A stretch of DNA of 64,000 bases, from IMG/VR virus record IMGVR_UViG_3300030060_002561, positions 1 to 64,000 of that record; one strand, 5' to 3'. Made by a program: the position numbers and the translations under genes. The stretch is from a virus. Taxonomy: Duplodnaviria; Caudoviricetes. The notes beneath the pieces are model-generated. The model saw only the letters and a program-made list of their open reading frames with translations, searched no databases and was not told the DNA's origin. Shown piece by piece: positions 1-64,000 of the stretch (positions within the stretch are counted from its first letter, which is position 1; every line of letters starts with the position of its first letter).

Positions 1-3000
1 ATACGAGTTAGCAAGATACAGATAATTACTTTCAGCAATAGTCACATCGTCAGCAAAGGTGGCATCGTCATTGCTTAGAGTTATTACAGTATCACCGGAA
101 GATGATTTGATGTCGTTTCCGCTTACCTTCAAATCTCCATCAATAGTAAATGTACTTGCATCAGCACTAACAAGCAAGAAACGATTCTTTGAACCTTGAC
201 CAGTATACATCATTGTTTGACCAAACGCATCCTGTTCGATGTGCGTACTGCTATCTGTACCTGCACCATTCTTTATCTCGATACCAGATACCGTTGATGA
301 GTTTCCTGCGCTACCTACATTCTCAACCAGTAGACCAGTAATCAAACTGGTTGAGTCATCTGAGATGTGTAGGTTCGTACCGGGAGCAGTAGTGCCTATT
401 CCGACCTTACCATCATATTTGATGAACATTCTCTCAGATACAGGGTCGCCACTAACATTGGTTCCTTTAGTGGCGAAAATCATATTTGTCCTGTAATCAG
501 CGACATCCATCTCCTTAGCGATTATCTGCGCTCCTGCAACAGACTCCAATCTAGAAGAGATACCTAACCGAGTAATTCCTTGTACACCACCGGGATTACC
601 TGCGCCGTTTTGTACCCTCAACGCTTCCACATCATTCGTTGCGGTTTCAACGGTCAAAGGAGCAACAGGGCTTGTAGTGCCTATTCCAACTCTTCCTTCA
701 AAGATAGCGGCATCTCCATGTTCGTCTGTCCTATCTGATTTTACATGAAGAACAGGGCTGTCGTTGAATGCGTGGTCATCATGGAAATACACCAACGGTG
801 TACTGGTAGAATCATCGTTCCTGTAAACCTTCAACCCATGTGCTGAACCATCGCTTTGTGTAATCTCTGCCTTACCATCTGATAGTGTTAAGTCACTAGC
901 AATCGTTACATCATCAGGTAATCCTATTGTGACTGTGCCACTACTTTCTGCTACAGTTGTTTCATTACTCGTACCTGCAAAGGTAATTGTTCCACCAAGA
1001 GCAGTAGCAGTTGAGTTAGAACCATCAGTTACGGTAATGCTAGAGTTTGCTAGTTTCGCATTTGCAATAGAACCTGCTAGTTGTGCATTGGTAATCGTAC
1101 CCGTCAATGAGGAAGTTGGATAGTTAGTTGCATCTGTCAAGTCAAAGGCAGGAGTTGCATCTGATTGCCCCAAGTCTAGACTTACACCACCAAAACTTAC
1201 TGAATCGTTTGCAAGCATTGCATTACTGATATCTCCACTTGCAATCGAGAAAGCAATGGTATCTGATGCCGCAGTATTCGCTATTGTTATTCCAGAACCC
1301 GCAGTTAGTGTTAGAGTATCAGCAGAAGCATCTGCAACAATGTCATCTTGACCACTAACTGAGATTGTCTTGAATGCCTTGATTCCACCTGCTCCACCAT
1401 TATCTACCGCGAAATCTGCTAGATGTGCTAGATTTATGTAAGCCCATTCACCTGCGCTATCATCCCAAATTAACATCTGGTCAGCAGTATTTGCATTTCT
1501 CTGTGCGGGATTTGATGCGCTTCCATCTGAACCAGAACTCATCAAAGTAATATTGGTGTTCACAGGGTCGTCAATGCTGAAAGCAGTACCACTCAGAACA
1601 AGACCATTGTTAGATGCGGCGGTGAACGTTGTGTCAGTAGATGCTATTGTAATCGAGCCATCACCATTGGTGATTGAAACATTCGTTCCTGCTGTTAAGT
1701 GTGCGTTCTTCCACTTCGCTGGTACTGAGGAAGTATCTCTAATGAATACCTGTCCAGCAGTAGGATTGTTCTGATTAACATCAGCCAATTCAGCAATCGT
1801 ATCTACTGTATCTACTTGAGCATCTACATAGGTTTTGATGGCTTTAGCCGTAGCAAGAGAATCATCGTTAGCACTTACTGATGATAGGTCAGTATCTAAT
1901 GCGGAAATATCAGATAGGTTAGTAGTTGCTATTGTGATGTCAGCAGAACCATTGAATGACTGTCCTGCTATGCTTCTAGCCGTAGCGAGAGTAGTAGCAG
2001 TATCTGCATTTCCTGTAACATCTCCAGTAACATCTCCAGTCAAATCTCCTGTGAATGCACCCGCTACGAATGTTTCAGAACCAACAGTCCAGTTATCATT
2101 AGTTTCATCCCATGTCAGGGTTTTGTTAGAAGCAGTTCCCCTTTCCACTTCTATTCCAGCATTCTGTGAAGGAGTACCAGTCTCATCAGAATTGAGAACA
2201 ATTATGTTGTCGCCTATGTTCACAGTGTTGGTATTAACAGTAGTTGTAGTACCATTAACAGTTAAGTTACCAGTTACTACTAATGCTCCCGATGTTGTCA
2301 CAGTTACATCAGTTGCATCACCAATCGTAACATTGCTACTGATATCTGCAAGCCTTGTTCTTAAGTTGGCTTCGTTTACATTTACATCGGTGTTAGTTAC
2401 CTTAGCATCATTCAATGCAGTTCTAGTTTCTAGTTTCTGCATGGCCGCTAGAATAGTATCAGTTGCCGCTATTGCTCCACCAGTTCCAGTTCCAAGGTTT
2501 GTAAGTGCCTTACCAGTTATCGCAGTAGCCGCAGTTGCGTTATCTAATGCAGTAGTCGTAGTGAAGTTTGAATCATTTGTGTATGCTGACAATAGAGGAT
2601 TAACGGTGAATGTCAGGTCATATGGGTCAGCATCCGTACCGTTGTCAACATCTGTCCAGTTTATTGTAAGAAGACTTGAAGCAGGTACAAACTTAATTTC
2701 CTTAGAATCAGCAATTGTAAGTTCTGTTCCATCTCCGTCTTCTAGTTGGAATGTAGTAGAGCCTGTAGCCGCACCACCTACGCTATCCACATATGCCTTG
2801 ATTGATTTTGCAGAGGCTAGTGAGTCATCATTAGCACTTACACCATCAGCAAAGTTTGTCTCAAACGCCGCTACATCTGAAAGCCCTGTAACTGATAGAG
2901 AAGTTAGATATGTGTTGGTGTCTACTGAATAACTACCTGCACTAGTCCTCTTCAAGAAACCATTAGATGTGAAGTCACCATCCATCAATGCTCCTGCCGC

Positions 3001-6000
3001 CGCGACATTAGTAGCATCAGTAACATCAGCAGAAGTCTCGATACCAGACAGTTTGGTTCTCTCGGCAGAACTAATTACAGTTCCGCTACCTAAGTCACTC
3101 AATCCATCTATCTTACCAACAGTAACTTGATTGTTTCCTATGTGTGCAGTATCTATTGCTCCATTTGCAATGTGTTCCGAATCTATTGCATCATCTGCAA
3201 TCTTAGCACTAGTTATTGCATCTGCGGCAATCTTAGCAGTTGTTACTCCTAGGTTCGCCAACATCCCTGTCTCTACTGCTAGGTTAGCAATTGTTAGAGT
3301 ACCATCATTTGCAAGTGTAGCATCACCGGAAACTGCTACATTGTGATATTGACTACCACTACCGCCGACCATTATATGAGTATCAGTTGCCGCAATAGTA
3401 TCGCTGATGAAATTAATCTTGGCTCCAGTTACATTATCGTCTGCAATCTTAGCAGACGTTACTGCACCAGTTGCTAATTTACCAGTAGTTATTGCATTGC
3501 TGTTTATCTTACCTGTAGTGACTGCGGCAGATGCAATCATACCAGTTGCTATAGTTCCGGTATCTCCTGTGGTAATTAGCGTACCAGTTACATCTGGCAA
3601 TGAGATTGTTCTATCTGCTGTTGGGTCAACTATTGATAAAGTGGTTTCATGTGCATCAGCAGTCGTACCCTCAAATACAAATGCATTCTGTACGTTTACC
3701 TCTGTTTGGTTTACTGTAGTGGTAGTGCCATCTACAAAGAGATTGCCTCGGACACGAACAGTAGTGTCATTGCCAGCATCACCAATATGAAGAGTATCGC
3801 TCTCATTAAGAAGCGCGAGAGATGCGACCACATTTGCTTTGTCAGTGACATCTGCTGATGTCTCGATTCCTGCCAGTTTATCAAACTGGTCGTCAGTCAT
3901 CAAGCCATGAGCATCAGTTGTGGCATCGGGCAAGGTAGCCGTAATTGTCGAAGAGTCCCTTTGTGTTAGAGTAAGAAGACCTTGATTGAAAGATGCGGAT
4001 AGTACATCATCCCCTCTTTCAGAGTTGGCGATGTTTATGGTTTGACCAGTTTGTGTAATTCCTATTCCCTCTCCTGCTTCCAAGATTACTTCATCATCTT
4101 GGCTACTAGCATCCCTCAGTACGATTTTTGCTTTGTTGGTAGAAGCAAGACCTGCTAGTAGGTTATACGCAGAAGGCGCGACCACTTGAGCATCTACATA
4201 CGCTTTGGTCGCCTTCGCAGATGGAATGGTATCGTGTAAATTACTTACAGATGCGATATCGCTTTCCAGACCAGTTATATCGGTCAAGTCTGCTAGTGCA
4301 ACAGAAGACAGTTTAGTGTTCAGTTGTGTTTGTATTGAAGATGTCACTCCATCTAGATAGCCTATCTCTGTTGCACTAACACCTGTGACTCCATCTAGAA
4401 TATTTATCTCCGCCGCAGTAGCAGTTATACTCAAATCACTCAAGTCTTCTATTTTAGATGCTAGATTGCTTACTAGGTTGGTAACTTTACCTTGTGCAAT
4501 TCCACCTGCTAGATGTGTGTTAGTTATTCCACTAGCCTTGATAGCAACTGCACCAGACGGTACATCGAAGATATTTGAATCAAAAGATGCAACTCCCCTG
4601 TTACTTGTTGTAGCAACCTCTGCATCAATTGTTAGCGTACCAGAACCATCGCTGTATGTGGTTGTGATTCCCTCTCCATCAGTAATTAGCGCATTGACCC
4701 TATCATCGACTCTTTCATCTGTGTAGTATTTGTTGCTTCCTTCCGCTATGTCACCAGTATCTAGAGTGAGAGAACCACCTAGGTTCAGAGAATTACTGTT
4801 TATGGTTACTGCTGAATTTGCGAGTTTGTTGTTCGCAATGCTTCCAGCCAGTTGAGAATTTGCCACAGATATGTTGCTGACATTGCTCGACCAATCAGCA
4901 CCGACAGTCGCCCCCGTAGCAATGCCATCTAACTTTGACTTTAGAGTGGCGGTAAATAACTTATTGTTGGTGGAACTGCTTTCTGATAACTTGTCAACTT
5001 GTATGTTAGCAGAAGATGCTATATCCGCATCAACTATCTTTGTTCCTACTGCTCTGTATGCAGAACTAATGTCGGGTATATCACCCGCTACTAACTTACC
5101 AAAGACGTTCGCAAGATTAATTCTTCTTAGTGGATTTCCAGAAGTGACAGAACCATCATCGTACATTAAGAAGTCAGCAGTTCTATCCATGCCGTTTTCT
5201 TCGGTTAAACCACCACTAGCATCGTTGATGTTAATCTTCAAGGTCGAACCTGTTCTAGTTAGTCCATTCTCAATAGTGAGGCTAGGTTCTTTACCACTAA
5301 GAGCAGATGTTAATCCACTAATCTTACTTTGAGCGATGGCCGCATCACTAGCAACCTTACCGTTTGTGATTGCTCCATTTGCTATCTTTGCCTCTGTGAC
5401 ATTGCTATCTGCTATCTTGGCAGTCACTACTGCATCATTGGCGATAGTAGTAGCACCATCTGCATTAGAAGTAACATCGCCAGTATGGTTAGGATGCACA
5501 TACTTATTGGCATCAGTTGCACCTGTGTAGCCTAAGTCTGAGAGAGATAGATTTCTCTTTGATAGTGCAGTAACGTGACCTTGTGCATTTGTTGATATGT
5601 TTTCAACTACCTCGGTCCCAGATGTCGTTATATTTGCCACATCAGAAGTTGGGTGTATATACGCACTAGGAATCTCGGAAGATACAGGGATGTTATGATA
5701 TGCACTTCCGTCATTGCTAAATTCCCACCTATCACTAGATTCGTTCCAACGCAACTTAACGTTAGTCGAGTTTCCACGTTCTACTTCTAGCCCCGCGTTC
5801 TCGCTTGGGGTACTTGCAGAATTGCTATTGAGAAGAACCATATTGTCTTGCAATGCAAGTGTTTCTGTGTTTATCGTAGTGGTTGTACCATTTACTGTGA
5901 GATTTCCTCCTACAGTCATATGCCCTGCAAATACAGCAGTATCATTGGATTGTGTCCCTATGTTGAAATCACCACCCATGTCTGAGTTTAACCTAGCCTT

Positions 6001-7008
6001 TAGATTCGCTACGCTAACATCTGTATCCGTATTGGTATCAGTCTCATGAGTATCAATCATGCCCTTTATATCAGCAGGTGAGAATCTTCTGATGTCTGTA
6101 GCAGTCCCAGCATTCTTCTCTGCACCACTTACTTGTGATACCTGTGCGTTATACGCAGTTTCAATCTCAGCATTGCTCTGGTCAGCAGTAGCCCCTGCTT
6201 CTATTCCTAGCATTGTCCTTACATTTGCCGGGGAAATTTCCTCTACCACACCTGCACCAGAACTGTCTCTTCCTAGCAGTCTGTCTGTGGTTGATACGTT
6301 CTGCATCTTTGCGTATGTGACTGCATCATCTGCTATGTTAGCAGTTGCCACACCACCACTTGGGACTAATCCGGCATTACCTTGGGAGATGGCTGAAGTG
6401 TATGTTATCTGGTCAGTAGTTGCCAATGTACCACTCGCAGGTAGAGTTATTGTTCCAGAACCTCCTTTCGTCAATGTTCCATCTGCATTGATTCTAAGTG
6501 TCTCTGAACCACTGTTTATTGCACTCATTCCCTTTGTGGTTTGGTCGTATCCTAGGAACTGAACCAATCTATTTATTGCATCATGGTCCGAACCTGCGGG
6601 ATATTTGATAATAGCAACTGGAATATCGCCCGCAGTCAAAGAAGAGACAGACGCGGTTGAGACTGAACTTGCACCTGTTCTAATCTGTATGACGTTAGAT
6701 GCATCTACGACAACTGTGGCATACCAATCATTTCCTGCACGTTCACCAACTCCGGGTGCAATGTCATTTCTAGCAGATACCGAGACTAGCAACCCGTTCC
6801 TTAGTATCTTACCAGAAGCCACATCATACTGTGTGTATGTCCCACCATCTTCTTGTGTGATATTGAACCCACTAAGAGCAACATTCCCACCAGTAGCAAC
6901 GTTCAGGCTATTGATTATACCACTATGAATATTGTCCGAACCATCCACTATGCGAGTGTTAGGTGTAGCAGACAATGTACTTAGAAAGCCCGGATTACTA
7001 TTTACCAT
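1..7008 (-). CDS. Giant mosaic tail fibre / receptor-binding protein (>=2336 aa, runs off the window's left edge; absent from the ORF track)
   Basis: ATG at 7008 overlaps the upstream stop (TGATG). It reads MVNSNPGFLSTLSATPNTRIVDGSDNIHSGII... The same frame is open at spot-checked points down to position 1 (...ATFADDVTIAESNYLYLANSY). Nearly all plus-strand ORFs listed for 239-6928 lie in one antisense shadow frame. The protein is G/T/A/S/D/N-rich with fibre modules: GNLTVNGTTTT..NAGxEVERG x2, AVTxAKIAD repeats and VGIGTTxP x2. Confidence 0.85.
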   Translation of the reverse strand, partial: MVNSNPGFLSTLSATPNTRIVDGSDNIHSGIINSLNVATGGNVALSGFNITQEDGGTYTQYDVASGKILRNGLLVSVSARNDIAPGVGERAGNDWYATVVVDASNVIQIRTGASSVSTASVSSLTAGDIPVAIIKYPAGSDHDAINRLVQFLGYDQTTKGMSAINSGSETLRINADGTLTKGGSGTITLPASGTLATTDQITYTSAISQGNAGLVPSGGVATANIADDAVTYAKMQNVSTTDRLLGRDSSGAGVVEEISPANVRTMLGIEAGATADQSNAEIETAYNAQVSQVSGAEKNAGTATDIRRFSPADIKGMIDTHETDTNTDTDVSVANLKARLNSDMGGDFNIGTQSNDTAVFAGHMTVGGNLTVNGTTTTINTETLALQDNMVLLNSNSASTPSENAGLEVERGNSTNVKLRWNESSDRWEFSNDGSAYHNIPVSSEIPSAYIHPTSDVANITTSGTEVVENISTNAQGHVTALSKRNLSLSDLGYTGATDANKYVHPNHTGDVTSNADGATTIANDAVVTAKIADSNVTEAKIANGAITNGKVASDAAIAQSKISGLTSALSGKEPSLTIENGLTRTGSTLKININDASGGLTEENGMDRTADFLMYDDGSVTSGNPLRRINLANVFGKLVAGDIPDISSAYRAVGTKIVDADIASSANIQVDKLSESSSTNNKLFTATLKSKLDGIATGATVGADWSSNVSNISVANSQLAGSIANNKLANSAVTINSNSLNLGGSLTLDTGDIAEGSNKYYTDERVDDRVNALITDGEGITTTYSDGSGTLTIDAEVATTSNRGVASFDSNIFDVPSGAVAIKASGITNTHLAGGIAQGKVTNLVSNLASKIEDLSDLSITATAAEINILDGVTGVSATEIGYLDGVTSSIQTQLNTKLSSVALADLTDITGLESDIASVSNLHDTIPSAKATKAYVDAQVVAPSAYNLLAGLASTNKAKIVLRDASSQDDEVILEAGEGIGITQTGQTINIANSERGDDVLSASFNQGLLTLTQRDSSTITATLPDATTDAHGLMTDDQFDKLAGIETSADVTDKANVVASLALLNESDTLHIGDAGNDTTVRVRGNLFVDGTTTTVNQTEVNVQNAFVFEGTTADAHETTLSIVDPTADRTISLPDVTGTLITTGDTGTIATGMIASAAVTTGKINSNAITTGKLATGAVTSAKIADDNVTGAKINFISDTIAATDTHIMVGGSGSQYHNVAVSGDATLANDGTLTIANLAVETGMLANLGVTTAKIAADAITSAKIADDAIDSEHIANGAIDTAHIGNNQVTVGKIDGLSDLGSGTVISSAERTKLSGIETSADVTDATNVAAAGALMDGDFTSNGFLKRTSAGSYSVDTNTYLTSLSVTGLSDVAAFETNFADGVSANDDSLASAKSIKAYVDSVGGAATGSTTFQLEDGDGTELTIADSKEIKFVPASSLLTINWTDVDNGTDADPYDLTFTVNPLLSAYTNDSNFTTTTALDNATAATAITGKALTNLGTGTGGAIAATDTILAAMQKLETRTALNDAKVTNTDVNVNEANLRTRLADISSNVTIGDATDVTVTTSGALVVTGNLTVNGTTTTVNTNTVNIGDNIIVLNSDETGTPSQNAGIEVERGTASNKTLTWDETNDNWTVGSETFVAGAFTGDLTGDVTGDVTGNADTATTLATARSIAGQSFNGSADITIATTNLSDISALDTDLSSVSANDDSLATAKAIKTYVDAQVDTVDTIAELADVNQNNPTAGQVFIRDTSSVPAKWKNAHLTAGTNVSITNGDGSITIASTDTTFTAASNNGLVLSGTAFSIDDPVNTNITLMSSGSDGSASNPAQRNANTADQMLIWDDSAGEWAYINLAHLADFAVDNGGAGGIKAFKTISVSGQDDIVADASADTLTLTAGSGITIANTAASDTIAFSIASGDISNAMLANDSVSFGGVSLDLGQSDATPAFDLTDATNYPTSSLTGTITNAQLAGSIANAKLANSSITVTDGSNSTATALGGTITFAGTSNETTVAESSGTVTIGLPDDVTIASDLTLSDGKAEITQSDGSAHGLKVYRNDDSTSTPLVYFHDDHAFNDSPVLHVKSDRTDEHGDAAIFEGRVGIGTTSPVAPLTVETATNDVEALRVQNGAGNPGGVQGITRLGISSRLESVAGAQIIAKEMDVADYRTNMIFATKGTNVSGDPVSERMFIKYDGKVGIGTTAPGTNLHISDDSTSLITGLLVENVGSAGNSSTVSGIEIKNGAGTDSSTHIEQDAFGQTMMYTGQGSKNRFLLVSADASTFTIDGDLKVSGNDIKSSSGDTVITLSNDDATFADDVTIAESNYLYLANSY

Positions 7009-7340
7009 CAATCTACCTCCAGTCTAATTGTGAACGTCACCGTGTCTGTAGTAGGCACTACTCCAGTATTCGTGAAGGTGACTCGGCTCAAGAGTTTATC
7101 GTTACCATCAAAAATTCCTAACTCTGAAACACCTTGAGTACCAATGTCTGTACCTGTGAAAGATGCAGTCCAAACTAGTTGCGTTCCTATCCTTGATGGT
7201 GTAGCAGACTTAGTGGCTACAAACGAATCTAAATCTGTCTGAGAACCAGCAGTATCATCTCCACCATTACCTATCTTTACCGTTGTAAAATTGCTTGCGA
7301 TATATGTCGCCAATACTTCTTTTCCTTCATCTACTATCAT
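7008..7340 (-). CDS. Small tail-collar/fibre-attachment protein (DUF3751-like)
   Basis: 110 aa with KIGNGG...TDL...SELGIFD...LLSRVTF pattern typical of tail-collar domains; directly upstream of and coupled to the fibre gene. Confidence 0.6.
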   Translation of the reverse strand: MIVDEGKEVLATYIASNFTTVKIGNGGDDTAGSQTDLDSFVATKSATPSRIGTQLVWTASFTGTDIGTQGVSELGIFDGNDKLLSRVTFTNTGVVPTTDTVTFTIRLEVD

Positions 7341-10300
7341 TAGTAATCCTCCTGTTCATAGAATCTATCCTTGTATGACTTCTTTGTGACAATGCTGTGT
7401 TCAAACCCTACTTCCTCCGTAAATCCAACTATGTCATCAAAGCCCATGTTTGAGTTTCTAGACAGCGCGTTAGATGGTCCGGTTATGTTGTAGGAGAAAC
7501 TGATGTTCTTTAATTTGATTGCATCGAATAGGAATTTACCAGATGATTCCACTACTGCATCTCTGCCTAGTAAAGTGGTACTGTCATCTGCTTGTTGCAT
7601 TGAGAGTTCGCTAAGTCGTTCTGCTATCGTCTTGTCAAACGTTCCTACCTTGAGTTTCAATGTTCCAGATAAAACATTCTCAATTTCAAATACTATGTAA
7701 TCGTTAACAGGAATGTTATGGTTAGGGAAGTTCATTCTTAGAATATCTCCCGCTTCAAGCAATTCAAGACCTTCTTTCTGCAACTCAATATCTATCTTCT
7801 TTGCATCCCCATCATATATATTCATCAGTTCAACTGCCTTTGTCTCAGCATCTACCCTACTCTTTATCGTTGGGTCAACAACCTTTACAGTTCTAGTCTG
7901 CTTCTTGGTCGGCTTTTCCAATTCGTATTGCACCTTATCACCTACAACGACTATCTTGTTTGCCTTGTCAAACATTGATGTGTTTCCTTTGACGGAGATT
8001 AGCCTATTGGATTCCTTGTATGATAGTGCGTATCTTCGTAGGCTTCCAGTATCTTCTATGTTCCTTGTTATGAATTCACCATTCTTGATATTGTAATCCA
8101 GTCCTCTCTTTACTACCAAGGAGTTCAGCGCGTTGTACATGTTCGTGTTATCGAACTTCAAGTTAGTTGCAAAGGTCTTCTTGTTCACAAGAACAAGTTC
8201 GTCATACTGAGCAGGTGAGAAGTATCTGTTTCTAAGTGCGATTGTCGAACCAGAAACTCCTGCTAGGGCAACTTCCCCAATCAAATGTCCATCATAGGAA
8301 TACACTACATCCCCTACTGATATTCCCTCAATGGCAGAGGTACATGTGATTCCCTCTCTCTGGAGATTTTCATTGTCGCTGATACCAACTAGATAATTTG
8401 CTGTTAGAGTTATCTCATTGGCTGTAGTGCTACTGACAAATCCTAGGAATGTTCCAGAATCATCGAAGACAGAATCTCCCTCTGCAAAGATAGTAGTTGC
8501 ATCAACACCATCTACTGCAATAGTAGGAGATGAACTACTATGTTGACCATTTACAATGACTCCGGTGGATAGCATGGTAGTTCCAGAATTCACGATATTA
8601 CCTGTAGGGTTGGAGAAACTTCGACTCGGATTGTACTCTAACCCAGCAAGAGTTACGATGTTCTCCACTTCCTTCTCAAGTTGAGATGCGATTGCGTAGG
8701 TTGTTCCTATGCTACATTTCGTGATGTCCTTCAACTTTGGCTTTCTTCCTAGGGTGACTTCAAACACCTCTCCAAACGATACGACTCCATTAGCAGATAA
8801 CTTACCATCGAATTCCAATGTCAAACCTGTCTTGGTCTGTTGATTCTCCCCATCATTTATCGAAACGGTCTTCCTGACTACGATGTTCTTTCTAACGGAT
8901 TCCGTGCCATCTGTGATGTTCATATCCAATATGTCTCCGTCTGCTAAATCCGAGAACGGAGCGATGGCATCAGTACCTGTTCTTCTCTCTATGGTGCTAT
9001 GTGCGTTGTCGATATCAAGAAGAAGGTACATGTAATTCACGCTTTCGGAGAATGTAGCGTTTGATTGCCTACTACCACCTGTTCTCCAATCTCTTCCCTT
9101 TCCGTCATTTAGAAGCACATTGAATCTTACCTCATTTTCATGCTCATTAAATGTGACTTCAGAAGGTCGCATCAATCTGTATCTTGCACCATTGCTTGAA
9201 GAGAAATCAGAATCTAGAGTTATCCTTTGTGTTTCTGTAGCAGTTGTACTAGGTGCTACAGAGACTTCGTGATTAACTATCTTGTGTATCTTCTTAGGCA
9301 TATCTGCATTAGGTGAGGTTCGTATGTTCAGATTGCCTTCTATATCATCAGTAAAGTCCTCAGAGACTAGGTAGTATCCTGTTAGGTTTGGCATGTAACT
9401 AAGCCAAGCATGTTCAGTATCTGAGTTAAGTACGAATGTGATTACCTTGTTATCGCTACTTGTAGGTACTGTGATTCCACCACTATTGTTTACTATGTTG
9501 AATGTTGGTTTAACTAGCATCTGTGCTGATATCACACCGCCCGCAGTTTCATAATGCGTAGGAGTTCCAGACGGTGTTGCTACTTGATGAGAAAAATGTG
9601 GAGAATAATACTTGAAATTACTTCTAGTTCCACTTGCCCGTAAGAACAACTTATCTGAAAGGATGCAATCAGCACCCTTTGTTCCCACCATAGCAAGACT
9701 GTACTCTGTTTCATGAACATCAGTTCCAACAGGATAGTCATTGTTCAAGTCCGGTACTCCTGTGAGTGTGTCATTACCACTCTTTCCTGTCCATGAAAAT
9801 GCTTGGAAGGAGTCTCCGATGAAACCAAATCCATTGGACGCAAATGAAACTCCGTAGTTTGTATCATAGCCACCTACATTGAGCATCATGGTAGTATCGT
9901 CATCATCATATGCTAGGTGCAGAGTATCGACATTCTTTGCATACCTTTGTATCATTAGGTTCCTAGTTACTTGGTCGTAGTCTGAGGTATTGTTAGTAAT
10001 GAAAGTGTCATACACAGAATCCGCAGTTAATGACAACGCCGTACTCATCACGATGTCATCATTGTCTATGACTCCAGTACCAAAGTTCTCCGCCATGACT
10101 GTTGAGCCTTGTTTGAAGCCTCTGAATATGCCAATGCATCCTTCATAGATATGTGCTAGGGAAGCACTATTGTTTGCGGTTTGCCCTACTCCGAACCTAA
10201 ATCGAAGGTCACTATCCGTATCGCTAAGTTCTCTGTGGTACAACCCGGCAACCACTCTAGAGATGTGCTTATGTGTTCCAGTAGAGAAGTGCGTATGGGC

Positions 10301-13300
10301 GGAGAGTCTCCTATCTTTCTTGTTTGGTTCTCGTATGAAATCATAATTAGGACTACCAGACCAAGTTCCAGCATGTTCCTCTGAGACAATTGGTAGGATT
10401 ATATCATGCCCCGTAAACCTCGTAGAAAAACCTGTAGAACTCTTTAGTGACTTAGCCCATTTGAAATTACTACTGTCTACTGTTGGCGTACATAGCCAAA
10501 CGTGACTAAAACGAATATTGTGTGCGTTACTTCTTCGTTGGAACTTAAGTTGTGTGCTTCCAGTATGCGAAGTAAGATTGTCAATGTTGAAGTCCGTGGT
10601 TCCGAAAAGCCGGAAGGGTTGCACACCGAAGTAACTCAGAAGCCCGCTTGCATGTGTTCCACCATCATATCTCAATAGGCCAGTTGCGCTACTTGCGCCT
10701 AATACATCATTAATCGAATTTATTATCCATCGAGTAGGTGACATTGTATTGTCTTGATTCAATGCAACGAAGCCGTTGATACCTCCCGCCGCTTGTATGT
10801 TTCCGTATGCACTAGCGGGGAATGCGCCTATCTTGCTTTTCTGGTAGAACACCCTACCATCTGATGCACCCACATTTGAGGTAGTATACTCACCATCATT
10901 GTTCCATGATATGCTATTGGTAGAAGTTTCTGCTACTGGTGTGCAGAACTGAACATAGTCAAACGTCTGCACAGTTGGTATATCTTCTGCTTTGTCTGGT
11001 AAGGATTCATAGTCTACCGGATTGAAATGCCAGTCGAATGTAGCCTCTACTAATTTCATGACTCCAAACCTTCTCATCTGATTGGTAGTTTGTGTTGATG
11101 TCTGAATGGATGATTCCTCAAACATGTTCTCTGTTTGGAGAGTCTGCTTCGTCTTACCAACATAGTGTTGATGAGTTGTTTCTCCTGTGAGAGTTGGTTC
11201 TGATTCCAATAGAACTCCAAATTCATTGTAGTCTTTCGTATGGTATCCCAGATTGTTATGTCGCAATTTGGAATATGGAAATATATCACCCGTTGCTAGT
11301 AATTCATATGTTTCTGCTCTTGGGTCTATCTGCTCAAAGGAGTCATATTGTATGTCACTTTCCAAACCACTTGGCACGTATCCAGACATTGAGACACTGG
11401 TTTCCTCTCGTATTGTTGGATAGGACTCTACTATTGGATAGTCATCTTGATTACCAAAGAAGTTAGCAACATATGTCCATCCCTTGATTGTGTTGCTACC
11501 AGATAGCGGTTTGCTGTCTCCTGTTGCAGTTGGAGTTATGAGACTGCCATCTGCCTTGACACCATATGCCACGGCGTAGCCAGTTACCATCTGTGGTTTA
11601 GAGCCAAACCGATAGATACTGTCATGGTTCCTGTATATCGTTCCTCTGTCAAATCTCTGCAAATCCCAGTACCTCATGGTTTCCTTTGGCCCGAAGTAAC
11701 CAGTACCACTTGCAGTTGATTGTAATCTATGGATAAATCCACCTGTGTCTGCATTGTTGTTGACTAGATACAGATTGCAGTTTCCTCTTGTATCTGAGGA
11801 ATTTATGTCCACTCTTCCTAGTAGTATGGGGAATATAGGAGATAGAGACAATCTGGTTTCAGATTCATCCTTCTCGTTTACCTTCACCACATCAAAGGTT
11901 TCCTTGCTTATTGAAGCAATATCTATCTTATCCAATGTCACTCCGTTTTCATTACCTGCATTGAATGCGAAGATAGCATCATTGGTAGAAATTGCCTTTG
12001 GTGATGATATGTCATATCCTAATGTTCCATCTTTTAGGTAGGAACCAGTATTGGATGAGCCTCTTATTGCTGTATAGACGAAATTATTTCCATCTAATGT
12101 TAAAGATAGCCCAGAGTTGAAATCAATTGCTTTCTCGCTTATCGAGGTGAAAGACGCAGTACCAGTATTGTGTTGCTCATTACTTCCTAGTGCCTTAGTG
12201 CCTGTAACATAGTTCACCCATGTAGAACTGTATGGATGATAATACTTTAATGATGATGTCGTAGTTGGTGTAGAGAACGCTCCATCATACAATGTTATGG
12301 TTCCAGATGAGTATTGTTTTACCTCCCCAATTAACTCCCCTGCTTGGTTAAGTATGAGGCCGTACTTCGCAGGAGTAGTAGAAGGAGTACCAGAGAATGT
12401 TACAGAAGCACTACCTGTTGTCACGCTTAGACTGCTTATACCAGTAATCGCAGTTGCGTTTAGAATAGGTGGTAATGAAGTATGGATAACATCTTCCATG
12501 AATGTAGTGTTCTTGCTTACTGTCTGTGATAGGAGTTTGGAAGTTTCATCTCTACCAATCACATTGTATGTAGTTAAACCATTCTCCGAGGCACTAGTAA
12601 TATCCTCTATCACGCCAGTAAAGGCAACATCGCTAATTGAATAACTACTGTTGTAGTAATAGAACCTGCTCTTGTTTTCATTAGAACGTTGGTAGAAGAC
12701 CCGACTATCATCCTGTATCTTCAGATACTTGTTATCCTTATCTCCATATTGTATTCTATTATCGTGCCTGTTATGCGTACCGATAACCAATCTGGAGTTG
12801 TATAACTTAGATTCATTCTCATCTATCGTAACATCTGACATTGATAATCTAGATGAATCTAAGTCAAATTCTGTATCTGGTTCTAATGTAGTATTCAATA
12901 CGCCTGTGTATGGTGCTACTTTCATTTCCTTTGATGAGAAGTTTTCTGCTACAGAACTACCTGTCCATGTGTTTGCCGCAATTGTTTTCTTGTTCTTGAT
13001 TGTGAATGATTGCTCTCCATTAGATTGAGCGTTCACTACATTGACGACATAGTAGTATCCATCTATCTCCACTATTGTATTTGCATTCGGGCCAGCACCC
13101 AATACGGCTCTTAGGTCTGTGTTCTTTTGTATGTCCGACAAGACGATTGTGGATGTGTTTGATGAATGTCGGGATGCCTTGCCGTGGAACTTCATAAATT
13201 GCATACTGCCATTGTATATGTTCCTCTCTAGAATCAAATCGGTTTCTTCCTTCATCTTGAGGTGTTGCAATCCGCTATTGTCCATTACTTTGAATTGAGC

Positions 13301-14725
13301 GAGTTGACTCATCTTATTCCTAGGTTGATTCAATAGTGCATGTGTAATTAATGGAATTTGATTATTCTTGTAGTTGGCTTTCTCAAAAGTCAGGTACTTG
13401 CCCGGTCCAGTTAGGTCACCATCTAATTTGAGAGTAGAAGTAGAATCCGAGTTTGCGGTATGCCTGTGCATCTTAGGAAACGCAGTTTCCCATTTGTAGA
13501 AATCACTAGAAGTGGAGTCATCAGATGTCTTATTCGCATCTACTAGAGTTGCCTCTAGTCTGTCCTTTCCTATACTGTGTATCGTATTGTTGAACTTTCC
13601 TTCGGTTCTGAATATTACGTTCTGTATCGTCTTACCAATCTTTACATTGAACTGTGAGTTGTTCTGGTTTATCAGCACTCTCGCATAATCTAATTTTAAT
13701 CTTAGATTGTTAGTATCATCCAAGGTTTTGATGTTTCCAAGGTAAACTCCGCTATTGTCAAAGATTGACATACCCGGCAAGAGTTTCTGTCTGTTCGTCA
13801 CATCTGTCACTGTGAACTTTATCGAGTCACTACCTATGGCGTACTGAGCATGTGTTGTTACTGCGCTCATTGATACAGTCGTGAAAGCACTCCAGTATCG
13901 TAGGTGTGTTAGATTGTACTTTGTCATGTAATCTAGTTGGTTTTTCTCATCTAATCTATCATTGTAGAAATACCAAGTCGGCCTACTAGCATGTGATACT
14001 CTATCGTGTTTGTTCGTATTGCTTAGAGCATCACCTCTCAGACCATAACTCACAGCAACTATGTCAGTCGCTGTCTTTGCTGGCCCTTTGTAAATCTCAA
14101 ACTTCGTATTGATTCCTACTTCTGTAGGATATGCGGGAGAGAATTCTATTCCATCTCCAAACTCATCAAAGGAGATTATTCTAGTTATTTTTGCAAAGTG
14201 TGGTCTGATAGCATCTGTTCCCATAACTACTGTATCTGGATTTAACAAGATAAAATAATCATAGTTCTCTATGTCTAATCCAACTTCCTCTGTAGCAGGA
14301 TAGTCACTAGTGGAATATACGAACTTTCTATTTGTCTCGGAATTAGTCAGTTGCGAATCATATACCTTCACTTTGAATGAATGAGTCTCATCTCTGTTTA
14401 GAGCATGGTCAGTCAAGGTGGCATTGCTAGGATATATCCTGTTTCCAATCCTACTTGTGGAGTCATTGCTAACTGAACCACCGTGAGAGGTGTCTCTTAT
14501 TTCCATGAAGTTAGCAGACGACTTCAAAGATGAACCATTCTGAGAGTTCTCGTATTGTAGGTTGTTCTGCACTAATGTAGGATTTACTGATACGTTTAGG
14601 TATGCTTCACTCTTCTTTGCGGCGTGTCCAGCATAGTCAAATGCATCATTGTCATCTGTGATGTCAGTATCCTTAACTCCCACGTTTAGTGGAAATATTG
14701 CCTTGCCCTTACTTACTCCACCCAT
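7340..14725 (-). CDS. Very large tail-tip/baseplate hub protein (2461 aa)
   Basis: Long ORF downstream of the tape measure and distal-tail genes. The C-terminus (ANKIVVVGD...DPTIKSRVDAETKA...LEAGDILR...YIVFEIE) resembles hub/Tal-type domains. Confidence 0.65.
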   Translation of the reverse strand: MGGVSKGKAIFPLNVGVKDTDITDDNDAFDYAGHAAKKSEAYLNVSVNPTLVQNNLQYENSQNGSSLKSSANFMEIRDTSHGGSVSNDSTSRIGNRIYPSNATLTDHALNRDETHSFKVKVYDSQLTNSETNRKFVYSTSDYPATEEVGLDIENYDYFILLNPDTVVMGTDAIRPHFAKITRIISFDEFGDGIEFSPAYPTEVGINTKFEIYKGPAKTATDIVAVSYGLRGDALSNTNKHDRVSHASRPTWYFYNDRLDEKNQLDYMTKYNLTHLRYWSAFTTVSMSAVTTHAQYAIGSDSIKFTVTDVTNRQKLLPGMSIFDNSGVYLGNIKTLDDTNNLRLKLDYARVLINQNNSQFNVKIGKTIQNVIFRTEGKFNNTIHSIGKDRLEATLVDANKTSDDSTSSDFYKWETAFPKMHRHTANSDSTSTLKLDGDLTGPGKYLTFEKANYKNNQIPLITHALLNQPRNKMSQLAQFKVMDNSGLQHLKMKEETDLILERNIYNGSMQFMKFHGKASRHSSNTSTIVLSDIQKNTDLRAVLGAGPNANTIVEIDGYYYVVNVVNAQSNGEQSFTIKNKKTIAANTWTGSSVAENFSSKEMKVAPYTGVLNTTLEPDTEFDLDSSRLSMSDVTIDENESKLYNSRLVIGTHNRHDNRIQYGDKDNKYLKIQDDSRVFYQRSNENKSRFYYYNSSYSISDVAFTGVIEDITSASENGLTTYNVIGRDETSKLLSQTVSKNTTFMEDVIHTSLPPILNATAITGISSLSVTTGSASVTFSGTPSTTPAKYGLILNQAGELIGEVKQYSSGTITLYDGAFSTPTTTSSLKYYHPYSSTWVNYVTGTKALGSNEQHNTGTASFTSISEKAIDFNSGLSLTLDGNNFVYTAIRGSSNTGSYLKDGTLGYDISSPKAISTNDAIFAFNAGNENGVTLDKIDIASISKETFDVVKVNEKDESETRLSLSPIFPILLGRVDINSSDTRGNCNLYLVNNNADTGGFIHRLQSTASGTGYFGPKETMRYWDLQRFDRGTIYRNHDSIYRFGSKPQMVTGYAVAYGVKADGSLITPTATGDSKPLSGSNTIKGWTYVANFFGNQDDYPIVESYPTIREETSVSMSGYVPSGLESDIQYDSFEQIDPRAETYELLATGDIFPYSKLRHNNLGYHTKDYNEFGVLLESEPTLTGETTHQHYVGKTKQTLQTENMFEESSIQTSTQTTNQMRRFGVMKLVEATFDWHFNPVDYESLPDKAEDIPTVQTFDYVQFCTPVAETSTNSISWNNDGEYTTSNVGASDGRVFYQKSKIGAFPASAYGNIQAAGGINGFVALNQDNTMSPTRWIINSINDVLGASSATGLLRYDGGTHASGLLSYFGVQPFRLFGTTDFNIDNLTSHTGSTQLKFQRRSNAHNIRFSHVWLCTPTVDSSNFKWAKSLKSSTGFSTRFTGHDIILPIVSEEHAGTWSGSPNYDFIREPNKKDRRLSAHTHFSTGTHKHISRVVAGLYHRELSDTDSDLRFRFGVGQTANNSASLAHIYEGCIGIFRGFKQGSTVMAENFGTGVIDNDDIVMSTALSLTADSVYDTFITNNTSDYDQVTRNLMIQRYAKNVDTLHLAYDDDDTTMMLNVGGYDTNYGVSFASNGFGFIGDSFQAFSWTGKSGNDTLTGVPDLNNDYPVGTDVHETEYSLAMVGTKGADCILSDKLFLRASGTRSNFKYYSPHFSHQVATPSGTPTHYETAGGVISAQMLVKPTFNIVNNSGGITVPTSSDNKVITFVLNSDTEHAWLSYMPNLTGYYLVSEDFTDDIEGNLNIRTSPNADMPKKIHKIVNHEVSVAPSTTATETQRITLDSDFSSSNGARYRLMRPSEVTFNEHENEVRFNVLLNDGKGRDWRTGGSRQSNATFSESVNYMYLLLDIDNAHSTIERRTGTDAIAPFSDLADGDILDMNITDGTESVRKNIVVRKTVSINDGENQQTKTGLTLEFDGKLSANGVVSFGEVFEVTLGRKPKLKDITKCSIGTTYAIASQLEKEVENIVTLAGLEYNPSRSFSNPTGNIVNSGTTMLSTGVIVNGQHSSSSPTIAVDGVDATTIFAEGDSVFDDSGTFLGFVSSTTANEITLTANYLVGISDNENLQREGITCTSAIEGISVGDVVYSYDGHLIGEVALAGVSGSTIALRNRYFSPAQYDELVLVNKKTFATNLKFDNTNMYNALNSLVVKRGLDYNIKNGEFITRNIEDTGSLRRYALSYKESNRLISVKGNTSMFDKANKIVVVGDKVQYELEKPTKKQTRTVKVVDPTIKSRVDAETKAVELMNIYDGDAKKIDIELQKEGLELLEAGDILRMNFPNHNIPVNDYIVFEIENVLSGTLKLKVGTFDKTIAERLSELSMQQADDSTTLLGRDAVVESSGKFLFDAIKLKNISFSYNITGPSNALSRNSNMGFDDIVGFTEEVGFEHSIVTKKSYKDRFYEQEDY

Positions 14726-17700
14726 TCAATCACCAAACGTATAGTAAAACAAGATATCAGAAAAACCGGGACTCAATGTATGTGAGTTAGTCGATGGGCG
14801 TTTTGACTTATGCATGGCAATTTCAAATAACTCACCAAAGAATTGCTCTGAATTACCCGAACCTCTACCTATTTGGCAATCACTCTTATCAAGATAGAAT
14901 GGTGCTACGTTGTGTGCTTTCTGCTTTACTAGAGAGTTATTCAGATGTAATTCTAGGTTGTTTCTATTATACACTAGAGACACCTTGAATACTTGCTCAA
15001 GATACAATGCTTCCTTTCTCTGGTCTGTATAGATTGTAGAAGTTACAGTATATGCAGGAGTAGAAGTAAGAGTGATAGTATCCCCATTAACAGAGGCAAC
15101 AGTTCCTAACTCCTGTATTGATGAGTCATATATCTTGTTTCCCGGCCCTATTTCTGTTGCTTCTCCAGAACCCACACTAATTTCCGTATTGTTTCCTGCT
15201 GAGAAATTCACAGTAGCCAAGTCAGTTATGCTATCAGACATAGCCGCACTACCCATAGACGCTTGATTCAGTTTGACAGTTAGCACATTGTTTGCCCTTG
15301 TGGTAATCAATGTCCCATTATGACCATTTGCTCCATCTATGGCAGTTTCTAGATTGGCGGCAGTTGTATCGTTGTTAGTCTCTGCTTTGAAGAAGGTGTA
15401 TGTTCCATCGGTTGTTCCGGTGACTTCATGTGTAGAAGCCTTGTACTTCTTCAATGTACCAGATGCATCTGTAACGCTGATAAAATTGTCTGGCGTTCCA
15501 CCACCACTAAAGTTAGTCTTACTGATATTTGAGGGAAGATTACCCAAAGTTATGGCGGCGGTGTTTGTTCCAATCGTATTCTGTGTTAGATTAATTGTGG
15601 CACTACCTGCGGCATCCGTTAGTATGCTACCTGCATGACCATTGCTATGAGCAATTGCAGTTCTTAGATTATCAGCCGTTGCAGATGCGCTTCCTCCCTC
15701 TTGGAATGCTATACCTCCAGATACATCTCCAATAGAACCACCATTCAAACCACCAGTAGCAATTTCACCACCATTCGCTACAGGAACGTACTTCTTAGTG
15801 ACAGGAGAACCCGCATTGTTTACTAGTTGTATGAATGGGGTACTGCTTGCATTAGTTTCTGTGACTCCGCCTGTGAAGTTAGCACCGGATATTGTTGCCG
15901 CGCTATTGGCAATGTTTGCCTTTGCTATCGTTGCGTTATTACCTGCCGCACCAGTCAAATCATGAGTGAGGTTTACTGTTGCACCATTAGCAACAGCAGT
16001 TATCGTACTGCCGTGTCCGTTGTTGTGATTGATTGCATTTGCTAGAGCAGTAGCCGCACCAATGTTATTTGCGTTACTTGCGAAATTAAAGTAGACTACC
16101 GATACGGTACTACTGTCATCTAACGTTCTAGTTCCAGTGGAACCAGTGGTTTGTGTGGAGTCATGTGCAGGAAAGTAGTTCTTCGTATTGCCAGCACTAT
16201 CTGTTAGCGTGAAGTAGTTTATCGTGTTGTCATTTGAGCCAGTAGTCTCCCCTAGAATCAACTCATTGACTCCACCACTAAAAGGAAGAACCTTTACTCC
16301 TGCTTGAGTTGTACCATTTGTCTCAGTATAGTTATTGTTTGATATCAATGTGCTACCCGCAGACAATACCGCACTTTCATCTCCCTTTCTGTTTGGTGCG
16401 CTACCTGTGATAGCAACCGTTAGCGTCACTTCTTCGGGTGTGTTAAATCCGAATATAATCGCAGTACCATCTCTAGGATTGGAAGCAGAACCTGCAAAAC
16501 CTGTGTTATCGGCGTTAACCGCATCAGCGAAGTTCTGTGCAGTTGCTTCCACAGTACCCCCTATCAAGTATCCTTTAGCACCAGAAGGCCAAGTAAACCC
16601 CGCAGATGCAGTACCACTTAGGTCAGCACCATTAGTTATTCCCGGTAGAGCAAACCACTTCCTAGTAGGATTACCGCTTTCATGAGTGACTAGAATGTGA
16701 TTATTAACATCTGTACCATCAGCATTGACTGGTTGATTGTAGAACTGTACTGTTCCTTCTTCAGCAGTAGCACCAACTACATCTGTATTCAGATTATTTC
16801 TTTGCACTATTGTAATGCTTCCAGTTGCTTTGACAGGTTTCGTGTAATTTGCTATATCTCCAGAGATAACGATTTGACCTGTGGATTTTGTGTTTCTCTC
16901 CAAGTCATCATAGTCCTGTATGGTTATAGTACCAGACGGATTGCTACCAGTTGCGCTAGTAGTCACCCTTCGATGGCTAGTAGTAATACCGTTGTAGTAG
17001 CCAGTATTATCATAGTATCCGTATAGATTCTTACTTGCAGTAATTATCTTGTGGCTTTCAATCTTCTCTGTAGTTCCTCCTTTCGTCAACTCAGCAACTA
17101 ACTTGTACTCTGCGGGTTGGTTGTATGAACTACCCGTAAGTGAAGAAGTAGAAGTAACGTTTTGCAAATAGAATTTAAGATTAGCATTGTGAAATATCAT
17201 CATCTTCTGTTGTAGGTATGCAGACGGACCAAGATAGTCCACGCTTTCATACGCCGTTCTATCACCAACATCACTAGAGTTGTCATTAGGATATGGTGGA
17301 GTTTTCTGTGAGTCTAGAACACCATGCCTACCAGCAGTCCTAGAACCAATCCCGTTTACATCGTATGGGGTGATTATTGCCTCCAATACGAATCCGTTAG
17401 TCAAACCAACTTCAGAGTCGTCCGACCATATACTTCTATTCCTTAGAGAAGAAGTAGTCGTTATGTTCTTCTTGAGATTCTCATCATTGTTCAAAGACTG
17501 TGCAATAACTGCAAGGAAAGTTATCTGTGTCGCAGTAACTGCATTTACTACTCCAACTAAATTGTTAGCATCATCAAAGACGTTATCTCCTTTAGAAAAC
17601 TTAGTTGTAGCATCTACTGTATCTACTGCTATTGTGTTGGTGCTTCCACTATTATAACCACTTCCACTATTCACTAGCACACCACTAGATTCTAGTGTAG

Positions 17701-17806
17701 TAGGATGGTTGACTGCCGCATCATAATCAATGTTTAGATAACCGTTGCACAATATTGGAAATACCAATTTGTATGAGTCCTCGATGTATGCATTGACCAT
17801 TTTCAC
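14726..17806 (-). CDS. Tail-tip/spike protein with internal repeats and a LamG-like C-terminal beta-sandwich (1026 aa)
   Basis: G/T/N/S-rich; three A-x-[NA]-L-x-x-A-I-x-x-x-N-G-H repeats; C-terminal LELHLNN...QIGRG...FFGELFEIAMH is LamG/ConA-like. Confidence 0.6.
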   Translation of the reverse strand: MKMVNAYIEDSYKLVFPILCNGYLNIDYDAAVNHPTTLESSGVLVNSGSGYNSGSTNTIAVDTVDATTKFSKGDNVFDDANNLVGVVNAVTATQITFLAVIAQSLNNDENLKKNITTTSSLRNRSIWSDDSEVGLTNGFVLEAIITPYDVNGIGSRTAGRHGVLDSQKTPPYPNDNSSDVGDRTAYESVDYLGPSAYLQQKMMIFHNANLKFYLQNVTSTSSLTGSSYNQPAEYKLVAELTKGGTTEKIESHKIITASKNLYGYYDNTGYYNGITTSHRRVTTSATGSNPSGTITIQDYDDLERNTKSTGQIVISGDIANYTKPVKATGSITIVQRNNLNTDVVGATAEEGTVQFYNQPVNADGTDVNNHILVTHESGNPTRKWFALPGITNGADLSGTASAGFTWPSGAKGYLIGGTVEATAQNFADAVNADNTGFAGSASNPRDGTAIIFGFNTPEEVTLTVAITGSAPNRKGDESAVLSAGSTLISNNNYTETNGTTQAGVKVLPFSGGVNELILGETTGSNDNTINYFTLTDSAGNTKNYFPAHDSTQTTGSTGTRTLDDSSTVSVVYFNFASNANNIGAATALANAINHNNGHGSTITAVANGATVNLTHDLTGAAGNNATIAKANIANSAATISGANFTGGVTETNASSTPFIQLVNNAGSPVTKKYVPVANGGEIATGGLNGGSIGDVSGGIAFQEGGSASATADNLRTAIAHSNGHAGSILTDAAGSATINLTQNTIGTNTAAITLGNLPSNISKTNFSGGGTPDNFISVTDASGTLKKYKASTHEVTGTTDGTYTFFKAETNNDTTAANLETAIDGANGHNGTLITTRANNVLTVKLNQASMGSAAMSDSITDLATVNFSAGNNTEISVGSGEATEIGPGNKIYDSSIQELGTVASVNGDTITLTSTPAYTVTSTIYTDQRKEALYLEQVFKVSLVYNRNNLELHLNNSLVKQKAHNVAPFYLDKSDCQIGRGSGNSEQFFGELFEIAMHKSKRPSTNSHTLSPGFSDILFYYTFGD

Positions 17807-18519
17807 CCATCCAAGAAGTTCTCCGATAGCACAAAGGCTTCTGTAAAGTCCATTGTAAAACCAACCGCAGGAAACGTAGACCCATCCATGGTTGTGTTGA
17901 AGTTTTGAATAAACCCAGTTATACCAACGCTAACTTCCTCTGCTCCAGTATAGGGAGTAAACCATTCGGAGTTTGCTCCAGTTCCTGCTTCTGCATCGTA
18001 ATCATATCGAGTGAAACTGTTGTCGTATCCCCTAGTTTTCCAAGAGAAGGGCATCATCTTCAAATCTGAGACATCTGCATTCTCTGCCCCGGCATGATAG
18101 TCAAAGTTGAACCCTACTCTAGTTGGGCCTAGAACGATTAGTTTGTTCATGTTCTGGTCATCTTGGAATGTACTTGAATCCACATACGAATGTATGAGTT
18201 GGGCCATTTCATAGGAAGTCATCTTTACGGTCTTGGCCGCAGAACCATCTCTCTTCTTCACTATGGTCTGTCCTAGTAGTTGACCGGACATGTTTATTGT
18301 CTTCTGAGCCATACCCACATCGAAGGCTAGATTCAGAGACTCTCCCTGTATAGCACCAGAGAAAGGAACAGGTATAGCCATCACACTCTTTGATGTGGTT
18401 ATGCCGAGGTTGTCTACGAATAGCGGTATTCTGTTCACCGCACCATCATTCATGCCTTCGTCATTTCTTCTTTGTAATTCCAAGAAGACCTTGAAGTTAT
18501 TGAAGTTCTCACCGGGCAT
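17803..18519 (-). CDS. Distal-tail (Dit)-like minor tail protein
   Basis: 238 aa immediately after the tape measure; tube-like beta pattern (AFDVGMAQKTINMSGQL...ITGFIQNFNTT...FTMDFTEA). The call rests mainly on synteny. Confidence 0.5.
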   Translation of the reverse strand: MPGENFNNFKVFLELQRRNDEGMNDGAVNRIPLFVDNLGITTSKSVMAIPVPFSGAIQGESLNLAFDVGMAQKTINMSGQLLGQTIVKKRDGSAAKTVKMTSYEMAQLIHSYVDSSTFQDDQNMNKLIVLGPTRVGFNFDYHAGAENADVSDLKMMPFSWKTRGYDNSFTRYDYDAEAGTGANSEWFTPYTGAEEVSVGITGFIQNFNTTMDGSTFPAVGFTMDFTEAFVLSENFLDG

Positions 18520-19868
18520 CAGAATCTACCTACCGCGCTTGTCGTTCTGTTCATCTGTATTCCTATCTCCCTTGCTACCTTTGTGGCGATGTCTCGTATC
18601 TCTGCATCAGAAGCACCAACCCTGCCATTCACATGGACATTGATTGTGTGTCCTCCCATCATTCTCTTACTCTCCGTATTATTGTGTACTCTAGCACCTG
18701 CTGGAAGCGATACCAACTCTGGCCCTCTTTCTCCTACCAACGCTACTCCGCTTCTTGGTGTGACACCACCAGTTGCATATCCACCTAGCCAACTTGGGGC
18801 AATGCTTCGATAACCATGGACTATTGCCTTCCCTAGCCCTACTAGAGCCGCTATGATTATCTTACCCAATCCAAACAACGCACCTAGTAGTATATTCCAG
18901 AATCCTTTCAGAACCTTCGTAAATCCTTTCCATATCTTACCAAAGTCTCCTTGGAATACACCTTGGAACATGGTGAATAAGCCACCAAGGACATCCTTCA
19001 ATCCATTCCATATTTGGTCTAATTGCGGTTTTAGCCCACCTAATTGGTCTAATGTAGCCGTAAACTTGGGCCATACCTTTCTAACTATCATGATAAAGAA
19101 TGTAATTAGCAATAACCCCATAGTTAGTTTTAGAAATATTGAAAGGCCCACATCCAAGAACCTACCAAGAGTAGTTAGTTTCTTTCTAAACCAGTCATTT
19201 ACTTTCTCTGCTTTCTTTCTAAAACTACCTTGTAGAACTATTTCTTTAACCCATTTCATTTTCTTGAATGTGTTTCCTAGCATGTTTGCAGTAAATCCAC
19301 CAATACCTGAATCTTTCATTTCTTGATTGATTGCTGTTAGTTTTCCATCCTTACCTCTTTCTGCTGATAATTCCTGTACCTTTCCATATTTTAGGAAGTC
19401 TCTCATTCCTGCTTTAGTAGTCATCCTACCTTCTAAACCTCTTTGCACTTGAGCATATTGTTTTTGAATTTGGGACTTAGCAATTTCTTCTGCATCACTC
19501 TCCGTGTATCCCTTCAGTTGCAGTCCTTTCTTCATCTGCTTGAAATAATCTGATTGACCTATCTCCTTGTACTCCTTCTTCAGTTTCATCATGGTCTTAG
19601 CCAAGTTCTGGTTGGCTTCCATCTGCTTCATCTGATTCTCTAGAGCCTTGTTATTAGCCTCGTTGAAAACGTTGATTGTCTGCCCTACAGCACGAATCCT
19701 ATTCTGTAGTTTCCACAATCCAGAACCCGAAAGAATCCTAGATGCTATTGTCCATACTTTACTGCTATCTGAAATCTCACCGAACTTTACTACTAGGCTA
19801 TCAGTCTCGGCGTTCAATTGTGAAATAGCATCAGACAATGCGGAAGTGGATGATGCAACATCAACCAT
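18519..19868 (-). CDS. Tail tape measure protein (short, 449 aa)
   Basis: Helical, with hydrophobic segments and W-spaced repeats (IWNGLK, IWKGFT, FWNIL). The C-terminus has the classic YATGG..ALVGERGPELV.LP.GARV.NN motif. It follows the tail chaperone. Confidence 0.85.
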   Translation of the reverse strand: MVDVASSTSALSDAISQLNAETDSLVVKFGEISDSSKVWTIASRILSGSGLWKLQNRIRAVGQTINVFNEANNKALENQMKQMEANQNLAKTMMKLKKEYKEIGQSDYFKQMKKGLQLKGYTESDAEEIAKSQIQKQYAQVQRGLEGRMTTKAGMRDFLKYGKVQELSAERGKDGKLTAINQEMKDSGIGGFTANMLGNTFKKMKWVKEIVLQGSFRKKAEKVNDWFRKKLTTLGRFLDVGLSIFLKLTMGLLLITFFIMIVRKVWPKFTATLDQLGGLKPQLDQIWNGLKDVLGGLFTMFQGVFQGDFGKIWKGFTKVLKGFWNILLGALFGLGKIIIAALVGLGKAIVHGYRSIAPSWLGGYATGGVTPRSGVALVGERGPELVSLPAGARVHNNTESKRMMGGHTINVHVNGRVGASDAEIRDIATKVAREIGIQMNRTTSAVGRF

Positions 19869-20091
19869 TTTCTCTCATTCTCCTTGACTCTCTTTCTATC
19901 TCATCCGATTTGTATTTCTCTACTTCTCCGTGTATCAGTATCATCTCCATCATTAGGCTCAATGGAGTATGTTTCGCGTGGTGTGGGTCTATGCCGAATG
20001 TCTTGCAATATGTGTATAGAAGAAGAGAGAATGACACAGAAGCGTCACTCGCTCTTCCTTCTAATGCTTGACGTATCGCTAGACTTTTCCC
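19861..20091 (-). CDS. -1 frameshift extension of tail assembly chaperone (gpT-like segment of gpGT)
   Basis: Slippery G GGA AAA at 20091-20085. The -1 frame is open without its own 5' start and reads KSLAIRQALEG...LYTYCKTFGIDP...RMRENG to TGA at 19863-19861, overlapping the TMP start. Confidence 0.8.
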   Translation of the reverse strand, partial: GKSLAIRQALEGRASDASVSFSLLLYTYCKTFGIDPHHAKHTPLSLMMEMILIHGEVEKYKSDEIERESRRMRENG

Positions 20092-20432
20092 GTATCAGCC
20101 TCCATCAAATCGGTGAATGGGTTAGGGAGAATATCCTTTAGTTGTTCTCCGATGAAGGGGCTTAACCTAAGAATCTCCGTAGTCGATAGAGATGGCTCGG
20201 TCTTGTCGATAAATTCTTCAGCCATGAATCTGTACATCTTATTCAAGTCTAGATTCATACTTTCCTCTGATAACTGCATAACAGAAGATAGGGCTTGTTC
20301 TACTTGTAGCCAAGTAGGTTCCTTTACCCAGACTTTCAGAATCTGGTCTGAATCCGGGCTTACTTTCAATTCATGGCATTCGCTTTCTGTTCTTGCGAAC
20401 AGCATATTCTTGTCATTTACTATTTCACTCAT
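20079..20432 (-). CDS. Tail assembly chaperone (gpG-like)
   Basis: 117-aa acidic ORF between the tail tube and tape measure, ending at a slippery heptamer. Confidence 0.8.
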   Translation of the reverse strand: MSEIVNDKNMLFARTESECHELKVSPDSDQILKVWVKEPTWLQVEQALSSVMQLSEESMNLDLNKMYRFMAEEFIDKTEPSLSTTEILRLSPFIGEQLKDILPNPFTDLMEADTGKV

Positions 20433-20438
20433 TTTTTA

Positions 20439-20482
20439 TTCCACCTATAACACAAACCAACAAACAAACAATGTTGGTGGAA
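20439..20482 (-). promoter_or_regulatory. Stem-loop after the tail tube gene that can pair with the chaperone Shine-Dalgarno
   Basis: Minus strand reads TTCCACCAACA...TGTTGG...AGGTGGAA. TTCCACC/GGTGGAA and CCAACA/TGTTGG are alternative pairings. Confidence 0.35.
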
Positions 20483-20497
20483 CTTGATTAATGTTGC

Positions 20498-22063
20498 TTA
20501 CTCGCTCGTAGCAACACCTCCGATTGACAATACATGCCATCTTCCTTTGTATTGGACTGTACCTAGGCTTCTAGCAGATACTGCCAACTCTACTTCAACT
20601 GCACCTTTGTCATCGGGTAGGGGAACTGTTACGTTCTGTACCAAGTAATCATTGAGTTGCAACTTGAGAAGTTCTCCAGAATCCTTGACAAAGGAAACCT
20701 CGATTACTCCACCAGAATGCTCTGTCTCTGTTCTCAACTCATCCCATACCTTGGTGTCTGTGATTAATAGTGTGAATGATGCATCATAGTTTCTCTGTCC
20801 GGGTACGTGCATTGAGGTAACTTCCCGACTGTAATTACCTATGAATCTGTGAGGGGTTATGTTATTGTTGATGGTAATGTTACCATTCTTTACTCTGGCA
20901 AAGGTCTGCCCAAATATCTTGATTGCCCCAGATGAGAACATGAAGGGTTGGTTCTCTGCATCTGTACCGAAGTTAAACAACTCGCTTGCCTGTAGTTTCC
21001 CTCTGTTTGGTATGTGACCATCGAAGGTTGCACTTGCACTTGCACCGGGAACATCGAACGCTCTCCTAGTAACGAAGTCCACGGAAGCCTTGACTTCCTG
21101 CCCTTCCTCAAAGTTGATTGCAAGGGAGTTTACTTGGTTTCCTGTGAATACTCTTGCATACATGTTTGAGTTGTTGGTGTTATCATCAACGACCTCTGTT
21201 GCAGTTCTACCTTCCTTGGCGTAGCACATCTCTATTGCGAATGATGGAAGAGCCGAACCGTTTGCCTCTGTGAATGTATATTCGTACAACTTGCTTTCTA
21301 CCCCATCAGTAATGCTTGATGCGTGAACAAGATGAAAATCTGGGTCTGTGGTATCTGTGCTTTCTCTATATGCTGGAGTTAAACTAGTGTGTATGGGTGG
21401 ATAGAAAGCCCCTCCTATTGCTCGGACAATACTCTCATCGCCGTTATTGACGTATGTTCCTTCGTCAGTTGCATGTATGTGCGTAGCAGAAGTTTCCATT
21501 GTAGCGTCTATTGCATACTTACCTAATGCGTAGTATAGCCAAGAACCATTGTTCAACGCGATGTCAAGAGAACCACCACTTACTGTCTCATTGCCTTTGA
21601 ACTGGAATCCGAAGTTGCGTGTGCTTCCAGTTGCTAGATTCAATTGCTTCATCTCGACTTCTACCGAAGGCGGATTGAATGTATTGACTAGTCCTAGCCA
21701 ATGGTCTGATAGTAGAGTTGTCTTACTACTGTCCTTTGGTCCCGGTACTGGTGCGCCAAACGCTAGAATGACCAAGTTAGCATGGTTATTTCCATCCTTT
21801 ACTAGAGTCTCATCGAATGTGATGGTCGTAGAAGAGTTATCCTTTATCACAAGATATTGGGTAGATGCCGCGGTACCATTGTGAATTTTAGCAACACATC
21901 CCTTGTATAGTCCGGGAACTAAAAGAAAATCTGCCGTTACACCGGCATCAAGTGTTGCTACTGCTCCAGAGATGTCACATTGATGTAGAAAAATGTCACA
22001 CTCCGGGGCTAATGTAGTCATTGCACCTGCGCCAATAAACACCTCATTACTCACTGAAATCAT
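20498..22063 (-). CDS. Major tail tube protein (non-contractile tail)
   Basis: 521 aa with the tube pattern GNETVSGGSLDI...PSFAIE...VFTGNQVNSLAINFEEG...ITINNN...GQRNYDASFT; position between the terminator and chaperone. Confidence 0.75.
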   Translation of the reverse strand: MISVSNEVFIGAGAMTTLAPECDIFLHQCDISGAVATLDAGVTADFLLVPGLYKGCVAKIHNGTAASTQYLVIKDNSSTTITFDETLVKDGNNHANLVILAFGAPVPGPKDSSKTTLLSDHWLGLVNTFNPPSVEVEMKQLNLATGSTRNFGFQFKGNETVSGGSLDIALNNGSWLYYALGKYAIDATMETSATHIHATDEGTYVNNGDESIVRAIGGAFYPPIHTSLTPAYRESTDTTDPDFHLVHASSITDGVESKLYEYTFTEANGSALPSFAIEMCYAKEGRTATEVVDDNTNNSNMYARVFTGNQVNSLAINFEEGQEVKASVDFVTRRAFDVPGASASATFDGHIPNRGKLQASELFNFGTDAENQPFMFSSGAIKIFGQTFARVKNGNITINNNITPHRFIGNYSREVTSMHVPGQRNYDASFTLLITDTKVWDELRTETEHSGGVIEVSFVKDSGELLKLQLNDYLVQNVTVPLPDDKGAVEVELAVSARSLGTVQYKGRWHVLSIGGVATSE

Positions 22064-22068
22064 CCCAC

Positions 22069-22647
22069 CTATACTGTCCGAGCGAACCGCTTCATCTCAA
22101 CCGCTAGTTTGTAGCCCAATAACCTTTTTCCACGGTCATTGGCTTCCGACCTGCTTTGAAGTTTGATGAGGTCTGCATTACCTTCCACGGTTCCCGAAGT
22201 CCCACCACCTACATAGACGGTTGGCCTCAATGAGTTATTTTCTAGGATATATCGTGCTATTTCGTATAATGCCTTGAGCCTATCTCTAGAGAAAACTAGG
22301 CCAGCCTCATAGTCTGAGATATCACCCCCAGTCTCAGTAATAGGATAACCATCTGCGAAATCCCTACGATGTAGGACTCTAAGATGAAGTGTGAATGTGT
22401 ATGTCTCGTTTCTCACGGCATAGTCTATCGTTGGATAATCTGTGGTGTTGGAATCTTCGTATACAATAAGTATCGCCTTCTGGTCAGCATCTACCCTTCT
22501 GCCCTCGTTTGGCTTGATAGAACGAACATCAATGAATCTAGGAGTTTCAACGTGACTAGCAGTTATCTTGCCAGCACTAACTAACGCACTAGCGGCGGCA
22601 GACCACCTATCAGATAACAAACGTAGTACCAACGTCACCTCATCCAT
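22069..22647 (-). CDS. Tail terminator/completion protein
   Basis: 192 aa immediately upstream of the tail tube; synteny. Confidence 0.5.
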   Translation of the reverse strand: MDEVTLVLRLLSDRWSAAASALVSAGKITASHVETPRFIDVRSIKPNEGRRVDADQKAILIVYEDSNTTDYPTIDYAVRNETYTFTLHLRVLHRRDFADGYPITETGGDISDYEAGLVFSRDRLKALYEIARYILENNSLRPTVYVGGGTSGTVEGNADLIKLQSRSEANDRGKRLLGYKLAVEMKRFARTV

Positions 22648-22855
22648 CTGTCAAAGCCTCCGACATTTTTCTGGCAAACGCCTCATCTGCGGCCTTTAGA
22701 GCCTGTTCATTCAATGCGCTCTCAGATAGAGAAAACTCCCCAAGTCCCAAATCAGCAAGCATGGCGTTTCGCTCTATCTCTCTCTCCGCCGCCTCTCTGC
22801 CTATCTTCAAGGCTTTGAGCAATTTTCTTCTTACTTCTTCTACCATTTGAATCAC
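22640..22855 (-). CDS. Hypothetical neck-region protein (71 aa)
   Basis: Helical ORF overlapping both neighbours. Confidence 0.55.
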   Translation of the reverse strand: MIQMVEEVRRKLLKALKIGREAAEREIERNAMLADLGLGEFSLSESALNEQALKAADEAFARKMSEALTDG

Positions 22856-23958
22856 GATATGAAATGGATGATGTTCTTCTTACCATCAATAATCTTGTTC
22901 GCCTCTTCAATTAGTATATCGTGCTTGGTCTTCAAGTCGATGTTTGAACCTGTTTCAGCAACAAGGATAGAATTGTCATCATGCCTAATTACTTCGGCGG
23001 CTACTAGTTTCGTAGCGGCTTCGTGAATAGGTGCAGGTACTCTTCCATCACCTGCGACATATGTGACTCTAATGGAGTGATTCTTGATGAATGGATACTT
23101 ACTATGAAAGAATATCTTACCTTCATGGCTTATCTGCCAGAAGTCATCTAGCCTCCCTTGTGTCTCATGGTCTGTAAATCCAGATACACTTCCGACTCCT
23201 GCACTTCCATCCTGCGTATCCACAGAAGCAATGGTGCAACTAGAGCCATCATCACCCATCAACAACGATGAGATTGTTACCTTGTCACCATCCTTGGTAG
23301 CATAGAAGAAATCAGATATATTTACTGATGTGTTTCCAACGGCAGTCACAGTCTTACGTGCAGTTTCTCCTGTAAACTTAGCCGTTTTCATTGGATATAC
23401 TTCATTGATTGCATCTACCAATTGACTGGCTGTTGTCTTCGGGCCAAAGGAGTCAAAGAAATGAGTTCCCTCTATTATCTCAAAGGTATACGTTCCTGCG
23501 GTAAGTGTAATCTTCCAAGTCTGTGAATTAGTAGTAGCAGAGGATGGCATTGTGATACTAGCAGTAGCAGAAGCCAAGTCCACCCAATCGCTTCCTTGCC
23601 ATATCTCTAACCTCACAAGTTTCTGAACCTTCGGAAATTCCAGTTGAACGAAACCAATGTAATCCCTGTACATAGTTACAGGATACATAAGATGGCGATT
23701 TGCCTCAAACGAAGAAAACTCATCTTTGTAGATTAGTGGTCTGTATGAGTGCTTGGTTGCATCATCTATCTTTTCTTCTACTCTCTTGATGAGTTTACCT
23801 ACCTCTGCTCTCGTTGGTGTAGAGAAGTCTGTAAAGGACTCTATTTGGAGTAAGTTAGAAACATCTGTATGAGTAGTGTAGAATCCATTTCCTATTGTGT
23901 AGTTTGGATTGATAGACGTAAAATCGCTTGGGGAACCTAGTTTAACCATTTTAACCAC
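22852..23958 (-). CDS. Head-tail adaptor (HK97 gp6/SPP1 gp15-like) with inserted domain
   Basis: N-terminal YTTHTDVSNLL...LIKRVEEKIDD and C-terminal IRVTYVAG..VPAPIHEAATKLVA adaptor motifs. Confidence 0.7.
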   Translation of the reverse strand: MVKMVKLGSPSDFTSINPNYTIGNGFYTTHTDVSNLLQIESFTDFSTPTRAEVGKLIKRVEEKIDDATKHSYRPLIYKDEFSSFEANRHLMYPVTMYRDYIGFVQLEFPKVQKLVRLEIWQGSDWVDLASATASITMPSSATTNSQTWKITLTAGTYTFEIIEGTHFFDSFGPKTTASQLVDAINEVYPMKTAKFTGETARKTVTAVGNTSVNISDFFYATKDGDKVTISSLLMGDDGSSCTIASVDTQDGSAGVGSVSGFTDHETQGRLDDFWQISHEGKIFFHSKYPFIKNHSIRVTYVAGDGRVPAPIHEAATKLVAAEVIRHDDNSILVAETGSNIDLKTKHDILIEEANKIIDGKKNIIHFIS

Positions 23959-26878
23959 CGCTATAGATTACTCTTCTTAAGTCTTGATAATTGTTCTTTA
24001 TCTTCATGAGCGCATTCACATCCTGTGCTTTCTCTTTATCGAATATGTTCTTCTCACCTTTACGAGAGTCATATGTCGCTCTCCATTGTTTTCTCCCGGC
24101 CTTTACTTCTGGCTTGGTACGAATAAGTTGCCTTTGGTGTATGCTATCCTTGTTCTTGTCAACGGGCTTACCTAGCCACATTAGATTCATTTGGGGTTGT
24201 ATGAATGGGTCTTCATCATCATCTATCTGAACTCCCCCTGCATTTTCTAGAAGTTTCTTGAGGTAGTCCTTATGGTCATAATAAATTTCTATAAGACCTT
24301 GGCCCTTATTTCCTATACTTGTCATAATTTCCTCATGTGCTGAGTCACCCGACATCGTGGTAAACAACTCCGATAGACTGTAACTAAGACCGACATCTCC
24401 CTTTGGCCTGTAAAAGAGACTTGTCTTTCCAGTTCCCAAACCATCTATGATAGCCTTGTCTTGTGGCTCCATCTTTGCTTTATCTACATCTGGTTTTGCC
24501 AGTTCGATGTTATCTATGTACATGATAATCTTATTGATATCTTCAACCAATTTAGTTAGGTCTGCTACTGTTTTAGTTGTATATCCCTGTGTAAAATCAT
24601 TTAAGTCAACCTTAGCAAATCTGAACTTTCTAAATGGTGGAGTCTTGTCGTCTACTTCCATTCTCTGACTTTCAACTATTGGAGTGCCTTCTCTATTTTT
24701 ACCTTCAACAAGACGGCCTTTTTCATCAATGGTATCTGCTTCGTAGAATTTACCCGGTTCTGTCGGTTTTTCCTTGACCTTACCTGTCTCCATGTCTACC
24801 TCATCAGGTGCATCTGCAACTTTCTTTTTCCAAGCATTGAACAACTCTGTGTATTGTGGGTTCTCTACTGCTTTCTTCCAATCTGGGTGGTCTTTTATTG
24901 CAGGTATTTCCTCTTCTATTTCCTCATATGCTTTGGTATCTGGATTGTATCTATTTGCTAGTCTAATTCCACCTTCTGGATTCTTCAATGCATATGCATC
25001 GTTAGTAATCAAAGCCGCATACGATACCAAATCTTGCACTAGTTCTTCTTCATCTGTATATCTGTCAAGCATCTTTGCAAGTTCAAACTTAGGCATACTT
25101 TGAATCAACTGATTGTATTTGAAAAGAATGAATGTCACTTTCAGCAACTCTGGTACATATGCCATAAACTGCGAATCTTCTTTTGTGTCCTTTCTCTGTA
25201 GTGACATTAGGAATTTATCATATCCCGCATCTCCTTGGAACGGAGCATAGTTGATTTTGAATTCAGTAGTCCCAATTGATATAGAGCCATTAGAAGGTGT
25301 TATGGTTGATAGAATCATTCTCCTTAATGCATGTACATCTCTACCGCTTTTAGGTGGCTTTGATAGTAGAGCGTTCTTAATGTCGGTTTCTGTCAACTCC
25401 GTCAATCTTGCATTGTACGCTTCTCTAGGTGTCAAGTTATCTAATTCTGTACCGTCAAATCTTTTCAAGGTATAATTTGCACTAGTAATTATCCTTTTAT
25501 TGTCTTTGTCAGTTCCTTCGATTCCTTTAGGAGTAAGATATTCTACACTGTAGTTATCTACCTTCTTCAATTCTCTCCTTTGACCTACACTCGATTTGAT
25601 GATATCCATCGCTTTCATCATCTTTTCAGCAACCTCATCCTCATCTGGACTTCCTGCCTCTAACACTTCAATCTCTTCTTGAGGTTCTTCTTCGATGTCA
25701 CCTTCACCTGTCTCAGCATCAGCACCAGTCTCAGCACCTCGCATATCCTTTATGCTTTGCTTAGTATCCGCAATCTTATCTTCTAGGTTCTGTAAATAGG
25801 TATCGACTTCCTCTGGTGTGAGAAAGTTCTCTTTCTCCAGTCTCTTGAGTTGTCTCTTGAATTTTCTATAGTCCTTCATATATCCCCTTAAACCCGAAGA
25901 ACTTTCCGCAGGTTCATCCTCAAACTTATCCATTCCCTCTAGGATTTTATCAAGCATGTTCTGCATTTCTTCTGTGTCTGCTCCTTCTGGAGCATCCTTC
26001 ATCTCAAACTGCCATTCATCCTTCGCTGGGTCATAGTACCCATGAATAGCCATGATAGCCTTGATGTAATCCTCAGTTTGAATTTTAATCGTATCTCCTT
26101 CTATTGATATGTTATCCAAGAACATCTGAAAGGTATCGCTGTTTCTACCTATGTCCACTATTGGTTCTCCCTTGTCAAACTTGGATAGTAGGGATATGGT
26201 TCTGTTTGGCTTGTCTGCCTCTTGGAAATCTGGTTTGGGTGCTTCGGGTTTTTCTTTGACCTTACCTGCTTCATACTGCTTCATATCATCTTCATATTTT
26301 TTCTGTTGCTCTGGTGTCACCGCAGTTATCTTACCACTAGGAGAAAGCCCTGTACCTGCTTCATAGCCTACTACCTTCTGAATGGTAGATTCGCTATCCA
26401 ATCTCTCTAGAGTTAGATTCTCCCCTTCCTTGCCACCTAGACGTTTTATCGTGGCTTCGGAGAGATTCAACTCCTTTGCTAGAAAATCTTCCTTTTGAAG
26501 TATCTTTATCAATAGTGAAAGATTCTCCTTTCCTAGTTTTTTCATGAATGTATCGAAGTATCTCTTCTTCTTGGTATCAGTAAAACTACCGGGCTTGTTC
26601 TTCCTAGTGGATATGTTTGCATCTGCAAAATCACTCTCATCTACATCAGCAAGTAGTGGCATCACTTTCCTTGCTTTGTTCATCTTTGCAGTTTGATTCT
26701 TACCTAGATTTTTGAAAGGATAGGCCGTTAGATACTGGAATGCTATGTTTCTCAAGAATTCTTCAAAGTCTGCTGATGCAGAAAGATTGTCAAAAACCGC
26801 ATTCTGATTTTCTAGGCGTATCAACTGGCCCGGAATAATCATTTTTTCCTTGTATCTATCTTGTTTAATCAGAACCAT
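23951..26878 (-). CDS. Large charged hypothetical protein (975 aa), possible virion-internal protein
   Basis: Long intact K/E-rich ORF with an acidic linker followed by MKAMDIIKSS. Confidence 0.6.
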   Translation of the reverse strand: MVLIKQDRYKEKMIIPGQLIRLENQNAVFDNLSASADFEEFLRNIAFQYLTAYPFKNLGKNQTAKMNKARKVMPLLADVDESDFADANISTRKNKPGSFTDTKKKRYFDTFMKKLGKENLSLLIKILQKEDFLAKELNLSEATIKRLGGKEGENLTLERLDSESTIQKVVGYEAGTGLSPSGKITAVTPEQQKKYEDDMKQYEAGKVKEKPEAPKPDFQEADKPNRTISLLSKFDKGEPIVDIGRNSDTFQMFLDNISIEGDTIKIQTEDYIKAIMAIHGYYDPAKDEWQFEMKDAPEGADTEEMQNMLDKILEGMDKFEDEPAESSSGLRGYMKDYRKFKRQLKRLEKENFLTPEEVDTYLQNLEDKIADTKQSIKDMRGAETGADAETGEGDIEEEPQEEIEVLEAGSPDEDEVAEKMMKAMDIIKSSVGQRRELKKVDNYSVEYLTPKGIEGTDKDNKRIITSANYTLKRFDGTELDNLTPREAYNARLTELTETDIKNALLSKPPKSGRDVHALRRMILSTITPSNGSISIGTTEFKINYAPFQGDAGYDKFLMSLQRKDTKEDSQFMAYVPELLKVTFILFKYNQLIQSMPKFELAKMLDRYTDEEELVQDLVSYAALITNDAYALKNPEGGIRLANRYNPDTKAYEEIEEEIPAIKDHPDWKKAVENPQYTELFNAWKKKVADAPDEVDMETGKVKEKPTEPGKFYEADTIDEKGRLVEGKNREGTPIVESQRMEVDDKTPPFRKFRFAKVDLNDFTQGYTTKTVADLTKLVEDINKIIMYIDNIELAKPDVDKAKMEPQDKAIIDGLGTGKTSLFYRPKGDVGLSYSLSELFTTMSGDSAHEEIMTSIGNKGQGLIEIYYDHKDYLKKLLENAGGVQIDDDEDPFIQPQMNLMWLGKPVDKNKDSIHQRQLIRTKPEVKAGRKQWRATYDSRKGEKNIFDKEKAQDVNALMKIKNNYQDLRRVIYSGG

Positions 26879-26887
26879 CTACCTCAC

Positions 26888-27610
26888 CTATGCAAGCCAC
26901 TTGGCCCAAGCAATGCCCTTACTGACGGCATTAGCAAGACCAAGCCCGCTTGCGGGCGGGGTGTATGTCATCTGACCGGATACAGGGTCTATCCAATATG
27001 GATTGTTCATATTGTCATATCCAGAAGGAGGTACGGGATATCCAGATTGGTTGTTGAATGCCATTTGTTGTTGCATCATCGTGTTGTTCATCTGGACAGA
27101 GGCGTTACCACCTTGTATCATTGATGGGTCTATGCCACTAGGATTGGGCTGACCGGGCATACCACCCACCATTGCTTGCTGTTGTGTGACCTGCTGTTCT
27201 TGTGGCATAGCAAATCCTTGAGCCTCAAGGTATTGCGTCTTAGCCATTCTTCTCTGCATGATGACTTCGGAGTTTATCGCAGAAGCAAGGAGAGTCTGTA
27301 TGTCTAATTCGATGTTTGCCTGTGTGATAGCATTGAGAGCATTGGTAGAATCTACAGATAGAGAAAGATTACCATTGTTGGAAGTCACGAAAGCGAGATT
27401 TGTCAATATCTCACTAACGGTCTTGTTAACCACATCACCCACTAGTTGTGCTAATGCAGATAGAAATGCCTCACCATGATACTGAAAGAAATCCTCTACG
27501 TGATTCTCCTGTAGAGTCAACAGATTGTTCATTGTCTTGAACTGAGCCTGTTGATTACTTTGCATCTGATTATACAGGGAACTATTGCTTGTTCCGAAAA
27601 GCCCCATCAC
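26888..27610 (-). CDS. Q/M-rich hypothetical protein with low-complexity tail and C-terminal amphipathic helix
   Basis: 240 aa; QQQ/MM/PP-rich C-terminal half ending GLANAVSKGIAWAKWLA. Confidence 0.65.
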   Translation of the reverse strand: MMGLFGTSNSSLYNQMQSNQQAQFKTMNNLLTLQENHVEDFFQYHGEAFLSALAQLVGDVVNKTVSEILTNLAFVTSNNGNLSLSVDSTNALNAITQANIELDIQTLLASAINSEVIMQRRMAKTQYLEAQGFAMPQEQQVTQQQAMVGGMPGQPNPSGIDPSMIQGGNASVQMNNTMMQQQMAFNNQSGYPVPPSGYDNMNNPYWIDPVSGQMTYTPPASGLGLANAVSKGIAWAKWLA

Positions 27611-28281
27611 GCATCACTCTCCTTAGTGGTGACCTTCGCACCCTCGGTCAATAACGTTTTCACTCGTTGGTTAATTGTATTTTGCTCTATTAGCAACCGA
27701 AACAATTCTTCTTCGATGTTTTCTTGTTCTGCCGTAGGTGGTTTAATTGTCCAACCGACAGAAGAAAGTGACATGATATCAGTTTCTTTCAAGGTAGTCA
27801 AAGGACCAGAGGACAATGGATTCAGAGTCTGCATGGATGGGGTCTTAGGTATGTATGCGCTGAATGACAATCCATGTTCCTCTGCTAGTACCTGTTGCTC
27901 TAGCATCTCGTATTGCCTGTGTATACCTGCATGTTTCTCGCAGTAGGTTCCTCGCATTGGGTATCCCTTGCGAACCTTGTGTAGTGGTAGAGGTGGTCGA
28001 AGATTATCACTTGCATCCCAGACTTTGTGTGTACCACACACCACACATCTATCTTTGATGTTGTACTTGAATCTGTATGGTATCTTTAGGAATGTTTTCT
28101 TCTCAGGTGTTAGTACCTTGATTATCTCTTTCAATTGTTTCTTTGGCTTGACGCTCTTGTATTCATATTGCATTATGGAACCCGCGCTTCTAGCATGTTC
28201 CATTCTATCCATGAATGCCGTATTGGTTACATTCGTTGTCGAAGAACCTATCAAACTTGGTGGTTGGAATGACATTGACAT
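27607..28281 (-). CDS. Zn-finger protein with C-terminal coiled coil
   Basis: CVVCGTH...YCEKH; C-terminal heptads EELFRLLIEQNTINQRVKTLL. Confidence 0.65.
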   Translation of the reverse strand: MSMSFQPPSLIGSSTTNVTNTAFMDRMEHARSAGSIMQYEYKSVKPKKQLKEIIKVLTPEKKTFLKIPYRFKYNIKDRCVVCGTHKVWDASDNLRPPLPLHKVRKGYPMRGTYCEKHAGIHRQYEMLEQQVLAEEHGLSFSAYIPKTPSMQTLNPLSSGPLTTLKETDIMSLSSVGWTIKPPTAEQENIEEELFRLLIEQNTINQRVKTLLTEGAKVTTKESDA

Positions 28282-28293
28282 ATGTTCACCGAA

Positions 28294-28965
28294 CTAGTAG
28301 TCCTTTATCATGGTTAGGACACCTCTGTAGACCATCTCAGAGTCTGTCTTGGCACTTACTATGTATTTGTAACAAGGAATTCCCTTGTCGTTTAATCTTT
28401 GAATGCCATCTCTGAATGCAGAGAAAATAGGATGCTGTTCTATTGGCCCATCATGTTCATACTTGTCTTTCCACAAGTCATACTTGTTAGCCCATATTCC
28501 TACTGCTACTGGATAGTCTGATTCTCTTTTCTTCTTTCTCTTACCATTGATGTTCCATTCTGTACTGCAAATTGTATCCACTAGGAAAGTCCAACACAGT
28601 TGTTGTTCGATATCATAATGCTTGTCCATGTGTCTATCATCCATCATGAAGATGATGTACTTGACTCTTCGATTCCTCATATCGTTTAACCAGTCATTCC
28701 AGTATACCGTCTGTCCACCTACATCAGCAGTCTTCACAGTATGTGCATCCCCGTCTAGTTTGACGTACTTCCTACTTGCACGTTGCAATCCTTCTGTCCT
28801 ATGTCGAATATCTGGAACATCACCTCTCGTTCTCAACTGGTGATTCATAGTGGTCTTACCTGCTCTGGTAGCACCATATATTCCGAAGTTGATTGCATGT
28901 ACACGTTGGTATAGTTTGTTAAGTCCCTCGACTATCAATATGGCAAAACCTGCCATTACTGACAA
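28294..28965 (-). CDS. Small GTPase, Arf/Sar1-like
   Basis: G1 GATRAGKTT, G2 HRTEG, G3 DVGGQ, IIFMMD strand, G4 WANKYD, G5 VSAK; hydrophobic/amphipathic N-terminal extension of about 25 aa. Confidence 0.9.
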   Translation of the reverse strand: MSVMAGFAILIVEGLNKLYQRVHAINFGIYGATRAGKTTMNHQLRTRGDVPDIRHRTEGLQRASRKYVKLDGDAHTVKTADVGGQTVYWNDWLNDMRNRRVKYIIFMMDDRHMDKHYDIEQQLCWTFLVDTICSTEWNINGKRKKKRESDYPVAVGIWANKYDLWKDKYEHDGPIEQHPIFSAFRDGIQRLNDKGIPCYKYIVSAKTDSEMVYRGVLTMIKDY

Positions 28966-28969
28966 GATA

Positions 28970-29194
28970 TCACCACAGATGGTCCCAGAAGTCTACTAGG
29001 CCATTCCAAGCCATTGATAGGGTGTTGATTCCATAAACCGCTAGGAGTTGTCCAAGTGCAAAACTACTCAGACAGAAGATTCCGCCCCATAGGTAGAACC
29101 TAGCCCTAAGAAACCAGATATCAGCAGAGTGCGCTCTTTGTAGGTCATATGCAAGGGTTGACTCATCCATTCCAAATAGGATTTCGCTTACCAT
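28970..29194 (-). CDS. Small membrane protein (74 aa)
   Basis: Hydrophobic segment FYLWGGIFCLSSFALGQLLAVYGI followed by an aromatic amphipathic tail. Confidence 0.7.
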   Translation of the reverse strand: MVSEILFGMDESTLAYDLQRAHSADIWFLRARFYLWGGIFCLSSFALGQLLAVYGINTLSMAWNGLVDFWDHLW

Positions 29195-29209
29195 ACATAT
29201 TCCTCACAT

Positions 29210-29617
29210 CTACTGGTTTTCAAGTGTTAAGAACGCAGGAGTCATTGTCTCTGGTTCTTCGGCCTTCACCGTTGGAAGAGTAGTATCCCCGTAGGGAGTG
29301 TAGTTCTGCTGGAAGCGAGCCATCGACTCTCGCACTCTTCTCTTGTTTTGCTCTTCTCTTTCCTTCCTACCCCAGTAACCATCAATGGCTCTCCTAAGTA
29401 GACCTTCCTCAATCATATCGCTAAGGAACACATCAAATGCCACTTTGACAACAAGTATCCCACCTACCGTACTAATGCCAAATAAGATGGCATGTGCTTC
29501 TGGCCCGTATGGGAAGGATATCCCGTACTGTGAGTATGCGAATACATTCACACCACACATAGAACCTACGAACAGTATCGCCATAATCATGCGGGTGTCT
29601 GTTTCTAGGCTTGGCAT
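29210..29617 (-). CDS. Two-TM membrane protein with charged C-terminal helix (holin-like topology)
   Basis: Hydrophobic segments IMAILFVGSMCGVNVFAY and AILFGISTVGGILVVKVAFDVF, then RKEREEQNKRRVRE. Confidence 0.7.
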   Translation of the reverse strand: MPSLETDTRMIMAILFVGSMCGVNVFAYSQYGISFPYGPEAHAILFGISTVGGILVVKVAFDVFLSDMIEEGLLRRAIDGYWGRKEREEQNKRRVRESMARFQQNYTPYGDTTLPTVKAEEPETMTPAFLTLENQ

Positions 29618-29626
29618 ATTTTTTCC

Positions 29627-29938
29627 TCAACTATAGTTAACGGTGACTGCAACAGTAGCACCTGACGCAGTTACATCTACTAGTATTCCATCTGATAGCA
29701 AAGCCCCATGAAAGTCATGCTCTAAGTTCGTTACTGCGTTTGGTAGGTATATTCTTGCTATCTCGTCAGCACTAACCTTCGTTGTGTCGTGACTGTCATA
29801 GATGTTAACTGTCGCAGTAGAACCACCATCAGAACTGATATGAATACTGTTTAATCTAACCTTCTGTGGAGACTTACCACCAACTACAACAACGTTGTCT
29901 GGACTAACTAACAGTTTGCTAGTTGCTACTGTGGTCAT
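29627..29938 (-). CDS. Small beta-rich virion protein (103 aa)
   Basis: Beta-strand pattern VRLNSIHI...TVNIYD...GILVDVT...VTVNYS; located downstream of the MCP. Confidence 0.55.
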   Translation of the reverse strand: MTTVATSKLLVSPDNVVVVGGKSPQKVRLNSIHISSDGGSTATVNIYDSHDTTKVSADEIARIYLPNAVTNLEHDFHGALLSDGILVDVTASGATVAVTVNYS

Positions 29939-30462
29939 CCTTCTGCCTCCAATAGCGCATCAATTAGAATCGACTTCTTACCATCTGCCTTGATTCCTCT
30001 CTCATCGAGTAGAGCCTTGAGTTGCTTGTTGGTGAGTTTCTCTAGATTTGGTGGCAGAGGGGCAAGGACTTCCTTTTCTTCCTTGACTGGCTTCTCCATT
30101 TGAGGATGAATCTCTTCCTTAGCCTCTGGTAGTTTCTCCGGCTTGGGCTTGGCCTTACCACCGAAGAACGACTTGCTCTTTCCGAATATTTTCTCAACCA
30201 TAGTCGGACCATCATCATCCTCGGTCAATTTATCATAGTGACCAACTAGATGGCTTCTCTTGTACTTTGACATAGTAGCCAAGTCCTTCTCATCGTTTGA
30301 GTCTAGGACTACTGTGTAGTTGTCATCTCTAAGAAGCGAACTAGCATACCTCAAGGGTATGTCTACGTCTTGTTTGTATCCTACAACGTATCTGTCAGTA
30401 CCGAAATTTATTCTCATTGCTCGACCATTCAATGGTCTGTTCGTTAGTCTAACCTTAGCCAT
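29935..30462 (-). CDS. Protein with C-terminal SAP/HeH DNA-binding domain
   Basis: LEKLTNKQLKALLDERGIKADGKKSILIDALLE. Start moved to ATG 30462 (MAKVRL), which follows an AGGTGA SD. Confidence 0.7.
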   Translation of the reverse strand: MAKVRLTNRPLNGRAMRINFGTDRYVVGYKQDVDIPLRYASSLLRDDNYTVVLDSNDEKDLATMSKYKRSHLVGHYDKLTEDDDGPTMVEKIFGKSKSFFGGKAKPKPEKLPEAKEEIHPQMEKPVKEEKEVLAPLPPNLEKLTNKQLKALLDERGIKADGKKSILIDALLEAEG

Positions 30463-30483
30463 ATTCTCACCTAGTAATAGAGG

Positions 30484-30525
30484 GTAGCGACCCCCTTCCT
30501 GATGTTCTAGGAAGAGGGCCACTAC
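30484..30525 (-). terminator. 17-bp stem-loop after the capsid/decoration genes (terminator or mRNA-stabilising hairpin)
   Basis: GTAGTGGCCCTCTTCCT-8 nt loop-AGGAAGGGGGTCGCTAC pairs fully, including G-U pairs. Confidence 0.55.
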
Positions 30526-30537
30526 TTTATGTTTTAC

Positions 30538-30921
30538 TCAGAGAAGGCCGTAAACTCGACAGCGTACCGCACCGTAATCTGTGGTTCCGGTATGCTCTGC
30601 TATCTCGTTACTTACTTCGTGTAGAACGTTCAGAACGAACGAGGTCGTAGAAGCAGATGCTCCGCTTCCTGTGTTCGTTGTGTACGAGCCTGTTGACAGT
30701 ACCTCTGGTACAACTAGTGCAGTAAATGTGTCCTGACCAGTCACCATTACTTGGTGTATGGTGCTTAGTCCACAATCTGCGGCATTAACCAGAAGCCCTA
30801 CAGCATCCGTAGCCGGGTATGCACCCAAGTCTACTAGGATGTCCACGAAATACTCGTCACCTGATACTCTAGGCGATGTCATTCCCTTGTGGTCTTCAAG
30901 TATGGTTACTGCGGTTGCCAT
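30538..30921 (-). CDS. Capsid decoration/minor head protein
   Basis: 127-aa beta-rich ORF directly downstream of the MCP, with a GAGGTGG SD. Confidence 0.55.
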   Translation of the reverse strand: MATAVTILEDHKGMTSPRVSGDEYFVDILVDLGAYPATDAVGLLVNAADCGLSTIHQVMVTGQDTFTALVVPEVLSTGSYTTNTGSGASASTTSFVLNVLHEVSNEIAEHTGTTDYGAVRCRVYGLL

Positions 30922-30932
30922 TCACAACCACC

Positions 30933-32354
30933 TCACGCAGACTTTAGGTTGGTTATCTTACCTTGTCCCTTGAAGAACGAGCAAGCAGTCTCGCCCATGG
31001 TTCTGTACAGACCTGTGTTACCAAGCCTGTCAACACCGAATGGGTTGCCGTTAGCGATACCATCCTCAAAGTATTGAGTAGGCTTCATCACACTCATCCA
31101 CAGATGGTCTGTGTCCAGAAGAAGGATGTCGCTCAATCCGTTGGTAACTGACGAAGCAGTTGTGGATGGCATGTCCTTTGCTGGTATGATGGGTATGTCG
31201 TAGTAGGTTGCTACACGGAAACCGACTTCAGCACCTTTGGGTCCACGGACACCGTTGTGGGTAGGTACAATCTCCTTCCTGTCCATGAACCTCTCTTGGC
31301 TCTGTAGTAGGTCCGAGATGTGCTGGATAGTATCGTATCCAGTAATCATTACCTTCGGGTTTCCACCGTTCTGCCTTATCTTCCTAATCATGTCGTTAAG
31401 GATGGATAGAGTTAGAACCCTAGCAGATGCGTATGATGTACCGAAGTCAACCTCTGCATCTAGGTAAGTCCTGTCTCCAGTATTGTTTATCACAACATCG
31501 TCAACGCTTCCTGCGTCACCACCATCGGCGGCAGACGTAACTTCTCTGTCTGTTCCGAAAATCTTCCTTACTGCAAGGGAGATGTCGGTTACACCAGTAT
31601 CGTTCTCGCTCCTAGCCGTTATGTTGTCTAGGTACATCTGTCCGATTTCCTCGGCAGATGAGACAATCTTGTGGAGCGAAGTGTAGTTCTCCATAACTCC
31701 AGTCTTGTTGCTGTCTGTGATGTCATCTCCGTTGACTGCGCCATCGACATCCGAGTATCGCTCTAGTGGCATCAGAAGCATAACGTTCTGAACCTCTGCG
31801 TGGTGCTTACCCATGTCCTCTCTAACGATAGAACGAATGTCACCTACACCGTCATCAATAGCGGCCATCTCCATACCAACCTCTGAGAACTCAAACTTGT
31901 GAGCAATCGTCTTAGGGCTGATGTAGAGTTTGGTGTACTCTGGAGATAGAGCAGGGATGTCTGCTAGAGCCTCGTTCTCTGTGACTCCACCTAGTCTGTC
32001 TGCTCTAGGGGTTGCAGAACCTGCGGCTCCGCTTCCTACTCCGAAGGCGGCAGAAGCCCCACCGGATGGTCGGCTTCTTAGAACCCTCCAACCAGAGGAA
32101 GTGTAAGGTCGCTTTGCCATCATCGAAAGTGCGTTAACTTCCTGATTCAGCATTGACCAAACCTTCTGTCCGTATAGGACTCCGTATAGGTCGGACAATC
32201 CAGTGGCGGCAGTAAAGTCTCTGCCACTTGCATCGTGTGGTGTTCCAAATCCTCCGACTACACCTGCGCTCTTTAGTAGTGCATTGCCCTGTGCGCCCCT
32301 CATTCCATAGGTTGCGGCTTCAAGGTCTTTCATTGTCTTAATATATCCAGTCAT
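30933..32354 (-). CDS. Major capsid protein (HK97 fold)
   Basis: 473 aa directly after the protease. Motifs YGQKVWSMLNQE, ISPKTIAHKFEFSE, IRQNGGNPKVMITG, VATYYDIPIIP and GKITNLK match halovirus/Magrovirus-type MCPs. Confidence 0.92.
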   Translation of the reverse strand: MTGYIKTMKDLEAATYGMRGAQGNALLKSAGVVGGFGTPHDASGRDFTAATGLSDLYGVLYGQKVWSMLNQEVNALSMMAKRPYTSSGWRVLRSRPSGGASAAFGVGSGAAGSATPRADRLGGVTENEALADIPALSPEYTKLYISPKTIAHKFEFSEVGMEMAAIDDGVGDIRSIVREDMGKHHAEVQNVMLLMPLERYSDVDGAVNGDDITDSNKTGVMENYTSLHKIVSSAEEIGQMYLDNITARSENDTGVTDISLAVRKIFGTDREVTSAADGGDAGSVDDVVINNTGDRTYLDAEVDFGTSYASARVLTLSILNDMIRKIRQNGGNPKVMITGYDTIQHISDLLQSQERFMDRKEIVPTHNGVRGPKGAEVGFRVATYYDIPIIPAKDMPSTTASSVTNGLSDILLLDTDHLWMSVMKPTQYFEDGIANGNPFGVDRLGNTGLYRTMGETACSFFKGQGKITNLKSA

Positions 32355-32356
32355 AT

Positions 32357-33583
32357 TTAATCACCCCTCGCTAGGTTGTGTATATCTCCCCATGACAGAC
32401 CGTGTGCATCCTCAACTGATGTTGGGAAGTTTTCGGGTAAGTCAAAGGCGACTTCCTGTGCCTTGCGAATTTCTTCATCCTTCTCAGTGAGAGACTTTCT
32501 CAACTCAGCAAACTCTGCCTTTAGTCCAGCAACGTCTGCGCGAGCATCGTACTCGCTTCTCTCTGCGGCGGATTTCTTCAAAGCAAGTTCCTCTTGGAAC
32601 CTAGCACCGAAGGTTTTGCTTAGGTTGTCGTAAGCAAGTTTCTCCAATTGCTCTGCTTTGAAAGCCTCGTAAGCCTTCTCTACGTTCTCGGCACTGAGGT
32701 CCAAAGTAGAGAAATCAGTCGATTCTAGACCCTTAGAGACTGTGAGTGGTGGAGGTGTTGCTTTGGGTGAACCACCGCTAACAACTTCCTCTCCCGCCTC
32801 ACCATGTTCTCTTGTGGTGTCCTCATCGAGTGCCTTCTCTTCCTTGTCCTCGTCATCATCCTCTTTGTATGACATGTCGCCCATCAGTTCTTCTTCCATG
32901 TCATCGCCTTCATCGGCTTTCATTTCGGATGTTGCCATCTTTTCATCTTCTTCTTCTTCCTTGTTAAGTTGCTCAACCTGCTTCATTAGGCTGTTCAACT
33001 CTTCAAGTGCTTTTTCCAGTTTTTCACTCATATTGTTTTTCACCTCCGACTCTTGTTTCAAGATGTCGAATTTCGCTTCCGGGTTGATTCCTTTCTCGCA
33101 GATTGTGACTTCATGTAATTCCAACTTATCTATTTCGTTGTATTCTCCATACTCGTCAGATGTTCTCTGCTTCTTAGAAATCGCTTGCCCTCCTATACTA
33201 AATGACCTAAGTGTTCCTTTTCGGATGTTTCTAGAGATTTCCTTCGCTTTTTCTATGTCATCTCTCATTTTGATAACGACATAGAATCCAACGTCATCCA
33301 CACTTGTTTTGTGTAAGATTCCGTTTTTATCACGATATTTCTCTACTACCTCCCCGACTTGAACATTTGAATGGTTTGACATTACATTTCTGTACTTCTT
33401 CTCTCCCATGTATTTCTTGACTGCTTCATCCAATGCATCTAGTGTGATAAGGTCGTTTTGCTTGTCAACGATTTCTATTGATGCATATCCTCCTATTACT
33501 AATCCGTCAGACTTCAGTATACTAAATTCTCTTTCCTCATTTGCCTTTAGTAGCAGTTCTCCTGATGCTAACACTTTCGACAC
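32357..33583 (-). CDS. Prohead protease (HK97 gp4/S78-like) fused to acidic coiled-coil scaffold
   Basis: IGGYASIEIVDKQND, catalytic-type MSNH and RSFSIGG, LHEVTIC..GINPEA; acidic coiled-coil C-terminus. Confidence 0.9.
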   Translation of the reverse strand: MSKVLASGELLLKANEEREFSILKSDGLVIGGYASIEIVDKQNDLITLDALDEAVKKYMGEKKYRNVMSNHSNVQVGEVVEKYRDKNGILHKTSVDDVGFYVVIKMRDDIEKAKEISRNIRKGTLRSFSIGGQAISKKQRTSDEYGEYNEIDKLELHEVTICEKGINPEAKFDILKQESEVKNNMSEKLEKALEELNSLMKQVEQLNKEEEEDEKMATSEMKADEGDDMEEELMGDMSYKEDDDEDKEEKALDEDTTREHGEAGEEVVSGGSPKATPPPLTVSKGLESTDFSTLDLSAENVEKAYEAFKAEQLEKLAYDNLSKTFGARFQEELALKKSAAERSEYDARADVAGLKAEFAELRKSLTEKDEEIRKAQEVAFDLPENFPTSVEDAHGLSWGDIHNLARGD

Positions 33584-33604
33584 CTTTTTTTCTTTCTATT
33601 TAAG

Positions 33605-36199
33605 TTAATCTGATTTTTTAGTTGGAAATGACAAATCTGCGTATTTATCTTCTGTAATATCCCAGAGTTTTGTATCATCCTTCATATCCAACATCTCTTG
33701 TTTCTTACCTGTCCAGACAATCCAAGTCTTCTTCTCATCTAGAGGTACAACTCTAACGTGGAATCTAGTATCGAACTTGTCACCTTCTAGTTTGTATTCA
33801 TGGTATCCTTCTTTCTGTACACCTAGTATTAACTTACCAGAATCTATCTCCTTCTTATGTTGACCTAACCGTTTTCCTACAATAGCAGGGAACTTCCCAG
33901 ACTTACCAAACAAGTCGTATATGTCCTCACTGTTTTCTATATCAATCTCCCAGAAGTTTCTCTTGTCATTAACATCCATGATGAAATCCAAGTTGCCATC
34001 TTCTCTCAAGATGATGCTAAACGAACCTGTTTCTCTTTTTTTTAATTCCTCGACATCCTTCTCTAGTACATCTGGTATGGCAGTAAACTTGTTGGGATGA
34101 TGATATCTCAGACTATCCTGCTTCTTCATCCAAGTCATCAGATTCTCATCGCTACTCTGGAAAACCTCTTCGTATGTCTCTGGGAACTCCTTCTTTACGA
34201 AATCAACTATCTTAGGAAAGGCAGTTGGTTTGTTCTTGTATATGTCTATTATCTCATTCTTGATTGCGATTCTTAATTCTGACCTTCTGGTTTTCAACAT
34301 CCTCTCTAGTTCAGACTTCCACATGTCTAGATTGTACAATGCGTTCTTCTGCATAAGTGAATCACCTTCAAATCCATATATGGTGAAACCATCAAAGTCG
34401 CTCTTCAAGATTATCTCAGCAGTACCATGTATGTCATCAGTTATCATATACGACTTCTTTTCATTGGTCTTGTCCTTTATTCCAGTTGTGATATTGAACG
34501 GGCTGAGTTGTCGAACCCCAATCATAGCATCTGAAGTCAATGATTTCTTGGTCTTGGTAGATAACTTCTCCAATGTGGATAGTTTGTCTGACTGAGTTAC
34601 TTCTGGTATCTCTATCACTTTAGCAGAGTAGAGATTGAATCCCTTCTTATTCTTCTTGACTTCATCCACCTTGACTCTAACTATGTCTCCGACACTTACC
34701 TTTACCTTGGTGTTGAGTGCCTTACCAACTGAAACATATGCCTTGTCATCCATCTCCGTAGTTGTATAAGTCCTAGCCTCTTCCGCAGTAATCGGGCCTA
34801 CTCCCATAGTGTAAGTATGCATTCCATTGTTAGTGGATTTCTTATCTAGTACAATAACATCCAAGTCAACGAACTTTTTCCACTTAATCCACTTCGGATT
34901 CTTCTTCTTTGTAATTGGATATGTTGACTCCATATCCTTGATTACCACTCCCTCCGATGCAGGTAGTTCCATGATATCCTTCGCATACTCTCCTACTTCC
35001 TTGATTGAGTCTGCGACTCTGGTATCTTTCTTCGATGGGAATGCGAGAGAATCAGATGAGTGTTGACTGAATTGGTATAGAAGGATGTTATGTCTCTCTC
35101 TCAATGGTTCATCATGAATGTCCTTGCCCTCATGTTGCATTATGTCAAACACATGCGCTCTTAGTTCTCCACCTTTCTTGTTCTTGAAAACATGAGCAAT
35201 GGTAGAAGCCCGATGTAGTGGTTCATCATCCTCAAACAGAACCAACTCTCCATCTAGTATACAATCCCCGAACTGCTTCTTCCTTAGTTGCTCGACTTGC
35301 TTCTCACATTTGTCAGTAATATCCTTCTTGTTGTATGAGTATACCTTGATGTTATCCTTCTTCTTGTGAAGTTGTATTCTCATGCCGTCATACTTCTCTT
35401 GAACCAACCACTCTCCAGTAAATCCCTTCAACTCCTTCAAGTCATCTAACTCAAATATCCTGTACATCGGTTTGTTTGGTATGATGAAATCTATTTCCGA
35501 TTTCTCATCTACACTCTTCTCGTCTTCGCTCTTCTCTAGGTCTAACTCAACTAGATTGTCCCATTGTTCATCTTCGTATACGCCATTGAACATCTTGTCG
35601 AGTCGCTTCAATGCTCCCTTGAACTTTGACTTGATTCTGCTTTGGTCTTCATCTTCTGCCCCATAGTGTTCTATGATGTAGAGAGGTATGTCATCCATCT
35701 CTAAATCCAATCCCATTGCACCTTGAGTGACATTATCTCCCTCCATGTCGTGTTCTTCCCATATTTTATCGGGAAGTGCATTGGAATGGGAACGTAGTGC
35801 ATAGTGAATAAATGCAATGAAGAGTCTGTCACTCTCCAATAGGGTGTTTATCACATCCCCTTCAAACTTCTTGGAGAACGGGTCGCTAACTTTCTTGGAC
35901 TGGAACCTCATGTCCTTGACGGCTTCGTATACCTTCTTGGCTTCTAGAGTGGTTGGGTCTTTAGCAGACTTGTCGAATAGAACCTTCTCTTCTAGATACT
36001 TCTTCAATTCCTCAGACAGTTTGTTTAGTGAGTCGAAGTCATCTCTGATTTTATCTATGACTTCGTGCCATTCCTTCTCATACTCTGCTTTGTCCTCTCT
36101 GGCTGAAAGATAGGCGTATCGTGTCTTCTCAAAGAAATCAAGAATTGCTCTAGTCAAATCCTCAGTTTCTTTCTCAAACATCAATCCTGTTTCAACCAC
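33605..36199 (-). CDS. lig: ATP-dependent DNA ligase with long N- and C-terminal extensions
   Basis: Motif I QEKYDGMR, III ILDGELV, IIIa VFDIM, IV EGVVIK, V WIKWK, followed by an OB domain. Confidence 0.92.
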   Translation of the reverse strand: MVETGLMFEKETEDLTRAILDFFEKTRYAYLSAREDKAEYEKEWHEVIDKIRDDFDSLNKLSEELKKYLEEKVLFDKSAKDPTTLEAKKVYEAVKDMRFQSKKVSDPFSKKFEGDVINTLLESDRLFIAFIHYALRSHSNALPDKIWEEHDMEGDNVTQGAMGLDLEMDDIPLYIIEHYGAEDEDQSRIKSKFKGALKRLDKMFNGVYEDEQWDNLVELDLEKSEDEKSVDEKSEIDFIIPNKPMYRIFELDDLKELKGFTGEWLVQEKYDGMRIQLHKKKDNIKVYSYNKKDITDKCEKQVEQLRKKQFGDCILDGELVLFEDDEPLHRASTIAHVFKNKKGGELRAHVFDIMQHEGKDIHDEPLRERHNILLYQFSQHSSDSLAFPSKKDTRVADSIKEVGEYAKDIMELPASEGVVIKDMESTYPITKKKNPKWIKWKKFVDLDVIVLDKKSTNNGMHTYTMGVGPITAEEARTYTTTEMDDKAYVSVGKALNTKVKVSVGDIVRVKVDEVKKNKKGFNLYSAKVIEIPEVTQSDKLSTLEKLSTKTKKSLTSDAMIGVRQLSPFNITTGIKDKTNEKKSYMITDDIHGTAEIILKSDFDGFTIYGFEGDSLMQKNALYNLDMWKSELERMLKTRRSELRIAIKNEIIDIYKNKPTAFPKIVDFVKKEFPETYEEVFQSSDENLMTWMKKQDSLRYHHPNKFTAIPDVLEKDVEELKKRETGSFSIILREDGNLDFIMDVNDKRNFWEIDIENSEDIYDLFGKSGKFPAIVGKRLGQHKKEIDSGKLILGVQKEGYHEYKLEGDKFDTRFHVRVVPLDEKKTWIVWTGKKQEMLDMKDDTKLWDITEDKYADLSFPTKKSD

Positions 36200-36211
36200 A
36201 CAGAACCCACC

Positions 36212-37009
36212 TTATGCTTGAGTCGGGGCTGGGCCAGTATTGTCACTCATCCTTCTATTGTGTTCCTCTTGACTATGTTGACGCGCCCTAAGTTTGCTTA
36301 CTTTTCCTAACCCGCGACATAAATCACATGTCTGCATTCCCGGATTCTTACCACCTTTAGCATCACCAAGATACATCTTAACTGGCCGTCCTCCTAAACT
36401 TCCACTACCACCGCATTTGGGACAGGCTACCATTTCACCCATGGTTTTCGGATTCATCGGTTCTTCTATTCTATATTTCAAAAGAGTCTTCCATCCCTCA
36501 ACTGACTTATCGAGATAGATTTTTTCTTCTTCTTCCTCATCTTCTTTATCTAATCTCTCATCTATGTCTGCTTCACTTCTAAACTCGCTATCCATCGAAG
36601 GTGCGGAACTTAATACTCTAGGACTACCCTTGATGTCTCTTAGAATCTCATGCATCTTTTCCTCTAGTTCTCTCTTATCTTTTCCTTGCACTCTTTGTAT
36701 TGCTTGAGTCAATTCATCTAGAAGTCCTTCCAACTGTGGGGACAACTTCTCAAGTGAGTCCAGTCCCTTGCCGAAGTATTCCTTGCTTCCGACATGACCG
36801 TATCCAGAGTTGATGTCATCCGTGGATACCGGGTTGTCTACCTTCTCTTCTGCTGGCTTCTTCTTTGGTCTTTTGACCTTGATTTCCTCTCCTATAAGTG
36901 GGTCTTTGTTCTCAATGATTCCTAGGTGTTCGGCTTCCTGTATGCTTTCCTTTGCTTTGATTATAGCGGTTCTTACCAGCATCTCGTCTTTGCTTACTCT
37001 ATCTGGCAT
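36212..37009 (-). CDS. Hypothetical protein with DnaJ-type CxxCxGxG zinc finger
   Basis: CPKCGGSG...CDLCRGLG; internal GWKTLLK motif. Confidence 0.7.
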   Translation of the reverse strand: MPDRVSKDEMLVRTAIIKAKESIQEAEHLGIIENKDPLIGEEIKVKRPKKKPAEEKVDNPVSTDDINSGYGHVGSKEYFGKGLDSLEKLSPQLEGLLDELTQAIQRVQGKDKRELEEKMHEILRDIKGSPRVLSSAPSMDSEFRSEADIDERLDKEDEEEEEKIYLDKSVEGWKTLLKYRIEEPMNPKTMGEMVACPKCGGSGSLGGRPVKMYLGDAKGGKNPGMQTCDLCRGLGKVSKLRARQHSQEEHNRRMSDNTGPAPTQA

Positions 37010-37237
37010 CTAACTCATCCTCTCTACCATAGTGTGAATGTCATCCCAATCCATCTTCGCAATTGTATCTCCTGTAGGCAACTCTCCACCTTGAGCCATT
37101 GCGGGAGTTGGAGTGTCAACCACAACCATTCCACTCTTCATCAATAGATTATCCTTGTGATAAACTGCATCTTCTAAATTCTTTACCTTGTTTACTAATT
37201 CTTTCAATAGTAGCATCATTTCATTGTCTTCTGTCAT
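37010..37237 (-). CDS. Small coiled-coil protein with scaffold-like C-terminus
   Basis: LLLKELVNKVKNLE coil; ends MDWDDIHTMV, similar to the scaffold's LSWGDIHNLA. Confidence 0.7.
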   Translation of the reverse strand: MTEDNEMMLLLKELVNKVKNLEDAVYHKDNLLMKSGMVVVDTPTPAMAQGGELPTGDTIAKMDWDDIHTMVERMS

Positions 37238-37563
37238 TTCTTCCCATCTCCTTTCTTCTTTGGATAAATCATATTTCTAATCTGACCGTAGAGAACCTCG
37301 TAGTCCTTCCTTAGTTCTGCGGCAGAGGCAACTATTTCTAGGTTCTTCTCATCGAACGATTCTATTTTCTTGTTCAGACTCTCATCGCCCTTCATCATAT
37401 CCAGTGATTTCATCTCTGTAATCAAGTCACCTAGTTGTGTCATGTCCTTTCCGAAGAACTCAGTAGGTTGAGATGATTGCAATAGTTTCTTGACTCTCTT
37501 CTTTTCCTTCGGGTCTAGTTTCTCCAGTATCGGACTAGCCTTTAGAATAGATTGCCAACTCAT
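37234..37563 (-). CDS. Hypothetical protein with MSWxxILK N-terminal tag
   Basis: Starts MSWQSILKAS; coupled to the downstream gene. Confidence 0.7.
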   Translation of the reverse strand: MSWQSILKASPILEKLDPKEKKRVKKLLQSSQPTEFFGKDMTQLGDLITEMKSLDMMKGDESLNKKIESFDEKNLEIVASAAELRKDYEVLYGQIRNMIYPKKKGDGKK

Positions 37564-37570
37564 TTTTTAA

Positions 37571-37981
37571 TTACCTCGGTAGATATGGTTGTCCAAAGAC
37601 CTCTTCCCTTTGTTTGCTTCTTTCCTCATAAGTTGGTTTAGGTTTGATTTTCTTACGTTCATGTGACATACCTTGCTTTTTGAGTGCTTTCAAATCTTTT
37701 ATGAATTGAGAAAATGTCTCGTATAATTTGTTATTCTGGTCAACATCATACTTGTATGATTCTAGACCAGACATATTCATGTACGGATTGTCATCATAAT
37801 ATCCTTCTTTCTCTTTCCTTTCTACACGTTTTTGCGCCTGTGTTAATACCTTCTTGTACATAGGCTCTATCGAATCTATCATTTCATTTATTGCATTGAA
37901 ATCTTCCATATCTTTAGGTGCATACTCTTCTGCTATCTCTCTTTCAAGAGGTGAAACTTTGATTATATCTTCCCAACTCAT
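37571..37981 (-). CDS. Hypothetical protein with MSWxxIIK tag
   Basis: Starts MSWEDIIKVS; AGGTGA SD; AT-richer than its neighbours. Confidence 0.7.
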   Translation of the reverse strand: MSWEDIIKVSPLEREIAEEYAPKDMEDFNAINEMIDSIEPMYKKVLTQAQKRVERKEKEGYYDDNPYMNMSGLESYKYDVDQNNKLYETFSQFIKDLKALKKQGMSHERKKIKPKPTYEERSKQREEVFGQPYLPR

Positions 37982-37989
37982 AACGTCAC

Positions 37990-40143
37990 CTACTCTTCTT
38001 CTTTACTAGGCGGAGAGAGAGGCGGTAAATCAAACTCTCTATCGGTGTCGAATGGTATCTCTTCTGTAGTGGCGATATCTTCTACACGTTCTAATGCGAC
38101 ATCAGATATTCTCCTACTCTTCCCTATGTGTCGTAGGACAGCATATAGGAATTCTATCATTTCAATATCAGATGCTAATTCATCTGTCTTACCATCATCA
38201 TAGTCATTACGCAATTTCTCTATTACCTTGAATAGTAATTTTCTGTAAGTGTTACCTGCGCTACCTCGTAGTGGAAGTTGCTTATCTTCCCCAGATATGA
38301 ATTGCTTTACTTCCTTCATCATCTCGGACAACGTGTATTCCTTTCTTCTAGGCTTACCCCCTTCTTGGTCGAACCTAGTTAACTTGAAGTCTGGAGTTGA
38401 GAATTCTTCTAACTCAGAAAGTATCTGCCCTTGTGTCCTTCTATCGGGAAGTATTCTCTTTTTGTTCTTGTTGAGTATCTCTGGAATTAACTCAAGCGTA
38501 CTCCTACCTGCGTATGTCTTGTATGCAGGTTCGCCTGTTTTCTTGTTTACCCACCTTTTCGTCTTAGCATCCCACTTGCTATCATTGTAATTTTCTATCA
38601 ATGCATCTCTTGCTGTTCGGGCCAACTTCTTATTTCCTCTAGTGAGAAACTTTTGTATAAGAATCAGATTGTCTGCGCTTATTTTTGAAAGTGCTTCACC
38701 TGCTGTTTTTTCATTGCCTTCTGCATGGTTCTTGAGAATTCTTGCTAGTGTTCTACCAAGTTGGTCTTGTCGCTCTCTCTTTTCCTTGGCTGCTTTCTTT
38801 CCCTTTACACCAATTCCAGCAGTAACATCCAAAACCTCGCTCTCCAAGGTAGGTGCTTGTTCGACAGATAGGATGTTGAATACTTCATCGAAGAAGTTCT
38901 TTACTCTTTGATAGAGTTCTGAGACTTTCCCGGCAACTGGGCCAGTTCTTCTAGTGACCTTGCTACCAATCTTCTGCTTGGGTTGGTCTTTACCCGGTTC
39001 TGGAGCATCTCTCAACATAGCCTCTCTGATGTCCTCTCTTTCCTTTGGTGTCTCACCAAGCATCTCAAGCAGTTTCTTATCCGCATTCAATTTGTTGAAA
39101 GTCCAAGTCCTTTCGACTATGGTTCCTTCTTCTGTAGTGTTGTGTGTATCAGATACTTCCTTTGTTTCTTCCTCAGAAGACAGTCCTAGGTCACTTGCAT
39201 ATTTCTTGAGTCTTCTTGTGCTGATGCCGGGTACTCGGAAATCATCTCCAGTAGGTGCTTGAACGGTTATCTCCCTAGTTGGGGTTTTCTCTTCATCATC
39301 ACCTTCTATCGTCATCGTGTGTGGTTCTCTCTTTCTTTGGAATAGGAGAATCTCTGGAATCTTTCCTCCTGCCTCATCGAACTTGTCAAGGAGCGTTCTC
39401 ATTACTGACATGTCTTCCTGTGTATATTTCTCGGAAGTCTTAGGCATCTGCATGGGAATTGGTTTTCCTTCCTCATCTGTTCCCCTTTCCTCTCTCTGTC
39501 TTGCAGATTCTCGTTCTTGCTCGGATACCTCTGCGTCTGTGAGTTCTCTTGGTTCTTGGTAACCAACCCCCTTCAATGCCTCAGATACTGCCTTGTCATA
39601 ATCCTTGACAACTGCTTGGAATTGTCTTCGATGTTGACTTCTAAGTTTACCTCGACCACCAGCCTCCTTGAATTCCTTTCCAGTTGGTCGCATTCGTTGA
39701 GAAGTTGGCCCACCAGTTACCATGATGTTTCTAGTGAATGGGTTCTTGATACCTAATTCAACTGCAATTCCATCAGCACTCTCTTCTGCCGTAAACAGAT
39801 TTCTTGTCCAAGAATCTAATCCGCCCATGATATCGTCTGAATACCAAACCCAAACTTGTAGCCACGAATCATCTATGTCCTTTCCTAAACTATCATAGGC
39901 ACTTTCTATCTCACGCTGACTGATTCTTTCTCTTTCCTTATCCTTTTGTTTGTATCCAACTTGACCGAATAACACTCTTGTTTCTGGTGGTTTAACCTTC
40001 TTCTTCGGTTTCTCTTCTGGTTTCTTTTCTTCGGGTCGTTCGGCTCTTTGCTCATATGTACCATCATCCTTGATACCTAACATTTCTCTCAAACGTGCCG
40101 CATCATCTTCCGCGTCTTTCCTTAGAATATCCATGAAAGACAA
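37990..40143 (-). CDS. Large K/E/R-rich hypothetical protein (probable start TTG, MSFMDILRK)
   Basis: GAGGTGA SD precedes an in-frame TTG at 40143; the ORF-track start (40227) overlaps the upstream gene. Confidence 0.65.
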   Translation of the reverse strand: MSFMDILRKDAEDDAARLREMLGIKDDGTYEQRAERPEEKKPEEKPKKKVKPPETRVLFGQVGYKQKDKERERISQREIESAYDSLGKDIDDSWLQVWVWYSDDIMGGLDSWTRNLFTAEESADGIAVELGIKNPFTRNIMVTGGPTSQRMRPTGKEFKEAGGRGKLRSQHRRQFQAVVKDYDKAVSEALKGVGYQEPRELTDAEVSEQERESARQREERGTDEEGKPIPMQMPKTSEKYTQEDMSVMRTLLDKFDEAGGKIPEILLFQRKREPHTMTIEGDDEEKTPTREITVQAPTGDDFRVPGISTRRLKKYASDLGLSSEEETKEVSDTHNTTEEGTIVERTWTFNKLNADKKLLEMLGETPKEREDIREAMLRDAPEPGKDQPKQKIGSKVTRRTGPVAGKVSELYQRVKNFFDEVFNILSVEQAPTLESEVLDVTAGIGVKGKKAAKEKRERQDQLGRTLARILKNHAEGNEKTAGEALSKISADNLILIQKFLTRGNKKLARTARDALIENYNDSKWDAKTKRWVNKKTGEPAYKTYAGRSTLELIPEILNKNKKRILPDRRTQGQILSELEEFSTPDFKLTRFDQEGGKPRRKEYTLSEMMKEVKQFISGEDKQLPLRGSAGNTYRKLLFKVIEKLRNDYDDGKTDELASDIEMIEFLYAVLRHIGKSRRISDVALERVEDIATTEEIPFDTDREFDLPPLSPPSKEEE

Positions 40144-40153
40144 CTTGCTCACC

Positions 40154-40390
40154 TCAGAATGGTATGTTTTCCTTTCTTCCCTTGCTTTTCTTAGGTAGTA
40201 TAACGACATCTGGAATCTCGGAAGCATTAGGTATCTTCTTCTCGACAGTAGAATCCTTGTCGATGCCTACACCAAGAGAGTAGTCTCTACTCTTGTTCTT
40301 CTCGATGCGAGCATCATGCTCGTTCTTCTGCGCTATCCTTGCTTGCTTCAGTTCTCTTTCCAGTTCCCTTACTCCTTTTTCTTCACTCAT
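40154..40390 (-). CDS. Hypothetical protein (78 aa)
   Basis: AGGTGA SD before MSEEKG; charged helix; ends ENIPF. Confidence 0.6.
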   Translation of the reverse strand: MSEEKGVRELERELKQARIAQKNEHDARIEKNKSRDYSLGVGIDKDSTVEKKIPNASEIPDVVILPKKSKGRKENIPF

Positions 40391-40505
40391 CTTTCTCACC
40401 TTTGTCCTTAACTGCGTCTTTCATTGATTCTTTCTTGTCGCCGTCATCATCTATGTCAATGTAATCAGGCTTGATATTCTTTCTTAGTATTTCTTTCCAT
40501 TCCAT
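40383..40505 (-). CDS. 40-aa microprotein: W-tag plus EF-hand-like loop (not in ORF track)
   Basis: MEWKEILRKNIKPDYIDIDDDGDKKESMKDAVKDKGEKDE; GGAGG SD. Confidence 0.6.
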   Translation of the reverse strand: MEWKEILRKNIKPDYIDIDDDGDKKESMKDAVKDKGEKDE

Positions 40506-40606
40506 ATTCCTTCCTCCACAAATAATCTAATTCTTTCATCTGTCTCTTCATTTAGTTTGTCAATTTCTTCTTTCCATTTTCTTGCGACTTCAAGCAATCT
40601 GCTCAA
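40484..40606 (-). CDS. Possible 40-aa helical microprotein
   Basis: TTG overlapping the portal stop; reads MSRLLEVARKWKEEIDKLNEETDERIRLFVEEGIWNGKKY and fills the gap. Confidence 0.4.
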   Translation of the reverse strand: MSRLLEVARKWKEEIDKLNEETDERIRLFVEEGIWNGKKY

Positions 40607-42252
40607 CCGACTCGCCTCTCTGTCCTTTTATCCACGTTTTCATTACCTGCTTCTCTAGGTAATCCGCTAAATCTCTTGTCTGGACCTTTGTTCATAGATG
40701 GCTTGTTTCTCGATTTTACCTCTGCGGGTTGACCTGCCTCTGCCATTGTTGGCTTGTTTCCAGACTCCATCATCTGTCCTAGTTGTGATTGGTCAATGTT
40801 AGTACCTGCGTATGGGTCTAGTTCTATTGGTGCATCTCCATCACCCTTAGCACCTTCTTGTTCTTTTGGCTCTGGCTTGAAGTAGTTGAATCTACCTTCA
40901 TCATCCATGTCAACCTCAAATCCTAGATTCTTAATTGCCGCCGCAACGTTAACCTCAATCTCCCTCTTCCTCAACTTAGCAATTTCATCCTCTTCTTCGG
41001 AAGGTGGTAACTTGAGAGTCCAGTCTGTAATTCCAAACTGCTTGACCATGAAGGGAAACACATAGTTGTTCCAGATAGTTTGAGCCATCTCTACTGCTCG
41101 ATTGGTAACTAGTATCTGCATACCCTCGTTGTTCAATCCACCACTTGCGGAATTGTCTGCCATGAAGATTTTACTCACACCGTAGAATGCTGAGATTCTA
41201 TCACGTAGTTCGTCTTTGACGGCAATGTAATCCATCTCCTTCAAACTGTCCATGAATTTGACCCACTCTACAGAGCCTTTGCCGTTCTCTGCTTCTACGC
41301 CCATGACTGGAATAAAGTGAGGGTCAACTTCCATCTTCTCCTTTACACTACGCCAGAACGACTTCATCGAATCTATGTTTCTGGTTTGTACTGCCAACAA
41401 TCCTCTTGGCATTCTAGCCTTGGTGTATGATGAGTTAACGTAGTTCTCCATTGCCATCAAGGTCGTTACCATGTTCCAGAGAGTAAGAATCGGTGAGACA
41501 CCATACAGCCTAGATGGTGAATACTTGCTGAAGTGTACAACCTCTCCTTCTATGAAATACTGCTCTTCACCATTTGCCCTGTTAACATAATGAACAGGAT
41601 GTAAAGCAGAATTACAGTGTTCGCAAAGGTCGGATGCTTCTTCGGAAATGTGATTCCTGTGTTTTAGACATGTGAATCCCTTTACTCCCCTTTCACCAAC
41701 CTCATTTGAATAGATGTGCATAGTTACAGGGTCACCTCGATACAATTCCTTTATTCTGTGCATCTTGATACAATTTGTGTTATCCATGTAGTATTCCTTT
41801 ACTAGCACTAAGTATGCATCATCCATTATGTTCAAGTCATCCTCTAGTTCTTTCAGAACGTCAATGAATAATTGTTCGGACTTGTTGACATATCCTTCTA
41901 GAAATTTATGAGCATAATCTAATTGTGCTTTGTCTGGCTTCTGTAAGTTTGCAGAACCACATGACTTACATTCCTTGACTGGACTCTCATGCTTCTCACC
42001 ACAATCACCACACTTGAGAACAAATGCTTCTTCCCACTTGTATCCCCTTCGGAATATCTCTTGCTTTAGTTGGGTGATGCAAGTCCTAACTATTGTGGAT
42101 TGCTTTGCTAGTGAGTATATGACTGGACTCGTTAGAAAATAAGATGTGTCTTTTTCTTGAATTCCCGGATTGTATATTGTCCTGTCCTGTGGTTTAGGTG
42201 TTGATTGCCTAAACAAATTGAATATGCTGAATCTTCTCTTTTCTTCTGTCAT
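40603..42252 (-). CDS. Portal protein with zinc-ribbon insertions
   Basis: LEDDLNIMDDAYL, EVVHF..SRLYGVSP, MPRGLL, EMDY..KDELRDRISAFYGV portal motifs; CGDC..CKSC and CLKH..CEHC inserts. Confidence 0.88.
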   Translation of the reverse strand: MTEEKRRFSIFNLFRQSTPKPQDRTIYNPGIQEKDTSYFLTSPVIYSLAKQSTIVRTCITQLKQEIFRRGYKWEEAFVLKCGDCGEKHESPVKECKSCGSANLQKPDKAQLDYAHKFLEGYVNKSEQLFIDVLKELEDDLNIMDDAYLVLVKEYYMDNTNCIKMHRIKELYRGDPVTMHIYSNEVGERGVKGFTCLKHRNHISEEASDLCEHCNSALHPVHYVNRANGEEQYFIEGEVVHFSKYSPSRLYGVSPILTLWNMVTTLMAMENYVNSSYTKARMPRGLLAVQTRNIDSMKSFWRSVKEKMEVDPHFIPVMGVEAENGKGSVEWVKFMDSLKEMDYIAVKDELRDRISAFYGVSKIFMADNSASGGLNNEGMQILVTNRAVEMAQTIWNNYVFPFMVKQFGITDWTLKLPPSEEEDEIAKLRKREIEVNVAAAIKNLGFEVDMDDEGRFNYFKPEPKEQEGAKGDGDAPIELDPYAGTNIDQSQLGQMMESGNKPTMAEAGQPAEVKSRNKPSMNKGPDKRFSGLPREAGNENVDKRTERRVG

Positions 42253-42253
42253 G

Positions 42254-43720
42254 TCACTCCTTCTCCATTACTTTGTGTTCAAACAGATAATCCGATGCAT
42301 CATCTACTGAACTCCATTCATCTTCGGATAAATCATGCTCTTCAGCAATCTCTTCCAAGTCGTCTATGGCATCATCCACATCAGACGACTTCAAGATACC
42401 TTCTATCTTATCCATTTCGTTCATCTTAGAATTGCCATAGAGTTTCTCTATGCTATTGACATCAATATCAAACTCTGACCAGTTAAAGCCAACGTGGTCT
42501 TTGTGGTTCTCGTACTTCATCAACTTGAATAGTTCCTCTTTTCTTGCCTTGTACCAATCAGCCTTCTTGTGAGACTTCTTCATTCTTACTAACTCAAGAA
42601 GTATCTCCGCATTGCCCTTCTTCATCTTGAAGTGTGGAAGACACTTTGTTAGCAACTCTGTGACATCAGCCGCAGAGTAGAAGTTCAGCCTGTTCACTGG
42701 TCTGGTATTCTGTGGTGATTTCTGGTCTAGATGTAATCTACCGCACCCAAGGGATTTATGCATCTCCATCATGAATGCCTTTCCCCTATCTCCTGTAGCA
42801 ACCAATCCAACTCTAGGATTGAAGTTCCTATCCATTGTAATGTATCCATCCGAATCTATGAAAGCGGCAGTATAGGCATAGATGTCTTTCTTGATATCAT
42901 CTGATAACTTGTAGAATGCACCATCCACCTGTGTTATGTTATTGACCTTCGCTATCTTTGAGATGATAGTTGGACTAGATTTCTTGAATAGATTCTTAGG
43001 GAGTCTCTCATGTATTTGTCTAGAAGAAATACCGGGTTCCTCTGAAACCGACTTTACTATGTGGTCTGCTAGAACATCCTTCTGATTCTCACGATGAATA
43101 TGATTCTTGATAATCTGCTTGAACTCTCTCTTGGATGCAGTCATCGACTTGCTTAACTCTCCATATCCCTTCTGATATTCTACCATGTTGAAGTCTTGCC
43201 TGTCTTCCCAATACTTACAAAGAACATCTACCAATTTTCTTCTAGTAGTAACATCTTGAATCTTTGATAGTTTCAAGAGATTGTCCTCACTACAGTTCAT
43301 CTCCTTGAGTACGGGCTTGTACTTTGCTATCCAATAGATTTCATCTATTGATTTGTCTAAGTGGTCTGAATACGCTTCAATCAAACCATCAATTGATTTT
43401 GTGATAGCCAGCCTTGGTTCTCCTTTCAATGACCTTCTGTACTTTCTGAGACTCTTAATCATCTGAGGAATGTCCTGTCCCTCTATCTCATACTTGTTAA
43501 CTGAATTCTTCAGCATCTTCTTTGCATCTGTTAGTGATATCTCAAACTCCCTAGCAAAATTTTTCTCGATGGAGAAGTGGTCATCTAGTGAAACTGTGAG
43601 AAGCCATTGCTTCTGAGTTCCATCCAAGTCGTCAATTAGAGTCTGTTGCTCTTGCTCCAACTCTTCTTGCTCATCAGCGAGTTGTGCCGCTTCTCTGAAT
43701 TTATCACCTTTAACACCCAT
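42254..43720 (-). CDS. Helical/wHTH protein fused to a single LAGLIDADG endonuclease-like domain
   Basis: YAYTAAFIDSDGYI...MHKSLGCGRL...LLTKCLPHFKMKK; upstream wHTH-like KSVSEEPGISSRQIHERL. Confidence 0.8.
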   Translation of the reverse strand: MGVKGDKFREAAQLADEQEELEQEQQTLIDDLDGTQKQWLLTVSLDDHFSIEKNFAREFEISLTDAKKMLKNSVNKYEIEGQDIPQMIKSLRKYRRSLKGEPRLAITKSIDGLIEAYSDHLDKSIDEIYWIAKYKPVLKEMNCSEDNLLKLSKIQDVTTRRKLVDVLCKYWEDRQDFNMVEYQKGYGELSKSMTASKREFKQIIKNHIHRENQKDVLADHIVKSVSEEPGISSRQIHERLPKNLFKKSSPTIISKIAKVNNITQVDGAFYKLSDDIKKDIYAYTAAFIDSDGYITMDRNFNPRVGLVATGDRGKAFMMEMHKSLGCGRLHLDQKSPQNTRPVNRLNFYSAADVTELLTKCLPHFKMKKGNAEILLELVRMKKSHKKADWYKARKEELFKLMKYENHKDHVGFNWSEFDIDVNSIEKLYGNSKMNEMDKIEGILKSSDVDDAIDDLEEIAEEHDLSEDEWSSVDDASDYLFEHKVMEKE

Positions 43721-43731
43721 TTTTTCACCCC

Positions 43732-45171
43732 CTAGAAGTTCAACCCAAGTATTCCGTTACGGGGATTGTTAATTGTTGTTGTGGGGTCTTCAAAGATGTC
43801 CATGTCATCTAATAGCATGAAAACCTCACCTTGATGTTGTGATGCGGCATTGGCTAGAGCGAGGCTCATAACCAAGTCATCGTGCGCTCCCACACCTTCA
43901 AACTTACCAGAGTGAGTAATGGAGAACATAGACAGTTCCTCTACTATCATGTTGCTAATCCGTCTACTTGCGGCATCAGCATACGGTAAATGCAACTTTT
44001 CATTTTCTATATTCATCTGCAATGCAAGAATTATCTCTTGCTTGTTCTTTCTAGTTGTATTGAAATCTCTTATGTTCAAGTCGGAGATGCTTCTCAACTC
44101 CTGCGTAAATGCTTTGGCAAATGTATTCGTTTCATAGAGAATCTCTTCTGGTTGGAATATCTGTCCAATCAATCTTATCTTCTCTATGTTCTCTCTGAAC
44201 TCAACGTTCTTCGCTCTGTCAACATGAACGATTATCTTGTTCTTATTCTCATCGACCTCTAGAACTGTGATGACGTTATAATCACCATCTGTTGATATTG
44301 CAGGGTCAACACCAACGTAATACTTGTAGCCTTTGTCTTTCCTATTTCCTAGTTTTAACACGTAGTCCTTGTTCTTACATTTCTCTACAAATTCGGGATT
44401 GAATAATGCAGTTCCAGTGGAAATGGGGACACAAAGGTACTCCCTTGTAAATTTCAAAGAACCTATCTCAGCCTTCCTTTGCATAAGAGCATCATAGTCC
44501 CAACGCTCCGGCCACAATGGTTCATTCAAGGAATTCAAACACGGATACTTTCTAACAGTGTATGCTTCATTATCCTCTAACTGTGCAAAGATATCTGTGT
44601 ATGTGAAAGGCGTACCAATCATTCTGAGATTAGAAGTATGGTGTAGTGTAGGTATCATGTCACCGAAGAACCAATCAGTTACTCTTTGGATAGCAGATAG
44701 GCTGAACTCCTTCAAGGGGTCGTCAATGATGATTTCCTGTGGGTGAAGACCACGAATCTGAGAACCAACGGAACGCTCTAGAATCGCGTTGCCATTGGTT
44801 AGTTGAATGTTACCAATAGCCCATCCTCTACTCGGTCTAAATTTCTTAAGTGATGGATGATTGAAGTATCTGTCAATCTCCCTCATGTGAACTAGAGTCT
44901 GCTTCTGGTTCGATGAGATGTATAGCATCTGATATGGCGGCTCTTGGAAGACTAGATTCCATACCACCCAACAATGCATGAAGACAGACTTGCCGTGGTC
45001 ACGACTACATACAATGACTGTTCTATCTGTACCTTGCATGGTTTCCAACCACTCTTCCATGTACTTCGGAAACATCATTCCCAAAACATTCTGGAAGAAG
45101 TAGGGAAACGATGTCTTGGATATCTCCATATCCATCTCTGAAACGAAATCTAAACCTTCCATATCAGACAT
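43732..45171 (-). CDS. terL: Terminase large subunit
   Basis: Walker A SRDHGKS, RGLHP-IIIDD Walker B, IGTP coupling motif, nuclease VGVDPA...HDDLVMS. Confidence 0.95.
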   Translation of the reverse strand: MSDMEGLDFVSEMDMEISKTSFPYFFQNVLGMMFPKYMEEWLETMQGTDRTVIVCSRDHGKSVFMHCWVVWNLVFQEPPYQMLYISSNQKQTLVHMREIDRYFNHPSLKKFRPSRGWAIGNIQLTNGNAILERSVGSQIRGLHPQEIIIDDPLKEFSLSAIQRVTDWFFGDMIPTLHHTSNLRMIGTPFTYTDIFAQLEDNEAYTVRKYPCLNSLNEPLWPERWDYDALMQRKAEIGSLKFTREYLCVPISTGTALFNPEFVEKCKNKDYVLKLGNRKDKGYKYYVGVDPAISTDGDYNVITVLEVDENKNKIIVHVDRAKNVEFRENIEKIRLIGQIFQPEEILYETNTFAKAFTQELRSISDLNIRDFNTTRKNKQEIILALQMNIENEKLHLPYADAASRRISNMIVEELSMFSITHSGKFEGVGAHDDLVMSLALANAASQHQGEVFMLLDDMDIFEDPTTTINNPRNGILGLNF

Positions 45172-45703
45172 GTCTTCTCAACACCTGCATCCACTTTGAC
45201 ACACCCCAATCATCTACGTTATCTAGATGCGCGATTCGCTCATTCATGAACGCCAAGACATCATCTGGAATTACCTCATCAGTTTCTGGCTTGTCCAATG
45301 TAAGTCCAGATTTTTGTCTCATGGTAGAGAAACCTGCGATTCTTGGCATTCCACGAATTCCTTCTAATGCCTTCTCTCGTATACCTCTCATTAATCCCCT
45401 ACCTCGATAGTCGGGATGTGTCTTTGCCCCACCGAAGTATGCGTATGGTTTACCTTCCTTCCCCTCTCTAACTGCATGACCTATTACAGATACGAGTCTG
45501 CTCTTGTCACCTTCTCTCACGATTGTCCCAAACCAGTTTTCTACTGGATACTTCCACTTGTCATTAGAACGCATCTCATGTTGCATGTCTGGATTACTTG
45601 CATCCCACAATTCCTTCATGTCTTCCTCTGAGCCAATCTGAACATCTACCTGTTCTTGTCCTTGGGACAAATCTCTCAGTCTTGGATGGAACTTTCTAAT
45701 CAA
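45164..45703 (-). CDS. GNAT-family acetyltransferase
   Basis: Acetyl-CoA motif A: AKTHPDYRGRGLMR. Confidence 0.75.
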   Translation of the reverse strand: MIRKFHPRLRDLSQGQEQVDVQIGSEEDMKELWDASNPDMQHEMRSNDKWKYPVENWFGTIVREGDKSRLVSVIGHAVREGKEGKPYAYFGGAKTHPDYRGRGLMRGIREKALEGIRGMPRIAGFSTMRQKSGLTLDKPETDEVIPDDVLAFMNERIAHLDNVDDWGVSKWMQVLRRHV

Positions 45704-45707
45704 CTAA

Positions 45708-48700
45708 TCACCTGAAATTCGCTTTGAGATAATAGACACTATCAGAAGGAACTCCATATTTCTTAGCAAGTGACTCCATAGAATCAAATTCATTGACAAT
45801 GTTCTCAATCTCTACTGCTGAGATGTCTACATTGTAAGACTTCACTAGCGTATCTTGTGCCTTGGCTATATGTCCGAAGTCATCTAGATTGGATGTTCCA
45901 TAGTAAATTGGCTTACCTAGCATCTTTCTTATCCCATCATGTGCGGCAAGAACCCTCATCTCTTCAATGCTCTTCGTAATGTTGAATCTCTCTCTGATTT
46001 CATTGAAGACCTGTAGTGCCTCTCTAAGTTCCGAGTCATCACTACCTCTTCCCTTTTCTCTCAAGTATCTACCCTTGTCACTACCAGTGCCACTCTTGGA
46101 ACCCTTGCCAGAACCTCCGGCATTTCTCCTAACATGGTTAACAAATGAGATGAAGGGTGCGGCGGCTTTCCTTGGATTCTCCTTGTGTCTATCCTTCCAT
46201 ACTCTTGCAGGGGTATTCCAGAGAAGTATGTCCTCATAGCCATCGACATTGTTTCTCTTTGCCATATGGAAGAAGTACGAACCTAACTCTTCTTTCATTC
46301 TCTCCCCTAATGTCGATTTAGGACTTTGACCGAATACTCTAATCATTACATCCTTTTGTAAGTCTACTATTATACTCTTGAAGCCTTTCGCGTTTTCTGC
46401 GAAACTTGGTTCGGATAGGGTCTTCAAGACATCAGCGAAATCAATGATGTCTTCTCTATCAACGAACGTTCCATCTTCCTTCTCCTTCGCCATGACTGCG
46501 AACAGTCCATCATCTACCATTCCCTTCGTCAATGCACCAAACACACCCCCACTTGTTTGCTCACTAATGAATGAACTGTCATCATCGAAAGGCATGTACA
46601 TTCCCTCAATGGGTATGACATAATAATCAATGACTGCATCTAGCAAGTCATCGAATTCTCTTCTCACGGTTTGTATGTCGTTGAGATAGGATTCGTCATT
46701 GCTTCTGGCTGGGAAGATGGAGTCTATTCCCATTGGGTCTGTAGTAATTGCTTGTTGACTGGTCTTCGTTCTAACGCTACTTGATGGCCCAGACCTTCTA
46801 TCTCCCTTCTCCACGAACGATGCCATGAGTTCCAAGAATTGGCTAATGTTCTTCTTGTTAGTTTCCAGTCTTCTAGGAGATACTGCTTCTATGATTCTGA
46901 ACAGAGCCTTGCCCTTTGATTCCCTGCTCTTTCCTAGTATTATTTCTTCTAGGGTAGCAGATAGTGGAAGGTAGTATATCTGTCTAGTATCTCCTTGTGT
47001 AGCGACCTTGGAAAGAGACTCTATCCAATCGGTAATCCTTTCATCGTAATCCAAGTCCAAACCGAAGATGTTGGTTTCCAATCCTATCTTGAGTTTGTTT
47101 AGTTCGCGCTCTAAGATGGCGGTGTTCTTGAACGCGCTACCATCCTTGGAGAATGCATATGCGAATAATGGGTCAACATCTTCTGCCAATGCGTCAAAGT
47201 CAAACTTTTCTTTGGCTTCTATCAACTCATCTATTTCTCTAACTGTTTCCCCTATACTCTCAAGGTATCTTGCTTTCTCAGACTGTCTTGCCAACCTGTA
47301 CTGTGCGCCCGCGTCTTCGATAGGTCTTTTGCCGTCAGTACCTATCTCGGTTCTTGCTGATGCAGAAGTAGTCTCATCTTCTCCTTGTCCTCTCTGAGTC
47401 ACAGTAGTTCTTGTTTCATCTCTCTCTACCGCACCTATTTCCAGAAGTCTCTCTCGTAGAGTCTCCATGTCCAACTCGGTCTTTGACCCTGTATCTACTA
47501 GATTCATCTCTCGTAGGAATGTATCGAAGAGAGTCCTCACCTTATCAGATGAATCTTTAGCGGCGGCTTGCATAGGTGATGCCTTGAATGGCAAGACGTA
47601 ATTCATACCATCATCATATGCAGATTCAAATTTAGCATCAAACTCAAGGTACTCATCTATCAGTTCACTCAGAGGCTCATTCAGATTCTCCCCTTCGCCA
47701 ATGAGGATATCCTTGTGCTTGAGGAAAGCCTTTCTCAAATCATCATACTTGGTTTGAAGATTCTTGAAGTCCTTGGTGGCTACTCCTTCCCAATACTTGT
47801 AAATCTCATCTCTGCTCTCAAGGTCTGCTAGGTTCAAGTCACCAATGAGATATTCACCAGATATACTTGCTCTGGTAATTTTGATATCTGCTTCCTCATC
47901 CTCTTCTATGAATTGTCTAATCTGATTTGTCAGGGGTTCCAACTGAGATGAAGTCTGGTCTTCCATAACTCGTAGATGTTGCCTTGCCTGTGTCTTGTCC
48001 TCTGGTCTGTATACAAAACCACTAGCATCCCTCTCACCTTGCATTACCTGCTTTCTTTCTGAAACGCTCATTGGTTTGCTAGAAACCAAATTGATGAACC
48101 TACCAAGAACTCTTGTGACTGCTTGTACATCTCCCTCAAATGAACTTGTCAAATCTCCTGCCTTCATTCCCTTTTCGCCAGATAACTGAGTAACTGCATA
48201 TCTCAGTTGTTCTTCAAAGAGGCTCTTACCAATATTCGTTCCACGTAAGGTAGTTTTCAAAAGTGGCCTAATCGCATCTTTGAAGTCATCGAACAAAAGT
48301 CCCTTTGATTGTATATCTCTCACAGTTTCTCCAATATGTGGCTGAACGGTGTAATCCCCATCAACAGAGAGAATCAGTTTGCTCTCATCCTTCTTCGTGG
48401 AAGTAAAGCCATTGCTATCATCTATAAGATATCTGTAAAGTAGGTCTTTTTCCCTCTTATATTCCCTTTTCTTATTCTCCATGAGAACATCTAGTTCACC
48501 GTCTATCTGTTCACCAATCTGGGCTTGGAATACTGAATCTAGATTGTCACCAGTCAACTCTTGTCCTTTTGGCAAATCTTGCTTGATGTTCCTAGGATTA
48601 TACTTGCTACCGCCTTCCAGATACTCCTTCCCTATCTGAGCGAGATAAAAATCCTCAATTTCATCCATTGAGGACTTCAACCACATAGCAAACTCTGATT

Positions 48701-48713
48701 CATCAACCGTCAT
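45708..48713 (-). CDS. Large acidic hypothetical protein (~1000 aa), possible ejection/internal protein
   Basis: Start moved to ATG 48713 (ATGA overlap with the upstream stop); HTH-like C-terminus SLAKKYGVPSDSVYYLK. Confidence 0.65.
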   Translation of the reverse strand: MTVDESEFAMWLKSSMDEIEDFYLAQIGKEYLEGGSKYNPRNIKQDLPKGQELTGDNLDSVFQAQIGEQIDGELDVLMENKKREYKREKDLLYRYLIDDSNGFTSTKKDESKLILSVDGDYTVQPHIGETVRDIQSKGLLFDDFKDAIRPLLKTTLRGTNIGKSLFEEQLRYAVTQLSGEKGMKAGDLTSSFEGDVQAVTRVLGRFINLVSSKPMSVSERKQVMQGERDASGFVYRPEDKTQARQHLRVMEDQTSSQLEPLTNQIRQFIEEDEEADIKITRASISGEYLIGDLNLADLESRDEIYKYWEGVATKDFKNLQTKYDDLRKAFLKHKDILIGEGENLNEPLSELIDEYLEFDAKFESAYDDGMNYVLPFKASPMQAAAKDSSDKVRTLFDTFLREMNLVDTGSKTELDMETLRERLLEIGAVERDETRTTVTQRGQGEDETTSASARTEIGTDGKRPIEDAGAQYRLARQSEKARYLESIGETVREIDELIEAKEKFDFDALAEDVDPLFAYAFSKDGSAFKNTAILERELNKLKIGLETNIFGLDLDYDERITDWIESLSKVATQGDTRQIYYLPLSATLEEIILGKSRESKGKALFRIIEAVSPRRLETNKKNISQFLELMASFVEKGDRRSGPSSSVRTKTSQQAITTDPMGIDSIFPARSNDESYLNDIQTVRREFDDLLDAVIDYYVIPIEGMYMPFDDDSSFISEQTSGGVFGALTKGMVDDGLFAVMAKEKEDGTFVDREDIIDFADVLKTLSEPSFAENAKGFKSIIVDLQKDVMIRVFGQSPKSTLGERMKEELGSYFFHMAKRNNVDGYEDILLWNTPARVWKDRHKENPRKAAAPFISFVNHVRRNAGGSGKGSKSGTGSDKGRYLREKGRGSDDSELREALQVFNEIRERFNITKSIEEMRVLAAHDGIRKMLGKPIYYGTSNLDDFGHIAKAQDTLVKSYNVDISAVEIENIVNEFDSMESLAKKYGVPSDSVYYLKANFR

Positions 48714-50614
48714 ACTGCCACCTGCGTCTTCAGCCAACTAGCCATGTTAAATTGTCCTTTTGTTGGATATTTTTGTGGATTTGCCAAAATTCTATTCATC
48801 TTTATGCGAAGCATTTCTAAAAATTTGCTTCTGATGGTCGAATACTTGCTACTTAATGCAGTCTCAAGTGCTTCCTTCTTCTCTTCCACTTCTTTCCTGT
48901 TCTGTTCGATGATTTCCGCATTGGTATCTTCATCATCACCTTCGTCTGCTACGAATTGCAAGAATCCAAAGTAATCCTTAGCGGCTTGCTCGACTTCCTT
49001 GCTTTGTAGGGTTGCCTTCTCCAAAGTAGATAGAACTACGATAATCTTACCAAGACTCAGACTCGTTGGGTCACTCTCCTTGATATTCCTCTTTATCTTC
49101 TTCCAGTACCTAGTTGGAACCGTGGTTGTTCCCTCAAAAGTTCTTGCGCCCCTTGAACCAGTCTTATCTAGTAAGTTCAATGCCTCTTGAGCCATTTTTT
49201 CTCTCTGAGACTCGACTGATTCAGAAAAAAGAGCAGAAATTGCGTCTTTGTCTTCTTCGATGGTGTTTGCTTCTGGATTTAGAACGTATCTTCCGCCCTC
49301 TCCGCTTTTTTCCATCTTTTTCAGTGCTTTTTGCATTGGAGAAAGGAACTCAAACACCTCATCTCTCGATTTACCTTCCAAAACATGTGAAAATTCAGAA
49401 TTTTTCAATTTTCGCAGGGAAGAACGGCTAATGGACTCGGTATCTATCTCACTTTCATCTAAAATCAGTGCTTCGTAGTCATTTTCTGGTATCGAGAACC
49501 TCTGAGACTCGACCATTGCTTTGAATTCATTCAAACGAGGCGTATTTTTACTCAATTGCTGTAAAAACTTCTTTTTATCGGTGATATTTTCTCCGAAGAG
49601 CCTTGCAAGAGCCGAAAGTCCCTCTCCTTCTGGGTTGTTCTCATATTCTCTCTTCAAATTGGCAAAAACATTGTTCTCTGCCCTACTTTTCCTACCGATA
49701 TTGTCAATATTACCTAGTTGCTCATTCTCTAGGATGTAAATCATACCCGGAGACAGGATTTTGTCTCTAATGAATATGTCATTGAAGAAATCATCCTTAC
49801 CTGCTAATGACAACCCCTTCCTAAATGGCAAAAACTCAGTTCTACCTGCAAATTTGGAACTTCTACCAGAAGAGCCTACCTTGTTGCCTACTTCCTCCAA
49901 GTATCGTACTGCGAACTGTCCTGTGATGTCACCAACCTGCTGACTCTCTGCTTGCATCGCTTCTGAGAAACCCGCTTTCTCAAACAGGGCAGTTATTTCC
50001 TCGTTCGCTAGTTCCTCTACCTTATCCAACAGTTCGTCATTCTTGTTCTCCCATGCTCTTAGGTCTTTCAAGAATCGGTGATACTTTTGTTGTCCAGTAT
50101 CTAGTTTCTCTTCAAGTGCTTGCTTCATTCTATCTACAAGAGGTTGAGTGTCTCCATTGACGAACTTCCTAGCAAGTTGGGATACCTCTGGAGATATCGT
50201 TCTACCACCACTAGTTAGACTCTTTATCGCATCCATCGCCTGTTTGTAGTTGGCTCTCCACTCATCATCCATCAGCATATCTTCATCGTTATACTCTAAG
50301 AATTCCTCATCGCTCATGTCGTTGAACTTGCTCATCTCTCCTACCAAGACTCTCTTTACAGAACGAAGGTCAAGCATCCTGTCCTTTATTGCTTGAATGA
50401 ATTGTGCATCATCTAGTAACTTGACATCACGCTTTTCCTTTGGGTCTTCTTGTGGCCCATATCTGAAAGACCTACGTTCAAGGCCACTAAGCACACTGAA
50501 GATTTTGGCTTTCGTGGAACTCTTTCTCCAACTGTTAACTGATTTGGCAGGGTCAACCTTCTTGGGGGTTTTCTCAGATTCTATATCTGCCCTAAGTAGG
50601 TCTTGCCATGACAT
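48710..50614 (-). CDS. Helical hypothetical protein with MSWQDLLR tag (634 aa)
   Basis: Long intact ORF with the N-terminal W-tag. Confidence 0.7.
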   Translation of the reverse strand: MSWQDLLRADIESEKTPKKVDPAKSVNSWRKSSTKAKIFSVLSGLERRSFRYGPQEDPKEKRDVKLLDDAQFIQAIKDRMLDLRSVKRVLVGEMSKFNDMSDEEFLEYNDEDMLMDDEWRANYKQAMDAIKSLTSGGRTISPEVSQLARKFVNGDTQPLVDRMKQALEEKLDTGQQKYHRFLKDLRAWENKNDELLDKVEELANEEITALFEKAGFSEAMQAESQQVGDITGQFAVRYLEEVGNKVGSSGRSSKFAGRTEFLPFRKGLSLAGKDDFFNDIFIRDKILSPGMIYILENEQLGNIDNIGRKSRAENNVFANLKREYENNPEGEGLSALARLFGENITDKKKFLQQLSKNTPRLNEFKAMVESQRFSIPENDYEALILDESEIDTESISRSSLRKLKNSEFSHVLEGKSRDEVFEFLSPMQKALKKMEKSGEGGRYVLNPEANTIEEDKDAISALFSESVESQREKMAQEALNLLDKTGSRGARTFEGTTTVPTRYWKKIKRNIKESDPTSLSLGKIIVVLSTLEKATLQSKEVEQAAKDYFGFLQFVADEGDDEDTNAEIIEQNRKEVEEKKEALETALSSKYSTIRSKFLEMLRIKMNRILANPQKYPTKGQFNMASWLKTQVAV

Positions 50615-50616
50615 AT

Positions 50617-50913
50617 CTATTCCTGCCTTGACTTCTTATTCCTTTCTTTTATTCTAGCCAGAAGTTCCGCTTCATTCTCTTTGGTTCTCTTGGCGGCTTC
50701 TTCATCTTGACCTGTAGATGGCGTTGTAGATACTCTCTCCTGTGGTGTCTTAGACTCCCCCATGACATGTCTCACGTATTGTTGAATTTCATCCTCAGTT
50801 AACGGTTCTGGTCGCACAGCAATCCCTAATCTCTTTGCATCTTCCCTAAAGTTACCACTAGGTACGAAATCCTTTGGCAATTCTTTTTTCTTTATCACTT
50901 CTTTCCATTTCAT
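50617..50913 (-). CDS. Hypothetical protein with MKWKEVIK tag
   Basis: 98-aa charged ORF in the operon. Confidence 0.65.
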   Translation of the reverse strand: MKWKEVIKKKELPKDFVPSGNFREDAKRLGIAVRPEPLTEDEIQQYVRHVMGESKTPQERVSTTPSTGQDEEAAKRTKENEAELLARIKERNKKSRQE

Positions 50914-50968
50914 CTGTATATCTCTCCTTGGTTATACCATGTCTCAAAATCTATCTTAGTTGTAAATA

Positions 50969-51325
50969 TCATTCTATGTACTCACCTTTGACTTTCTCAT
51001 ATACTCTACGAACCTCTTCCTCATTCTCATACTCACCGTTAGGATACATAGTTACGGGGTTAATAGCGTAATCTGCTACTTCTTCGTCTGACATCGTTCT
51101 CCACGTATCTTCTATCTCCTTGGCATCCTTAACAGGGTCCAATTTTTCCATATACTCTATGAATTCATAGAATTCCTTTGCCTCTTCTGCTCTACTACCG
51201 TCTTCAACAGGACTTTCATACCTTCTAGCAAACACATACAAGTCGTATATGAAAGCCTTGTATATCTCTCTGAGCATTTCATTTAGTGAAATTTCCTCCG
51301 CTTTCAGAATATCTTTCCAACTCAT
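50969..51325 (-). CDS. Acidic hypothetical protein with MSWKDILK tag
   Basis: 118 aa; coupled to the upstream gene. Confidence 0.7.
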   Translation of the reverse strand: MSWKDILKAEEISLNEMLREIYKAFIYDLYVFARRYESPVEDGSRAEEAKEFYEFIEYMEKLDPVKDAKEIEDTWRTMSDEEVADYAINPVTMYPNGEYENEEEVRRVYEKVKGEYIE

Positions 51326-51978
51326 TGTAACTTATCCTCCATCTGCTTCCTCACATCCAACCATACATCTGGATGGTTCTGTGCTAGAACCTCCTTGATT
51401 ACTTGCATCTGGTGAACGATAACTGTGTCTTGCCTCTTGTGAACCAACTTGCCCTTGAACTCCATGAGGTACTTGAGGCTCTCACGAATCTCCTTTGCCA
51501 ACTTGGTTAGAGAGTCAATGTACTTCGGGTCAAGTGCATCCTGTGCGAACAACTCATCCACCTTGGCCTCAAGCCTGTTGATGTTGTTGCTTAGAGTATC
51601 TATCTCATTGACTTCCTTCTGTGCAATTAGGTTCGCCGCAGATTGTTGTACCAATGGTTGTAGGTGATGTGTCATGTGCCTGAACACTTGGTCGTCTGTG
51701 CAACCTAGGAAATCAGCAACCTCAGACGGTGATATTTCGCCAGAGTGAATTCTCGTTTCCAACTCAGAGCGACTCTCGGAAGTGCATAGTACACACTTTG
51801 GATTCGCAGACTTGGTGTATCCTGTCATGTGGTTCCTCTGGTGTTTGGCAGATGTCCCACTAGGCCAGTTCTCCAATCTATCTAACTCATCAGCAGTAAT
51901 TACCATGTCATCTAGGTCTGCCTCAAGTTGGTCACGATTCTCATGTTGGCAGAGTTGACATCGCTTTCTGGTAATCAT
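51322..51978 (-). CDS. Tandem Zn/HTH DNA-binding protein with coiled coil; candidate terminase small subunit
   Basis: Two CxxC...HxxxH units (CQLC..HQRNH; CVLC..HMTHH) enclosing HTH-like helices, then an oligomerisation coil. TerS role inferred from architecture and position upstream of terL. Confidence 0.55.
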   Translation of the reverse strand: MITRKRCQLCQHENRDQLEADLDDMVITADELDRLENWPSGTSAKHQRNHMTGYTKSANPKCVLCTSESRSELETRIHSGEISPSEVADFLGCTDDQVFRHMTHHLQPLVQQSAANLIAQKEVNEIDTLSNNINRLEAKVDELFAQDALDPKYIDSLTKLAKEIRESLKYLMEFKGKLVHKRQDTVIVHQMQVIKEVLAQNHPDVWLDVRKQMEDKLQ

Positions 51979-51982
51979 GTAA

Positions 51983-53215
51983 TCACTCTGTCTTCAATGT
52001 ATTGAACCACTCACTCTTGTTCATGCTAGTTTCCATTTCGTCATCGGCTTCCTCTTCTGGGTCAACCGTGAATTCCTTTCCTCTTGTTCTGGGTTCTCCA
52101 GTCTCTGGGTCTGGTGGCCCTTGTGACATGTTAGGTGCAGGTGCGGGTGTCTGTGGAATCATTGGCATTCCTATTCCCATTGAAGCAGGGTCCATTCCAG
52201 ACATGTCCATTGGAGGTGGCGCACCCGGAGGTTCTGCTAGTGGTGGAACAGGCGGTTGCTTGTTCACTCGGTAGTGGTCGTTCTCTTGGTCTGGGTCTAC
52301 TCCTTTTCTCATTTCTTGTTCCTCCGTGTTAGATGGATTATATCTATCTCCGTACATTAATCGGCTAAACCAATTACTTGCGGCAGATGACTTTCTTCCT
52401 CTCTTTGTTGGCATGGGAAGTGCCTTACCTGTCTTTAGGTCGTTAATTCCTCCACTATACAGGTTCTCTATTTGATTCTCAATGGCTCTAATCTGACCAT
52501 CGCTTAAGCCTTCCAATTTGTCTGGGTTGCTTAGTGTAGCCTCTAATTCTTGAATCTGTGATATAACTTTCTCATCTTCAGCAGTTATGTTCATCTTATC
52601 CTTGTCTTTCTTAGAACCGTCTGGATTGATGTTTCTAGTTAGGAAACTCCTTGCTCTAGCATCCGTAGCATAATCTCCCATCTCTGATTGTATCCTAGAT
52701 TGTTTAGCCTGATTTTCTTCGCTGAGTTGTTGACCACTTGCTAATCTAGTCGCAGGGTCTGCTACTCTCTGTCCTATCGCACTAGCATATCTTGCCGCCT
52801 GTTCTCTCCCCGGTTTAGTAATCCTATCTGCCGCACCGCCAGTTACTGTGTTTACTGTCGAAGCAATATTACTAGGGCGCATAGCATCCATGGCACTCCC
52901 GATTGCTGGAATTACCTTGCCGGGTAAACTTGCGACATTTGATACTGTTTGCATGTTTGGTAGTGAAGGTTCACCTAGTAACCGAGAGGCTTGTTGTCCT
53001 ATCTTGGCCTTAGCACCTTCCATTAATTTACGTTTATTAGCCGCTTCAATCTCTTTCTGTCTTGCTAGTTCTACTTGTTTCTTTTGTTTCGCGGCCTCGG
53101 CTTTTGCTCTAGCCGCTTCTGTCTGGGCTTGTTGTTGTGCAAAGAACGCGAAGTTGTCATCTTGCATTTTACCTCGTTCCTCATCAGTTTGCTTTAACAC
53201 AGCCGTCCAACTCAT
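51983..53215 (-). CDS. Q/A/P-rich hypothetical protein with W-tags at both ends
   Basis: Starts MSWTAVLKQ and ends KSEWFNTLKTE. Confidence 0.7.
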   Translation of the reverse strand: MSWTAVLKQTDEERGKMQDDNFAFFAQQQAQTEAARAKAEAAKQKKQVELARQKEIEAANKRKLMEGAKAKIGQQASRLLGEPSLPNMQTVSNVASLPGKVIPAIGSAMDAMRPSNIASTVNTVTGGAADRITKPGREQAARYASAIGQRVADPATRLASGQQLSEENQAKQSRIQSEMGDYATDARARSFLTRNINPDGSKKDKDKMNITAEDEKVISQIQELEATLSNPDKLEGLSDGQIRAIENQIENLYSGGINDLKTGKALPMPTKRGRKSSAASNWFSRLMYGDRYNPSNTEEQEMRKGVDPDQENDHYRVNKQPPVPPLAEPPGAPPPMDMSGMDPASMGIGMPMIPQTPAPAPNMSQGPPDPETGEPRTRGKEFTVDPEEEADDEMETSMNKSEWFNTLKTE

Positions 53216-53298
53216 TTTCTACCACCGCCACCACAGTATGGACATACGGTGATTGCAAGATTCTCTCTTGATATCTTCATATCACAGCAAGTTAACAT
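53212..53298 (-). CDS. 28-aa Cys-rich microprotein (Zn-ribbon-like; not in ORF track)
   Basis: MLTCCDMKISRENLAITVCPYCGGGGRK; overlaps both neighbours; GGAGG upstream. Confidence 0.45.
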   Translation of the reverse strand: MLTCCDMKISRENLAITVCPYCGGGGRK

Positions 53299-54638
53299 TT
53301 GAGAATTTCCTCCCATGACTTCTTCATGTTCTTCTCCCCATCCTTCTTCTGCTTGTATTCCTCTGCTCTCTGTCGAGATGCTTGTTGCGCTCTCTCCTGC
53401 TTCAAGGATACGAACAGGTATAGCGTGTCTGCACCTGTACCTAGTTTCGGCAAGTCGTTATCTAGAACCAGATTCGCCTTCTTCATGAAATGGAACATCA
53501 GTCTGTTGACCTGCTTCCTAGCAGGGAATGATATCCAGATAAAATCTAATTCTATGTTCTCCCTCAGACCTGCTAGTTCTTGCGCTTCGTCACTCTCACC
53601 ATCTGTGGGTATGGGGTTTCTCTCAAACTCGCTTGCTACCTCAGACCAGTTCAAGGTTCCAGACCTGCGAACGTACTTGCTCTGTCTCTTCTGGGATTTG
53701 ATGTCGTCAATTATCTCGTTGGCTATGTCCTCTACGCCATCTAGTTTGACTGCTTTCTGCCAACTGCCCTTACCTGCCGTTGACTGAATCTTGATTCTGT
53801 TCTGCTTGGGTATTCCACCACCCGCACCTGTTGACTTGCCCCATGACTCCCTTAGTTCCTTGACAATTGTATACAGGCTTTCACTCTTGAATTCACCAGT
53901 ACCATCACCATACATGGCTTGCCACATAGGAGGCTTTGCTTGCCCTTTGGTGGGTTTGTACCAATCTTCTGGCGCGGCCTTTCCCCAATTTCTTCCCTCA
54001 AACTGGTCACCAAGAGCATCTGCCCTCGTATCTATCCTATCCACATACTCCGGGGTAACGTAGTGTCCGTAAACTGGCTCGGTGTCTATGGTAATTCCAG
54101 CATCATTGAAATCTGTGGGATTACTGAACATCACGTTCTGTGGATTGAGATTGCTTTCTGACCTATCTACCTCTTTCATCAATGCTTCCAGTTTCTTCAG
54201 CGCGGTAAGGTTCTGTCCGGGCAGACTCTTACCCGGTTTTGACAGTTTATCCAGAACATCGAGCATGGCACTACCGCTTCTCTCACCAGTACCTTGGGGG
54301 CCGCCTCCCTTCGTTCTACCTGTGATTCCATGAGCCTCTATTATCTTCAGGAGATTGTCTCCACTTGCTACGAATAACTTGTCACCGGAGAGACTCTTTG
54401 CGGCATTCTTCCACTTCTTCAACCGCTTGGCTAAATCGTTCAATCCGCCGGGTAGCGGAACCATCACTATTTGCCCGCTTGCATCAGTTATGGGGATTAA
54501 CTCAGCCTTCCTTATCTCGCCGTTTCCTGCGCTTCTTTTTCTTGTTCGCAATTGAGTAGCCCCCCGTTTTATTGTTGAATAATGCACTTGTTCCAGAAGA
54601 GGTGCTTGTGACAGCACCCGCCATTCTGAGTATGTCAA
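53292..54638 (-). CDS. Hypothetical protein (true start uncertain, probably near 54500), C-terminal SWEEILK tag
   Basis: Long ORF; the first ~45 codons overlap another plausible gene. Confidence 0.6.
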   Translation of the reverse strand: MTYSEWRVLSQAPLLEQVHYSTIKRGATQLRTRKRSAGNGEIRKAELIPITDASGQIVMVPLPGGLNDLAKRLKKWKNAAKSLSGDKLFVASGDNLLKIIEAHGITGRTKGGGPQGTGERSGSAMLDVLDKLSKPGKSLPGQNLTALKKLEALMKEVDRSESNLNPQNVMFSNPTDFNDAGITIDTEPVYGHYVTPEYVDRIDTRADALGDQFEGRNWGKAAPEDWYKPTKGQAKPPMWQAMYGDGTGEFKSESLYTIVKELRESWGKSTGAGGGIPKQNRIKIQSTAGKGSWQKAVKLDGVEDIANEIIDDIKSQKRQSKYVRRSGTLNWSEVASEFERNPIPTDGESDEAQELAGLRENIELDFIWISFPARKQVNRLMFHFMKKANLVLDNDLPKLGTGADTLYLFVSLKQERAQQASRQRAEEYKQKKDGEKNMKKSWEEILKC

Positions 54639-54684
54639 ACCATGCCTCGTTATTCATTCTTGTCTTTGAGGGTGCTTTTGACAT
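54502..54684 (-). CDS. Small basic protein with AWFDILR tag and poly-basic C-terminus
   Basis: AGGTGA SD before MSKAPSK; ends KKKKRRKRRDKEG. Confidence 0.55.
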   Translation of the reverse strand: MSKAPSKTRMNNEAWFDILRMAGAVTSTSSGTSALFNNKTGGYSIANKKKKRRKRRDKEG

Positions 54685-54815
54685 CTTATCACCTGTTAGT
54701 TGGTAGAGCAAACAAAGATTCTCAAAAATTGGGCCGTAATTTTTGTGCCACTAGCGAAATTTTACCTTCCTACCTTGCCCCATTCCCAAGATAAGGTTCA
54801 CCTTCTAGGTAGAAA

Positions 54816-55058
54816 TTAATATTCACCTAGTTTAGTTTGCTTCAAGTTACCTCCTTCTTCTACTCCCTTCGCGGGAACTACCTTTGGATTGCGTCTTTTT
54901 ATCTCTTTTACCTGTTCTTCCGATAACGCAGTATCTAGGAGTTCTTGGGGCAAGGTAGTTTGTTCTTTTGTATGGGTAGCCCGTTTTTTATTGCTACCTT
55001 TTTTACCCGCTTCATCATCTTGCTTGATAATGTTAAACCAAGATGAGTTAGATACCAT
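54816..55058 (-). CDS. Small basic protein with SWFNIIK tag
   Basis: 80 aa; first gene of the long minus-strand structural arm. Confidence 0.6.
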   Translation of the reverse strand: MVSNSSWFNIIKQDDEAGKKGSNKKRATHTKEQTTLPQELLDTALSEEQVKEIKRRNPKVVPAKGVEEGGNLKQTKLGEY

Positions 55059-55203
55059 TGGTAGGCCCGAAACTTACCAATTAGATTAACCTTGGCCCAC
55101 CATTTTCTATCTACCTAAGAAAAAAATTTGAACTGCAAAGCCATATGGTTGTAGGATACTTTGTTAGGATAATCATACCTGATGGGAGGGGAGAGAAGAT
55201 TAC

Positions 55204-55539
55204 CTATCTTCCCTCCGCCTCCTTTGCGAGTCTCTCTGCTTCCCTGTCCAGTAATACTTGGTGCTTCTCTGAAATGGGCCAGTGAGGATACTGTGATGCG
55301 AGCCTTTGAGCAAACCAGAGGTTAACCTTGGACTCTTGGACCTTGCCTCTTTTGTCCTCAAAGCGGGTTCTCCAAGAAGCATACCTGTTCCAGTACGCCC
55401 TTTGTCCTTGTTTCCTACTGATGGTGTCTCCTGCCTTACCTTCAACTACTTCCTTGTGTCTGTTAGACCAAGTGTTAGTGTTTCTGCCTTTGATGGTAGG
55501 TTTATCTTCTGCGTAGTCAAACTCAGGATTGTAAGTCAT
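55204..55539 (-). CDS. Hypothetical basic protein (111 aa), cassette 1
   Basis: ATG 55539 in a TGATG overlap with the upstream gene. Confidence 0.6.
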   Translation of the reverse strand: MTYNPEFDYAEDKPTIKGRNTNTWSNRHKEVVEGKAGDTISRKQGQRAYWNRYASWRTRFEDKRGKVQESKVNLWFAQRLASQYPHWPISEKHQVLLDREAERLAKEAEGR

Positions 55540-55793
55540 CAGGGTTGACCTCCCTTTGAGAACTGCCAACCGTTTCCTATCCTCTCTTCTAAGTCTTCCA
55601 TCTTAGTTTCCATCCAGATAAGACTCTCAATCCATCCACAGTGAATGTAGTAATCGTTAGGCAACGGGTTTCGTGTTGTACCTGTCTTTATCCTATGCTC
55701 GATTATACTATCCATCATCATTCGGATGTCACTCTTAGCAATCTCTATTTCATCACACATTATTTCTAGATTAGTTCTCCTAGTTTTGTTCAT
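55539..55793 (-). CDS. Hypothetical protein (84 aa), cassette 1
   Basis: Start moved to ATG 55793 (MNKTRR), about 25 nt after a CCTTAT TATA-like box. Confidence 0.55.
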   Translation of the reverse strand: MNKTRRTNLEIMCDEIEIAKSDIRMMMDSIIEHRIKTGTTRNPLPNDYYIHCGWIESLIWMETKMEDLEERIGNGWQFSKGGQP

Positions 55794-55887
55794 GTCTGTA
55801 TCTGGCAATGCGAGATGATAAGGTGAGTTGACAAAGTTACTACCATATGGTATTGTACACTTTGCTCTGGACAAGCACCTGAAGTTT

Positions 55888-55962
55888 GTCGGGGGAAGGA
55901 GTTTAATTGCTGAATTTGCGAGTTAATTCAATGTTCAAGGACAGCAATCTCCAACCCCCGAC
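55888..55962. other. Long imperfect stem-loop
   Basis: GTCGGGGG/CCCCCGAC, GGAG/CTCC and ATTGCTG/CAGCAAT nested pairings. Confidence 0.6.
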
Positions 55963-56210
55963 TAGGAGTTTATCTATAGGACATCCGGAAGGTAGAGGTT
56001 CACCTAGAATGTGTTAAGCAGGAATTTCGGAATCACGCTTTTCGCGTACCTTAGTCTTACCATCGAATACTTCTCTCAACCCAACTAATTGCCTAGGGTA
56101 AGTTGGTTGTTAGCGAGGGCTATGGAGTTTCGCGTTGCTACCCATTTGTCATAACATGCGTATTCATCATGGGTGTGGAAACTTATCCTTCCTTCAGTCC
56201 TATAGGAGTG

Positions 56211-56402
56211 TTATTTGTGGAACTCTTCAACAGAATCGTTGAAACTGCGAAGAGCCGCGTATATTTCTTGTAGGGCCGTGTTCAAGTCATCACTTCTAAC
56301 CTTGAGTGACTTCAACACTACTACATGATTAGAGCCAGACTTAGAATGTCCGACATCTATCTCATATTGATACTGTTTCAAATCTACTTGTCCAGTATTC
56401 AT
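56211..56402 (-). CDS. Hypothetical protein (63 aa), cassette 2
   Basis: ATGA overlap with the upstream gene; GGTGG SD. Confidence 0.55.
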   Translation of the reverse strand: MNTGQVDLKQYQYEIDVGHSKSGSNHVVVLKSLKVRSDDLNTALQEIYAALRSFNDSVEEFHK

Positions 56403-56665
56403 CTATCCACCCCATCCAGTTGAAAGAGATGTTTACCGTCTGCATCTATTGTGAAGACACCAAGTAGCCTGTTACCTGTTCGTGCGTTAGAACCACCAGT
56501 TGACCATACTATGAACCAGTCTTTGTTTGATTCTGCGTCAAAGTATGCTCTTACCTTGATTCCAGACTCCCAACCGTTGCTAGTCATTGTTAAGCCGCTT
56601 GATTTAGTACCAAGTCTTGACGCTTCGCCTCTGTTACCTTGTATTGTGCCTCTGTATTGTGCCAT
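56399..56665 (-). CDS. Hypothetical beta-rich protein (88 aa), cassette 2
   Basis: ATG about 25 nt after a CCTTAA box downstream of palindrome 3. Confidence 0.65.
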   Translation of the reverse strand: MAQYRGTIQGNRGEASRLGTKSSGLTMTSNGWESGIKVRAYFDAESNKDWFIVWSTGGSNARTGNRLLGVFTIDADGKHLFQLDGVDR

Positions 56666-56833
56666 GGTTCCCTATGGCCTATCGGGGTTAAGGTAATTAG
56701 CGAGCAAAGTGCTACTACCATATGGTTTGTAATTACTTTGCTATCGGAAAATTCCTCAAGTTGGCCCACAGTGGGGAGGTCGGTGTTCTGACCCCCCCTC
56801 TGGGGTTATGTGGTTCCTCGGTACTCGGTTCGC

Positions 56834-57433
56834 CTACTTAGAGGACTTCTTGGCCTTCTTCTTAGGTTTCTCCGGCCTATCCGCGAGCGGGATTTGGGTG
56901 AAGGCGACTGTCCAAGACCAATCCTCGCTCTCTGGCTCGTAGGTGCCATCCCAACAGCGACCATATGCATCCCCGGTCCTAGGTTCTGCATTGTGACCCC
57001 TAAACTGAGCATTCAGAGCGTTTCTGATTGCCGTTTCATCTCTCTGGGAGAATTGTGAGCCACTAATGAACCATCCACCATCGGAACGGCCCGAAGCAGT
57101 CTCAACAATCTTCACGGAGACATTATTCTCCCAAGACCGGGTTCTCTCTGCCTTGATATCGGTAATAATTGCCTCTCGGCTCACTATCATCTCGGCAGTT
57201 AGACCAACTGGTATCTTCACGGTGACGAAGGGTGAGTCTGGAAGGTCTTCAAAGACCTCCTTGATTGATGTACTTAGCCTACCTCGCCTTGTTGACATCT
57301 TGTCTCCCTTGTCCAACCACTTGTGTACGACCTTCAACTCTGCTTTCTGCTCTTTGTTAAGGTCTGGGTGGTCTTTCTCCCAATCTTCCACTTTCTTTCT
57401 TGTTTCTTTCCATTCTTCATCGCTTATTGCCAT
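56834..57433 (-). CDS. Hypothetical protein (199 aa), cassette 3; paralogue of 57984-58454
   Basis: Follows a CCCTATATACCC box; shares KG..R..R..T...E...D..DSP and WDG with the plus-strand gene. Confidence 0.75.
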   Translation of the reverse strand: MAISDEEWKETRKKVEDWEKDHPDLNKEQKAELKVVHKWLDKGDKMSTRRGRLSTSIKEVFEDLPDSPFVTVKIPVGLTAEMIVSREAIITDIKAERTRSWENNVSVKIVETASGRSDGGWFISGSQFSQRDETAIRNALNAQFRGHNAEPRTGDAYGRCWDGTYEPESEDWSWTVAFTQIPLADRPEKPKKKAKKSSK

Positions 57434-57451
57434 GTATCACCTAATACCGAC

Positions 57452-57507
57452 ATGGGTATATAGGGTAATGAACAAAAGTAACAACCATATGGTTTGTACA
57501 TACTTTG
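57452..57507 (-). promoter_or_regulatory. Representative cassette promoter: palindrome plus archaeal TATA-like box
   Basis: Minus strand ACCATATGGTTGTTACTTTTG-N-CCCTATATACCC-~20 nt-ATG. The same geometry occurs before 55793, 56665 and 57832, and a similar box follows palindrome 5 on the plus strand. Confidence 0.65.
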
Positions 57508-57530
57508 TTCGGTAAACTACCTCGATTTGG

Positions 57531-57561
57531 TGAGGGGGGGATGGAGGTATTCCCCCCCTCA
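57531..57561. terminator. GC-rich hairpin at cassette 3' end
   Basis: TGAGGGGGGGAT...ATTCCCCCCCTCA. Similar hairpins lie near 55184-55222, 56773-56797 and 58490-58520. Confidence 0.55.
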
Positions 57562-57571
57562 GTATGCGAGG

Positions 57572-57832
57572 CTAGGTTTCCACTATCCTCTCTATGATTG
57601 TCCATACTCCGGTGGTAATTTCGTGCTGGATTCTCTGGGCCTCAAAATAGTCCTTGCTGTTTTTACCAGTCCCGGACAATTTATGATATGCTCTGAATAA
57701 TCTGTTGTTCGATATAGCATTCATTTCTCTGAGATGTTTCTTTGCATCTTCATGGTTCAGAAAGACCTCTATTCCATAATGCGTTCTCTTTTCGGGCTTT
57801 GTTTTGCATACTTCGTATATCACTAATGACAT
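57572..57832 (-). CDS. Hypothetical protein (86 aa), cassette 4
   Basis: Follows a CCCTATGTACCC box; ends before the hairpin. Confidence 0.6.
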   Translation of the reverse strand: MSLVIYEVCKTKPEKRTHYGIEVFLNHEDAKKHLREMNAISNNRLFRAYHKLSGTGKNSKDYFEAQRIQHEITTGVWTIIERIVET

Positions 57833-57983
57833 AGTATCCCCTGACCATCTGGGTACATAGGGTACAGTTCAAAGTGTGCAACCATATGGTAGTCACTTTG
57901 CTCGACTCGCCTTATGTATCCGAAGGGCCAAAAGTAATTGTTCAGAGGGTAAAGAACCCCACAACAAAGAAAAGGTGAATAAA

Positions 57984-58454
57984 ATGACGGCAATGGATAA
58001 TTGGACAGAATTTAGTAAAACGATGAATGACTTTGCAAACAAAGGCACGATGGATGAAGTCGATGCTGAGTATGTGAAGAGACAGATAGCGAAGGGAACG
58101 GACAACCCAGAAAGGCAAAGCCGAATCGCTACTGCTGTTAGGGAAACCGTGAGAGATTACGATGATAGCCCTGTCAACAGTAGAGGTTTCTCTCTGCCCG
58201 CTGTGGCACAGGCTGTTGTAGACCTAGCAATCGCGGCTGTTGTAGCAATGGGTCAAGCATTCGACTCGGCTCCATCAGTACGCGCACTATGGATTCCACA
58301 CGGCAAGTGCAAGTTCGACCACTTTGAGAATGGTGAGCATTGGGCCACCTATCACAGTGCGAAGATACAGGAGGCCGCCGAGGAAATGTACAAGGCGGGC
58401 GAATGGGATGGCTCTGAGAAGAGTCTTCTAGCCACAATCGGAGGTTCTCTCTGA
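57984..58454 (+). CDS. Hypothetical protein (156 aa), cassette 5; paralogue of 56834-57433
   Basis: AGGTGA SD before ATG 57984; divergent from cassette 4. Confidence 0.75.
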   Translation: MTAMDNWTEFSKTMNDFANKGTMDEVDAEYVKRQIAKGTDNPERQSRIATAVRETVRDYDDSPVNSRGFSLPAVAQAVVDLAIAAVVAMGQAFDSAPSVRALWIPHGKCKFDHFENGEHWATYHSAKIQEAAEEMYKAGEWDGSEKSLLATIGGSL

Positions 58455-58779
58455 TTGTGGAACGTTCGGACCCTTCTGAACACTCCTTCGGGGGGGCAGG
58501 TGTTAATTCACCTGCTCTCCCACCCCCAGATAGTCAGGTCGAGGCGACAAAGTGCCTAACCATATGGTTGTATGGCAGATTTCTAGGTAGAATCGGATTA
58601 CCGGGATATGGGCGGGAGTATATATATCGAGGGGGCCAAGAGGGAATTGTCCGATGACCTAGGGATTCCGACATCGAATGCGCTCACCTAACCAGAGCAA
58701 TATATCAAAGTCGAAACCTACCTGTTAGATTTTTCAACTAACAAAAAAGAATAGGTTCACACAAGGTCCATCTAGTTCT

Positions 58780-59110
<331 letters not shown>

Positions 59111-59199
59111 ATAAATTCGATACATTACATTCGATACACCAAACCTTGACGGTTGATTGAAAGGTGACATGAGGCATCGTTGAACAGTTTAGCGACTTA

Positions 59200-60330
59200 G
59201 TAAACCTCGTCTTTGTCATATGGGTAATACCATGCTTGTCCCATGAATGAAGTAGTGGGACATAGATGAGTAAATCACAAGGGTCGAAACGGGGAGTTCT
59301 ACGGAACATCTTCGGATGAAACAAGTAAAGATACAGGGGTTGACTCCACTCTTTCCTATGACCACTTAGCCGTGGCTCTGAACGGGTGTAGTAACTGACT
59401 TGGTAGGGATGGCTTCTCTACCAACTGTGCGCTATAAAGGAGAAATCCAACAGTAGTCGTCAGCGTCATAAAACAAATCGCTCAACAAGCCCGTTAGTTG
59501 AGAAGCCCATTTTCCCTGCGTAGCAACGGCATAGCACGTTCTTGTTCTCTCCCCATAACTATTCACACCTTTTCTTGGGGCTTTACCCAAGACCGGGGGG
59601 ATATCCACATTGCCGCGATATCCTCCCACCATCTCAAAATAATCGAAATGATTATCATACTCCTACCCCCGATTAGTAGGACGTAGTTTGCTAAGTAATA
59701 CGGAGAAAAACACATTTTCTACTGTCGTGTTCTTTGTTTAGCGGGTTCTCTCCCCAAAGAGTTCCTCTCCGTCCTACACCTACTTTTACTACGGGGGCTA
59801 GTGATTATATTCAGTCCTATACTGAATGTCAGACATACAAGGGCGATGTTGAATTGGGCCACCTTTAACATGATTGCACTACTTAGTAGACTTTCGTGGG
59901 TGTTCGTACCTGTTGTTTTACTCGCAAGAGCGAGTTTGTATGCAATAACAAACAACGAAACTTTCACACTCAAGACTCACTTATGTGGGTTTAACGCTTG
60001 GACGCAACTCTCTGTTCAGAGAATGAGATAGAGAACATATTGGGAAATGTGGTTGCTTCTGAGTTAGAGCGAGGTTTAGCAGTAATGCAGAGAATATCTT
60101 CTGAGATAAGTTATGAACGAAGGATACCAGAGTCGGAAGAGAAAGGGTATTAGAAATGTAATTTTATCAAAACATAATTTCTAAGTAAAATTTGAGTAAA
60201 ATTTTGTTTAGTAGGGTGGTATCATGCCACTCAACTTCATGTTACCGAGACTAACTAACGGTACGCTCTCAGGCTATCAGCGTAGAGATTCCTACGCACT
60301 AGTCTTAGGCATATGCTTGATGACTCTGCC
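59200..60330 (+). ncRNA. Candidate structured non-coding RNA region (family unidentified)
   Basis: No convincing ORF; many hairpins, including adjacent UNCG tetraloops GTTC-TACG-GAAC and ATC-TTCG-GAT (59296-59317). Confidence 0.35.
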
Positions 60331-60367
60331 CCTCGCTACAATATTACACTCCAAAGGAGAACTAAAA

Positions 60368-61816
60368 ATGACAATAGTAGGAACAAAAGAACAAGAAGAA
60401 ATATGGAATGAAATGGAGAATGGCGATAGTCACATGGTCGTTAAGGCTGGTGCAGGAACGGGTAAAACGTTCACTATCGTAGAAGGCGCGAAGAGGATTC
60501 GTGGTGGCAAGAAGGGATTCTTGGCATTCAACAAATCAATTGCGACTGAACTTGGTAAGAAACTACCACTTGATTGTAAGGCTATGACCTTTCACAGTCT
60601 TGGGTTGTCTTCTATCAAGAGGTACAGGAAAGATGCAAAAGTGGACACCAAGAAAGTCTACAACATCATTCGGAACATCTTCGGCCCAGAGTACAAATCA
60701 GCACCTGCTCTCAACAAACTAGTCAGCCTGTTGAAGTCTTCACTAGCAGATTGGGAATCCATCTCGGATATCAGAGCAATCATCGACCAGTATAACATTG
60801 AGTTCGATGGCATCAAGGATGAGAAGATGGCAATCGACATGCTTCCAACAATAAGGAACATGTGTGAGGATATCTCTGTGGTTGATTTCGATGACATGAT
60901 ATGGCTACCTGTGGTTCTAGAACTACCAGTAGAACACTATGATACTGTCTTCGTTGATGAAGCACAGGACTTCAATGAGTCTCAGAGACAACTAATACTA
61001 CGCGCATGTAATGGTGGTAGGATGATAGTTGTCGGAGATACCAAGCAAGCAATCTATGGTTTTCGTGGAGCAGACTCTGCTAGTATGGATATATTCAGGG
61101 AGGAACTGGTGAACAAGTCTACTCGCGGAGTCAAGGACTACACTCTCAGTATCACATGGAGATGTCCAAAGTCTATCGTAGCAGAAGCCAACCGATTCTT
61201 CTCAGATTACACATGCAGGGAAGATGCACCAGAAGGTGAGGTGAATGTCAATGCGGCATTCGTGCCAAAGGGCGGTGACTTGGTTCTATGCAGAGTAAAC
61301 GCACCTCTGGTTTCAGAGTGCTTTTCTCTGATTACCCAAGGCATACCTGCCTACGTTCTAGGTAGAGACATCGGCTATTCACTACAGGTTCTAGTCAAGA
61401 AGGTGACAGATGATTCGTCAATGACTCTTGAGAGATTCTTACCTGCACTAGCAGACCATGTTGACAAGAGAATCAACGCTCTGAAACTACAGGAGAAGGA
61501 CAAGCAGATTCAGTCCTTGACTGATAAGCACGATTGCATTCTGGCTCTTGCTGGAAATGTGAACACAGTCGGTGGTCTTCTAGATAACATCAAGGAGATA
61601 TTCGGTGAGCAAGGAAAGAAAGCAGGAGTTGTCTTCTCCACTATCCACAAGGCCAAGGGTCTTGAAGCAGAGAACGTATGGATTCTGGAACCACAACTCA
61701 TGCCACATCCTATGGCAACTACTCCTGCTGATAGACAACAGGAAACCAATCTGTGTTACGTTGCTATCACTAGAGCAATGAAGACTCTCAACTACGTTGG
61801 TGATAGAGTTGGTTGA
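60368..61816 (+). CDS. UvrD/Rep-like superfamily 1 helicase
   Basis: AGAGTGKT, LAFNKS, TFHSLG, VFVDEAQD, VGDTKQAIYGFRGA, TWRCP, STIHKAKGLE, YVAITRA. Start moved to ATG 60368 after AAGGAG. Confidence 0.93.
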   Translation: MTIVGTKEQEEIWNEMENGDSHMVVKAGAGTGKTFTIVEGAKRIRGGKKGFLAFNKSIATELGKKLPLDCKAMTFHSLGLSSIKRYRKDAKVDTKKVYNIIRNIFGPEYKSAPALNKLVSLLKSSLADWESISDIRAIIDQYNIEFDGIKDEKMAIDMLPTIRNMCEDISVVDFDDMIWLPVVLELPVEHYDTVFVDEAQDFNESQRQLILRACNGGRMIVVGDTKQAIYGFRGADSASMDIFREELVNKSTRGVKDYTLSITWRCPKSIVAEANRFFSDYTCREDAPEGEVNVNAAFVPKGGDLVLCRVNAPLVSECFSLITQGIPAYVLGRDIGYSLQVLVKKVTDDSSMTLERFLPALADHVDKRINALKLQEKDKQIQSLTDKHDCILALAGNVNTVGGLLDNIKEIFGEQGKKAGVVFSTIHKAKGLEAENVWILEPQLMPHPMATTPADRQQETNLCYVAITRAMKTLNYVGDRVG

Positions 61817-62003
61817 ACACTTAATATACTCTCAACACGATTGTAAGTTATGTGGGGGCAAGGGAGTTGTACTCGTTAACAACTACGCAAATGGTGAGCG
61901 CGATGATGTGCCATCATTGGAAGAATGCGAAGATTGTGCCGAGTATGACTTTCTTGCAACTCACGCACCAGAGATGAATAACCTAGGAGATGATGAAGAA
62001 TGA
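61809..62003 (+). CDS. Small Zn-finger protein
   Basis: CKLCGGKG...CEDC; start approximate. Confidence 0.55.
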   Translation: MVEHLIYSQHDCKLCGGKGVVLVNNYANGERDDVPSLEECEDCAEYDFLATHAPEMNNLGDDEE

Positions 62004-62911
62004 GATATTGGGCAATAAGATTTACAGATGGAACAGAGAAGACCTTTCGTGCTGATGAAGTAGACCAAATAGAACTACTCAACACGGAGTCGGTTCTGTT
62101 CAGTAGAGATACTAGTATCCTCCAACCAGAAGACATGCCTACTCAACAGTTGGATAATCCAGTGAGTAACATGAGTAGGACATTGGTATCTAGCGTAGGT
62201 AAAACCGGAAATCCACTACACTTCCATGAGAGACTAAAGTTTGCTCTTGAAAGAGAAGCAGTAGTTGGAAGTCTAGTCACAATGCCAGATGGTAATGAGT
62301 GGCTAGTAGTGAGATGGGTTGATGGTGTGTTGTACGTTGTTCAGAAAGCAGACGACATCAAGGTGTTTGCACCTGCCGTCTGGTTGAAGAGCAAGAACGT
62401 ATGGAAGTGGTTTGAGAACAGACCCAAGAGGGAGAAGCGGAAAGTAAGGTATGCTTCTAACCGAACAACCACTATCATTGATGACTCAACAAGCGACTAT
62501 CCTTATCCTGTGAAGGGTGAAACAGATAGGTCTGGTTGTTGCGCTACACCAAACGCACACATTTGTAAAGACTCTGAGACAATTATGGAACATGGTTTCT
62601 GTAAGGGTTGCAAGGTTGAAAATGAACGTGGGGAATTAGACGTAGAACTTACTCTTGACAACAGAGACAAGATAAGAATGTCACGCGGATTGAATCCAAT
62701 AGCACCCGGAACCTATCCGGTATTTGCAGAGGAACAACTTCTGAGTGTAACACCAGTCTTCAATGAGAACCAATTGGAGTTAGCCGATTCTGCTATCGGT
62801 GAGTTGCTAAAGCGAAACTCAAACAATGCAGATGAATGGAAGTCTGCTTTCAATGAAGCATATGAAAGTGGAAAGGACATAACGTGGAGAGAAGAAGATG
62901 GAACGAATTGA
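62000..62911 (+). CDS. Hypothetical protein (303 aa) with Cys cluster
   Basis: GCC..HIC..FCKGC; ATGA overlap with the upstream gene. Confidence 0.65.
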   Translation: MRYWAIRFTDGTEKTFRADEVDQIELLNTESVLFSRDTSILQPEDMPTQQLDNPVSNMSRTLVSSVGKTGNPLHFHERLKFALEREAVVGSLVTMPDGNEWLVVRWVDGVLYVVQKADDIKVFAPAVWLKSKNVWKWFENRPKREKRKVRYASNRTTTIIDDSTSDYPYPVKGETDRSGCCATPNAHICKDSETIMEHGFCKGCKVENERGELDVELTLDNRDKIRMSRGLNPIAPGTYPVFAEEQLLSVTPVFNENQLELADSAIGELLKRNSNNADEWKSAFNEAYESGKDITWREEDGTN

Positions 62912-63098
62912 GAACCATATGGTCGTAGGGCCAGATGAATTTGATGAAGTAATAACATATGATTGTGAAGTCTGTGGAGATTTAACAGACACGTTTCACA
63001 GTTATGAAGGATATTGTAGCATAGGTTGCTACGAAGAAGGACTAGCAGAGGAAAGAAGACTGCTAGAGAAATATGAAACTTTAATGGAAGAGGAATGA
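62898..63098 (+). CDS. Small treble-clef-like Zn-finger protein
   Basis: CEVCG...YCSIGC. Confidence 0.6.
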   Translation: MERIENHMVVGPDEFDEVITYDCEVCGDLTDTFHSYEGYCSIGCYEEGLAEERRLLEKYETLMEEE

Positions 63099-63101
63099 AA
63101 G

Positions 63102-63341
63102 ATGAATGAAAATGGAAAAACAGTTGAATTCAGGTTGGTCAACGATGAAGAGTTGCCACCTGTTGTAATAACAATGAATGACGATGATGAGCCAAAGGTA
63201 GTAATCAATGCTTATCACAAGATATGGTTGTCACTACATCGCAAGACTATCGGTGGATGTGGACAACCACTGTTCGATAAGATAGATGCTATACTAGCAG
63301 GATTCCTGACAGAGCAGAGAGACAATGAGAGGATGGCTTAG
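63102..63341 (+). CDS. Hypothetical protein (79 aa)
   Basis: GAGG SD; tight packing with neighbours. Confidence 0.6.
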   Translation: MNENGKTVEFRLVNDEELPPVVITMNDDDEPKVVINAYHKIWLSLHRKTIGGCGQPLFDKIDAILAGFLTEQRDNERMA

Positions 63342-63443
63342 ATGCTTTTCTTATTCACGGCAATATGCAATGTGCTTATCGTGATAGGAATGTTCTTTTT
63401 GTATGTTGTAATTATGCCACTATTACCAGTCATAGGAGGTTGA
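63342..63443 (+). CDS. 33-aa single-TM microprotein (not in ORF track)
   Basis: MLFLFTAICNVLIVIGMFFLYVVIMPLLPVIGG; abuts the previous stop; GAGG upstream. Confidence 0.5.
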   Translation: MLFLFTAICNVLIVIGMFFLYVVIMPLLPVIGG

Positions 63444-63447
63444 TATC

Positions 63448-64000
63448 ATGGATGTAGTATATACTAGAGATGACATCGAAGACGGTGCTACAGAGAAGAT
63501 AGAAGCCAAGCGTGACTTAGGTGAAGGTAGATGGGACAGAGTTCTCAAGCAAAAGATGGTTGAGTTGTCTGTTGCCGATAACTATGAAGACGCTAAGAAA
63601 GAATGGAAAGCAACTGGTAATGTATGGTGGTCATCTAGGTACAACGTTACTGACCCCTATGGGAGAAACGAGGATGCCCCAGATTGGGTTAACAACTCTA
63701 CCAATGGATGTAATCAATGTCTATGTGGACACAACATCGTGTATCACTTTGAGATAGCGAATACTGAGAATGGTAACGTAGAGTGTGTTGGTTCAGACCA
63801 CATCACTTCTTACTTGATTCTGAGAGAGATATCAGAGTCTACTGGTGTTGACATGGATGCAATTACCGAGAGAATGATTCAGGATTGGATTAACGTTCGT
63901 GTGAAGTCTATGATTCAAGATGCATGGTGGGCAGAGAACGGAGAAGAGTTTGAAGAGATGTTCGATGAGGTCAAGGAAGCAGACTTGAGAATCAATGTTA
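63448..64000 (+). CDS. Hypothetical protein with CxCGH...VGSDH metal-binding motif (truncated by window end)
   Basis: GGAGGT SD, then MDVVYTRDD...QCLCGHNIVYHFEI...ECVGSDHI; open to position 64000. Confidence 0.75.
   Translation, partial: MDVVYTRDDIEDGATEKIEAKRDLGEGRWDRVLKQKMVELSVADNYEDAKKEWKATGNVWWSSRYNVTDPYGRNEDAPDWVNNSTNGCNQCLCGHNIVYHFEIANTENGNVECVGSDHITSYLILREISESTGVDMDAITERMIQDWINVRVKSMIQDAWWAENGEEFEEMFDEVKEADLRINV

Follow-up and report, generated by a model that had tools for sequence, protein, structure and literature searches.

A five-gene cassette in a magrovirus-like genome

A 64,000-nucleotide stretch of viral DNA (the window) carries a conserved block of five genes that is very probably an Arf-like GTPase cassette, in which a small GTPase is accompanied by two short proteins of the membrane, one Cys/His protein and one Q/M/N-rich protein. 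The virus is magrovirus-like, i.e., a tailed virus of Marine Group II archaea (Poseidoniales), which abound in the ocean, in agreement with the tailed archaeal virus proposed in the initial annotation of the window.

All five open reading frames are found on the minus strand. Gene 1 (29210..29617) encodes a membrane protein of 135 residues and gene 2 (28970..29194) a one-TM protein of 74 residues, both read from the open reading frame and its hydropathy; gene 3 (28294..28965) encodes the Arf-like small GTPase, with 223 residues from a TTG start or 220 from the ATG at 28956; gene 4 (27607..28281) encodes the Cys/His protein, with 224 residues; and gene 5 (26888..27610) encodes the Q/M/N-rich protein, with 240 residues or 239 from the ATG at 27607, which overlaps the stop codon of gene 4 upstream. 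The cassette is co-directional with the head and tail genes. Upstream, three small genes intervene between it and the major capsid gene (30933-32354), and downstream follow a 975-residue protein, two more unknown proteins and then the tail genes, which comprise the tail tube (20498-22063, Pfam: PF18906), the tail assembly chaperone and the tape measure. As the whole operon is tightly packed, tight spacing alone cannot single out the five genes of the cassette.

A Pfam scan of the 37 open reading frames in the window yielded no lysin or holin family, and the cassette proteins matched no holin, endolysin or spanin family in Pfam or PHROG, although holins are so diverse that one may escape such matching. 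A tblastn search against phage GenBank records, a set that may leave out records near the window, likewise gave no match.

Conservation in two viral clades

In 80 close IMG/VR loci (clade 1), the cassette keeps its order as far as the contigs reach, and the five-gene order recurs in 74/80 loci of a second clade (clade 2), where the GTPase is ~35% identical. IMG/VR loci that encode relatives number 478 for the close clade and 288 for the distant one. The cassette occurs in many hundreds of magrovirus-like contigs and is present in 4/4 genome-contig loci, with the small TM gene undetected in one. The five-gene block claimed at the outset is therefore real, with all reading frames present and their order co-conserved across two deep viral clades. 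Within the region, the GTPase is the most conserved gene, with a median identity of 78% over the 80 loci as compared to 69% for the capsid protein. The dN/dS ratios of the five genes range from 0.06 to 0.11, values that are qualitative as dS is saturated (1.4-2.8) and that rest, for gene 1, on a single pair; the cassette is under purifying selection.

In clade 2, the capsid gene lies ~21-23 kb downstream of the cassette, which opens the morphogenetic block and adjoins a homologue of the window gene at 51322-51978. Since the order is the same but the position is far from the capsid gene, the cassette moved as a unit between the two clades. The initial description of its location thus fits the window in that the cassette lies there between capsid and tail genes, but this position is no constant trait of the cassette. 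This bears on a role in virion morphogenesis, be it GTP-driven assembly or head completion with the help of membrane scaffolds, or the supply of packaged entry proteins. An assembly role fits a cassette that sits among virion genes, and more precisely between capsid and tail genes, the usual site of head completion, in the window and in 80/80 close loci, with a GTPase that varies less in sequence than the capsid protein; the distance from the capsid gene in clade 2 argues against it, as do the two small membrane proteins among the five products, which are unusual for parts of a tailed virion, and the failure of all cassette proteins to match PHROG head, neck or tail families at E ≤ 0.1. We consider such a role improbable.

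In one metatranscriptome run, a fraction of 0.11 of the sampled words was present. Its contigs, which as products of an RNA library do not show transcription, covered the capsid and protease genes with 2.6 kb of a relative's sequence at a depth of 43, and the cassette with pieces of 150-300 bases only, at depths of 2.6-12.

A GTPase family bordering on Arf

Against the Pfam Arf model (PF00025), the window GTPase scores 16.6 bits (E 0.0055) and so misses the cut-off of 22.3 bits, while the model matches 7/20 members of the GTPase family at E ≤ 0.1 (best 3.1e-6). One relative (P0152) passes the cut-off with 27.2 bits, and a direct phmmer match (P0166, E 4.6e-6) belongs to the Pfam Arf family with 57.2 bits. 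Profile comparisons with the PDB point the same way: the family profile (A1) finds GerdArfR1 (8OUN) as its best match at E 5.4e-9, with Ras and Rab proteins at ~1e-5, and a profile built from clade 2 only (A2) also ranks GerdArfR1 first (1.8e-7), its small-GTPase matches being confined to Arf-family chains (GerdArfR1, Arl8, Arl5, Arf1/2) and one G-alpha. In the Atlas, PF00025 is also the domain of those named, non-viral clusters that come nearest. In structure, a first Foldseek ranking of the predicted model gave Rab and Arf proteins mixed, and in the structural ranking Arf and Arl proteins lead, with a spread in Z of less than 2 from Arf to Rab.

A different assignment would make the protein a generic TRAFAC or Ras-superfamily P-loop protein, similar to MMR_HSR1/Era, Roc or MglA, with a role at the ribosome or in signalling and with unrelated neighbours. 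Single-sequence Pfam scans of the 20 members lean towards it, with matches to MMR_HSR1 in 14, Roc in 13, SRPRB in 12, Ras in 10 and Arf in 7, all below or near the cut-offs, and NCBIfam returns only the generic small_GTP domain. On the other hand, an Arf protein tops the PDB matches of both family profiles, Arf and Arl proteins lead the structural ranking, and the family combines a DxGG motif and a Trp 11 residues after its Asp, which are marks of Arf, Sar and G-alpha, with a helix N-terminal to the G domain, a trait of the Arf/Sar type. Its neighbours, moreover, are co-conserved and moved together with it, and we saw no grouping with MglA or generic P-loop proteins. We therefore regard the generic assignment as very unlikely and take Arf-family proteins to be the nearest recognised relatives of this small GTPase, as suggested initially. 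An identity as signal recognition particle receptor β (SR-β) was rejected: PF09439 scores 13 bits on the window GTPase against a cut-off of 25, the 12/20 matching members do so weakly, and there is no segment of TM length that could act as an N-terminal TM anchor.

On sequence grounds, the GTPase family borders on Arf and the window protein is not a certified member. Given its score below the Pfam cut-off and the variability of its catalytic Gln position (below), we describe the family as Arf-like, highly divergent and virus-specific.

Sequence motifs and predicted structure of the GTPase

The AlphaFold model of the GTPase has a pLDDT of 87.2 and a pTM of 0.85, and the protein carries all five G motifs, each on the minus strand. 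The G1 motif or P-loop reads GATRAGKTT (28849..28875), with G31, G36, K37, T38 and T39 invariant in 159/159 relatives; G2 corresponds to R56-T57, with T57 invariant across the 159; the G3/switch II segment, DVGGQTVYWNDW (28690..28725), contains DVGGQ followed by W89 and W92, with D81, G84 and W92 invariant across the 159 relatives and G83 replaced by Ala in 9 clade-2 sequences; G4 is NKYD (28477..28488), its N, K and D invariant (159/159); and G5 is SAK (28348..28356), found in 79/79 clade-1 sequences and mostly replaced by AT(R/K) in clade 2. The motif YIIFMMDD was also read from the translation. While the five motifs announced in the initial annotation are thus present, one of their Arf signatures does not extend to the family: the residue after DVGG (position 85) is Gln in the window protein and in 81 of the 159 sequences, but Glu in 66, Asp in 7 and His in 5. 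In Arf, the catalytic Gln follows DxGG, and in Sar1 this position is taken by His. As Gln alternates here with Glu, Asp and His, the mechanism of hydrolysis may differ from that of Arf.

The likelier start of the protein is the ATG at 28956, which gives an N-terminus MAGF... (MSVMAGF from the TTG), and an MAG... N-terminus is present in both clades. Residues 2-22 (28900..28962, minus strand) are predicted to form a hydrophobic or amphipathic helix with a hydrophobic moment of ~0.4, modelled at a pLDDT of 59-72. This N-terminus is hydrophobic yet too short for a TM segment, and 145/159 sequences score none; Gly2, the site of N-myristoylation, is absent. Sar1 also lacks Gly2. The Sar1-like N-terminus proposed from the first inspection is hence borne out by the translation, the model and the lack of a TM-length segment; the accessible part of a recent preprint describes Asgard ArfR proteins and Arl8 as being without Gly2, too (bioRxiv 10.1101/2024.02.28.582541).

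A second feature, specific to the family, is an insert between helix 3 and strand 5 (28504..28566, minus strand), modelled as a β-hairpin (strands 136-139 and 142-145) with a polybasic loop, GKRKKKR. It spans 21-22 residues and contains 5-10 Lys/Arg in 159/159 sequences, with a median of one acidic residue.

The neighbouring proteins

Genes 1 and 2 match no Pfam or PHROG family, and the two-TM and one-TM proteins foreseen in the initial annotation reappear in nearly all of their homologues. Gene 1 has hydrophobic segments at residues ~8-29 and ~41-69, then a helix-like stretch rich in charged residues, and lastly a tail; two segments are found in 79/80 homologues, with a charged fraction of 0.38 past the last one. 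The product of gene 2 has its TM segment at residues ~35-56 and a Trp-rich C-terminus, with one segment in 77/81 homologues; the final 25 residues contain a median of 3 Trp (4 in its clade-2 counterpart). Clade 2 also has a protein that matches gene 1 in position and architecture. Homology of the two membrane proteins between the clades was not detectable by hhalign (probability ~1%).

The Cys/His protein has a conserved core at residues ~45-145, which includes RGTYC(E/P)xH and, as read from the translation, the cluster C79-x2-C82 ... C114-x2-H117-x3-H121 (27919..28047, minus strand). Judging from its residues, this cluster may bind metal, with C79 and C114 invariant and C82 and H117 variable. 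The protein matched no zinc-finger family, ArfGAP family or known fold, and the zinc-finger and coiled-coil labels that it had been given are unsupported. No support emerged for an ArfGAP reading either, as the domain, which combines a CxxC-x16-CxxC zinc finger with an Arg finger, was not recognised. Prediction of a complex between the GTPase and the Cys/His protein gave an ipSAE of 0.00 in two runs made without controls, which speaks neither for nor against a contact.

Translated from the ATG at 27607, the Q-rich protein begins with MGLFG and has a conserved core of ~110 residues. It gave no relevant match among PDB sequences and no usable Atlas match. HMM iteration seeded from the clade-2 Q-rich protein extends to those of clade 1 (74 and 80 loci), to which low complexity may contribute; an hhalign comparison of the two (QM240 against B_Q207) is circular, as clade-1 rows were part of the template alignment from the start, and is not counted. 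Of the Q/M low-complexity protein ending in an amphipathic helix described at the outset, the Q/M richness stands, while the helix at the C-terminus is only weakly amphipathic, with a hydrophobic moment of 0.26, and is missing in clade 2. ESCRT-III/PspA proteins often begin with MGLF. A relationship to them may exist but found no support: neither Snf7 nor PspA_IM30 is among the Pfam matches at E ≤ 1, and the clade-2 protein, with a long low-complexity stretch after its N-terminus, fits them poorly.

A possible late membrane function

The membrane-remodelling, egress or lysis-timing role first put forward is one that we, too, infer rather than observe, and a late, GTP-switched membrane-remodelling or egress module is the reading of the cassette that we favour, as a possible one if short of probable. 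Under it, the GTPase would bind GTP late in infection, and its N-terminal helix and basic loop would dock on the host membrane from the cytoplasmic side, as in Arf/Sar1; the two small membrane proteins could be the receptor of the GTPase or break the membrane, the products of genes 4 and 5 could act as regulator or effector, and the timing would be set by GTP hydrolysis. The most likely outcome would be a host membrane that is locally remodelled or ruptured, with release of virions. In its most specific form, which we put forward tentatively, the cassette would be a self-contained, GTP-timed exit machine of Magrovirales, in which an Arf-type switch brought by the virus and two membrane proteins open or bud the membrane and so release the tailed virions.

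How archaeal tailed viruses exit is not known: the accessible part of a review from 2024 names pyramids, budding and membrane disruption of an undefined kind as the sole routes (PMC10791045), and that of Prabhu et al. (2025) describes no egress system for Magrovirales and proposes holins for Adrikavirales only (PMC11706807). The host is uncultured. Among sampled genomes of the host order, PF00025 matched in 0/121, PF04012 (PspA) in 0/61 and PF03357 (Snf7) in 0/61, by which the virus would bring the system itself; these absences are soft, since the Snf7 control matched only weakly, in Sulfolobus, and the PF00025 model missed the viral GTPase in G001. In the literature searched on magroviruses, Poseidoniales and Arf-like GTPases, we found no description of the cassette, and PMC5434244, PMC10160649, PMC11706807 and PMC8651126 do not use the word "GTPase" in their main texts, although their supplementary tables may list the gene. 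Literature that joins Poseidoniales, GTPases and viruses deals, in its accessible parts, with Asgard archaea and the origins of eukaryotes and not with the cassette.

The Arf-like switch and its partners may also do a membrane job other than exit, such as membrane-anchored genome replication or capsid assembly, vesicle release, a change in host division or cell size, or superinfection exclusion. The N-terminal helix, the polybasic insert and the membrane neighbours would fit these equally well, the cassette is not bound to one genome position, and ArvA, an Arf-like GTPase that drives vesicle formation in Haloferax according to the accessible text, shows that such proteins can drive vesiculation in Euryarchaeota (PMC10927574). 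However, no match to ArvB (DUF2073) or ArvC (DUF2072) turned up among the neighbours at E ≤ 1, and the late, co-directional placement in both clades favours a late function over exclusion or replication, so that we regard a job of this kind as possible but doubtful.

Whichever its function, the cassette adds a virus of Euryarchaeota to the known carriers of Arf-like GTPases, which bears on the origins of Arf-type membrane switches, and it is a conserved, strongly constrained and clonable candidate for the exit step of magroviruses. Were the reading as an exit machine true, archaeal tailed viruses would have their first known egress system and viruses of prokaryotes their first Arf-type membrane switch, and Arf-like membrane remodelling would be seen at work outside eukaryotes and Asgard archaea.

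Comparison with known systems

Like phage lysis cassettes, the viral cassette encodes small membrane proteins together, within or at the head of a late operon; in lambda, the lysis genes precede the terminase genes. To our knowledge, no known lysis cassette contains a GTPase. Virus-encoded members of the Ras superfamily are otherwise found in giant viruses (mimivirus Rab; pithovirus and klosneuvirus Ras/Rab/Ran), and the best 50 structural matches of the GTPase in BFVD all come from giant eukaryotic viruses, with mimivirus Rab (5XC5) also among the Foldseek matches in the PDB. While these are of Rab, Ras and Ran types derived from eukaryotic hosts, the GTPase of the cassette is Arf-like, belongs to an archaeal tailed virus and is without a counterpart detected in the host order.

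Compared with eukaryotic Arf, Arl and Sar1 (PF00025), the window protein lies under the Pfam cut-off, and no homologue of a GEF (Sec7, Sec12), an ArfGAP or a coat was found beside it. Asgard GerdArfR1 (8OUN/8OUM) and HodArfR1 (8OUK) are only ~20% identical to the viral GTPase, whose family differs from Asgard ArfR in the 21-22-residue hairpin and polybasic insert, in a longer stretch from switch I to the interswitch and in the variable catalytic-Gln position, and is encoded by a Poseidoniales virus rather than an Asgard cell.

As far as the accessible text describes it, the ArvABC system consists of ArvA, with an N-terminal amphipathic helix and the Arf model as its closest reported Pfam match, followed by ArvB (DUF2073) and ArvC (a DUF2072 Zn-ribbon), and has been linked to the deformation of membranes in a euryarchaeon (PMC10927574). 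The viral cassette, compared with it by description and without the ArvA sequence, similarly combines an Arf-like GTPase carrying an N-terminal amphipathic helix with a Cys-rich protein in a conserved operon; it differs in that its neighbours match neither of these two domains, that the Arf model gave no match in 121 genomes of the host order, and that two membrane proteins and a Q-rich protein are added.

Gene order and viral setting

The - strand carries every gene of the window from base 1 to about 57,000, including five tightly spaced ORFs at 26888-29617 that form the cassette: a membrane protein with two hydrophobic segments (29210-29617, 135 aa), a protein with one transmembrane (TM) segment (28970-29194, 74 aa), the GTPase (28294-28965, 223 aa), a Cys/His protein (27607-28281, 224 aa) and a Q-rich protein (26888-27610, 240 aa). 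Upstream come genes for the terminase large subunit (43732-45171), portal (40603-42252), a fusion protein with an ATP-dependent ligase (33605-36199), prohead protease (32357-33583) and major capsid protein (30933-32354; SU10_MCP, phrog_24667); those for the tail tube (20498-22063; PF18906), a tail assembly chaperone (20079-20432) and the tape measure (18519-19868) follow downstream. The genes around the cassette mark a tailed virus, whose IMG/VR record is an 82.7-kb virus contig with an estimated completeness of 88%.

The ligase fusion, located inside the morphogenetic block with portal-side genes on one flank and the protease on the other, is 864 aa long and carries its ATP-dependent DNA ligase domain at residues 257-441, between flanks of about 250 and 420 residues with no assignment. 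Between the capsid gene and the cassette, a 195-aa protein (29935-30522, - strand) has a C-terminal SAP domain (PF02037, E 1.8e-7, over the cut-off), a DNA-binding motif best known from eukaryotic nuclear proteins; of the 80 closest IMG/VR loci, only 39 gave a tblastn match to its gene. Directly after the cassette comes the most variable gene in the region (23951-26878, - strand), encoding an acidic, coiled-coil-like protein of 975 aa with no family in Pfam or PHROG scans and a tblastn match in 21 of the same 80 loci (19-95% identity). Two giant ORFs downstream of the tail genes (1-7011, >2336 aa and running off the window, and 7340-14725, 2461 aa; both - strand) have no Pfam match at E up to 0.001 and may encode tail fibre or host-recognition proteins. 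At about 57,500-58,000 gene direction and GC skew flip, where the - strand operon ends and + strand genes start; those past about 58,000 include a UvrD-type helicase (60224-61816).

Conservation of the five-gene block

In the 80 closest loci, whose GTPases are 72-100% identical, gene order is retained wherever the contig reaches: protease, capsid, up to three small genes, the five cassette genes, then a large variable gene and those for the tail. No gene of this region is better conserved than that of the GTPase, whose median identity is 78% vs 69% for the capsid protein. In a second set of 80 loci (clade 2), the GTPases are only about 35% identical to that of the window, and tblastn with the window's other cassette proteins gave no match. 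Read gene by gene, one clade-2 locus, L089, has the same five-part layout, and iterated HMM searches joined Cys/His proteins across the two sets (in 74 of 80 and 80 of 80 loci) and likewise the Q-rich proteins (74 and 80 loci), the latter link perhaps being helped by low complexity. The two membrane proteins show no detectable homology between the sets in hhalign (about 1%) but are alike in position and build: in the first, a charged stretch comes after one or two hydrophobic segments, whereas the second, of about 75-85 residues, combines a single TM segment with a Trp-rich end. The complete five-gene order is found in 74 of the 80 second-set loci and in three of four loci from cellular genome bins, the small TM gene alone being undetected in the fourth, so that the synteny proposed for checking in the initial annotation extends across both sets.

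The block's position near the capsid gene, on the tail side of which that annotation also placed it, holds for the window and its close relatives but not for the second set: in five near-complete genomes of the latter, capsid gene and cassette are 21-23 kb apart, and directly downstream of the cassette stands a homologue of 51322-51978, a gene that the window has in the same operon, some 22 kb away on the upstream (5') side of the cassette. Because both capsid distance and neighbour differ, the five genes relocated as one block, and this argues for a functional unit more strongly than does their tight spacing, a feature of the whole operon. Estimated dN/dS is 0.06-0.11 for all five genes, although saturation at synonymous sites limits these figures.

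About 4.5 kb upstream of its cassette, L089 also encodes a 317-aa protein (2593-3546, + strand) that looked like an enzyme of the HMG-CoA lyase or pyruvate carboxyltransferase type and has no PHROGs match at E up to 0.01.

The GTPase and its affinity to Arf

The translation of 28294-28965 contains all five G motifs, as initially reported: G1 GATRAGKTT, G2 R56-T57, G3 DVGGQ followed by W89 and W92, G4 NKYD and G5 SAK, together with YIIFMMDD. Over an alignment of 159 relatives, drawn from the 160 loci plus the window, G31, G36, K37, T38, T39, T57, D81, G84, W92, D109, R111 and N-K-x-D are invariant. The supposed catalytic Gln is present in the window protein but not fixed in the family, where position 85 is occupied by Q (81 sequences), E (66), D (7) or H (5); the chemistry of GTP hydrolysis may therefore differ from that of Arf. 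AlphaFold gives a confident model (pLDDT 87.2, pTM 0.85) of a Ras-like G domain, with a less confidently predicted N-terminal helix (residues 2-22) and an additional β-hairpin (136-145). The insert at residues 134-154 is conserved as a polybasic stretch, holding 5-10 Lys/Arg in 159/159 sequences and a median of only one acidic residue. From the likelier start, the ATG at 28956, the protein begins MAGFAILIVEG and indeed lacks Gly2; its N-terminal hydrophobic run is below transmembrane length, and no TM segment was scored in 145 of the 159 sequences.

A word-indexed search with the 223-aa protein returned 318 relatives; among the matches listed, sources include Tara, JGI and ENA, with some on contigs up to about 100 kb, and some homologues bear the automatic JGI label "GTPase SAR1 family protein". 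Against PDB sequences, the family profile (alignment A1) matched best GerdArfR1 (8OUN, E 5.4e-9), an Asgard Arf (bioRxiv 10.1101/2024.02.28.582541), with Ras and Rab next at about 1e-5; the only small GTPases matched by the profile built from clade 2 alone were Arf-family chains, with one G-alpha in addition. Two proteins bridge to Pfam Arf: P0166, a phmmer match of the window GTPase (E 4.6e-6 in 1.8 billion proteins), is a clear member at 57.2 bits, and P0152, a relative of full length, is over the cut-off. The nearest named non-viral Atlas clusters likewise carry PF00025. The window protein itself, however, stays under the Pfam Arf cut-off (16.6 bits vs 22.3), so that the Arf/Sar1 likeness claimed initially stands as affinity rather than membership. 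In per-member Pfam scans of the family, MMR_HSR1, Roc, SRPRB and Ras are each commoner than Arf, plain Foldseek of the model intermixed Rab and Arf, and the Z margin between the two is small. On balance, we assign the protein to a virus-specific family that has Arf-family GTPases as its nearest recognised kin; judged by its parts it would work like Arf or Sar1, but it is not a certified Arf member.

We found no paper linking magroviruses or Poseidoniales viruses with a GTPase, and the word "GTPase" is missing from the main texts of PMC5434244, PMC10160649, PMC11706807 and PMC8651126.

Host side

A 106-kb contig in a Candidatus Poseidoniales single-cell genome (G001) carries a clade-2 GTPase and the same capsid family as the window, whose virus, by this likeness, fits a magrovirus, that is, a virus of Marine Group II archaea. 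On that viral contig, the capsid-family match (G001:C2:79757-80992, - strand) runs through two TGA and one TAG; possible causes are frameshifts, errors of assembly, or splicing or recoding of the gene.

The Pfam Arf model matched none of 121 sampled, partly incomplete genomes of G001's order, and also missed the viral GTPase in G001 itself; the PspA and Snf7 models matched none of 61 such genomes, the Snf7 control being positive but weak. These absences are therefore soft, but suggest that the viral GTPase is not a copy of a host GTPase. Across a 185,579-species genome set, relatives are encoded at only four loci, each within the viral cassette. Two of these cassette contigs (L162 and L164) come from genome bins that bear the names of the bacteria Maricaulis and Parvibaculum; the likeliest account is mis-binning of viral contigs into bacterial MAGs. 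In a BFVD structural search, the best 50 matches all came from giant viruses of eukaryotes.

Proposed function

The cassette combines a GTP-binding switch with intact motifs, a hydrophobic N-terminal helix and a basic loop with two membrane proteins and two orphan proteins, and runs in the direction of the late structural genes. The Cys/His protein matches no known fold or family, which leaves a reading as ArfGAP unsupported; the Q-rich protein has no match in the PDB-sequence profile search or Atlas. As the initial annotation had noted for endolysins, no lysin or holin family is found among the 37 window ORFs that were scanned. The passages of PMC11706807 consulted describe none for Magrovirales either, holin-like genes being reported for Adrikavirales. 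Given the late setting and no other exit system in sight, we tentatively rate virion release as the likeliest purpose. With the same membrane parts, a membrane role other than release is a possible but somewhat less probable second reading; a morphogenetic role, for a cassette co-directional with the structural genes, ranks third and appears improbable.

In the proposed mechanism, GTP binding would put the N-terminal helix and basic loop of the GTPase onto the membrane, where the small membrane proteins could act as its receptor or do the membrane work themselves; the Cys/His and Q-rich proteins might be regulators of the switch or its effectors, and GTP hydrolysis would set the timing of the event. 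This putative mechanism is modelled on Arf, on Sar1 and on ArvA, which drives vesiculation in Haloferax (PMC10927574).

Follow-up and report, generated by a model that had tools for sequence, protein, structure and literature searches.

The locus raises a question that is easily put, namely why one short region of a viral genome should repeat the same bipartite palindrome six times, with a promoter-like box and small orphan genes beside it. The window, which is the whole stretch of 64,000 nucleotides analysed, is the first part of an IMG/VR record of 82,725 bp (88% complete), and the whole record was examined. The initial annotation offered two answers, either (a) a regulon, presumed to be immediate-early or for host takeover, under one dimeric regulator or (b) symmetric recombination sites of the kind seen in integrons or shufflons. 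These are not alternatives, and together they make up a regulatory cassette like the promoter-early stem-loops (PeSLs) of T4-type phages. On balance we favour the reading that the array is a row of such PeSL-like cassettes, in which a shared operator-promoter joint doubles as the point of recombination, and that it is not an integron.

The source is a magrovirus-like tailed archaeal virus of the ocean, with a genome of roughly 100 kb. Its record holds a head-tail structural module of the magrovirus type (MCP, protease, portal, terminase and tail tube) and, in the right arm, an archaeal-type replication module with RFC, a second ligase, RNR, a UvrD-type helicase and TFB; the ligase domain of the structural module lies in an 864-aa protein (33605-36199), which brings the ATP-dependent ligases to two, and a polymerase is not seen in the 88% of the genome covered. 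In the available portions of Philosof et al. (2017; PMC5434244) magroviruses are described as having a head-tail module with an archaeal-type replication module, a genome of ~100 kb and two ATP-dependent ligases, one of them within the structural module, and modules, size and ligases are all found here. The gene content also fits the earlier guess of a Poseidoniales virus. The array lies where the structural arm, which runs leftward, gives way to the replication arm, which runs rightward. GC skew switches sign in the array region, and adjoining the array is a stretch of ~1.6 kb without convincing genes, in which an A+T-rich segment, A+T palindromes and a (CT)16 run (58971-59002) are found.

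All six copies of the palindrome, CAAAGT-N-ACCATATGGT-N-ACTTTG, were recovered between 55136 and 58568 and none lies elsewhere in the 82.7-kb record. The core CCATATGG starts at 55141, 55843, 56718, 57485, 57882 and 58560, so that the spacings of 875, 767, 397 and 678 bp given before stand and the first one is 702 rather than 701. Eight copies of this core occur in the window against 0.94 expected, a number reached by none of 100 shuffles, and the two outside the array (46262 and 62915) are without arms. The half-site CAAAGT-N4-9-CCATATGG is found nine times against 0.00 expected, always inside 55141-58567 and nowhere else in the whole 82,725-bp record, and a reversed control pattern gives zero matches. 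That the outermost sites are incomplete on their outward side is true of site 6, which has no right arm, and only roughly so of site 1. The sites are as follows.

55136 to 55163, unstranded: site 1, at the array end; core 55141-55148, inward arm ACTTTG 55158-55163, with CAAAG abutting the core outward, unspaced
55832 to 55864, unstranded: site 2, both arms
56705 to 56740, unstranded: site 3, both arms
57473 to 57507, unstranded: site 4, left arm CAAAAGT with one extra A
57870 to 57900, unstranded: site 5, both arms, a TATA-like box on either side making divergent promoters
58548 to 58568, unstranded: site 6, at the array end; core and inward arm only

Between the sites lie five units, four leftward and one rightward as first described. 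The layout proposed for them (palindrome, box, orphan genes, hairpin) largely holds, with the box 7-11 nt past the arm and with the hairpin of unit 1 being weak.

55204 to 55793, minus strand: unit 1, genes c1a 55539-55793 (84 aa) and c1b 55204-55539 (111 aa), base 55539 common to both
55824 to 55818, minus strand: box of unit 1, ACCTTAT
55184 to 55216: G/C hairpin of unit 1, overlapping the gene end
56211 to 56665, minus strand: genes of unit 2, c2a 56399-56665 (88 aa) and c2b 56211-56402 (63 aa)
56694 to 56688, minus strand: box of unit 2, ACCTTAA
55974 to 56208, minus strand: non-coding stretch of unit 2, enclosed between the halves of an inverted repeat (55974-56001 and 56178-56205)
55888 to 55962, minus strand: closing hairpin of unit 2, GTCGGGGG ... 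CCCCCGAC
56771 to 57433, minus strand: unit 3, gene c3 56834-57433 (199 aa), hairpin 56771-56805
57466 to 57454, minus strand: box of unit 3, ACCCTATATACCC
57531 to 57832, minus strand: unit 4, gene c4 57572-57832 (86 aa), hairpin 57531-57561
57863 to 57851, minus strand: box of unit 4, ACCCTATGTACCC
57910 to 58527, plus strand: unit 5, gene c5 57984-58454 (156 aa, with a leader), hairpin 58490-58527
57910 to 57918, plus strand: box of unit 5, CCTTATGTA

The hairpins closing units 2 to 5 have minimum free energies of −36.5, −31.1, −32.0 and −40.7 kcal/mol, with z-scores against mononucleotide shuffles of −4.6, −1.9, −6.6 and −3.9, and that of unit 1 gives −6.2 (z −2.1) in the stretch folded. 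At the thresholds used, none of the eight unit proteins falls in a Pfam, NCBIfam or PADLOC family, and a PHROG search placed one of them, c2a, in a family (phrog_5927) to which PHROG assigns no function; c2b belongs to a family, F1, present in 34 contigs. Among 44 representatives of unit-protein families only one has a Pfam family above cut-off. All four runs have RNA-library contigs across the non-coding stretch of unit 2, which folds no better than shuffles (z −1.1) and has no match in Rfam.

The promoter half of the earlier proposal is well supported by sequence statistics, namely by the position of the box and by an ATG 21-26 nt past it, which is found in 54 of the 101 promoter-like sides that have an ORF of 40 aa or more downstream. 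Archaeal TATA boxes are centred near −26 and leaderless mRNAs are frequent, and the box-to-ATG spacing is compatible with leaderless archaeal promoters; the first gene starts where transcription is expected to begin in four units out of five. In the 30 nt past the arm the 6-mers ACCCTA, CCCTAT and ACCTTA are enriched 12-13 fold, and AACCCCGAAGGG-type words are enriched across the family. The box is found on 57% of the sides that face a gene start (n=225) and a G/C hairpin on 1.8%; for sides that face a gene end (n=237) the figures are 38% and 17.7%, respectively. RNA-library contigs from four runs of two studies cover unit interiors, for example 55224-55741 in unit 1 and 57947-58525 in unit 5. 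One such contig, of 863 nt, bridges site 4 and its hairpin, and reflects either leaky termination or DNA in the library.

In IMG/VR the full palindrome was located in 118 stretches representing 89 contigs, all of the same virus group and always as one local array, and the DNA around these stretches yields 173 full sites and 447 cores. In the five complete relatives (98-103 kb) half-site matches are confined in every case to one region of 0.6-4.1 kb, with the reversed control again at zero, and ten partial records of the group that do not include the array region have none. All 29 large records encode an MCP homologue (47-99% identity), and in all 24 records having the viral TFB gene the array lies 7.4-15.6 kb on its 5' side. 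The spacers between core and arm vary from 4 to 9 nt, are unconserved in sequence and have a mean length of 6.4 ± 1.2 nt. As judged by these comparisons the palindrome and its adjoining box are kept as a motif, and not as a repeated piece of DNA, in at least 89 related contigs. Among the 34 stretches of a genome scan no archaeal genome showed a full site, and the magrovirus literature searched does not mention the signal.

Relatives differ in the order and orientation of their units, with breakpoints at the core, and this part of the recombination proposal stands, although the suggested likeness to integrons and shufflons fails. Fixed order and orientation among relatives are not what was found. 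Alignments between contigs have 354 internal ends, and 88 of these come within 25 nt of a core, where random positions give 24.3 ± 5.0 (200 trials, maximum 39); 128 ends are no more than 60 nt from a core, and of these 79 fall at 0 to +20 past the core centre and a single one at −20 to 0. By this comparison homology between relatives is shown to end at the 10-bp core. The pair IMGVR_UViG_3300030060_005658 and IMGVR_UViG_3300030708_001584, at 82-94% identity, differ by an inversion together with a translocation, and their half-sites change partners at the core:

3300030060_005658: A/B, E/X', x/C; 3300030708_001584: A/x-rc, X'-rc/C,./B, E/D

In this pair a mutated half core travels with its own arm. 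Between 3300030333_002512 and 3300030110_002054 one unit has been relocated, again with its junctions at cores. Sites at array ends carry the inward arm only in 27 cases, the outward only in one and both in 17, and internal sites carry both in 187 and a single arm in 39; since end sites mostly keep the inward arm alone, the arms belong to the neighbouring unit and not to the site as a whole. Shuffling is not fast, as all six sites recur in unchanged order in the close relative at 94% identity.

In the PeSL-like reading the six sites would be the joints between self-contained gene units. Going outward from a joint, a unit would start with the half core ATGGT, a spacer of 4-9 nt, the arm ACTTTG and the box 7-11 nt on, would continue with one or two small orphan genes and a hairpin of G/C runs, and would close with an arm and half core in mirror image. 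The joints would be bound by a single DNA-binding protein, symmetric (dimeric) and probably viral, that would co-regulate the unit promoters, and short-homology recombination at the invariant core would move, swap and invert units. The core is taken as the point of recombination because it is the only sequence common to all units, and units in either orientation can pair there because it is palindromic. Several features sit less easily with this reading. The varying core-to-arm spacing is awkward for a rigid dimer, and for homologous recombination of the ordinary kind a 10-bp core is short. That the arms go with units and not with sites, that an RNA-library contig crosses site 4 and its hairpin and that the close relative keeps the six sites in order count against it as well.

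That no recombinase is visible in the window, as the initial annotation had it, extends to the whole record and to four complete relatives, where neither integrase nor resolvase was seen: tyrosine and serine recombinases (PF00589 and PF00239) are in none of the five records, and PF00589 was positive in 14 of 14 control genomes. A 218-aa protein (51322-51978) has weak matches to phrog_151 (E 4.6e-4) and to an HNH family (E 3.7e-3). A Pfam search of the record's small ORFs gave no classical regulator, a further point against the PeSL-like reading.

It seems rather unlikely that exchange is instead the work of a dedicated viral enzyme, symmetric like its site, that would cut the centre of the palindrome and leave ligases to rejoin the self-complementary ends in any order and orientation, with the promoter as merely a part of the unit. 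Exchange points inside the core, the mutated half core staying with its arm, the inward arm alone kept at array ends and the two ATP-dependent ligases of the record would all fit such a scheme, as would a candidate enzyme, a conserved 140-aa single-domain protein of LAGLIDADG fold (74883-75305 of this record). Its AF2 model (pLDDT 82) has the homing endonuclease I-TnaI (5gkk) as best Foldseek match (E 1e-7, TM 0.76/0.74) among 107 PDB matches at E<=0.001, and its best phmmer match in the PDB has an E of 0.0011; Pfam models do not match it, and genome searches with PF14528 and PF00961 gave nothing in this record and only sub-threshold matches in two of five records. Single-domain LAGLIDADG enzymes act as dimers on near-palindromes of roughly 20 bp and cut the central 4 bp. 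The family is present in all 29 large motif-bearing records (25 by single-sequence search, the other four by profile), a co-occurrence that is uninformative on specificity because all the large records compared bear the array and carry both. The protein has 128 relatives at E<=0.001; among the 120 listed, those with names are called 'hypothetical protein' or by gene-call coordinates, and the longest contigs reach 188 kb. Against cleavage, the motif reads YLAGMLYAKAQ by simple letter matching, with Y and K at the acidic positions. Read by eye from an alignment of letters, the last-acid position is non-acidic in the 23 aligned family members, and a D or E stands four residues later in 15 aligned relatives. 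Since the acidic positions are not acidic, cleavage by the protein is doubtful and binding is still possible, and to name it as a candidate palindrome binder is speculative. Family identity of just 22-38% (91% for a single close relative) also contrasts with the invariant core, and a virus that cut its own genome in six or more places would do so at a high cost.

A related and unlikely proposal is that the LAGLIDADG-fold protein serves a shuffling device without an integrase, as a domesticated homodimer recognising the ACCATATGGT joints that cuts or nicks them, or regulates from them. In one version it would nick or cut the central ATAT, and the viral ligases would rejoin units in new orders and orientations; in the other, no longer able to cleave, it would repress or activate all the unit promoters in common. 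If true, an archaeal virus would have taken over a homing-endonuclease fold to operate a regulon and cassette array.

That the units are small mobile elements, with ATGGT-N-ACTTTG ... CAAAGT-N-ACCAT as terminal inverted repeats, which inserted in tandem into a palindromic target through a transposase acting in trans, is very unlikely. Inverted arm-plus-half-core ends do flank each unit, the outward arm is missing at array ends, and unit order and orientation vary. However no transposase, integrase or resolvase was seen beyond the weak matches on the 218-aa protein, no units lie beyond the single array in five complete genomes, and no archaeal genome showed a full site among the 34 stretches of the genome scan; unit proteins moreover diverge in step with their genomes (c5 at 41-44% identity where MCP is at ~70%), which gives no sign of recent spread. 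Least likely of all is that the palindromes bind a replication-origin or partition protein, iteron-like or origin-recognition-box-like, with promoters nearby by chance, since, despite the adjoining 1.6-kb stretch with its A+T-rich segment and the skew change at the array, the sites are spread across 3.4 kb with genes between them, are fixed relative to TATA-like boxes and start codons, form unit boundaries in relatives and are absent from the A+T-rich stretch itself.

In the surface ocean magroviruses count among the most abundant viruses and, to our knowledge, neither they nor their hosts have been cultivated, so a sequence signal that marks promoters is useful. The PeSL-like signal would be a first handle on the magrovirus transcription programme, would flag co-regulated and freely exchanged small orphan genes as likely host-interaction genes, and provides in the palindrome a precise candidate site for a DNA-binding factor.

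Among known systems an integron likewise shows a row of small gene units at imperfect inverted-repeat sites, with content and order varying between relatives. An integron was rejected, as an IntI-type integrase (PF00589) is in none of the five records and each unit has its own promoter and hairpin and not one common promoter; the joint of the array, moreover, is a true palindrome with an invariant core. A shufflon or invertase switch was rejected with the same five records negative for serine and tyrosine recombinases (PF00239, PF00589). PeSLs of T4-type phages (Arbiol et al. 2010, PMC2839356; also Comeau et al. 2014, PMC4122927) are, in the available parts of these papers, repeated intergenic motifs that pair a host-type promoter with a polyG/polyC stem-loop, lie in a hyperplastic region directly upstream of small genes of unknown function and shuffle genes by recombination between motifs; the magrovirus counterparts are one array per genome and comparative breakpoints at cores. 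Compared with the sigma-70 type promoters of PeSLs the array has an archaeal TATA-like box and mostly leaderless genes, and for this reason is an analogue of PeSLs and not a member. Its common element is a separate, strictly conserved bipartite palindrome upstream of the promoter rather than the promoter or stem-loop itself, the identity shared is merely the 10-bp core and 6-bp arms, and all copies are in one place; mini-circles and promoter and terminator activity are shown for PeSLs, whereas the array is known from its sequence. In the haloarchaeal myovirus HGTV-1 a TATA-like box with an inverted repeat precedes most left-arm ORFs (Sencilo et al. 2013, as related in the available part of PMC3950731), and its authors compared the motif with PeSLs and suggested that it serves regulation and shuffling. 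This too is an archaeal tailed virus with a repeated box and inverted repeat before many ORFs, of another host and lineage and compared by the description of its motif, which there precedes most ORFs of a whole arm and in magroviruses forms one short array. The idea of a promoter cassette that is also a recombination joint, shown in T4-type phages and suggested for one haloarchaeal virus, would now reach a large marine archaeal virus group, where the evidence for exchange inside a 10-bp palindrome is unusually clean.

All six palindrome sites proposed in the initial annotation are present at their positions between 55136 and 58568 of the window. The core CCATATGG occurs eight times in the window where 0.94 copies are expected, and the half-site, made of one arm, a spacer and the core (CAAAGT-N4-9-CCATATGG), occurs nine times against an expectation of 0.00, all inside 55141-58567, with no copy elsewhere in the whole record and none of the reversed control pattern. 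The common layout described for the intervals also holds, in that a TATA-like box lies 7-11 nt beyond the arm and is followed by one or two ORFs and then by a G/C-run hairpin. The claim that the two outermost sites are incomplete outwardly is right for site 6, which has no outward arm, and only roughly so for site 1, where CAAAG abuts the core on the outward side. None of the unit ORFs falls into a Pfam, NCBIfam or PADLOC family, and one matches a PHROG of unknown function. Two lone cores with no arms, at 46262-46269 within a large structural ORF and at 62915-62922 where two plus-strand ORFs of the replication arm meet, are probably chance or vestigial copies. A small hairpin considered in the core-to-arm spacer was set aside, its nested pairing being no better than that of shuffles, as was TCTWAGGTAGAW, a would-be second motif outside the ends of the array with a frequency not above chance.

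Changes of cassette order and orientation among relatives, with breakpoints at the palindrome, had been proposed as the mark of recombination and are indeed found. Family maps place conserved ORF families in differing order and orientation among contigs with palindromes in between, those comparisons resting on family F0 alone being weak; single-linkage clustering joined c3 and c5 in F0 although the two have no pairwise similarity, which makes F0 a mixed cluster. For breakpoints, the internal ends of between-contig alignments of at least 200 nt and 75-99% identity were used, and 88 of 354 such ends are at most 25 nt from a core as against 24.3 +/- 5.0 at random positions. Within 60 nt of a core there are 128 ends, 79 of them no more than 20 nt beyond the core centre and just nine on the near side (one between −20 and 0), and so likeness extends through the near arm and the variable spacer and ends at or just past the core. 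The clearest pair is IMGVR_UViG_3300030060_005658, in which the half-sites are paired as A:B, E:X' and x:C, and IMGVR_UViG_3300030708_001584, in which they are paired as A:x-rc, X'-rc:C,.:B and E:D, a difference equivalent to an inversion together with one transferred unit. A half core that carries a mutation, and reads CCATATGA in one of these contigs and TCATATGG in the other, travels with its own arm, and in a second contig pair one unit has moved with every junction at a core. Among sites at array ends, 27 have the inward arm only and one has the outward arm only, which says that an arm and its half core belong to the adjoining unit.

The simplest mechanism for the exchange would be recombination at the only sequence common to all units, and because this sequence is a palindrome inversions would be as possible as deletions or swaps. 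The initial annotation saw no recombinase in the window, and this extends to the whole record and four complete relatives, none of which encodes a tyrosine or serine recombinase. The nearest relative (94% identity) has the identical six sites in identical order and differs only by a 165-bp indel within unit 1. There L258:7386-7551, in the fetched stretch of this relative, carries 165 extra bases between c1a and c1b compared with window 55534-55542, the alignment falls into two pieces with a 9-base overlap where they join, and the longer form is present in one RNA-library contig; the pattern resembles that of a short-repeat indel and lies away from any palindrome.

The full palindrome, with its 20 specified bases, was found in 118 IMG/VR stretches from 89 contigs of 22-185 kb, with 173 full sites and 447 cores, at a typical spacing of 300-1000 bp, in the surrounding DNA that was examined. 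Conservation is of specific positions, and the spacers (4-9 nt) and flanks vary freely. Contigs above 86 kb number 30, and all 29 that could be searched encode a homologue of the capsid protein of the window virus (47-99% identity). The array lies 7.4-15.6 kb 5' of the TFB gene in 24 of the 24 large records encoding TFB. Half-sites are confined to a single region of 0.6-4.1 kb in five of five complete relatives and are absent from ten partial records of the same group without the array region. The prokaryote genome collection gave 34 stretches with the full palindrome, 20 of them a single Streptococcus locus and none with an archaeal title, a number that we estimate to be of the order expected by chance. 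With viral matches family-wide and prokaryote matches chance-like, the palindrome therefore belongs to the viruses. The accessible portions of the main texts of three magrovirus papers (PMC5434244, PMC11706807 and PMC10160649) hold nothing relevant on a motif, promoter, palindrome or repeat, a literature search joining magroviruses and promoter found no paper, and among the matches listed for CCATATGG in archaea no title concerned such a motif.

The record is linear, 82,725 bp long and 88% complete by CheckV. Positions 1 to roughly 54,640 encode, on the minus strand, a structural head-tail module with a tail tube protein, SU10-like major capsid protein, prohead protease, portal and terminase (Pfam), as well as a protein of 864 aa that includes an ATP-dependent ligase domain; a SAP-domain protein is also encoded there (window 29935-30462). 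Replication genes occupy the plus strand from 60,224 onward and include a UvrD-type helicase, ribonucleotide reductase, a TFIIB/TFB homologue, ThiF and JAB domains, a second ATP-dependent ligase, RFC and a PD-(D/E)XK nuclease. The ThiF-like and JAB-like genes, which are ubiquitin-like modification genes, are adjacent (70235-71780 of the record). For magroviruses of groups A and B, the part of the account available to us describes genomes close to 100 kb that combine an archaeal-type replication module with two ligases, one of them in the structural module (Philosof et al. 2017, PMC5434244), and the gene content here agrees with theirs. The palindrome array sits exactly at the switch between the structural and replication arms. 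From the end of the array to the helicase gene there are roughly 1.6 kb (58570-60220) that have no convincing ORF and are likely a replication origin or arm-switch region; this stretch contains a sign change of GC skew, an A+T-rich segment with A+T palindromes at 58920-59034 and a (CT)16 run at 58971-59002.

In related contigs ACCCTA, CCCTAT and ACCTTA are enriched 12-13 times after the arm, as are words of the CCCC-GAA-GGGG hairpin. Archaeal TATA boxes are centred near −26. An arm is combined with an ACC..A(T/A)A box on 145 distinct sides, 101 of which are followed within 120 nt by the start of an ORF of 40 aa or more, and in 54 of these 101 the ATG falls 21-26 nt past the box, with a minor group at 60-77 nt; the main position would be that of a leaderless mRNA start under an archaeal TATA box. 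Units 1-4 of the window fit the leaderless class, and the leader of unit 5 is 42 nt long and includes the Shine-Dalgarno-like AAAGGTGA. The TATA-like box is seen on 57% of 225 sides facing gene starts versus 38% of 237 facing gene ends, and the G/C hairpin on 1.8% versus 17.7% of the same sides, the gene set behind these percentages being noisy because conserved antisense ORFs were counted too. Metatranscriptome contigs from four runs of two studies cover unit interiors (57947-58525 in unit 5, for example), as assembled contigs from which starts, ends, strands and levels cannot be read. One RNA-library contig of 863 nt spans site 4, and sites 1, 2, 3, 5 and 6 are uncovered, which carries no weight. 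The TFB homologue, beyond the window at 69274-70248 of the record (L009:6274-7248 in the stretch fetched), has a Zn ribbon and one cyclin repeat, and recurs in 24 of 29 large related records at 22-37% identity, one close relative excepted; several relatives' matches contain an in-frame stop. A viral TFB could redirect host transcription to viral promoters.

Unit 2 includes about 235 nt without any ORF, and RNA-library contigs lie over this stretch in all four runs from the two studies.

Non-coding stretch of unit 2 and the RNA-library contigs over it (window coordinates)
55974-56220, minus strand, ORF-less stretch
55974-56001 and 56178-56205, 28-nt inverted repeat flanking the stretch
56015-56208, RNA-library contig
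55997-56208, RNA-library contig
56015-56220, RNA-library contig
55982-56348, RNA-library contig

One contig here has a loose end of 24 T before 55982, and contigs of relatives show indels here whose lengths (2+1+5 nt; 1 nt) are not divisible by three. The stretch was found only in the 94% relative, its fold is not above shuffles (z −1.1) and it has no Rfam match; a processed 3' UTR and a stable, structured RNA are both possible readings. Among the unit genes of related loci, the F3 family (17 contigs, for example L196:2069-2371 in one fetched stretch) matches Pfam Kyano_Gp96 (E 3e-12), whose name derives from T4-like cyanophages, and thus this small gene is common to marine bacterial and archaeal viruses.

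The symmetry and strict conservation of the core argue for a dimeric binding protein. The initial annotation suggested searching the rest of the genome for an RHH or HTH regulator, and none emerged by Pfam, nor one of AbrB type, among 19 large, 10 array-region, 16 right-arm and 40 small ORFs, the yield being the TFB homologue, the SAP domain and a weak PC4 match. A 218-aa protein at 51322-51978 has weak matches only (HTH_20, E 0.066; a PHROG transposase, 4.6e-4; HNH, 3.7e-3). The widespread unit protein F1 (c2b) is modelled by AF2 (pLDDT 80) as a beta-hairpin and a helix, a predicted fold that is uninformative; Foldseek matches nothing in the PDB at E ≤ 0.001, the profile reaches only designed coiled coils, and the Atlas yields nothing. 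The one candidate for the binding factor, a 140-aa protein of the replication arm, missed by the Pfam models and encoded directly 3' of the replicative ligase (74883-75305 of the record; L009:11883-12302), has a single-domain LAGLIDADG fold. Its family occurs in 29 of 29 large array-bearing records, where all complete genomes compared carry the array and the other records with a major capsid protein are 31-70% complete fragments in which the array region is missing. The protein collection holds 128 relatives, and among the 120 listed the named ones are only 'hypothetical protein' or gene-call coordinates. LAGLIDADG-fold proteins bind near-palindromes as dimers and cut the central four bases; in the window virus non-acidic residues stand where the name motif has its acids. 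The boldest reading, that this protein is the palindrome-binding factor, is a long shot.

The proposed likeness to integrons or shufflons stands as far as order and orientation do change at the palindromes, but the array fails the defining features of both systems and comes with no recombinase. It works instead in the manner of the promoter-early stem-loop cassettes (PeSLs) of T4-type phages, for which this logic of recombination at a shared motif has been shown (Arbiol et al. 2010, PMC2839356), and the same logic is described as proposed for a TATA-plus-inverted-repeat motif of the haloarchaeal virus HGTV-1 (PMC3950731). The magrovirus array is not a member of the PeSL family, however: its promoter type is archaeal, its common element is a separate palindrome, and it is known here from sequence alone.
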